DNA of 32,000 bases from an uncultured bacterium (GTDB lineage Bacteria > GCA-001730085). Both the position numbers and the translations under genes were made by a program. The notes below the pieces were generated by a model. The model saw only the letters and a program-made list of their open reading frames with translations. It ran no database searches and was not told where the DNA came from. Numbering within the stretch: the first letter of the stretch is position 1; every line of letters begins with the position of its first letter. Of this stretch, positions 1-32,000 are shown in pieces. The DNA is taken from contig CAZMGY010000018.1 of the NCBI GenBank assembly GCA_964565945.1, positions 1 to 32,000 on the forward strand, read 5' to 3'.

Positions 1-97
1 GCGGCGCAAACCAATAGTGCTTTGCCACAAAACATTGCCTTTTTTGAGAACGATTTGAAGGTTCTTGTTTCTGCATAGTCTTTCTGTTTTAAATTTT

Positions 98-126
98 CCC
101 TCTCCCCTCATGTAGGGGATTGAGGG
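98..126. other. Imperfect C/G-rich inverted repeat (stem-loop), function unknown
   Basis: tcccct(103-108)/agggga(114-119) form a 6-bp inner stem with a 5-nt loop. ccctc(98-102)/gaggg(122-126) form a 5-bp outer stem after a 2-nt tt bulge. It lies 20 nt after a TAG that closes an edge-truncated open frame (1-78). It is flanked by ttttaaatttt and aaaaattt, and no clean U-run follows on either strand, so it is not a canonical intrinsic terminator. Confidence 0.45.
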
Positions 127-257
127 TGAGAAAAATTTAAACCCCCCATCCAAAAATAGAAAACAAAAAAGCATAGAAATCCCAACTACTATAATGGTTT
201 CAACAAAGCTACTTCTGCCCCTGGTTCGTGGAGTACCCCACCACCGCCATTTAAAGA

Positions 258-283
258 AAGTGAACTTGATACACAGTTCACTT
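258..283. other. 9-bp perfect inverted repeat (aagtgaact / agttcactt) with 8-nt loop, function unknown
   Basis: Read directly: 258-266 is the reverse complement of 275-283. Confidence 0.5.
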
Positions 284-286
284 TAT

Positions 287-323
287 ACTTGCGCCCCGCG
301 GCTAAAGGCCTTAGGGCGCAAGT
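287..323. repeat. GC-rich stem-loop whose arms carry the recurring heptamer (TTGCGCC ... GGCGCAA)
   Basis: acttgcgccc (287-296) pairs with gggcgcaagt (314-323) as a 10-bp perfect stem with a 17-nt loop. The same arm sequence recurs at 590-607 and 3-9. Confidence 0.6.
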
Positions 324-499
324 GTTCTCTTAAATAGACGAATACTCTTTATGCCTCGCCCCCTTTCTCGCGCAAAACCCAAGTCCATGATCAGAGAACT
401 GAGAGCTCTTTAAAATCAACATATTAAAAACGGACTGGTAGAAAGATTTATTGGGTAAATCACGAAATTAGACTTTGAACACATTTAACTGGGTAAACC

Positions 500-530
500 T
501 TAGAAAAATGTTTATATTGAGTGGTATAAT
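500..530 (+). promoter_or_regulatory. Candidate sigma70-type promoter with extended -10 (TGgTATAAT), facing the 735-5692 gene string
   Basis: tggtataat at 522-530 matches the extended -10 consensus TGnTATAAT. The best -35-like hexamer is ttagaa at 500-505, with a long 19-bp spacer. There is no experimental support and AT-rich DNA gives false positives. Confidence 0.3.
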
Positions 531-589
531 TGCGTGGCTAAGATAGGCTATGGTTGGCTTAATCCATATATCTTTGATTCTATATTTGA

Positions 590-607
590 GGCGCAAGACT
601 TTGCGCC
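590..607. repeat. Second stem-loop built from the same heptamer (GGCGCAA gact TTGCGCC)
   Basis: ggcgcaa (590-596) and ttgcgcc (601-607) form a 7-bp stem with a 4-nt loop. The arms are identical to those of the 287-323 hairpin but in swapped order. Confidence 0.6.
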
Positions 608-734
608 CAAATGCTTGTGGATATTCATAGTTAGTAATGAGAGGATTACCCAAGAACTTGGCGGGCCGTTTGAACGATTCTCAAAAGAATAAAAAGGAAA
701 TGGGATAGATGACTTCACCAAAAATATCACCATA

Positions 735-1188
735 ATGGAATGGTTAAAGAAAGAACCTCCGTGGCTACAGGTCGCAGCAAAGCGCTTGCTTCAATCTCGT
801 GATCTGGCAGAATTGTGTCAGAAGGAAGCGAATAAGAAGTTTCCTAATATCGATTGCAATATTCCTGCCAGTGCTTTTGATACACATGATTCGGAAAAAA
901 TACATTTATGTTCCATCAGTAAAGTTGCTGGGGTGAATAAACTGCCTCCCCCTAACCTCCTTGATTTCGGCACGAGCAAATACTTAAAGGTGAAGCTCAA
1001 AAACAGACCTCAGAAGCAGCCAGAAAGGTTAAAGAGGCAATTGATGCTCTGCCCCAGAGATCCCCAGCTTCGCGGAAGTAAAAAGAAGCATCAATGATAC
1101 AGTACTCTTACTTCTGGAACCAGATGATTTTGAAAAGGACTTTAAGCAATTAAAAAAATGGCTGAAGGCATTTAAGGAGACTCAATGA
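735..1188 (+). pseudogene. Frame-shifted or internally deleted gene remnant. The N-terminal ~80 aa resemble the start of an SMC/ABC-type ATPase head without its P-loop. The C-terminal 47 codons are translationally overlapped with sbcD.
   Basis: Three successive open segments lie in different frames: 735-~975 (frame 3, protein-like: MEWLKKEPPWLQVAAKRLL...IHLCSISKVAGVNKLPPPNLLDFG), 965-1081 (frame 2: ...GEAQKQTSEAARKVKEAIDALPQ...) and 1045-1188 (frame 1, no ATG: ...AEVKRSINDTVLLLLEPDDFEKDFKQLKKWLKAFKETQ*). The frame-1 stop TGA (1186-1188) overlaps the sbcD ATG (1185-1187). The tail of the listed 120-aa ORF (KVKLKNRPQKQPERLKRQ...) looks like out-of-frame K/R-rich read-through. No SD precedes the ATG at 735. 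Confidence 0.5.
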
Positions 1189-2423
1189 AAATCCTCCACA
1201 CATCAGACTGGCATTTAGGCCGCTCCCTTTACGGCAGGAAACGCTATGAAGAGTTTTCAGCTTTTTTGGATTGGCTGGCGAAGACCATTGAAGAAGAAAA
1301 TATCGATGCCCTGCTTGTTGCTGGTGACGTATTTGATACCAGTATACCCAGTAATCGAGCACAGGAACTCTACTATCGTTTTCTTTGCCAGATTGCGGCA
1401 TCCTGTTGCCGTCATGTTGTGGTCATTGCTGGGAATCACGATTCACCGTCATTTCTGAATGCCCCGAAGGAGCTGCTCCGTGCCCTGAATGTGTATGTGG
1501 TTGGCTCCATGACCGAAGTCTTGGATGACGAGGTGATTGTTCTTCAGTCAGATGACAAATCTAAGGCCATTGTCTGCGCCATACCATATTTGCGTGATAA
1601 GGATATCCGGACGGTCGAGCCAGGAGAAACGATCGATGATAAAAACGCCAAGCTTCTTGAAGGGCTAAAAAAGCATTACGCGGATGTTTGCGCTATTGCC
1701 GAACAGAAACGAAACGAATTCAAAAGCGCTGGGCATGATAACATCCCCATCGTTGCCATGGGACACCTTTTCACGGCAGGAGGTAAGACCGTTGAGGGTG
1801 ATGGTGTCCGGGAACTTTATGTGGGATCGCTGGCGCAGGTAGGCGAGGAAGTTTTTCCTTCGTCAATCGATTATCTCGCTCTCGGACATCTCCATGTCCC
1901 TCAGGCGGTCGGCAGCGCGAAACATATACGCTACTGTGGTTCGCCCATCCCGATGGGCTATGGTGAAGCAACTCAGGAAAAGAAAGTCGTGCTCATTAAG
2001 TTCAATAGCTCCACGCCAAATATCCAAGAACTCCCAGTGCCGTGTTTTCAGGAACTGGTCCGCATTGTTGGATCTCTGAATGACATTCATGCAAAGCTGG
2101 AAGAGCTGAAAAAGGAAGCTAGCTCTGCATGGCTTGAAATTGAATACACTGGCAGCGACATCATCGGCAACCTACGTGAGATACTCGATGAGTCCATGGT
2201 CCACTCTTCTATGGAAATCCGTCGGATAAAAAACCAGCATGTCATGGACCGAGTAATCAGCACGGTCGCGGAAAATGAAACCCTCGATGATCTGAATGTC
2301 GGGGATGTTTTTACCCGCTGTCTGAATACTTTTGAGGTGCCAGATGAAGACCGGGAAGAATTGACGGCCTCCTACAACGAAATAATTAAGTCTTTCCATG
2401 AAAAAGACGTAAACGCGGAATAG
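1185..2423 (+). CDS. sbcD: Exonuclease SbcCD, nuclease subunit SbcD (Mre11-family phosphoesterase)
   Basis: 412-aa ORF with an AAGGAG Shine-Dalgarno at 1174-1179, 5 nt before the ATG. The ordered calcineurin-like/Mre11 motifs are present: DWHLG (aa 8-12), GDVFD (aa 47-51), GNHD (aa 83-86), then MGH and GHLH further on. The size and the 11-nt spacing to sbcC match the classical sbcDC operon. Confidence 0.95.
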   Translation: MKILHTSDWHLGRSLYGRKRYEEFSAFLDWLAKTIEEENIDALLVAGDVFDTSIPSNRAQELYYRFLCQIAASCCRHVVVIAGNHDSPSFLNAPKELLRALNVYVVGSMTEVLDDEVIVLQSDDKSKAIVCAIPYLRDKDIRTVEPGETIDDKNAKLLEGLKKHYADVCAIAEQKRNEFKSAGHDNIPIVAMGHLFTAGGKTVEGDGVRELYVGSLAQVGEEVFPSSIDYLALGHLHVPQAVGSAKHIRYCGSPIPMGYGEATQEKKVVLIKFNSSTPNIQELPVPCFQELVRIVGSLNDIHAKLEELKKEASSAWLEIEYTGSDIIGNLREILDESMVHSSMEIRRIKNQHVMDRVISTVAENETLDDLNVGDVFTRCLNTFEVPDEDREELTASYNEIIKSFHEKDVNAE

Positions 2424-2434
2424 AAAGACTGATT

Positions 2435-5400
2435 ATGAAGATACTTGAGCTCCGATTTAAGAACCTCAACTCCCTCTATGGCGAATGGGTCATAGATTTC
2501 ACCGATCCCGAATATGTATCCAACGGAATCTTTGCGTTAACTGGTCCGACCGGTGCTGGCAAATCAACAATTCTTGATGCTATCTGTCTGGCCCTGTATG
2601 GAGCCACGCCCCGCCTTGGAAAAATAACCAAAAGTGGAAATGAGATTATGTCCCGCCAGACTGGTGGATGCTATGCCGAGGTATTATTTGAGTCCCATGC
2701 TGGTCGGTTCCGCTGTCACTGGGAACAGCGCCGGGCGAGAAAAAAGGCTGAAGGAAACCTGCAGGATCAGGAACACCAGATTGCAGATGCCTCTACCGGC
2801 AAGCCCATTGAAACCAAGAAAAGCCTTGTCGCTGCTGTTATTGAAGAAAAAACAGGGATGGACTTTGACCGTTTCACCCGTTCCATCCTACTGGCACAAG
2901 GTGAGTTCGATAACTTTCTGAAAGCTGACGTTGAACAAAAATCTAAAATACTCGAACAAATCACCGGCAGCGAGATTTATTCGGAAATTTCACGCCGGGT
3001 TCATGAACGCCGGCGCGATGAGAAGGAAAAGCTGTACATCCTGAATGCCGAAACATCTGGCATTCTAATTCTGGAACCGAAGCTGGAAAGAGCGATTCAA
3101 GAGGACCTTGAGAGCAAGCAGAAACAGAAAGCTCAGCTTACCGTTAAATTAACCGAAACCCACGAGGCCATCACATGGCTAACCACCATTGTGGCTCTGA
3201 AAAAGGAACTCCTCAGCCTTGAGGATAAAGCTGCAAATCTGAAGGCCCTTACCGAAGCGTTCAAACCGGAACATGCCAAACTTGAACAAGCCCTTAAAGC
3301 CGCATTATTGGACGGAACATACGCAACCTTCACTACCCTCCGTAAGCAGAAAGCAGACGATCAGGCTTCTTTAAAAATGGCCGAAGCCACATTTCCTGAG
3401 TTAGAATCCTCAGCAAACAAACAAGCTAAAACTCTCAAAACTGCCGAGCATCTCACCCTTAAAACTAAAGAGGATCTACAAGCATCTGCCCCACTAATTA
3501 AGAAAATTCGATCGCTTGATCAAAAAATTGCAGAAGAGACTCGAGATGTAACACTCGCCACTAAGGCCTGTACTGAGGAAGCCGCAAAGATTGAGACAAA
3601 CAAACAGGCTCGGGTAAAGGAACAGGAAAAGCGAACGGACAAAAAAAAAATACTGGTGGCTGTCGAACAATATCTCAGAGAGCATGGAGAAGATGAATGG
3701 CTGATCGGTGGTCTGGCTGGTATTAAAGAACAATTCGGAAACCTGTTCGCCAAACAACAGGAGATCACTCAGAAAGAAACCAAACTCAAAAATGCCACTA
3801 AGACCGTGGAAAAAGCTTCAGAAAAACAGGCATCAAGCAGAAAGCAATATTCCCTCAAAAAGCAGGAACTGGCGGAATCCAGTAAAAATCTTCAGCAAGG
3901 CAAGAATGCCCTAAGCGAATTGCTGGGTGACAAATTACTCCGGGAATATCGCACCAAGAAAGAGGCCCTTCTTCGCGAAATGGCATTTATCAAGAAAATT
4001 GAGAATCTTGAAAGCCATCAGGTCAAGCTGGAAAACGGCAAGCCCTGCCCGCTTTGTGGCTCAATCGAGCACCCTTTTGCAGAAGGAAATGTTCCCGTTC
4101 CCGATGAAGTTGAGCAAAAGGTTGAATCTCTGACCAAGCTGATCAGCAAGGCAGAGGATCAGGAATTCTCCATTAAAGAACTGGGACAGGCGGAAGAGAG
4201 CGCCCGCAATTTTCTTAATAACAGCGAAAAGCAAGAAACCGTTGCCGCCAACGACAAAAAGGCCGCTGAAAAGACCCTCGCTGAATTGAAGGATACCCTC
4301 ATTCAACTTCGGGACAATTTTGAAGAGCTCAAGCTGACAGTATCTGGGAAACTCCAGCCACTTGGCATAAAGAAAATACCAAAATCAGAGCTTCCATCAC
4401 TTCTCGAGTCTCTCAAATCAAGGAGGCAAGCATGGCAGGAACAGGCAAAGCAAAAAATCGAAATCAAACAACAGGTTGCTACCATCAACAGCGAGGTAAA
4501 GTATCTGGATGGCACAATTGAGACAGAAGTTGCGGCTCTGACTGAAAAACAAGAAAATCTGGAACGGTTAAAAAAGGCGCATGCCACCAGAACAGATAAG
4601 CGAAAGGAATCGTATGGCGACAAAAACCCTGACGAAGAAGAAAACCGCCTAAACAAAGCTATTGCTGATGCCGAGGAGGCAGAAAAGGAGGCTAGAAGGC
4701 TAAATACCAGGCTACAGCACGAACTTCAAACGGCGAACACTCGTGTCGAATCCCTGAAAAAGCATATCGAGCAGAAAGCGCCTGACCTAAAAAAAGCAGA
4801 AACAGACTTTTCGGCTGCTCTGACTCCTGCAGGCTTTGTAGATGAAGTTATGTTCCGCGATGCCAGATTGACCAATGAGGAACAGGAATCCTTATCCTCC
4901 CAGGCAAAAAAGCTGGCTAATGCGCGAACTGAGCTCAAAGCCAAACAGAAAGACGGGGAGACACATTTGGCCACAGAGATCGCCAAAAAACTCACAGATA
5001 AGACGTTTGAGGAGCTGGAGCCGCAGTTCAAAGCATATGGGGAATCCCTGGAAGAACTTCGCAATGTCATTGCTGCTCTCAAACACAATCTAAATAAAAA
5101 TACAGCAACCAAGGAACGGATAAAGGAAAAGCAATCCGCCATCCAGGCCCAAAAAAAAGAGTGTCATCGCTGGGAGAATTTGCATGCTCTTATCGGTTCA
5201 GCTGACGGAAAAAAGTACCGAAACTTTGCACAAGGTCTCACCTTTAAATTGATGGTAACGCATGCCAACCAGCAGCTGGAAAAAATGACTGACCGCTATC
5301 TGCTAATCCCTGATGAAGAGCAGCCGCTGGAGTTGAATGTCGTGGATAATTATCAGGCAGGTGATATCCGATCGACTAGGAATCTATCGGGTGGAGAAAG

Positions 5401-5692
5401 TTTTATCGTCAGTCTGACGCTGGCGCTGGGACTATCGAAAATGGCCAGCCAGAAAGTTCGGGTGGATTCTCTGTTTTTGGATGAAGGCTTCGGCACCTTG
5501 GATGAAGAAGCTTTGGAAACCTCTCTGGAAGCATTATCCAGCCTTCAGCAAGACGGTAAGCTGATCGGCATCATCTCCCATGTATCTGCACTAAAGGAAA
5601 GAATCAGCACACAGATAAACATAACACCTATCTCTGGTGGCCACAGTTCTCTGTCTGGCCCAGGCTGTACAAAGGAGGCTAAAAATGAATAG
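2435..5692 (+). CDS. sbcC: Exonuclease SbcCD, ATPase subunit SbcC (Rad50/SMC-like)
   Basis: 1,085-aa ORF. The N-terminus MKILELRFKNLNSLYGEWVIDF...GPTGAGKST (Walker A, aa 37-45) is close to the E. coli SbcC N-terminus as I recall it. A long central coiled coil has a CPLC zinc hook at aa 538-541 (nt 4046-4057). The C-terminal head carries the signature LSGGES (aa 984-989), Walker B LFLDEGFGTLD (aa 1013-1023) and the H-loop IISHV. Confidence 0.95.
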   Translation: MKILELRFKNLNSLYGEWVIDFTDPEYVSNGIFALTGPTGAGKSTILDAICLALYGATPRLGKITKSGNEIMSRQTGGCYAEVLFESHAGRFRCHWEQRRARKKAEGNLQDQEHQIADASTGKPIETKKSLVAAVIEEKTGMDFDRFTRSILLAQGEFDNFLKADVEQKSKILEQITGSEIYSEISRRVHERRRDEKEKLYILNAETSGILILEPKLERAIQEDLESKQKQKAQLTVKLTETHEAITWLTTIVALKKELLSLEDKAANLKALTEAFKPEHAKLEQALKAALLDGTYATFTTLRKQKADDQASLKMAEATFPELESSANKQAKTLKTAEHLTLKTKEDLQASAPLIKKIRSLDQKIAEETRDVTLATKACTEEAAKIETNKQARVKEQEKRTDKKKILVAVEQYLREHGEDEWLIGGLAGIKEQFGNLFAKQQEITQKETKLKNATKTVEKASEKQASSRKQYSLKKQELAESSKNLQQGKNALSELLGDKLLREYRTKKEALLREMAFIKKIENLESHQVKLENGKPCPLCGSIEHPFAEGNVPVPDEVEQKVESLTKLISKAEDQEFSIKELGQAEESARNFLNNSEKQETVAANDKKAAEKTLAELKDTLIQLRDNFEELKLTVSGKLQPLGIKKIPKSELPSLLESLKSRRQAWQEQAKQKIEIKQQVATINSEVKYLDGTIETEVAALTEKQENLERLKKAHATRTDKRKESYGDKNPDEEENRLNKAIADAEEAEKEARRLNTRLQHELQTANTRVESLKKHIEQKAPDLKKAETDFSAALTPAGFVDEVMFRDARLTNEEQESLSSQAKKLANARTELKAKQKDGETHLATEIAKKLTDKTFEELEPQFKAYGESLEELRNVIAALKHNLNKNTATKERIKEKQSAIQAQKKECHRWENLHALIGSADGKKYRNFAQGLTFKLMVTHANQQLEKMTDRYLLIPDEEQPLELNVVDNYQAGDIRSTRNLSGGESFIVSLTLALGLSKMASQKVRVDSLFLDEGFGTLDEEALETSLEALSSLQQDGKLIGIISHVSALKERISTQINITPISGGHSSLSGPGCTKEAKNE

Positions 5693-5811
5693 AAGGGAAA
5701 GTGAATACACCGATCAGATTATCTCATGATGTGTGTGTCCTCTCAAACAAAATCATCCTTCTAGGGGTAATTATAGGAAATTATGAATCCTGCGGTTAAA
5801 GCAAGGGATGA

Positions 5812-8800
5812 TTAACAGTGAAGTGATAGCTCCATTAAGCTGGCAAAGTTGTCGTTAATCACCATTTGACGGTTGTTAATTGTTCCGTTAACAGCCGCCA
5901 TATTGCTAATACCATTGATGCCTTCGCGGAATGGACGGTACATTTCGGGGTTAAACTTCGCAGCTTCTTTGAAGAAACGATTTTTCATGTGTTCATAGTT
6001 TTTACGCTCATTCAAAGCTTGAACCAAGCTGATAAAGCTGCCTTCGTCCATTGTTCTCGCTAAGCGACGCATAAAACTGTTTTGTGGCAACACTGTGTCT
6101 AAAAAGGTTGTGAAGTCTTCGTCGGTTAAGCTCATATTAGCAGCTCCACGTGCAACAACAGCTTGAACAAAGTTATCCCAAGTGTTGGCATCCATGTTAT
6201 CACGCTCACCAGTTAAGGCTTCGTAATAATAACGGCTTTCGTAGCGATAGAGCTCGGCAAGCTGACCGCTTTCTGCACTTGCAAAACTTTCGACAACTTG
6301 AATGAAATCACCAAACATGTTGAAGTTAAAAGATTTGCTTAACATCATTGCTGTTTGAAGCACATCGTCCATGCTGCGATTGCTCATGTTATCCATTTCT
6401 CGTTTAAGTGTTTCAGATTCTTGTGCGTCACTTTCGATAGCAAAGCGATTTGCCAATCGTTGTTGATAGCCATCCCAGCCTTCTTCTAAGAGCTCTTGGC
6501 TTACCAACATAATACTTTGTCCGTTTTCCATAATGAATGTGTAAGGCTCTGATTGACCTTGAACAATCTGGTGAGGCACACCTGAATCACTGCTCCATTG
6601 TTTTAGCTTAGCTTGGTATTCTTCTAGATTGACTTGGCGACGAGCTGTTTCGGCATCTTCTTCACGCACACGTTCTTCGGCTATACGTGGAGTCTCCTCT
6701 TCTTCTTTTTCTCGAGTAGAGCGTTGCTCTTCGCTTTCAACACCTTGCTCTGCCCCTAATTTGCCATCATAGTCTTGATTGTGCTCGGCCACGAAGCTGG
6801 CATTATCTTCAAAGCCTGTGCCTAAAAGGATCGCATTGAGTTCGTGTTCCATAATCTCAAAGTGTGTTGTGATTTCATCCTGACGTCTCAGCATCGATAC
6901 AAGGTCCTTTTTAAGAATATCTTGCAGTTTTTGAATGTATTCGCTGTATTTGCCATCTTGATCTCGCAATTCTTGCACTTCAACAATCACTTTGGCAAGT
7001 TGTGTTCCCGCCACTCCACGAGATTGCGCCAGCGCTTCTAAGAAATGCTCATCATCTTTATTTGTTTTATCAAAGTAGCCATCTTGTTTCATGGCATCGG
7101 TATTTTCGAGCAAACGATTGGCCAAAGATCCGGTAATGAAAGCCTGACTCGCCTCGGTCATGCGAGTAACAGCTTGGTTAATTTGCGTTTTTTGCCCCTC
7201 TCTAACTTCGAACTCAGCCACAGCCGAAGCAAGTTCCTTCATAAGATCACAGGCTGTTAGAACTTTCTCTCCGCTCATGCTTTCGATATCTTGCCCCAAA
7301 GCTTCTAAGATGCTGATAAGCATAATAATGTAATCGGCATAAGAGCCCATTTCGACGTAGCGGCTGTCCCAAGAAAGTCCAAAATGTTCAGCATGGGTGC
7401 GACGTTGCAAATATTGTGCGACATCAACCGAAACTCCAAGCTCCTCCTTGAGGGCTTGTAAATCTAACAGTTTAACGCGACGGGCTTGTCCCTTAATAAT
7501 GCGAACCGAATCAAACACGATGTCTTTGCTGAATAGCTCACGATCTCTTACTTTCACATCCACATTATCAGATGCATCAGTGAAAGAAAGAGACCGTTTG
7601 CCTGGGTTGGCATTGCTTTGTAAATGGCTAAACGCTTGGCGATTTGCTTTATTCGAACGCACATTGTCACTTTGAACAATAGCCTCTTGAACCAATTGTT
7701 CGCTTAATTTTCCAGATTGAATGAGAACTTCAATCAAACGTTCTTCGCTGTTAATCGTTTCTTTTTCACCATTTGTATGCTCAATCACCAAACTAGGGGC
7801 TAAGCGGTTAAGTGTAATCAGATCACTCACATCATTTGTAGTAAGGTTTTGGTTAAACAAATCTCTTTTGATGATAATTACGTTTTCTGCTTTTTTGTCT
7901 TTAAGTTCATCAGAGCCTTCTTGTTTTTCTTTTTCGCCTTTTTTACGATTAATTAAGTATACGTTGTTCAAAACAATATCACTGGTGATAAATGACTCGC
8001 TATTTTGTCCGTCCGTAGCAAATTCAACTTGCAATTTTTTGCGTGTGGCGTCGCGTGTTTCTAGACCTTTACGCAGATCTTTAATAACATTTTTAACAGC
8101 AGTTTGCTCGTTTTGAGTCAGTTTAAGTCCGCGTGTTTGAAGTTCTTTTAAGAATTCATCGACACGTTGATCAAAGTTGGCTTGACTATCAGTAACAATT
8201 TGGCTTTGAACAAACTTGGCAATTTCAATCACATCTTGGTTTTCTTTGAGTCGAGCCAGTTGCGTTTTGGTATATTGACGGCGTTGCCAGAAAGTTTGGC
8301 TCTCTAGTGCTTTTTTGGCTTGAATTCTACGCATACGTTCCATATCGAAGGTTTTAGAACCATGACTCATATGAAGATCACTACGAGTGAAACCTTCGCT
8401 AAGAGTTCCTTGCATTTTTTTCCAAGACTGGCTCAAGCTAGTTAACATGCCTGGGAAGATTCCTTGGCTTTGCATAAGGCTTAAAGTTTCCCAGTCACTC
8501 TCTTGAACTTCGGCCGAAGAGTACAAGGAAATAAAGGCTTTCATAGTTGCATTGTGTTGTTGGATCGAAGTTTCGGGATTGTTAAGAGCTACTGCGCGAC
8601 GAATCATGTCGATGGTTACTTCGTTGCTACGTGTGCGCATGCGTTGTTCTTCGATGCGGCTCAAGATCGCTTGAGATTCGGCGCTACCATAACGTTGAAT
8701 AGCGGATAAGGCTGCTTCGTAAAAACTGCTCACCTCTTTGTGAGTTCCATCGTGGATATCCAACCATTCGGCGACATTTCGTGTGCCAGCTACATCTTCA

Positions 8801-11800
8801 CCCAAACCAAATCTCCCCCCTTGACCAAGCATGGTGTGAACACCATCAAGAAAATTGTAATCTTCTTTACGAGCTAAGCGAATATCGACCATCGCGGCAA
8901 GCATATTGCGACGTGATTGATCCAATGTATTGGTACGATCGCGTCCGCCAAAATCCATCAGTTTTTGCATGGTCAAAATGCTAATGTCTAAATCGTGCCC
9001 TGTGAAAGATGTAATTATGGATGCTGTGATAGCAAAACGATTGGCGTTTTTAAAGGCTTTGAGAATCTCTTCTTGTTTGTTTGCATCAGCAGCTCTAAGA
9101 GCAATTTGTTTCATCGCTTGAAGAAACTCTTGGTCACCTTGATGCATAGCTTCTTCAATTTGCTTAAGAGCAACTTCGGCTTCGGCTTGATTCATGCCGT
9201 TAAGGGCGTCCATAACTGGTTTCATAGATTGAAATTCGCTTTGAGACATTATTTCTTTCATCATTTGAAGATTCATTTTGTTCACATGGAATTTGTCACC
9301 TTGAACATTAACAGTTCGTCTAAACCATTTGTGATCGCGATTGCTTGAAAGAAGGCCTTTTCCAGAGGCTTTAGCGGCCTGAGCTAAATCATTGTATGTG
9401 TTGCGAAGTTGATTGGCTTGCAAGTCACTTAAACGGACTTTAGCTTGATGTGAGTGCTGGCCTGAAACTTTTTCAGGTAAATCTTGTTTAGGATGGACAA
9501 GGGCATTCACTAAATTACCCATTTCGGATAAACTTTGGTTTCCAGACAAAATACCACCACGAGGAGTTGAAACGGGTTTGTTAGCCGCTGCACCAATGCG
9601 TCCTGTGATTTTAACGCCTTTGGTCATTTGAATTTCTTCTTGAAGCAAGCGCAATGGTTTACGAAGCTGAGCAAGGCCATGAGCCGACAAGGCTTTATGG
9701 CTCATTTTAAGTTGTTTGACAGCACCTTGATAAGCTTTGTTTAATCCTTCAATACCACTCATTGTGTCACCACGGAGTTCGAGATTACCTTTGTCGTTGC
9801 GGTTGAACTTGGCGAGCAACTTACGAATTTCATGCCGAGCTTTGGCAGAAAGATTAGGCTGGCTCATCATGTCACGCAAGATATCTTTAGGATATTCGCT
9901 GATTATACCGTTAAGTGTGTTGTATGTAGCTGAAAGAACTTTTTTACGCTCGTTTTGCAGTAAAGCCTTTCCAAGATTATGGACATTCACGTCGCCCATA
10001 TCTTTTAGATTAGAGACCATGCCGTCCGAGAGAAGCATGAGACGAATGTGGTTTTTGTTAGTGAATTTACGGTCACGACCATATGCCTGTCCAAAATCTG
10101 AAAATGTGGTGTCTTTGCCCATAAAGTTAAGGTAACTTACTGGTGCAGTTTCGAGGGCCCCAATATCCCAACCAAAACGGAGAGATTTATTGGTTAGAAT
10201 AGCGACTTGTGACACATCATAACGAGCTAAATCATTGGCGTTTAAGCCGATTTTAGCGAGTAAATCACTCTTGTTATCTTTGGACTGAACCACATCCATA
10301 ATGGCTTCCACAATTTTCTTAGAATCGACGCCTGGAATAGAATTATTATTAACCGATCCAACGGTTACACGTTCCCCATTGCTCTTGAGGCGATATATAT
10401 TGATTTGACCTGTTTCGTTGCCATATTCCAAGACCAATTGATCTTGTGTTTTCCACAAGTCTTTGATGGCACCTGTTTGCTGCATGGCTTGCATGAGTTG
10501 AAGTTTAGCTATTAGAACCCGCTGAACCAGAACTTGTTGCGTATTCGAAGCAGTGTACATATCTGGCTGTGTGCTCACATTGATTGTAAGAACAGTGTGA
10601 AGCATTTGAGCGACTTCGACTTCTTTGAGTTGATCACCCTTTTGACGCAGAGCATTGATTCCAATGGTTAAATTACGAATGGCAACATCTTTTTGAGCCT
10701 CGATGCGGCTAAATCCACTGGCATCTTCTCTGGTTAACATAAATTCACGCATGCTAGTAACCGCGGCAGCTAAGGCTTCTTTTTGTTGAGTGATTTGGAA
10801 TTGTTGCAAATTGGAAGCCACTGATTCGAAGGTTGCGGCAAGTTTTTCAACGCCGACAAGTTCACGTTTTTGAATTTCGTAGGTAGCCAATGTTTCCAAG
10901 CGTGGTGTGATCATTTCGAACAATTGAAGAACACCTGTTTGTTGTTGAGCCATCAAATACTGTTTAAAATGAACCGACCAGAGTTCGAAAGACATTTTTT
11001 GGCCATCGCTCCAGTTGGCTTCCACGCGCTCCAATTTGGCTTCCACGCGCTCCAATTTGGCTTCGAGTTTGGCTAAATCAGCGCCACTTTCTTTGCCTTC
11101 GGCTACTTTTTTCTTTATTTCACTCACTTGTCGTTGTAAGTCGTTTTTGACCGTATCTTTAAATGTTGTCGAATAAACTTCTTTATAAAACGATTGCAGT
11201 TGATCGTAAAGAGCTTGACCGTTACGACCACACATTTGAGGTCCCATTGTGTGCAGGTGAGACATAACTAAACTGATATCCTGACCAAACATTTTGACCA
11301 ATGTTCCCAAGGCACTACGTGATTCAGCACCAAGACCAAGTTGAGCGATTTTGGATACAGGAAGAGTGGTACCAGTCATGTATTGCACGTTTCCACCACC
11401 GCGTTGAATCACATTGATCAAACCAGTAACTGTCGATTGCAAGGAATCAGGCGCGGTTTTAACAAGATCTAAGCGCTGACCGTAAACCATATCAGTGTAT
11501 TTTTGCATAACTTCACGGTAAAAATTCTTATCATTTTTGCCTGTTCGAGTTTGCCGAATTCGCATGCTGCGGTAATCTTTGAGCCATTGGTGAGCTTGAG
11601 CACGAACAAACAGTTCTTGAACCACGCTTTGAGGTCCTGCCTGACGTGATTCATGATGCGATGGTAAGTGTCCGCGATCTTGGTACCTCGCCACCATGGC
11701 ATCGTATTCTTTGCTTGTTAATTCAAGTTTTTCTGCTTGAATCATTCGTTGAAATTCAGCATTCGAAGAGCCCCCTTTACGGTTATATTCGTTGAGACTC

Positions 11801-14800
11801 TCTTGTTGAATCAATGAAATAACATTGGTAAAAGCAGCCTCTTTAAGTTTAACCACATTCTCACCCATCTTACCAAATTGAATGGTTAATTCACGTTGTC
11901 CAATGCGTGGTTTGATCACCACTTCAAGAACACCAGCCAAATAAGGATCACTATGTTGTTGATCGATGCTGATAATATCTTCGCGTGAAGGTTTGATTAG
12001 GGTACGCTCGGCGCGGTCATTGGTGTAAGAGCTGATTTTTTCTCCGCGACGAATCACTTCGTAGTGACTACCCAATTGTTGGCTTAGAGCTTGAGACAAT
12101 GCAAAGAATCCTTTTTGAGTCACCCTGGTGCTGCGTCCACCAAAGGATTCATATATGCCCAAAACACTATCTTTTAAAAAGTACTTTAAGCTTCCCACTA
12201 TGCCGTTGGAATTAGGATTTTTGGCGTTGATAAAACTATCCAATTTTTTGGCTTTAAGCAGATCGCTACGCCCAATAGCTTTCAAGCCTTGGCCTGCCAC
12301 ATCGCTAGCCCAGAATTCGGCTTTAAAGTAAGTTCCCGTGCCAGCGATGGTTGATGTTTTCACAAAACGCTGAGTAAACTCTGAATTGATAAAATCTTTA
12401 ACCATCGCTGTGGCTTCGCCAAATTTGAGCGCTGTGCTGTATTCTTGTTTGCCCGGACGTGTGCTCAACTGATGCTGAAAGGTTCCTTTGGCAGGATCAA
12501 GGATAAGATAAGGCTTAGGACCAAAATCCATGACCGCGCCATTTTTGCTAATTTCGACACGAACAATTTTATTAGGATCAGCTGTGAAGCTAATTAAGAA
12601 TTCATCTTTTCCCTCGCGGAAACGGAAAATGTTTCCCCCATTCTCTTTCTCTTGGATACGAGCCAATTCTTGAGCCATGGGCAATTCGAGAGCAGTTGTA
12701 AAATCACGAGCTGTGTTGGCAGCCGTTTTGGCAGATTGTGATAAAGGATTTTCGGCTTTAAAACCAGAAATCAGGGCAGGAATATCACCAATCATATGTG
12801 CTTCGTCGACCAACATGCTAGATTTCTTAAATAAGAGCTGACCAATAGCCGCTTTCACGGGTTCTTTGCCTGTTTGACCTGCCAAGTGAACTTGCTCTAA
12901 AGACATGGCATCAGCAAACACAATCAACCCGCCTTGAGCTTGAGCGCGTTGAATTACTTTAAGGGTCGTTGCAGCTTCGCTTCCGTAGAGGCTAGCTCCA
13001 TCTAAACGAACATAAGTGACCATATTACCTTTTTCACGACCAGTTAACTGAGCTAAATAGGTATTACTGTTCAGTGTATCCATAAATGTGTGCCCATTCA
13101 CCATCATATCGGCCACCGCTTGATTGAGCTTACCGCTATCGGCAAAAAAGGAAATAGAGGTGTTAACGGATTCACCAAACAGGAGTGCACTGATAGCGGT
13201 GAAAATTGGAGAAATGGTTTTACTTTTACCAATACCAGTTACCGCATCGAGCAAATAAGACTCTTTGCCTAACATGCGGAAGGTTTCTTTAAGGCCATTG
13301 ATCCGTGTAGTTATGTCTCCTAAGAAAGTGTATTTGTAGTGACTGATAAAAGTCTTAACTACTTCGAGCATAACCTCGACCATAGGCAATTCTGCGGCAA
13401 AGGCCTGATCACTAGTGGCTTTGGATTTGGCAAATTGTAAGTAAGCTTTACGGACCAAGTTGAATTTTTCGCCACCTTTAAGAAGGACTTGACCTTCGGC
13501 ATCTTTGGTAAAAATCTTGTCTGCTATGCTTTTTTTCACTTTCATAGCTTCTTCGGCTTGATCAAGAAATTCGAAGAATGTAAAAGAGACCTTGCGAGCC
13601 ATTTGCTGGGTTGCCTGTCCAGCTAAGCTTAACTCACCCACTGTTGAGCGTAGTAATTGAGCCCATTGTTCAAATTGATTGCTTAGGCGTTGATCTCCAT
13701 CCAAAGACTCTTGCTCAGCTTTCGAAGAAGCTTGCATTTTGGCATTCACATCACGGCTAAAAGAGTCTTTGTCGCCCTTGGAATCCTTTTTGACAGAGCC
13801 TTGCACCTGCGCATCAGTCTGACGAATCATTTGAATCGCAACACTGCGGGCACTGTCTGTCATCATACTAAGATTGTCTTTAGCCAATTGTAATGAAGCA
13901 ATGTCGCGTTCAAGCAGGCTCACGCGCTCTTTAGCTTCGCGAATATTATCTTGGAGAGTTTTCTTCGTATCGGCAGAAACTTGACCCATTTGCATAGTTT
14001 TGGTGAAGGTTTCTTCGTGACGGGTCACGTGCTTTTCCGCTCCTTGCAGTTTTTTCGATTGCGCTTGAATTGACTTGTCTATCCAGCCTTTGAGCTTGGC
14101 AGGTTCGTTTTGGAGGTATTCGAGCAGGCTTTGTTTCAATTCCTTCATATCCTGAAAGGGTTTAGCCAGAGCTGCATCATCGCTACTTTGATCCTTTTTT
14201 AACGTAGTTTCTGCATTCATTTGAGAAAGCATTTCTTTCAACAACATAGGGTCTTGTAATATCCTTTGAACAAAAGCTTCTTGCCCTTGAAAACGGCGAG
14301 TATGTTCGATGGCTTGTTGCATGATTAACATATCGACCAAGAATTTGTTGCGTGCGTAAAGTGCTGGGTTGCTTTGAGCATCAACGTTAGCCGAACGCCC
14401 CTCGAAAAGGGCGCTATAGATGGTTTTGTAAAAGGCTTCGATGGCTTCGTTGTTTTTGCGACCGACGTAGGTGTTGATTAAATCAAAAACAGTGTGCGCA
14501 TTGATCTCCAAATTTTCGGCTAATTCTTTATTAAGCGAGTCTTGCACTTTTTGCAAGCCCACATCCTTAAGCAGAAGGGCAGATATAGCCTGAATATCTT
14601 TGAGGCTCCAGCCCGACTCTTTGAGTTCTTTAAGAGCTGTTGTCACACCCTCTGTTTGTCCTTGGAAGGCTTGCGTAACAACATCAACTTCAACTTGCTT
14701 CTTGGTATTACCCTCTTTGCCCCTTTCCTTAAGAGGGCTAGGCCATAGGTCTTTAAGTTCTTTATGTAGTTCTTTGATCAGAGCCTCCACAGAAGGTTCT

Positions 14801-17800
14801 CTTTGACTGCTCGCTTTTAACGCAGCTTTCATGAATTTCTCTTTGAATGTGTCCCCAAACTTCTGTGAAGCACCTTGTATATCTTTAACTGCAGCATCCA
14901 CAGCTTGTTCCAAAGAAACTAAACTATCAAATCCTTTTTGATGATTGTATTGTTCTTTGAGAGCTTCTTGTCCTTTAGTTTTAATGGCTAACTCAGGCAG
15001 ATACACGCGTTGAATGATCTTATCTTGTATCGTACGATCCAAGCTGTAGAGGCTTTCGAGAGCATTTTCGTAACTTTGCCTTTGTGAAGCGCCACGCATT
15101 TGATATGCAAAAAAACTCCCCGCAACAAAGAAGGCAATTCCGACAAATGGTGTGACTAAGCTAGCGAGCAATCCAGTGACAAACAAAACGGGAAGCATAA
15201 TCGCGATGAAGCGACCACGGCCACCATTGCCAAAGATGTATTGGGCAACACTTTTCTTGCTGCCCTTGGTTTTAAATTCTTTCTCAAATTCAACTTGAGT
15301 TGCGATCCCCATGTTTTTGTATAAAACATTAGGTGTAAAGCTATCTTTAACTTCACCTGTACGAGTCACACGCACTTGATAGGCTATTGTGAAGGCATAA
15401 AGAATAGATTTGAGCGTTTCCGGCTTACTATCGTAACGGGTAAGCAATCGTTGCACGATCTGAGCCATGGCTTTTACATCGGCCGATGAGGTTAACAAGT
15501 GACCAATGATTTTGGTATTTTGAGCATAGGCCTGTGAGGTTTGGCCTGGATACGACATGCGGGCAGCCATAAGGTCAAGCATTTGCTCTTTGGTGAGATT
15601 TCCACGGATCATTTGATTCAAATGAGTTAGGAGTTGAGGTAATGTGAGCCCTGTTTGGCTCAATAATTTAGCAACATAAGGCAGCTGTTGCAAATCTTGA
15701 AGGTTTTGGGCCGCGACTTTGTCGGTCACAAGATCATCATCAGAAGCAGCAGGTGTGACCAAGGCATTAAAGGCATGATTATAAAGACCAATTACAAGAT
15801 GTGTCGCTAAATAACCAGTGACCACAGCAACCGTTAATGCGACAAAAGGTCCAGCCAAAGATAAAGCTGCGAAGGCAACTCCAAAGCCTGGGAGAGCACC
15901 AAGAATAGCGACTGTGGCGATAATACCAATCAGAGTGATCAAGCTATTTTTAACAGGAAGATAGCTGTTAAATTTAGCTTTAACATAGTTAAAGATCCCT
16001 CTGTAACCACTTGGAAAATCATCTCTTTCGACTCGATTGTTTTGCACTTCACGAGAACGTTGTCCATTAAAAGTTCTCACTAAATCATCTTGTTTTTTTT
16101 GTTCATTGTTTTGTTGGCGAAGTTCGGCGTTGGTCTCCATCGAGCTAAGAATACCCGCTGAGTTAGAAAAATGAAAAACACCTGTTTTGTTAAGGAGCAC
16201 TTGAGAGGCAATACCAAAAGCCATTAAGAACGGCGCTGCTCCACCAAAACCCGTCACCATAGGCGCTAATAATGGTATCAGAATTCCGAGTACTGGAAGA
16301 GCAAATCCCAATGAGACAGTAAGGGCCGCCACTACCACAACTTTTTGGAAGATGCCCATTTTTTTACCTTTGGCCATTAAAGGCAACATCATTAAACCTG
16401 CCGCCAAGCCAATTCCCACGGCAGCAATAGCTGGCAAGGCGGTTCCAAATGTTCCTACAGCCACCGCAGTGGCAATGGCAACAACCAAGGCGACTTTAAG
16501 AGATTTTTGGAATGCAGGATCACGGAATTTATTGGCAATCGAAGCACCCCAATACTGAAGCGTGTTGGGGGTTTGACCATGATGTTTTCTCATATAATCA
16601 ATGCGGAAGTCCATTTCATTAAAATTAGGATTATAAGGTTTCGAAGTTAATTTAATCTCTTTTTCAAATTGTAACATCGATGTTTGAGAGTGAAGTTTTA
16701 CGTCAAAAACATCTTCGAGCTGTCTTTGAACAAAGCTAGCGTACTTGGTTTGAAATTTATCGGAACGAACAGCCTCTCGAGCACCTTTTTCACCATTCAC
16801 GAGACGTAGTAAAGCTAAGGCTTCATTAGCTTTAGTGAGTGCGCGTTGAGCTTTGGAGAGCATTTCCGCCTTAGCTGCGCTTTGACCTGTCGTTTGAAGC
16901 AGATGTTGAAGCAGAGCTTCTCTTTGTTGGAGACGCATGCTAACGCCATCGGCAGTTTGCAAACTATTTTGCGAATAAGCAGCTTTCACACTGCCTTGGA
17001 TAAATTGATCCAAAACTTGACGATGAGCTGTAACTTCAATCATATCTGTACGATATTGATTTCTCATAATGCTTAAAACCATTTCTAGTTGAGCACTTCC
17101 TAAGGTTTCACCCGACAACATTTCTTTAACATTAACAGTTAACTCTTGATTGAAGGTTTTGACATGTTTCTGAATATTATTGACAGATTTTGTTGCTTGA
17201 TCCTTAAGATCCTTGATGTCTTTTGTATCAAAATATTCTGGCGAGGATTCAAGCATCTTAATAAGATCTCTCGCGATTTCCAATGGCGTGACCTCGTCTT
17301 TAGAAGCCTTCAACTTCAATTCAGCCAATGTGACTTTCTCTTGTTCAACCTGCTTAATACGAATGTCGAGTGCTGCATTCATTTTTTCCAGTAACTTGCT
17401 GTTTAGCTGAACTAAATTCTCATCCAGAGATCCTCTTTGGCTTGATTGAAAGAGGCTCTTCATGTGTTCAAGATGCGAATCAATACTTTTTTGCTGAGCC
17501 TCGGGACTTTTTAAAACAGGCTTATTTTTGACAACTTCAAGTCGTTGAATTTCTGATCTTAAACCAGAGCTAACAAAACCTTCGATTTTATTGGCCCGAC
17601 TTTCAAGAGCGTCTTTGGTTTTGTTCATCTCACTGATGACTGGTTCCCAATGTTCATTAGCTCGTCCAGCCTGAGCGATCTCTTTTTTGGCCGCCATTTT
17701 ATCGGTTTGAGAAGATTGAGCGCTTCCTGTAATAAGCTTAAGTTTCTCGATGCGAAAATTTTGATGCTTACGATTACCTTCATGTTGGGCAATTTGATTT

Positions 17801-20800
17801 GCCACTCTTGCTGCTTGTGAGCGAACTCCGCGCGCCTCGGCCACGTAGCTTTCTTGTAGTAATTCATGGGCCATTTGTATCAATTCATGACCAGTCAGAC
17901 CAGGCCGATCGGCTCCCTGAAGAACCTGGATGCTTTGTTTAAGGTTGGTTAAACGGACGTTGATTTCGGCAATACCAACTACAGCGGGCTTCTCAGATTG
18001 GAAGATTTGGCCATTAGGTCCGATTTTGGCAGGAATGGCATCTCGTCCCACTTTGAGTTCGACCATTTGTTTATCAAGGTTGCGAATTTCATTTTTCAAT
18101 TGACGTTGCTGCGGTGCTGTTAAGTTTGTAGCAGTTTGAAGCTTCTCTTGTTTATTGATTTTATCTAGAGATAGACTCTCAACACGATCACTCAATTGCT
18201 GTGTTTGTTGCTCAAGTTTTACTTTTTCGCCAAGAAGCTTGGTCTTGTGAGCCGTTAAGTTAGTTTGTAATCTCAATACATCGTTGGGCACTGTCAAATG
18301 ATTGGTCATGCGATCGATCTCTTGATTAGCACGTTCTTGGGCATGATCCAGGGCCTTTTCTCCTCCTGGTTGGGCCTTTTTTAGAATAGTGGCTACACTT
18401 TCCTCGATGGATCTGAGTGTGGCAGCATCCAAATCGGATCCTTGTTGGGTCGGAGTGTTTCCTGTAGTAACAACAACGTTGATTCCTTCTTGAGCATCAC
18501 TAAAAGACTTTTCAGTATTGAGTACATCCTGATAGCGATCAGAAATTCGTTCTTTGGCAACGGTTTCTTTCATTTTTATAATGCTTTGTTGTGTATGAAA
18601 AATATCACCTCTTGAAGCTCCAGTGTACACTTGAGTTAACTGATAAATTTCGCGATTGGACGTGCCAATGTCTTGAGATAGTTGTTTAGCTTCGGATTTA
18701 GCTGTATGAATCTCTGCTTGCAGTTCTTGCTGACGTGTGACGGATGGTTTTCGACTATGTTCTTTGCGATAGGATCGTCGACCTTTGTTGCTTGCCAATC
18801 CAGCGGTTTCTTTTTGCAATTGGCTTTCGAGCTGGCGAATCTTCTCTTGTTTTTGTGTCAATTTGTTTTGCATCTGGTTGATAAGACTTCCAGAGGTCTT
18901 GGCTGACACCTCTCCGTTTTCGGCTTTGAATCCAAGGCGATCGAGAACCTCTGCAGCATCTTTAGCTATCTGTTGTCCTTCCTCTCGAGATTTTTTCATG
19001 GTATGAGTGGCTTCACGGAAAGCCGTATATTGAGAAGTTTCAACATTTTGATACGTCGCTTTGGAAATGGTCGCTTGCAAATCTTGATCTGCGGCTGTTT
19101 CGGTAATTTGATGAGGAAGTGGTGATAAAATACGCGTTTCGACCGCTTTAACAGCTGCGTTCAAGTTTTCAGAAAATTCCTGAAATTTGTGTTTGTTACT
19201 GGTTTGTAGGTTGGAAATACTCGACATGTTTTCATGAAATTCACGGCGCATGTCTTTCATAGCAGTGAAATTAGTAGGTTCATTTTTCCAAAAATCATTA
19301 AGAAATGTCTTAGATCCACCTGGAACGCCTTCGACATTAGCTTTAAGATTAGTGTTATGCACTGCCAATTTATCGGCTTGTTTATTTTTGCCTTGTTTTC
19401 TAAGTTCTGCAATTTTTGTAATATTGGTCGCAATTTTTGTTTGAAGCTCATCAACACGGCTAGCTTGATCATAGCGTTGACGATGTTGCTCCATACGATC
19501 AAGATAGCTACCTTTGCTTTGATCAGAGTATTTGTCGTGACGAGCTTGAAGTTCTGCTTTATTTTCTTTAGCCTTTTCGAGTTCTGCACGTTTTTTTGAT
19601 GTTGTTCTGGCGGCTTTCTTACCTGACGCATCGCTTTTGCCTGTTGCTGCAGCATCAGGTATAGAAGGTTGAGATCCCGTAGTGGGAGGTTTTGTGATTG
19701 TCGTTCCTGGAGTCACTGGCGTGGCAGTGCTTATAGGTACAGGTGTTGTTGTTGCTGTTGAAGCATCTTTACCTGCCTTCGCATCCTCTTTGCTTTCTTG
19801 TTTTTTGATTTTAGCTTCACGCTTTTGAATACGTTTTTCGACTTTGGTTAACCTAATACCACCTAGCTCTGTTTCGATGCTTTCAAGCTTACGCTGTTCT
19901 TTGTTCAGCTCAGACTGTTGACGAACCACACTTTTTTTGTAGTGTTTCACATCACGATTGGCCTCATTATCTATACGTTTCACAACAACATCTACTTGGC
20001 TAGCTGTCATACTTGCTGTTATTTCTGTCGAAAGAAGTTTTTCTGCATGAGCGCATTTTTCCTGCAATTTTATAATATTTTGTTGAGTTTGAGCCAATTC
20101 ATCAGACAAATCTTTTTTTTCGGAACGAAGTTCATTGAGTTCTTTGGCCACTCGCGATATTTCTTTTTTGGCTTCCTTAAGAGTTTTTTCGTGTTCTTTA
20201 CGCTTCTTTCGAATAGCCGTTTTTTGACCTTCTAATGTGATTTCTTTGGTCTCAATCTCGCGAATACGAGTTTCAATCTCTTGCGCACGAGATTCTTTTT
20301 TAGCAATATCAGTTTGATTCTGACGGTAATCAGATAGGGCTTCTAGATCTTTTATACGCTCCCCTAAAAGGCGACGATCTTCTTTGATTTCTTTTTCGCG
20401 CGAGGCAACCGACTCTTGCTGCTGTGCTTGATCAATTTGAAGTTTCTTACTGCGTGAACGGAATAAGTTAACGACTCCTTGTCCGATTTTCTGAAGACCA
20501 AAACCAAGCAACCCAATCAGAAACAAGACAGGCGCCACTCCTGTAATGGTATCGAAAATACCATGAGCAACCCGCTTGCCTGTGCCAAAGCCATCATGTC
20601 GTCTTACATAACTACCAAAACCCGGTAATTCGCGCGAAAATTTCATAAAGCCAGAACCAAAACCATTTTTAGTGGAAACAGGTTTGAGTTTCATCCCGGC
20701 TTTCTTGCGAAGATCATTTAGTTGATGTTGCATTTGTTTGGTATTGTGACCACTTTGATCGAGGCGTTGAATTTTGATTTCCAGTTTCTGGATTGCGGCC

Positions 20801-23800
20801 TCACCTCTATCTTTTGATATTTTTTGAAAGTTTTGTTGAGCAGAATCCAACTCTTGTTGAGTATTGCGTACTTCGGCACCTAAACGTTCTTTACCAATAA
20901 TAGTCGCTATTGGCGCAGCAACTTGACCATTGCTCATCAATTGGCCCGCGGTTTTCATAAACATCGCTTGAGCTTGTTCATCTGTGATTGTCTTATCAGA
21001 CGCTTTCACCGCTTGAACAAACTCTTGTTGCACTTGATTACGTTCCGTTTTCCTTGCTCCGTCGCGCATAGCTAACTGAACGTCAGTAAAGACAGCCTCT
21101 GTTTCGGACTTAGATAACTCATTTTTACCTTGACCCTTAGCGCGTCCTTTGGAAATTGTATTGGCCACGATACGTACGCGAGCTTCGGTAACCATGCTCT
21201 TAGTGGCGCCAGGCGGTAATGATTCACCATTCGTGATAGCATTTTCAACAGCCTTTTGGCGTGCCTTGGCAACTCGACCTTCTATAAATTGAGCTTTAGA
21301 CATATCATAGTTACTCATATGAGTCGAAAGAATGCCAAGCGTGCCCACCTGAAGAATTGTCCCAATCACTTGTCCCGCAATACCACTGTTCATAAGGCGT
21401 GCATAGGACCCTGTCAGCTGGAAACCTCCTCCATGGACAGTTAGATTAACGGTTCCAAAACCTTCGATAGCAATATCATTGGTTTTGTGTTTAGAAAGAC
21501 CAAGCTTGGCTTCTTGAACTTTAATAACATCCTCTTCTTTGATTGCTCCGCCAGCTGTGGTACCACTCACAGCAGCAAGAACATTAGAACGAAGATTGTC
21601 GTAAGACGATTTTGGCTTGTTGCGAATTTTGTTGAATAAAGATGTGATGCTGATTGCGTCTAAACCTTTTTTAAAGGATTGCAAGCCGCGATCGACCTTA
21701 TCTTGTTTGAGAACTCCTTTTTGAACACTTGGCTTTCCATCGACATATTTAAAGTGTAATTTAGCGCTGACACCAGCACCGTCGGTTACTTTGACCGTAG
21801 CGTAATTATCAGTGGATACTGTTTGTCCAAATCGAGCCATGGCTGAATCAAGACCTAAAACAAATCGTTCACCAAGCGTAAATTTGCTGTTTTGGATAAA
21901 TTTTTCAATTTTTTTAACGTCACCACTTCTGACCAATGTCTCATAGACTTGTTTCTCTCTAATACTCAAATTGCTTGTACCAGAAACATCCACTTTTTTA
22001 ACCAGGGCTATTTCAGCTTCGGTGATTTTATCTTTCTTCTGCAATTCCTCTTTTTGTTTTTGTATTTCAGCGGCTTTATTCCTAGCGGATTGCAAACCAA
22101 AGAACGAAGACGCCGATTCAAAGAATTTTTTCGTTTTAACTTTAGCCTTTGATCCACCAAACGCGCCAGCGATGTTGGAGACAATCCCTCCAATGACCTT
22201 TTTAAAGACAATCTTAAAAACTCCGCCCGCAATGTTTTTGAACAAAAGTTTAGTAAATTTCATGGGCAAACTAATCAAGTACATCACAAAATCTTGTAAC
22301 TTGCTAGCAATAATAGCAGCTAACTGAACCACAGCGCGGACTATCCTAACCACAATGGCTAGGACTTTACCAATGATACCTGCGTATTTAAGGACCTTTT
22401 CGAGAATTTTAAGGATCTTGGCGACACCCTTAAGCATCGATGACAACAATTTACTTCCTTTGCTCTTCATCGTAAAAGAGATGATTTCCCCAGCAGCTCC
22501 ACCCAGATTTTGTTTGCCGATTTGACCAGCACCACCTAGACCAAGGTTAACGTCTCTTTTGGCTTTGCGTTGAACCCGTGATGTTCGTCCAATCGAATCA
22601 TATTGTTCAGCTGTTTTAATACCATTCTTTTTCTCATGGATGGCCAATGGCCCTAGAAGGAATACGGCGCCTAAAAGGCCAAAGAAAAACTTCTCAAACC
22701 CGCTCATACCTTCCGTATCTCCAGTGTAAAGCCGCGAAATCTCATTGAGGAGATACCCCTCTTCGGCGCCAATGATTTTTTCAATTACACCTAAGAACAT
22801 AGCCAACAGACCGGTCACACCAGCATAAGGATCATTAACCATCGAAAAGATCATTGTAGGCATCATAATCATAAATTGGACAATGGCGAGCATCATGCGA
22901 GCGGCAAAGGCGAAGAAGTTGATGCGGGCGTTTCGAGCGGAAGATTTCTTCTTGGTTTCTTTGTTATCCCCGTCATCATTACCATCTTTATCCCAAGGAG
23001 ATGTGAATATTTTCTTCCAAGCATCTTCATCATCGCCACTCGTAACCATCATCATAACAACCGCTAGGATAAGCAAAATAATTAGCATTACAAGGGCAAA
23101 TGTTCCCAAGGTCACAATCGACAAGGCAATGAAAGCAATGAACAATGCAGCACCCACTAAACCCGAAATAAGTGCCGACTGCTCGTCTTTGTTCATAATA
23201 GCTTCGAGTTTTTCGAAGACTGCTTGAAGCTCGGCCCCAAGAAAGGCTGATTTTTTCTCAGAACGGCGCGCTCCTTTCACATCCACATGATCCTCAACGG
23301 CACCGATCCACTTTTTAATCAAATAAAGCAAACCGTCACGAATTGTTTTGTAAATCTCTTCGAGCACTTTTAAAATAAGCTTAAGTCCTTGGAGCAAGTA
23401 GATGGTAACGTCAATCAAAGCTTTTTGTATTTCATACAATGGATTCGGCACAGAAAAAAGACCTAGCTCAAGGCTCGTTCCAATGCGTTTGAGGTCTTCT
23501 TTTTCTTCCTCTAGCGCTTCAATAGCCGATTCGAGACCACCCCGCGTTTCTTCAAGCAAGGTCACCACCGGCATAAATAAAACATTTATTAAAGCCTTTA
23601 ATAATACTGGTAAAAAAAGTTCGATATTTTCGAACGCTTGACCAATAGTGTTGACCAATGGTCCAATAAAGCCCTGGATCCCACCAACAAAACTGGCGTG
23701 CATTTCTTGATTCACAATACTGTATTGTTGTTGTTTGAAGGAGCCTCCATATGTAATGACAAGGCTATCTGCAATACTAATTCCCAAAGAAATAATATCA

Positions 23801-26800
23801 CCAAGGACAGGAATATGATCTAAAACATTAAACGATGAGGATAATTTGCCCCAAGTGTCAATCATACGTGTACGACGACGGCGACCATGAGTCATAATGC
23901 TGTTATCGCTATAAATCAAGGAATCACGATCCGTACCTGTGAAACTGTCCACTTGAAAAATATCATACCCGGCATTATTAAAATCAGTGAAATAAAAGTA
24001 GTCGGTTTCCACGATGCCGTATTCATATGTTGAACGCATCGTTTGATAGCCATAGTTGTTGCGAGCATCAAAAATTTGCTGAACACGTGTTTTCTTTTTA
24101 AGTGGTTTACCACCTTCTATCGTTGTGAACTTTTTCATAAAAATGGCGTTACCAGCTCGGTCATAAATTACTCCTGGTTGGTGCCATGGCTCATCAATTT
24201 TTTGAATATCACCTTCGGCTCCACCAGGGAGATCTTTCTCTGATACTTTATATTTGAGCGTACGGTTGACTTTTCCATTTTTGAATTGGTTCGTTTTATC
24301 TAATGGAGGGATATTTTTATAATAATTACGATCCTTTATTTGCTCTTTAACCGAACCCTTCCAGTTGAAATCTGGATCATAATGCCAGGCCCCATGAAAA
24401 CTGCGGTTATGTCCGCCATCGGCCGAAGGTGCCAGCGAATCTTCCATCCAACGATAAAGTTGTACTTGCTTGCTCACAGAATCTAACATGTAGTACATAT
24501 AAGCTTTATTAATGGTTGTACGGTTATCATAGTCAAAATCCCAGTATGGCACGCTTGTACGATCAAAAACTTCGGGTGACCATAAGTTTTTCTTTTCGAC
24601 AAACGTTTTGATCAAGTTGAACACTTGTTTGCTTTTGCTATAAAACGTCGCGCCTAAAAGATCTTTTTGAGCTTGTGTAAAATCCCCTTCAACTAGAAAT
24701 TGATAGCTATCGGTTGTTCTAAAAATCTTGTTGTACAAGGCCTCTTCGCCTGCAAGATTAAGAATTTTTTTAAAAGAAGCTTTAGTTGCAGCATGAAAAA
24801 AGTCTGTCACCACATATTCATCAATGGTATTCTTTTGGATATATCCCGCGTTGGCCAAAGCTGTTAATTGGGCGCTAGTAAAATCACTTTCGGAGTTGGA
24901 TGCAGCCAATGCAGCATCTTGAGGATTTAAGTAACCATCTTTTTTATCGTAAAAGACGCGTTTCACTTCACCATTGGCATCAAGATATTCTTTAGTTTTA
25001 AGAATTTTAAACAACTCAACTGCCTGTGCCTCTGTAAGTCCCAAAGACAGCAAGTTGCGTGCATCAATTAGAGCTCCTCCGATGGCCTCATCATAGCGAA
25101 GGGCTGAAGTTCCTGAGTTATTGCCATGCGAAGAAGTTTCACGTTCCCCTTTAAAGCTTTCTTCGACAAAGTGAGCTTCTTTACGTGTATAAAATGCAGC
25201 GGGATTTCCCTCGGAATAAGAGCTTCTGACGTTGCTATAAGCTTCTCCCGAAGAATCATTTTCTGTGCGTAACAGACCAATACCAGGATTAAGAATAGCT
25301 GTTTCATCGCTGGAAAGCACATTGATACTTTCAACCTCTTCATTATACCACCCAGATTCTTCATCTTTTTTCGGGGGCGTGTCATTCAAAAATCCATAAA
25401 CAGGCCCTTCAAGTGCATTAAAGCGCTCTTGAGAAGTATTAATATTAAAGAAATCATTCAAGTGCGCCAAAGTCCCTGTGGTTGATTTTTCGGTGAAGCC
25501 ATGCTTGAACCATTCGTAATGGGTTTCTTTGCGAGAAGTTGAGGTAACCTTACCATCTGGCGAGCGATTGTACTTATTAAAGGTTTTTTGCATGCCATGT
25601 TCATCGTAGGTTGAATCCTTAAGATACTCGCGGGTGTAATTGAAATAATCGTTGTACCGAAAGAATTCATGCCCTTCTTTCCCGCTTGCAACTGCATCAA
25701 ATTTATTAACTGTAATGTAAAAAGCTTCATCATCACGAGTAAAACCATAGTTTCCATCAGGTTGAATATACTTAAGTTCCGTCAAATAGCGAGGTTCAAC
25801 ACCGCTATATTGACTGGTGATAAAATCTCCCAGACGTCCTTTTTGTATTGAAAACTGAGAACTTCCACTAATCAAGGCTGAAAGTGCCGCAGGATCGTAT
25901 TTCCCATGTTTTTCCAAATCTTTTTTAAGAATAAGCACCTTACCTGTTTTTGACAAGTTAAAGCTAGACTCTGGCGGCATTGCGTTCAACACAGTCTGAT
26001 TAAGCTGAGCGCTGCCTTTACTGCGAATTTTGTAGAAAAGCTCTCCATTTTCCCATTCTTCGGTGAATCCGATGTCGCGACCTAGGCGAATATTGTAAAT
26101 ATTTTGAAATGCTTGCCAAGGTGTTGAGCCACGATTGTAATTATCAATTTGCGCATAAGTAGAGCGATCGCTACTTGTGATATTGCCAAAGAAGTCACGC
26201 CCATGAATTTGATAATCATTCATGATGTATTTAAGCACCAGCTTGGGATTACCGTTTTCATCATTTAGATCATCTGCTCCTTGCTCTTGATTGTAGATTT
26301 GTTGAAGCACGGTATCCCCAGTTAAGCTTTTTTTAATATTCTTGAAGTTTTGACCATATTTTTCAAGGGCTTGACCTGCTATCATAAGTCTTGCTCGTTT
26401 AGAGCCAGCTGTCAAAAAATGCGTGTCGTATATGCTCTTTAATTTACCTGATAATGAGTCATATTTGGCCTTGCTAGTAGCCGCTTTGAAAAGAGACCTA
26501 ATACTTGTATCTATGCTCGATTCACCTATGCTCTCCGATTGCAACAAGTTTTTAATACTTTTGTAATCATCCCAACCAAAAATTTGTTCAACTTTTTTAT
26601 ACTGGTTCTGACTAACTAAACCGCCATTTTCATCGATCTTATCTTCAAGGTAATACCATTCATGGTGACCTTCTTTGTACGCACTCACTTCTCCCCAAAA
26701 TGAATGATCATAGTCCACTTGAGCGGTTCCTTTGCGAGCCTTCTTAAAAGCCTCTCCTTCACGGATCGTTAGTTTAAGATGAGGACGAGCAAAACTCGTC

Positions 26801-29800
26801 ATGCCAAAATTCTCACCTTCCAAAGCGAATTCAAGACGTTGTTTAATAGAAAATGTTCCTGGAACAAACTCTTTACCTGGCTCCATCGCTTCTTCTTTGA
26901 GATCAGCTAAGGAATTAATATTGCTCATATCAATCACATCTTCAACTTTTCTATAGTTAAGCTTGGTGTCGAAGTAATACTTAATATCTTGTTCCATCGT
27001 GCTTTTGGCTTCACCATTCAAATGATTGATAGACGTTTCAAAAATTTTGGATGCTTTTTGGCCTTGATAATTAGTCTTATGTCTCACAGTAGTGGTTTTA
27101 TCATCTCTAAAAGATATCGGAGAACCTTGGGCATGATCAACTTTAAAGCCGTTAGCTACACGTGTGAAAGATTGAACACGACCGAGAGGGTCTTTGATTT
27201 GATCATAAATCCGATTATTTTGATAATTTTGGACCTCATTGTAAGAATTGAACTGATGGCTAGCATTGATCATTTGTTTCATATGATCCATACTGAGTAC
27301 TTTGTCAGGTGTCTTGAAACCTTTGTGGAAATTATAGATTTGTTCCTTATAATTTTCTTTTTTTTGTCCTGTTTTAATTTCGTAATTAATATCCTCCATC
27401 AAGTTTTGAGTACCAGTTTGTCCTTGACGTGCAATTAAGCGTGCTTTCAAGATCAAGTCATTGGTGGTTGTTAATTCGTGGATTTTTGTTGTTTTAAGAA
27501 GGCTGCCTTCATAAGTATTTTCCACATAGTTGATGTCTTTGGTTTTTTGGTAGCCGAGCTGGGAGGCCCTATCAACTAAAGCAGAATATTGTGTATCTAG
27601 GTTCTTATAAACATTATCAGTAGTGACCATACGGTTCAATAGTTGACCCCCAACCAAATAATTTGCATCCATTGTACGAACAATGATTTGCTGGGTTCCA
27701 TCTGAGCGATTGAAGTTAGTGGCGACTAAATTGTCTGTGGATTCAATATAACCAATATTGCTAAGAAGTTCTTCGTTTAAGGTTTCCCAAATTTGTTGTT
27801 CCTTACCTGCAAAACGAGCGTCTAGGTTTAGTTCTTCGGATCCATAAAGTAATTCAAGCGACTTACGCACTTCTCCACTACTTTCGATATAGCCTTTGTC
27901 TAGCAAGTCATCCCAAAGAGCATTAACATCGGATTGACTCATGAATGGGAGAAATTTCTTTTTACTTGTTTTTTTGCTAATAAAATCATCGTAATCGGTG
28001 TAAGCGCGAATATCTGATAAGTGATTTTTCCATACTTTTTCATACTCTTTGAACGACAGTTCATGGCCATATTGGTTGAATTTAGTATTTTTCCTTAAAG
28101 TCGTTTTTTTCGTGATCGATCCATTGTGATCAATCGTACTATTATTGGTTTGCGAAATAAGAGTTTTTCCATTCAGATCATGCATCAAGTTGGTGCGTCG
28201 CACCGATTTGATTTCGTAAGGTTTAGACATATCATCTGCAGAAAACTTTGTGATCATTTCTTGAGTGAATAAATCACGACCAGCTATGTTTTTAACAATT
28301 CCCATACTATTGCGGACTTCTTTAGCTACAATCACTTCATCGACATAATTTTCTTTAAGTACAGTGAACTCGAGAGCTTGCTGCTTATCGTTAAATGTAT
28401 AGTTTTCGGTTGTTTCACGTGTATGCATCGACTTGGCGCTAAAGTCAATGGCAGCAAGACTTGTGTGATTGAATTGGCCAAAGGTTTCGTAAACAAGATC
28501 TTGGTAGCGATTATCAATTTGTTTAGACATTAAGGCTTGTCCAACACCATAATCCATATTCGTTTGTGTGTAATTGATGAATGGATCACCCTTGCGCTGA
28601 GTGGCACGAATCGATTGTGTTTCTTTGCGGTTGGCGTTATACTGGATGTAAGCGATTACTGTTTTTTCAATATGGTCATCGGCTAGCCCTGCTTGAATAA
28701 TTACTTTATTTTTTTCAGAAAAACGCTTCAAACCATGGTGATTATGATCTGGAATATCGCTATCATAAATAGAATAATAGCTATTGTTAGTTGTTGTTTT
28801 GAAATAGTGGTTAGCTTTGGCAATATTTTTATTCGTTGTAGGGTCTTTTTCGATAACAAAGTCTTTTTCAACAGATTTAATAAGAAAATTTCCTTCGAAT
28901 TGATTATTTTTAACAACTTTACTATTAAGGCTAAAAGATGCATCATCGCCACCTGCGCCAATATCACTCAAGTTGATATAAAGTTCGGTGTCTGTTTGAA
29001 TAGGACGACCGCGACCATCAAAACCAGTCATTTGATCCACTTGGTAAGAGCGACGATTGTTAGCCCTAAGAGCATTGTTAACGCTGGCATAAGCTGCTGT
29101 ATCGTCAACATACTCAAAGGTATCTTGGTTCAAGATTTCCAAACTGTTAGATGCAATAGCAGCACTATACATATAGGAATCAAAACGTTTTTGCTGAATC
29201 CATCCCAAGGAAGGATGTCTTTGATAAGTGATCTTATCGCTCACCCGGTTGACATTGACGGTTTTGCCATCGGACTCACGAACAATGGCAACTGCTTCCT
29301 GAAGGTCGGTTGTTTGTCTAAAGCTTAATTTACGGTTGAATTTATCATAGATAATGTCATGTTCCGAACGTACCACTTCGGAATAACTGTCGGCGCGCTT
29401 TAAGTCAATAAAATGCTCTTTGTTTTTACGTATTTTCGATAAAGTCACTTGTTTGGCCACACGACCATAAGAGTCATATTTGAACTGATTTTCTTCCACT
29501 TTTTTCAGTTTGTTACTAAACATTTCTCTTTGAGCAACCGTCGTTTTGCTTCCATCAAAATGACGAACTTCGTCGCGAACTTTATAATTAGCAAAATAAG
29601 CGCCTAAATACGCTCTGTTTTGAGTGCGTCTCTCGACAATTACATCACCGGCATCCAATGTTCCTGGACGGTAAACATTAACAATCTCACCAATTTTGAG
29701 TCCATTGATATTATGGTTAAGGACTGCTTCTTCATGAGATGTTTTCACCATAAGATCGTCGTATTTGGTACGCGTTTCTAGAGCTGCTGCTCCATTAAAA

Positions 29801-32000: not shown

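Follow-up and report, generated by a model that had tools for sequence, protein, structure and literature searches.

Motors of the SF2 type embedded in very large proteins have been described. In giant Omnitrophota/Actinobacteria proteins, divergent SecA_DEAD and PP_bind domains follow transmembrane anchors located near the C-terminal part, and the ATPase lacks a scaffold/wing domain (20-protein PF07517 cluster; West-Roberts et al. 2023 preprint). Divergent SecA-like domains are also encoded by large Rickettsiales plasmid genes (WPX99842/43 and UCM86432/33), in which TGEGK, DEVDSxLID, and G[LM]TGT are retained. We compared SecA and these proteins with an ATPase module encoded in a 32,000-nucleotide stretch of DNA (the window). 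The module resembles the embedded SecA-like domains in being an SF2-type motor that forms part of a very large protein and, without a scaffold/wing domain, follows its transmembrane anchors, and it resembles SecA in having a large insertion at the position of the preprotein-crosslinking domain (PPXD) and an MTGT-type motif III. Since the SecA-like domain of the giant Omnitrophota proteins occupies the same position after the anchors, an origin of the module from SecA, since eroded beyond detection, is conceivable though unlikely.

The giant protein and its membrane segments

The module is part of a giant open reading frame (ORF) that runs off the window (Table 1). Residue numbers used here are those of an earlier sequence-only reading, counted from a minus-strand ATG at position 31995, which is not the true start. 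The called gene product in Logan contig SRR30621489_1673 comprises 18,624 amino acids (aa), and the module, which that reading had placed ~6,200 aa into the protein, therefore lies ~16,150 aa into it. No Pfam domain was found in the giant ORF at E ≤ 0.001 (noise-level matches only, up to E = 1), no internal protein repeats were found, and the C-terminal region downstream of the module had no Pfam match. The SF2-type ATPase is the sole recognisable enzymatic module of this membrane-anchored protein, which contains 4 cysteines in 8,727 aa. Only 5 relatives (P0001 to P0005; 22-36% identity) were found among 1.84 billion representative proteins. The family is rare; its proteins are very large, contain few cysteines, and have transmembrane hairpins as anchors, and one member comes from a PVC-group bacterium.

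In the hairpin cluster nearest to the ATPase, helices are paired, with short loops between them, and the outer flanks are rich in K/R, so that most of the chain, including the ATPase, would lie on one membrane face, probably the cytoplasmic one. The upstream hydrophobic region is homologous to residues 47-807 of P0004 and also to loci L148 and L149.

Table 1. Features of the giant ORF in the window
Feature	Position	Strand	Basis
Giant ORF, C-terminal 8,727 codons	5812..32000	-	ORF listing and translation; extends upstream past window edge
Upstream hydrophobic/transmembrane-rich region (aa 2730-3220)	22336..23808	-	Hydropathy scan; family-conserved
Transmembrane hairpin cluster (aa 5160-5640), ~600 aa upstream of ATPase	15076..16518	-	Hydropathy scan
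SF2-type ATPase module (aa 6195-7345)	9961..13413	-	Homologous block common to P0001-P0005
RecA-like lobe 1, first part (aa 6214-6422), just before motif I to just after motif II	12730..13356	-	AF2 model, ResIII matches, Foldseek
Motif I/Walker A AVTGIGKSKT (aa 6251-6260)	13216..13245	-	Translation; strict SF2 pattern
Motif II/Walker B and tail MLVDEAHMIGDIPALISG (aa 6394-6411)	12763..12816	-	Translation; family alignment
Insertion A (aa 6412-6865), between motifs II and III	11401..12762	-	Length conserved; AF2 secondary structure
Family motif SDPYLAGV within insertion A, SDPYLAGVLEVVIKP (aa 6682-6696)	11908-11952	-	Translation
Motif III YMTGTT (aa 6872-6877); family consensus M-T-G/A-T-P/T	11365..11382	-	Translation and alignment
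Insertion B (aa 6900-7175), long helical/coiled-coil, between the two lobes	10471..11298	-	AF2 secondary structure
Putative RecA-like lobe 2 (aa 7176-7345)	9961..10470	-	Predicted beta/alpha pattern, pLDDT 63-73; motifs V/VI
Motif V-like ILTNKSLRFGWD; family pattern h-h-T-x6-G-[WF]-D	10165..10200	-	Alignment
Motif VI-like GQAYGRDRK (aa 7302-7310); family pattern Q-[AS]-x-G-R-x-R	10066..10092	-	Translation and alignment
Family-conserved C-terminal region (aa 7346-8323), without recognisable domain	7027..9960	-	Colinear with P0001 residues 1482-2587 and with P0002

Motifs and conservation of the ATPase module

Motifs I, II, III, V-like, and VI-like occur in canonical order. Translation of the minus strand from the ATG at 31995 confirmed all motif strings picked out by the sequence-only reading at their residues, as well as the gaps between motifs I and II (143 aa), II and III (~460 aa), and III and VI (~425 aa). 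A single Walker A match was observed in 8,727 aa against 1.1 expected by shuffling, and this lone match fits the strict SF2 form [AG]xTGxGK[ST], for which the expectation was 0.005; the hhhDExH box downstream of it was likewise observed once, against 0.1 expected. The motifs, their order, and their unusual spacing were kept in the 5 homologues (I-II, 140-155 aa; II-III, 387-478 aa; III-VI, 347-457 aa). In the family alignment, limited to six sequences (the window protein and P0001 to P0005), A-T-G-G-K-T-P (motif I) and D-E-H (motif II) were invariant columns (6/6), the tail GDxPxLIxG after motif II was present in 4/6 members, and motifs V and VI were conserved in all 5 sequences reaching that region. 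The motifs are real and exceed chance, the module is conserved, and none of its predicted catalytic residues varies even though the homologues share so little identity.

Insertions A (II-III, ~455 aa; 387-478 aa across all members) and B (~280 aa, helical, between the lobes) are family-specific and conserved in position and size. In the AF2 models a long helix and a beta-meander form the start of insertion A, which contains HYEVIRRGEKI at aa 6644-6654 (minus-strand translation). Insertion B consists entirely of helices (AF2; pLDDT up to ~80), holds a 21-nt tandem repeat of 2.8 copies (11007-11064; TRF), and had coiled-coil noise as its only Pfam matches. A strand, NVQY, is predicted just before motif III in the AF2 model of the whole module, which was poor overall (pLDDT 49).

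Similarity to SF2 helicases

Pfam ResIII (PF04851) was matched by all six family N-lobes, one of them above the curated cut-off of 22.5 bits: P0004 scored 28.8 bits and P0002 scored 22.4 bits, with both alignments spanning motif I through motif II. The window's own sequence reached only 12.5 bits on ResIII and stayed below the curated thresholds of all profiles; its SF2 assignment leans on transitivity through the family. Pfam DEAD (PF00270) was matched by 4/6 N-lobes, and a PHROG 'DNA helicase' match was obtained at 3.9e-4. An AF2 model of the N-lobe (aa 6195-6520) had a mean pLDDT of 72.9 (75-94 in blocks spanning aa 6255-6394) and a pTM of 0.62, and showed the alternating beta/alpha elements of a predicted RecA-like alpha/beta domain. 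In Foldseek searches of the PDB with this model, no match was obtained at E ≤ 0.001; the best matches by probability were the DEAD-box helicases Mss116p (0.89) and 8fkx_NI (0.87) and reverse gyrase (0.87), followed by RadD, DHX36, and RIG-I. In BFVD, an HrpA-like helicase (E 9.9e-4) was matched, as was a phage helicase (probability 0.99). Lobe 2 matched none of the helicase C-lobe profiles, and its assignment is thus drawn from its motifs.

The module shares with generic SF2 N-lobes (ResIII/DEAD) motif I AxTGxGK[ST] and motif II DExH, and with generic SF2 enzymes motifs III ([MS][TS][GA]T[PT]), V (TxxxxxxG[WF]D), and VI (QxxGRxR) and the predicted RecA-like lobe 1, for which DEAD-box helicases and the helicase-like domain of reverse gyrase were closest by fold. 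It differs from them in its II-III insertion and inter-lobe helices, in a lobe 2 that Helicase_C-type profiles do not detect, and in its location within a membrane protein of 18.6k aa. The module is probably the catalytic core of a very divergent SF2 (DExH, ResIII/DEAD-like) P-loop NTPase, with a nucleic-acid or partner-macromolecule substrate favoured; membership of the SecA family could not be demonstrated.

SecA kinship and other readings

The sequence-only reading had proposed a SecA-like translocation motor. A conserved 'DEAD-like' SF2 P-loop ATPase, putatively two-lobed, that has a very large II-III insertion and follows the membrane anchors of a giant protein was borne out; SecA-specific kinship was not. 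SecA_DEAD, SecA_PP_bind, P-loop_SecA, and SecA_SW were not matched at any threshold in Pfam/NCBIfam profile searches of the family, in which every N-lobe matched ResIII; E. coli SecA, searched in the same way, reached 436 bits on SecA_DEAD. With a local SecA HMM (--max), scores were negative for all six members, versus 20.7 bits for RecG. Comparison by hhalign with a 79-sequence SecA profile gave probabilities of ≤4.3%, on motif strings only, whereas the SecA-like domains of the Rickettsiales plasmid genes were recognised at 100% (E 4.9e-64, 501 columns). The parallel drawn earlier between HYEV.../SDPYLAG... and the PPXD also found no counterpart, as hhalign detected no similarity of insertion A to the SecA PPXD, and SecA was absent from the top 50 Foldseek matches of the N-lobe model. 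Membership in the SecA family was thus ruled out at the sensitivity tested (no Pfam, NCBIfam, local HMM, or hhalign signal, with working positive controls), and kinship with a SecA-type protein-export motor is not supported. Of the features that had been taken as SecA-specific, the P-x-L-I-S-G tail, in the form P-x-L-I-x-G, is found in just 4/6 members, and the II-III insertion is not unique to SecA, as the Arch domain of XPD/DinG is inserted there too (textbook). Without SecA kinship, the inference of a polypeptide translocase rather than a helicase is not upheld either, and the profiles that did match are those of nucleic-acid-helicase families (ResIII, DEAD, and PHROG).

That the motor derives from SecA and has since changed too far for profiles to recognise it seems unlikely. 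Insertion A would then be a remodelled preprotein clamp, and the giant chain or a partner would be pushed through SecYEG or another channel, on the same evolutionary theme as in the published giants, whose architecture is analogous. One homologue comes from the PVC group, the superphylum of Omnitrophota, insertion A sits at the PPXD position, and the best hhalign match of the N-lobe to the SecA profile (LVDEAH....PxLIxG; E ~0.01, non-significant) is colinear with the matches of motif I and MTGT. Besides the profile and fold results, however, the family has TGIGK and DEAH, whereas the SecA-like domains of giant genes have TGEGK and DEVDSxLID; its spacings are longer (I-II, ~145 versus ~105-120 aa; II-III, ~390-480 versus ~170-330 aa); the PxLIxG tail is missing in 2/6 members; and SecA has no inter-lobe helical insertion. 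In addition, the transmembrane hairpins have short trans loops, so that little of the visible chain needs export.

Many DEAD-box proteins are non-processive ATP-dependent clamps (textbook), and the module could in principle be such an ATP-binding switch or clamp instead of a processive motor, or a decayed pseudo-enzyme, that controls assembly or conformation of the giant scaffold. This we consider quite improbable. The SF2 core is minimal and heavily remodelled by ~730 aa of insertions, no profile recognises lobe 2, and L148, a homologous locus, is fragmented into many ORFs; however, residues for hydrolysis are kept besides those for binding (Walker B D-E, the H of DExH, and both arginines of QxxGRxR), which would argue for an active enzyme, although clamp and motor are not separable by sequence alone.

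Least likely is a 5'-3' DNA helicase core of the XPD/DinG (Rad3) type with insertion A as the counterpart of the Arch domain: the module does have hhEAxTGxGK[ST], hhhDEAHxL, and a II-III insertion, as is typical of Rad3-type helicases, and a motif VI like QxxGRxxR, but the supporting scores were all noise-level (5'-3' DNA helicase 9kqh_A, EAATGIGKT ... LLVDEAHNL, E 0.85, as the sole helicase in a PDB profile search; hhalign score of 33 for DinG, second to 39 for UvrB, in an E. coli panel; 5.2 bits for DinG, top of that panel with the family N-lobe HMM; NCBIfam DinG at 0.14), Pfam DEAD_2 and Helicase_C_2 were matched by no member (E. coli DinG, 32 and 121 bits), the region is essentially Cys-free and without the Fe-S cysteine cluster, and the inter-lobe helices have no counterpart.

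By sequence the module is nearer to nucleic-acid translocases than to SecA, and the substrate of the divergent SF2 NTPase favoured here may thus be nucleic acid or a partner macromolecule, not its own chain. ATP would be bound in the cleft that the two predicted RecA-like lobes form, with candidate catalytic residues in Walker A (Lys 6257), Walker B (Asp/Glu 6397/6398), and QAYGRDR (its arginines, as fingers). Opening and closing of the lobes, driven by hydrolysis, would clamp an extended polymer or move along it, as in other SF2 enzymes, and the insertions may confer substrate or partner specificity.

Conserved motifs in the giant ORF

Giant bacterial genes are almost wholly uncharacterised. 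The giant ORF occupies the minus strand between 5812 and the end of the window, with 8,727 aa visible, and the gene call on Logan contig SRR30621489_1673 gives a product of 18,624 aa. The sequence-only reading had placed a SecA-like translocation motor (10006 to 13383) about 6,200 aa into the giant protein; the ORF begins further upstream than the ATG at 31995, and by the Logan gene call about 16,150 residues therefore precede the ATPase module, while the C-terminus is about 1,400 residues away. A Pfam scan of the 8,727 visible aa found no domain (likewise for the homologues P0001 and P0002), no internal repeats were found in the same stretch, and only 4 of its residues (0.05%) were cysteines. 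For the whole ORF and the module, Pfam, NCBIfam, PADLOC and PHROGs returned noise only, with the exception of ResIII, DEAD and "DNA helicase" on the N-lobe. The sole testable handle on this orphan, non-repetitive, domain-less protein of 18.6 thousand aa is its conserved ATPase, whose catalytic residues are clear. Within the assembly collection, 24 index blocks contained the giant-gene locus with an identical SbcD, and the contigs concerned include some from several sequencing runs.

Translation from the ATG at 31995 reproduced all motif strings and residue positions of the sequence-only reading, and the motif observation was confirmed as real and beyond chance. Exactly one Walker A match was present in the 8,727 residues (1.1 expected from shuffles), and this sole match obeys the far stricter SF2 form [AG]xTGxGK[ST] (0.005 expected); the one hhhDExH box (0.1 expected) lies 143 residues past it. 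When 1.84 billion representative proteins were searched exhaustively with HMMER, only five relatives came up (P0001 to P0005; 22 to 36% identity over the aligned module), which with the window sequence make up a family of six. Motif order and the unusual spacing (I to II, 140 to 155 aa; II to III, 387 to 478 aa; III to VI, 347 to 457 aa) were common to all five relatives, as far as each sequence reaches. Invariant columns of the family alignment were A, T, G, G and K of motif I with a downstream T and P, and D, E and H of motif II. For the distal part, a fifth sequence was supplied by a sixth genomic copy (locus L148), and the five sequences share h-h-T-x6-G-[WF]-D followed by Q-[AS]-x-G-R-x-R, which are good candidates for the equivalents of motifs V and VI. 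SF2 motifs I, II, III, V and VI were thus all found in canonical order, with catalytic residues that are invariant in the family and under purifying selection.

Features of the ATPase module, the membrane segments and the neighbouring genes (aa counted from the ATG at 31995; other positions in nucleotides of the window)
Feature	Position	Strand	Basis or remark
AVTGIGKSKT, motif I / P-loop	aa 6251-6260	minus	translation
MLVDEAHMIGDIPALISG, motif II with tail	aa 6394-6411	minus	translation
HYEVIRRGEKI	aa 6644-6654	minus	translation
SDPYLAGVLEVVIKP, holds family motif SDPYLAGV	aa 6682-6696	minus	translation
YMTGTT, motif III	aa 6872-6877	minus	translation
GQAYGRDRK, motif VI-like	aa 7302-7310	minus	translation
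Lobe 1	~aa 6214-6422, completed by strand ending in motif III (NVQY-MTGTT, aa 6869-6877)	minus	authors' reading
Insertion A	aa 6412-6865, between motifs II and III	minus	long helix first, then beta-meander; contains SDPYLAGV
Insertion B	aa 6900-7175, between lobes	minus	helical arm throughout, heptad-repeat in part
Putative lobe 2	aa 7176-7345	minus	compact; bears motifs V and VI
Hydrophobic segments upstream of the ATPase	aa 5160-5640 (15076-16518)	minus	closely spaced pairs, outer flanks K/R-rich
Second transmembrane cluster	aa 2730-3220 (22336-23808)	minus	paired hairpins likewise, K/R-rich flanks
120-aa ORF	735-1097	+	N-terminal remnant of ~860-aa PADLOC candidate gene (PDC-S06-like)
sbcD	1185-2423	+	window gene
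sbcC	2435-5692	+	window gene

Comparison with SecA

The kinship with SecA that had been proposed from the motifs was not borne out. SecA_DEAD (PF07517) had no match at E ≤ 10 in the window sequence or its five homologues, in a Pfam scan in which E. coli SecA reached 436, 309, 244 and 139 bits with the models of its four main domains, and P-loop_SecA (PF21090) was unmatched by the module. At the position of SecA_PP_bind (PF01043), the insertion of 387 to 478 aa matched neither Pfam nor, by hhalign, SecA residues 220 to 380, and the parallel drawn between aa 6620 to 6720 and the preprotein-crosslinking domain (PPXD) found no hhalign alignment to that domain. SecA_SW (PF07516), the scaffold/wing, was also unmatched and discriminates weakly, because it is absent from published giant-protein SecA-like modules too. 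With a local SecA profile (79 SecA sequences from metagenomes, 57 to 100% identical to E. coli) and all HMMER filters off (--max), the six family modules scored −0.7 to −3.2 bits and were outscored by nucleic-acid helicases (RecG, 20.7 bits; RhlE, 7.5 bits). Profile-profile comparison by hhalign of the family profiles A1, A2 and A4 with the 79-sequence profile gave probabilities of 1.3 to 4.3% on motif strings alone, the strongest being LVDEAH....PxLIxG (23 columns; E ~0.01 to 0.04), MTGT (E 0.13) and the P-loop, and the C-lobe aligned with the SecA profile at E 0.17 and misplaced. In place of the SecA signatures TGEGKT and DEVDSxLID the family has TG[IL]GK[ST] and DE[AV]H, and the PxLIxG tail, put forward as SecA-specific, is found in only 4 of the 6 members. 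SecA was absent from the top 50 Foldseek PDB matches of the N-lobe model (pLDDT 72.9), none of which was significant. Membership in SecA was not supported by profiles, signature strings, PPXD or profile-profile homology.

As a positive control, tblastn of SecA against plasmids recovered strongly divergent SecA-like domains (~27% identity); the large genes that contain them lie on Rickettsiales plasmids and one Photobacterium plasmid. Such domains are exactly the embedded-SecA kind that the sequence-only reading had meant. These retain TGEGK[ST], DEVDSM[LM][IV]D and G[LM]TGT, and their five-sequence profile aligned with canonical SecA at 100% probability (E 4.9e-64; 501 columns), so the method has ample power, and the window's family fails it.

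A SecA-derived origin of the module is kept alive as a rival by an analogous arrangement in other giant proteins, and we consider it rather unlikely. Giant proteins of Omnitrophota and Actinobacteria have transmembrane anchors close to the C-terminus, after which come divergent SecA_DEAD and preprotein-binding SecA domains lacking the scaffold/wing domain, and export of the giant protein is the role proposed for these SecA-like modules by the authors (West-Roberts 2023, 10.1101/2023.11.21.568195); among long Omnitrophota proteins, PF07517 forms a 20-protein architecture cluster (2026 preprint, 10.64898/2026.06.07.730766). The window's protein resembles them in giant size (18,624 aa), in its transmembrane clusters and in an ATPase (aa 6250 to 7310) that follows the anchors near the C-terminal part. 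However, their ATPase is detectable by Pfam as SecA_DEAD plus SecA_PP_bind whereas the window's is not, the signature residues and spacings differ, and their glycosyl transferase, peptidase and dockerin domains have no counterpart among the 8,727 visible aa. The absence of detectable SecA kinship guards against transferring the Omnitrophota idea of self-export by an embedded SecA.

Two adjoining large genes were found on each of two plasmids, that of "Ca. Megaera polyxenophila" (CP113870; locus L152, 347 to 20815; 5,225 and 1,589 aa) and that of the Rickettsia endosymbiont of Culicoides impunctatus (CP084574; locus L153, 4256 to 23513; 4,927 and 1,475 aa). Every gene of these pairs, which were used in the positive control, encodes a divergent and clearly recognisable SecA-like NBD1-PPXD-NBD2 (TGEGK, DEVDSMLID, G[LM]TGT), and they are poorly characterised cases, outside Omnitrophota, of SecA motors within very large proteins.

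SF2 assignment and structure models

ResIII was matched by the N-lobes of all six members (E ≤ 0.14 in each), with 28.8 bits for P0004 (curated cut-off, 22.5) and 22.4 for P0002, both spanning motif I to II, and just 12.5 bits for the window's own sequence; Pfam DEAD was matched by the N-lobes of four members. NCBIfam and PHROGs gave weak matches only, all helicase-flavoured (cas3_core, DinG, "DNA helicase"), and searches of PDB sequences, whether by the single sequence or by profile (A1, A2), returned nothing significant. Against single E. coli sequences (SecA, UvrB, RhlE, DinG, RecG, RecQ, HsdR, RapA and RadD), hhalign was weak everywhere, and SecA was no higher than the helicases. SF2 membership at the superfamily level is indicated by the motifs and, for close relatives, by the curated profile. 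The module is best described as the core of a very divergent SF2 ATPase (DExH, ResIII/DEAD-like) that carries two insertions specific to the family; standard annotation (Pfam, NCBIfam and PDB sequence search) missed this core. Of the sequence-only reading, the motor-type SF2 ATPase, the large insertion and the giant membrane protein stood; the SecA relationship and the polypeptide substrate were not supported. The insertion between motifs II and III had also been taken as SecA-specific; such an insertion characterises the XPD/DinG helicases as well. Membership in XPD/DinG (Rad3) was itself not supported, as DEAD_2 and Helicase_C_2 were unmatched in all members (E. coli DinG matches both) and an Fe-S cysteine cluster was lacking.

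For the whole module (1,151 aa), AF2 gave a poor model (pLDDT 49), and Foldseek on that model carries no meaning. The model of aa 6195 to 6520 was better (pLDDT 72.9; pTM 0.62; blocks of 75 to 94 across the lobe core) and predicts a strand/helix alternation as in a RecA-like domain. Lobe 2 modelled only moderately (pLDDT 63 to 73) and had no profile match. Against the PDB, the N-lobe model had no significant Foldseek match, and those of best probability were DEAD-box helicases, reverse gyrase, RadD, DHX36 and RIG-I. Against viral models, multidomain proteins of giant viruses with the annotation "ubiquitinyl hydrolase 1" ranked first (E 3.6e-4), and an HrpA-like helicase came next (E 9.9e-4). 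Over both searches, helicase matches had probabilities of up to 0.89 to 1.0. Within insertion B, a 21-nt tandem repeat (11007 to 11064; 2.8 copies; 94% match) encodes the heptad-like peptide AKLE(R)VEAKLERVEA.

Relatives, membrane topology and neighbouring genes

Homology with the relatives reaches well past the ATPase. P0001 is the product of a complete gene (2,898 aa) that lies beside mutS/mutL in a PVC-group MAG; it runs colinear with aa 5786 to 8323 of the giant ORF, and colinearity of P0002 extends up to the very C-terminus. The counterpart of P0001 in the giant ORF is confined to the final ~2,900 aa (ATPase and C-terminal region), which suggests that this C-terminal block is the conserved functional unit and that the remainder of the giant protein is lineage-specific. 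The locus of P0001 (L150, 10001 to 18697; GCA_001730085.1, PVC group bacterium ex Bugula neritina) holds the smallest complete family member, whose N-terminus has a signal-peptide-like or anchor segment. The locus of P0005 (L148, 1 to 24581; ENA ERZ25070786 ctg147967l) has at least 12 consecutive same-strand ORFs without Pfam matches, with a frameshift right behind motif III (MTATP), and its pieces run colinear with aa ~2500 to ~8235 of the giant ORF; this split locus is either a long-read assembly error or a decaying giant gene. A related-locus search of genome, metagenome and viral contigs and tblastn against phages and plasmids returned no family relatives, and a literature search found no mention of the homologues' accessions in any paper. 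A polyvalent phage or conjugative-element protein was rejected, given the lack of phage or plasmid relatives and of other domains, and the chromosomal setting of P0001.

The hydrophobic region at aa 2480 to 3270 is common to P0004, L148 and a further family locus, L149, and appears to travel together with the ATPase. The paired hydrophobic hairpins ("bilobed" domains) of the giant ORF are reminiscent of the way chlamydial Inc proteins are anchored in the membrane. The transmembrane pairs upstream of the ATPase are predicted to be hairpins, each bringing the chain back to the side it came from. The ATPase and most of the visible protein should therefore share one face, the cytoplasmic one according to the positive-inside rule, and export would be needed for little of the visible chain. 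The module may act as a membrane-tethered SF2 engine that would bind ATP between its lobes (K6257; D6397/E6398; R7306/R7308), with closure of the lobes clamping or moving an extended polymer and the two insertions perhaps providing specificity. For the polymer, sequence affinity makes us favour a nucleic acid or a macromolecular partner rather than the protein's own chain; the substrate (DNA, RNA or polypeptide), if found, would indicate what this class of giant membrane proteins does. A bolder proposal, which we consider quite improbable, is that the module founds a new SF2 clade, the membrane-tethered motor of giant hairpin-anchored proteins, in which the ~390- to 480-aa (II to III) and ~280-aa helical (inter-lobe) insertions form a substrate clamp evolved independently of that of SecA and thread or remodel a macromolecule at the membrane, e.g., at host or prey contact.

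A functional link between the giant gene and sbcCD was rejected, since 54 other genomes have the pair but lack the giant gene. SbcD relatives (63 to 88% identity) occurred, with the giant gene absent, in MAGs of many phyla (Acidobacteria, Spirochaetes, Desulfobacterota, Chlamydiae, Chlorobi, Planctomycetes, Gammaproteobacteria and others), and the sbcD-sbcC pair is a horizontally spread cassette. The full ~860-aa PDC-S06-like gene stands before sbcD in four other sbcD loci (L010, L014, L017 and L026), and SbcC also matched LmuB-type models. The stretch adjoining the giant gene (735 to 5692, +) suggests a decayed defence-like island.

Follow-up and report, generated by a model that had tools for sequence, protein, structure and literature searches.

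A giant protein of a PVC bacterium with a Sec-type signal peptide and a probable membrane-embedded core

The closest described counterparts of the protein considered here are giant proteins of Omnitrophota, comprising the 'Dockerin-type'/Archaeovorin proteins (West-Roberts et al., 2023, bioRxiv 10.1101/2023.11.21.568195) and the 'SP+TM' class (Nielsen and Lui, 2026, bioRxiv 10.64898/2026.06.07.730766). Like the present protein, these are single ORFs of more than 10,000 aa in small genomes, with a signal peptide, a long TM-free N-terminal part, and TM clusters toward the C-terminus, after which comes an SF2 (SecA_DEAD-like) ATPase of very divergent sequence. Secretion roles have been proposed for the SecA-like domains of giant proteins (West-Roberts et al., 2023). 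The SP + TM + SF2 architecture has thus already been described, and the locus presented here adds another such protein in a different lineage.

The giant gene and its relatives

In the window (the whole 32,000-nt stretch of DNA that was analyzed), a single minus-strand frame is open from nt 5812 to beyond nt 32000. On the contig, followed for 30 kb past the window, the ORF spans nt 5815-61695 and contains 18,627 codons. The probable start is a GTG at codon 4, preceded by a Shine-Dalgarno sequence (AGGAGAGG), giving a protein of ~18,624 residues. Its N-terminus is a Sec-type signal peptide with a KK..R n-region, a 15-aa h-region, and an LAFA/QQ site. The source genome is 1.6 Mb in size and 99% complete, and the gene lies in a housekeeping chromosomal context; inspection of its neighborhood revealed no adjacent secretion or pilus genes.

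An ortholog is found in the bryozoan-associated PVC bacterium AB1_div, a relative of candidate division NPL-UPA2. It is 18,258 aa long, colinear, free of stops, and 42.5% identical, with an N-terminus of the same kind. The giant gene is real and conserved. Three metagenome relatives (L007, L006, and L010) share the order of parts, wherein a YD-like array is followed by THGRxRR, a membrane module, hairpins, and a Walker A/DEAH ATPase. One of the relatives originates from groundwater. In profile searches, sequence conservation between distant lineages is limited to the membrane module (module A) and the ATPase, while the A-B domain, the coil, and the C-E hairpins are undetectable. The ATPase profile retrieves relatives at E-values of 7.6e-34 and 1.1e-19. 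Of all 300-aa bins of the protein, the one with the highest conservation (67% identity to the ortholog) lies in module A, which also has 16 invariant columns in a 5-lineage alignment. No match of the giant protein to a known family was obtained in Pfam, PHROG, NCBIfam, or PDB.

The hydrophobic segments

Segments were detected by two scans, one for Kyte-Doolittle 19-mers above 1.6 and the other for uncharged runs (Table 1). Re-translation recovered all of the hydrophobic runs reported in the original prediction at the coordinates given there, and the spacers listed as ~500 and ~1,300 aa measure ~530 and ~1,330 aa. Strong uncharged hydrophobic runs are confined to window residues 2729-5632 (nt 15103-23814), a span of ~2,900 residues in the 18,627-codon ORF, which places the membrane core at residues ~12,600-15,540 of ~18,624. 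Nine uncharged runs are at least 17 aa in length, the longest being 48, compared with a mean of 1.3 and a longest run of 31 in 300 shuffles. The runs of 36-51 aa have a mean Kyte-Doolittle hydropathy of 1.9-2.4, and the turns of the hairpins carry no charge. Ten segments reach a 19-mer dG of 1.5 or less on a Hessa-type scale, against a protein-wide mean of 22. The positions of the hydrophobic runs are kept in the ortholog.

Table 1. Positions of the features in the window, with the basis of each assignment.
Feature	Position (nt)	Strand	Basis or detail
Giant ORF, part in the window	5812..32000	-	Final 8,728 codons and stop codon; colinear ortholog
THGRRRR, last YD-like unit; T-H-G-R-x-R-R motif at the exported/membrane junction	23872..23892	-	Conserved in all four lineages covering the junction
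A-2, A-1, A0: three weak or marginal hydrophobic helices	23551..23814	-	Hydropathy, dG
A1-A2: 48-aa uncharged bilobed helical hairpin, TLG turn	23035..23178	-	Hydropathy, dG
A3: membrane helix	22834..22923	-	K/R-rich stretch before, conserved NDPYAG turn after
A4: short helix and invariant motif IEKIxGxEEGYLxxxIxxxxxGDTEG	22708..22827	-	5-lineage alignment
A5: short 17-aa hydrophobic helix FFFGLLGAVFLLGPLAI	22639..22689	-	Uncharged-run scan, alignment, dG
Cationic amphipathic helices (SKLLSSMLKGVAKILKILEKVLKY...VRIVRAVVQLAAIIASKL), aa 3182-3234	22297..22455	-	muH 0.56-0.67; conserved in ortholog
Gly/Lys-rich hydrophobic segment (KNIAGGVFKIVFKKVIGGIVSNIAGAFGG), quoted in the original prediction	22153..22239	-	Low helical moment, 0.26-0.30
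'Weaker' hydrophobic run	21316..21396	-	dG 4.9; ortholog has K, R, and a 5-aa deletion
B: single 20-aa membrane helix, the one unpaired crossing	20491..20550	-	C-terminal flank K/R-rich (RSRSKK)
K/E/Q-rich helical spacer from B to C, ~1,300 aa	16519..20451	-	Ortholog alignment, charge
C1-C2: 41-aa hairpin, GTFGTALP turn	16372..16494	-	K/R-rich on both sides
C3-C4: 51-aa hairpin, linked to C1-C2 by a KGKKMGIFQK loop	16189..16341	-	Uncharged-run scan, flanks
D: 55-aa hairpin, hydrophobic 12-aa turn between two prolines	15781..15945	-	Hydropathy scan, flanks
E: 36-aa hairpin, TP turn; last membrane element ahead of the ATPase	15103..15210	-	Hydropathy scan, flanks
SF2-type ATPase: Walker A TGIGKSKT (13216-13239), DEAH (12796-12807)	12796..13239	-	Invariant in four lineages

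Module A begins with three weak helices, of which A0 (LFLPVLLKALINVLFMPVV; dG 3.5) is a possible membrane crossing, and this stretch contains a conserved GG..GF.G motif. The A1-A2 hairpin that follows exceeds every other segment of the protein in hydrophobicity, with a dG of -2.0 for A1 and -6.3 for A2, and its flanks are acidic. The ISGLVGAALF...MMMV peptide, earlier described as bilobed, sits in A1-A2 and does have two lobes; all relatives have an equivalent of 49-66 aa. Two AlphaFold2 models of module A are poor (pLDDT 45.7 and 41.7); one of them places a helix break at the A1-A2 turn. The A4 motif falls within the best conserved bin, and its invariant residues are E3073, G3077, E3080, G3081, Y3082, I3087, G3093, and G3097. 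A0, A4, A5, and an Arg-bearing helix at aa 3212 are marginal (dG 2.6-4.5).

The cationic amphipathic helices downstream of A5 represent the only cationic (net charge of at least +3) hydrophobic windows in the top 1% of muH among all 18,627 aa; they are probably located at the membrane surface, or inserted marginally. A different peptide, the Gly/Lys-rich IAGGVFKIVFKKVIGG..., had been proposed as an amphipathic helix, which its low helical hydrophobic moment contradicts. In relatives, this site or its immediate vicinity carries a genuine hairpin or membrane helix: L007 has a 53-aa hairpin here and L006 a 32-aa run just upstream.

Helix B is preceded by an A-B region of ~690 aa. The 'weaker' run in this region had been listed as a membrane candidate; given the Arg/Lys and the 5-aa deletion that the ortholog has here, it is probably a buried helix of a soluble A-B domain instead. 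No part of the protein varies more in length than the spacer linking B to C, which aligns to the ortholog at 12-29% identity with up to 66% gaps. Its net charge is +35, and it showed no conservation in distant relatives. Cluster D, previously described as a double hairpin, is a single hairpin with a long hydrophobic turn. Since hairpins C to E are conserved in position and not in sequence, they appear to serve as generic anchors, or 'staples'.

Topology and competing explanations

The region from nt 15100 to 23820 is probably the membrane-embedded core of a giant envelope protein residing in the cytoplasmic membrane of its producer. Here, the acidic YD-like N-terminal ~12,600 residues (~1.4 MDa) would be exported via Sec until module A (~400-570 aa), which holds the first segments of very high hydrophobicity, stops transfer in the inner membrane. 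This module would consist of the 48-aa hairpin, three to four more helices, the invariant acidic/glycine loop motif, and the cationic amphipathic helices. The unpaired helix B would then be the final crossing, leaving the remaining ~6,000 C-terminal residues in the cytoplasm, with the variable helical spacer followed by the conserved SF2 P-loop ATPase. Hairpins C1C2, C3C4, D, and E would pin this cytoplasmic part to the inner leaflet, with both ends of each facing the cytoplasm. Module A and the ATPase may work as a unit, wherein ATP hydrolysis inside drives export, processing, or movement of the outer part; such coupling is a guess drawn from their co-conservation.

The charge pattern is consistent with this arrangement. 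The 15-aa flanks of C, D, E, and their equivalents contain 18-27% K/R and 3-7% D/E, compared with 12.7% and 13.6% protein-wide. Flanks with at least three K/R and at most one D/E account for 5/8, 6/8, and 4/6, against a background of 12%. Every segment from module A to cluster E has a positive net charge, and the N-terminal part has a net charge of -252. The C-terminal flank of D is acidic (one K/R and four D/E), and B is flanked by similar charges on both sides. The Walker A/DEAH ATPase serves here as a marker of the cytoplasmic side. The ten confident helices by themselves make an even count, by which the ATPase would lie outside, and module A is of ambiguous parity owing to its marginal helices. 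From the simplest count of hairpin pairs, we infer about 13-15 spans, mostly in paired hairpins, with an N-out/C-in orientation.

The original prediction held that the chain is repeatedly threaded through the membrane, with loops of over 1,000 aa. Anchoring at several points of the envelope is supported by the Sec-type signal peptide, the stop-transfer-grade segments, the mostly K/R-rich hairpin flanks, and the downstream P-loop ATPase. Placement of the large loops on alternating sides is not supported, as each hairpin in C, D, and E starts and ends on one side of the membrane. The 1,300-aa coil, the inter-hairpin loops, and the ATPase are therefore most likely all cytoplasmic, and the hairpins would staple the C-terminal part such that the large loops downstream of B are mostly one-sided.

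An unlikely alternative is that the protein is cut at or near THGRxRR, wherein the membrane piece with its SF2 ATPase would be a SecA-like exporter or assembler of the released N-terminal giant, acting in trans on new copies, and the mature products would not be one multiply anchored 18,600-aa chain. The polybasic T-H-G-R-x-R-R lies exactly at the boundary and is kept in four lineages sharing only ~26% identity, and the restriction of distant conservation to module A and the ATPase, together with the secretion roles proposed for related domains (West-Roberts et al., 2023), would fit such a machine. However, GR[VL] is also plain YD-repeat consensus, the entire protein lacks both a protease domain and an Rhs-type DPxGL autocleavage motif, Pfam returns no SecA_DEAD match for the ATPase, and secretion genes are not adjacent.

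It is distinctly improbable that module A and/or the hairpins are sent out of the producer and become inserted in the membrane of a host or prey, in the manner of chlamydial Inc proteins, T3SS translocators, or alpha-helical pore formers of the colicin and diphtheria T-domain type. The bilobed 36-51-aa hairpins, a very hydrophobic hairpin amid amphipathic and partly cationic helices, the R-x-R-R motif ahead of module A, the small genome, and the bryozoan association of the ortholog's bacterium are compatible with such insertion. Nevertheless, no FHIPEP (the T3SS/flagellar export gate) was found in the 99% complete genome, which rules out an Inc protein or T3SS translocator. A T6SS sheath was not found either, and the N-terminus is a signal peptide of the Sec type. 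The three secretins encoded in the genome do not indicate a T3SS. By established knowledge of stop-transfer and SRP, segments of this hydrophobicity, with dG down to -6.3 in A2, are too hydrophobic to pass SecYEG and would halt in the producer's own translocon. Furthermore, the mostly K/R-rich flanks resemble those of resident inner-membrane proteins, the ATPase lies downstream in the same chain, one relative comes from groundwater, and the database searches gave no matches.

It is extremely improbable that the runs are buried helices of soluble domains or that the ORF results from faulty assembly or annotation. AlphaFold2 modeling did not yield a confident membrane bundle, and several segments are marginal in dG, but uncharged 36-51-aa runs of such hydropathy are not a feature of soluble cores, remain in place across 18,000 colinear residues of a second genome, and recur in independent metagenomes.

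Comparison with known systems

Phage tape-measure proteins, to which the segments had also been likened, are similarly long and helical, with hydrophobic hairpins and Gly-rich segments. This reading is rejected, as no Pfam match was found, no PHROG match was obtained at E<=0.1 for the three pieces tested, and the context is chromosomal and housekeeping rather than phage. Inc proteins share the bilobed domain, with two ~20-aa helices joined by a short turn and both ends on the same side, as well as a producer in the PVC superphylum. They differ in being T3SS substrates without a Sec signal peptide, no Pfam IncA match was found, and the present protein has five to six hairpins within an 18,600-aa chain beside an ATPase.

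Teneurins and the Rhs/Tc YD-shell proteins likewise join a YD-type beta-hairpin region to a membrane anchor, with a basic R-x-R-R motif near the junction; in teneurins, a furin site is located there. The present protein has the reverse orientation, its YD part being N-terminal and outside, and a multi-pass anchor. It lacks the DPxGL autoprotease motif, and its 6,000 C-terminal aa are much too big for encapsulated cargo. SecA and ComFA are membrane-associated SF2-type translocation motors, whereas this ATPase is joined in cis to a membrane module of its own and to a megadalton exported part; no sequence match was detected for it among SecA families or PDB chains.

Ultimately, the Omnitrophota giants remain closest. 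They differ in that the present ATPase has no Pfam SecA_DEAD match, no secretion or pilus genes are adjacent, the conserved module A has no described counterpart, and the N-terminal part is YD-like. The demonstrated likeness is one of architecture, and the present protein belongs to a different, tiny PVC lineage that includes AB1_div. Its helix count of about 13-16 is nevertheless near the median of 16 reported for proteins of at least 10 kaa, and its TM density, at ~1.5-2% of residues, is that of the Omnitrophota giants.

Hydrophobic segments and predicted topology

Residues ~12,600-15,540 of the giant protein (window-aa 2700-5640 in the numbering of the part inside the window, where residue i starts at nt 31998-3(i-1)) are on balance best read as a resident inner-membrane anchor core that ties a megadalton exported part to the coil and motor in the cytoplasm. 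The open frame occupies the minus strand of the window from nt 5812 to past the window edge, in a host genome of 1.6 Mb (39 contigs, 42 % GC, 99.2 % complete). Its start codon is likely the GTG at codon 4, five bases after AGGAGAGG, and the N-terminus is of Sec signal-peptide type: a KK..R n-region precedes a hydrophobic core of 15 residues and an LAFA|QQ site. The neighbors are housekeeping genes: upstream lie a peroxiredoxin gene, riboflavin genes, ftsY and nusB, and downstream lies sbcDC. A membrane giant of this kind would need targeting by SRP; the proximity of ftsY to the giant gene is probably a coincidence.

Coordinates of the main features (window positions unless another sequence is named)
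Feature	Location	Strand	Remark
Full giant frame	contig C18: 5815-61695	(-)	18,627 codons
T-H-G-R-x-R-R	23872-23892	(-)	boundary of exported part and membrane part
A4 and acidic, glycine-rich motif	22708-22827	(-)	conserved E3073 at A4 end, then invariant EEGY, GDTEG
ftsY (SRP receptor)	nt 6313-7212 of locus L012 (host genome, G000:C18:61500-71296)	(-)	~5 kb upstream of giant gene, same strand
Second giant ORF	host genome, G000 contig C12:37875-67142, outside window	(+)	9,756 codons; similar layout
In-frame TGA, giant frame of L007	locus nt 2934-2936		one in frame; 5x-coverage contig
TAA, giant frame of L007	locus nt 14394-14396		frame end just past DEAH

The original prediction placed a repeatedly membrane-threaded giant chain at nt 15100-23820. 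All peptides quoted in it are found in the translation, its coordinates were confirmed by retranslation, and the spacers between clusters (~530 and ~1,330 residues) are as claimed. The hydrophobic clusters are also confined to the flagged span, as Kyte-Doolittle 19-mers above 1.6 occur only at window-aa 2729-5632, and the same span contains every uncharged run of 17 or more residues with positive hydropathy in the 18,627-residue protein. Nine runs lack D, E, K, R, H, Q and N altogether and reach 48 residues at most, compared to a mean of 1.3 uncharged runs and a longest of 31 in shuffled sequence (n=300). G/P turns divide five uncharged runs of 36-51 aa into bilobed domains.

These segments comprise module A (A0, the A1-A2 hairpin, A3, A4, A5 and amphipathic helices), then, past an A-B region of ~690 residues, a single helix B and, after a coil of ~1,300 residues, the hairpins C1C2, C3C4, D and E. 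The best 19-mer of each was scored on a Hessa-type additive scale, after Hessa 2005. The dG is at most 1.5 in ten segments (A1, A2, A3, B, C1, C2, C3, D1, D2, E1) and 2.4-4.9 in E2, a helix at aa 3212, A0, C4, A4, A5 and a run originally described as weaker (nt 21316-21396); the mean across the whole protein is 22.1. This gives 10 confident and ~6 marginal helices. Three details of the original prediction required revision. The weaker run had been listed among the uncharged hydrophobic runs, but the ortholog has Lys/Arg and a deletion there, and it is probably a buried helix. Cluster D, described as a double hairpin, is instead a single hairpin whose turn is hydrophobic and 12 residues long. 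Finally, the Gly/Lys peptide proposed as an amphipathic helix has a helical moment of merely 0.26-0.30; aa 3182-3234, just before it, reach a muH of 0.56-0.67 and hold the sole cationic (net at least +3), hydrophobic windows in the whole protein's top 1 % of muH.

The turns of the C, D and E hairpins are uncharged, and their 15-residue flanks contain 18-27 % K/R and 3-7 % D/E, versus 12.7 % and 13.6 % protein-wide. Flanks with at least three K/R and at most one D/E make up 5/8 in the giant protein, 6/8 in its ortholog and 4/6 in the distant metagenome relative L007, against a background of 12 %. According to the positive-inside rule, K/R-rich flanks lie on the cytoplasmic side, and the C, D and E hairpins would therefore have both ends in the cytoplasm. 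A cytoplasmic location of the part after B also agrees with the positive net charge of all segments, module A through cluster E (the YD-like N-part carries -252), with the downstream P-loop ATPase and with the upstream Sec signal peptide. Counting A1A2, A3 plus A4 or A5, B, C1C2, C3C4, D and E gives 13 spans with an N-out/C-in orientation, or 15 if A0 is added along with one more marginal helix (A4 and A5 both counted, or else the Arg-bearing one at aa 3212). From this hand count, the only topology committed to is a predicted one in which the N-part is outside, an odd set of crossings lies within A to B, and all that follows B is inside, held by in-in hairpin staples. This layout takes the place of the alternately threaded loops envisaged originally.

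Cysteine is nearly absent from the giant ORF (7 of 18,627 codons, 0.04 %) compared to 1.06 % across the genome's open frames of at least 300 aa, so that mapping by cysteine accessibility would be easy. The remaining six ORFs of at least 2,000 aa are likewise Cys-poor (0.0-0.26 %), and the seven together account for 8.5 % of the genome.

Conservation of module A and the downstream ATPase

A match to the giant protein was found in only one genome among 40 sampled relatives; the GTDB phylum has just two other species. This ortholog, on contig MDLB01000105.1 of 'PVC group bacterium (ex Bugula neritina AB1) AB1-3', is colinear, with 18,258 codons and 42.5 % overall identity. Its genome is apparently the bin AB1_div described by Miller et al. 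2016, a 1.9 Mb relative of candidate division NPL-UPA2 inside the PVC superphylum (PMC5041132). The ortholog keeps every hydrophobic cluster in position. Conservation is lowest in the helical spacer that separates B and C (12-29 % identity, up to 66 % gaps), and the highest-identity 300-residue bin of the entire protein, at 67 %, is window-aa 3002-3301 within the first cluster.

When 1.84 billion representative proteins were searched exhaustively by HMMER for relatives of aa 2700-3850, only seven matched, three of them long: P0004 (L007) on a Hainich groundwater contig, P0006 (L006) on a frameshifted 57-kb long-read contig, and P0007 (L010; GenBank MBU0650551.1), a 4.3-kb fragment stopping inside module A. 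All three are parts of giant genes. The giant frame of L007 is interrupted by a TGA and ends in a TAA soon past the DEAH, which could reflect sequencing error, a pseudogene or recoding. The order of parts in L007 and L006, the two of these relatives with long enough sequence, is that of the giant protein and its ortholog. YD..GR repeats are followed by T-H-G-R-x-R-R (in the four lineages whose sequence spans the junction), a bilobed hairpin of 49-66 residues, an NDPxxxIxG turn, the invariant IEKIxGxEEGYL...I.....GDTEG, a short helix, cationic amphipathic helices and 1-4 more uncharged runs of 29-58 residues. An ATPase with Walker A (TGIGKS[KS]T) and DE[AV]H lies 500-900 residues further downstream. 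In the giant protein, hairpin E is followed after ~620 aa by Walker A (TGIGKSKT) and DEAH, both invariant across four lineages. The ATPase has no match to Pfam SecA_DEAD, DEAD or ResIII, nor does a profile of its N-lobe match PDB sequences.

Two-ortholog profiles reach the distant relatives only via the ATPase (E 7.6e-34 and 1.1e-19), while profiles of the A-B domain, the coil, the C-E hairpins and the pre-ATPase region do not detect them. Module A is detectable in these relatives at 26-30 % identity. The ATPase and module A thus represent two cores under sequence constraint, and are the sole sequence-conserved parts across the four lineages where both were examined; the later hairpins are conserved only as an architectural feature. 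Scans of genome and metagenome contigs with an alignment of module A yielded nothing beyond the ortholog and the Hainich contig, and G002, the sole other genome from this GTDB phylum, lacks module A. Regions 2700-3300 and 6180-6700 and the C-E piece had no homologues in protein collections whose scope excludes full-length 18-kaa proteins, and phmmer found no paralogs of the membrane pieces in the host genome.

The A4/EEGY/GDTEG motif is the most constrained site of the 18,600-residue protein and has no match in Pfam or PDB. The invariant residues of module A are acidic or glycine, and the flanks of the A1-A2 hairpin are acidic as well (K/R 17 %, D/E 23 % in three lineages). Searches of Pfam, PHROGs, NCBIfam and, by profile, PDB sequences with module A, the A-B domain and the C-E region gave nothing above noise, the sub-threshold hydrophobic matches including Patched SSD, EI24, FliL and, in 4/5 members, DUF6594 (E 0.006). 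A module A profile likewise had no match among PDB sequences. AlphaFold2 models of module A reached a pLDDT of 45.7 (single sequence) and 41.7 (5-sequence alignment), at which only secondary structure is usable.

Alternative readings of the membrane stretch

The conservation of module A suggests that it may have a coupling role in the anchor core. An alternative, which is unlikely but survives best, is that the chain is cleaved at THGRxRR into a separate membrane-plus-ATPase machine serving the released N-part. The junction reads RRRR, RRRR, RLRR and RVRR in the four lineages covering it, which fits the minimal R-x-[KR]-R pattern of dibasic proteases and makes THGRxRR a candidate cleavage site. 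However, the same residues match the G-R-[VL] of a YD repeat, and so double as the YD-repeat consensus. Insertion into a target membrane is less probable still. It is kept as a minority possibility because the general plan of module A, a very hydrophobic hairpin set among amphipathic helices, recalls that of domains that insert spontaneously; the resident anchor core remains the favored reading. Weakest of all, and very improbable, is the view that the hydrophobic runs are not membrane segments; their interpretation as buried core helices was rejected.

As a tentative extension of the anchor core, doubtful when all of its parts are taken jointly, module A and the SF2 ATPase could form an undescribed, ATP-driven membrane machine carrying its own megadalton passenger as a fusion in cis. 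ATP hydrolysis at the membrane-stapled motor would be transmitted via the invariant E/G/Y...GDTEG module. The giant outer filament might in this way be exported, cut (at THGRxRR), extended or retracted. Alternatively, other substrates might be passed along the filament to a host or prey cell.

Comparison with effectors and with other giant proteins

Chlamydial Inc proteins and T3SS-delivered effectors share the bilobed hydrophobic domain with the giant protein, but Inc proteins lack a Sec signal peptide. PF00771 (FHIPEP; SctV/FlhA) had no match in the 99.2 % complete genome and was matched in control genomes, indicating that the host has neither a T3SS nor a flagellum. Pfam, including IncA, gave no match at E<=0.1, and membership in the Inc or T3SS-translocator class was rejected on these grounds together with the Sec-type N-terminus. 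A phage tape-measure role was rejected given the housekeeping context and the lack of a PHROG match at E<=0.1 for the pieces searched. The same applies to Rhs cargo, since the DP.G[LIVF] motif of the DPxGL Rhs autoprotease is absent from all 18,627 aa and no T6SS sheath gene was found in the genome. With no FHIPEP, T6SS sheath, family match or DPxGL, all three readings are unsupported. The genome encodes three secretins, all away from the giant gene.

Bacterial proteins of more than 10,000 residues are common in some uncultured lineages; to our knowledge, none has yet been experimentally placed in a membrane. The present protein offers a compact test case, with an orthologous pair, three distant relatives and ~13-15 helices, that splits cleanly into two conserved cores (module A and the ATPase) versus non-conserved staples. 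The second giant ORF, whose last 11.6 kb are locus L011, has no phmmer similarity to the main giant; the two signal peptides share FIATSMD. Its bilobed hairpins, 51 and 38 aa long, fall within aa 5980-6170; Walker A (PTGFGKTN) follows at aa 7329 and then IVDEIH at aa 7455, with a sub-threshold Pfam DEAD match (E 2.7e-4) and an hhalign probability of 72.7 % to the start of the main giant's ATPase. That an unrelated-looking protein of 9,756 aa repeats the layout suggests a general plan for megadalton envelope proteins, as opposed to a peculiarity of a single phylum.

The closest known counterparts are the giants of the Omnitrophota, whose full-length genes code for many TM regions together with SecA_DEAD domains that are mostly divergent (West-Roberts et al., bioRxiv 10.1101/2023.11.21.568195). 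Among 916 long proteins, 94 % have TM helices or a signal peptide and 39 % have both, with a TM density of ~2 % of residues and a median of 16 helices in those of at least 10 kaa (Nielsen and Lui, bioRxiv 10.64898/2026.06.07.730766). The giant protein shares the single ORF of more than 10,000 aa, the signal peptide and the TM helices, and is a near-exact fit to the published description at the level of architecture. Omnitrophota giants often, though not obligatorily, adjoin type II secretion or pilus genes, whereas the neighbors here are housekeeping genes. Three details are undescribed so far: module A as a conserved unit, staples arranged as in-in hairpins, and the joint conservation of module A and the ATPase. 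The host belongs to a PVC lineage other than Omnitrophota, and the architecture of signal peptide, TM helices and putative SF2 ATPase would thus extend from the Omnitrophota to an invertebrate-associated PVC lineage.
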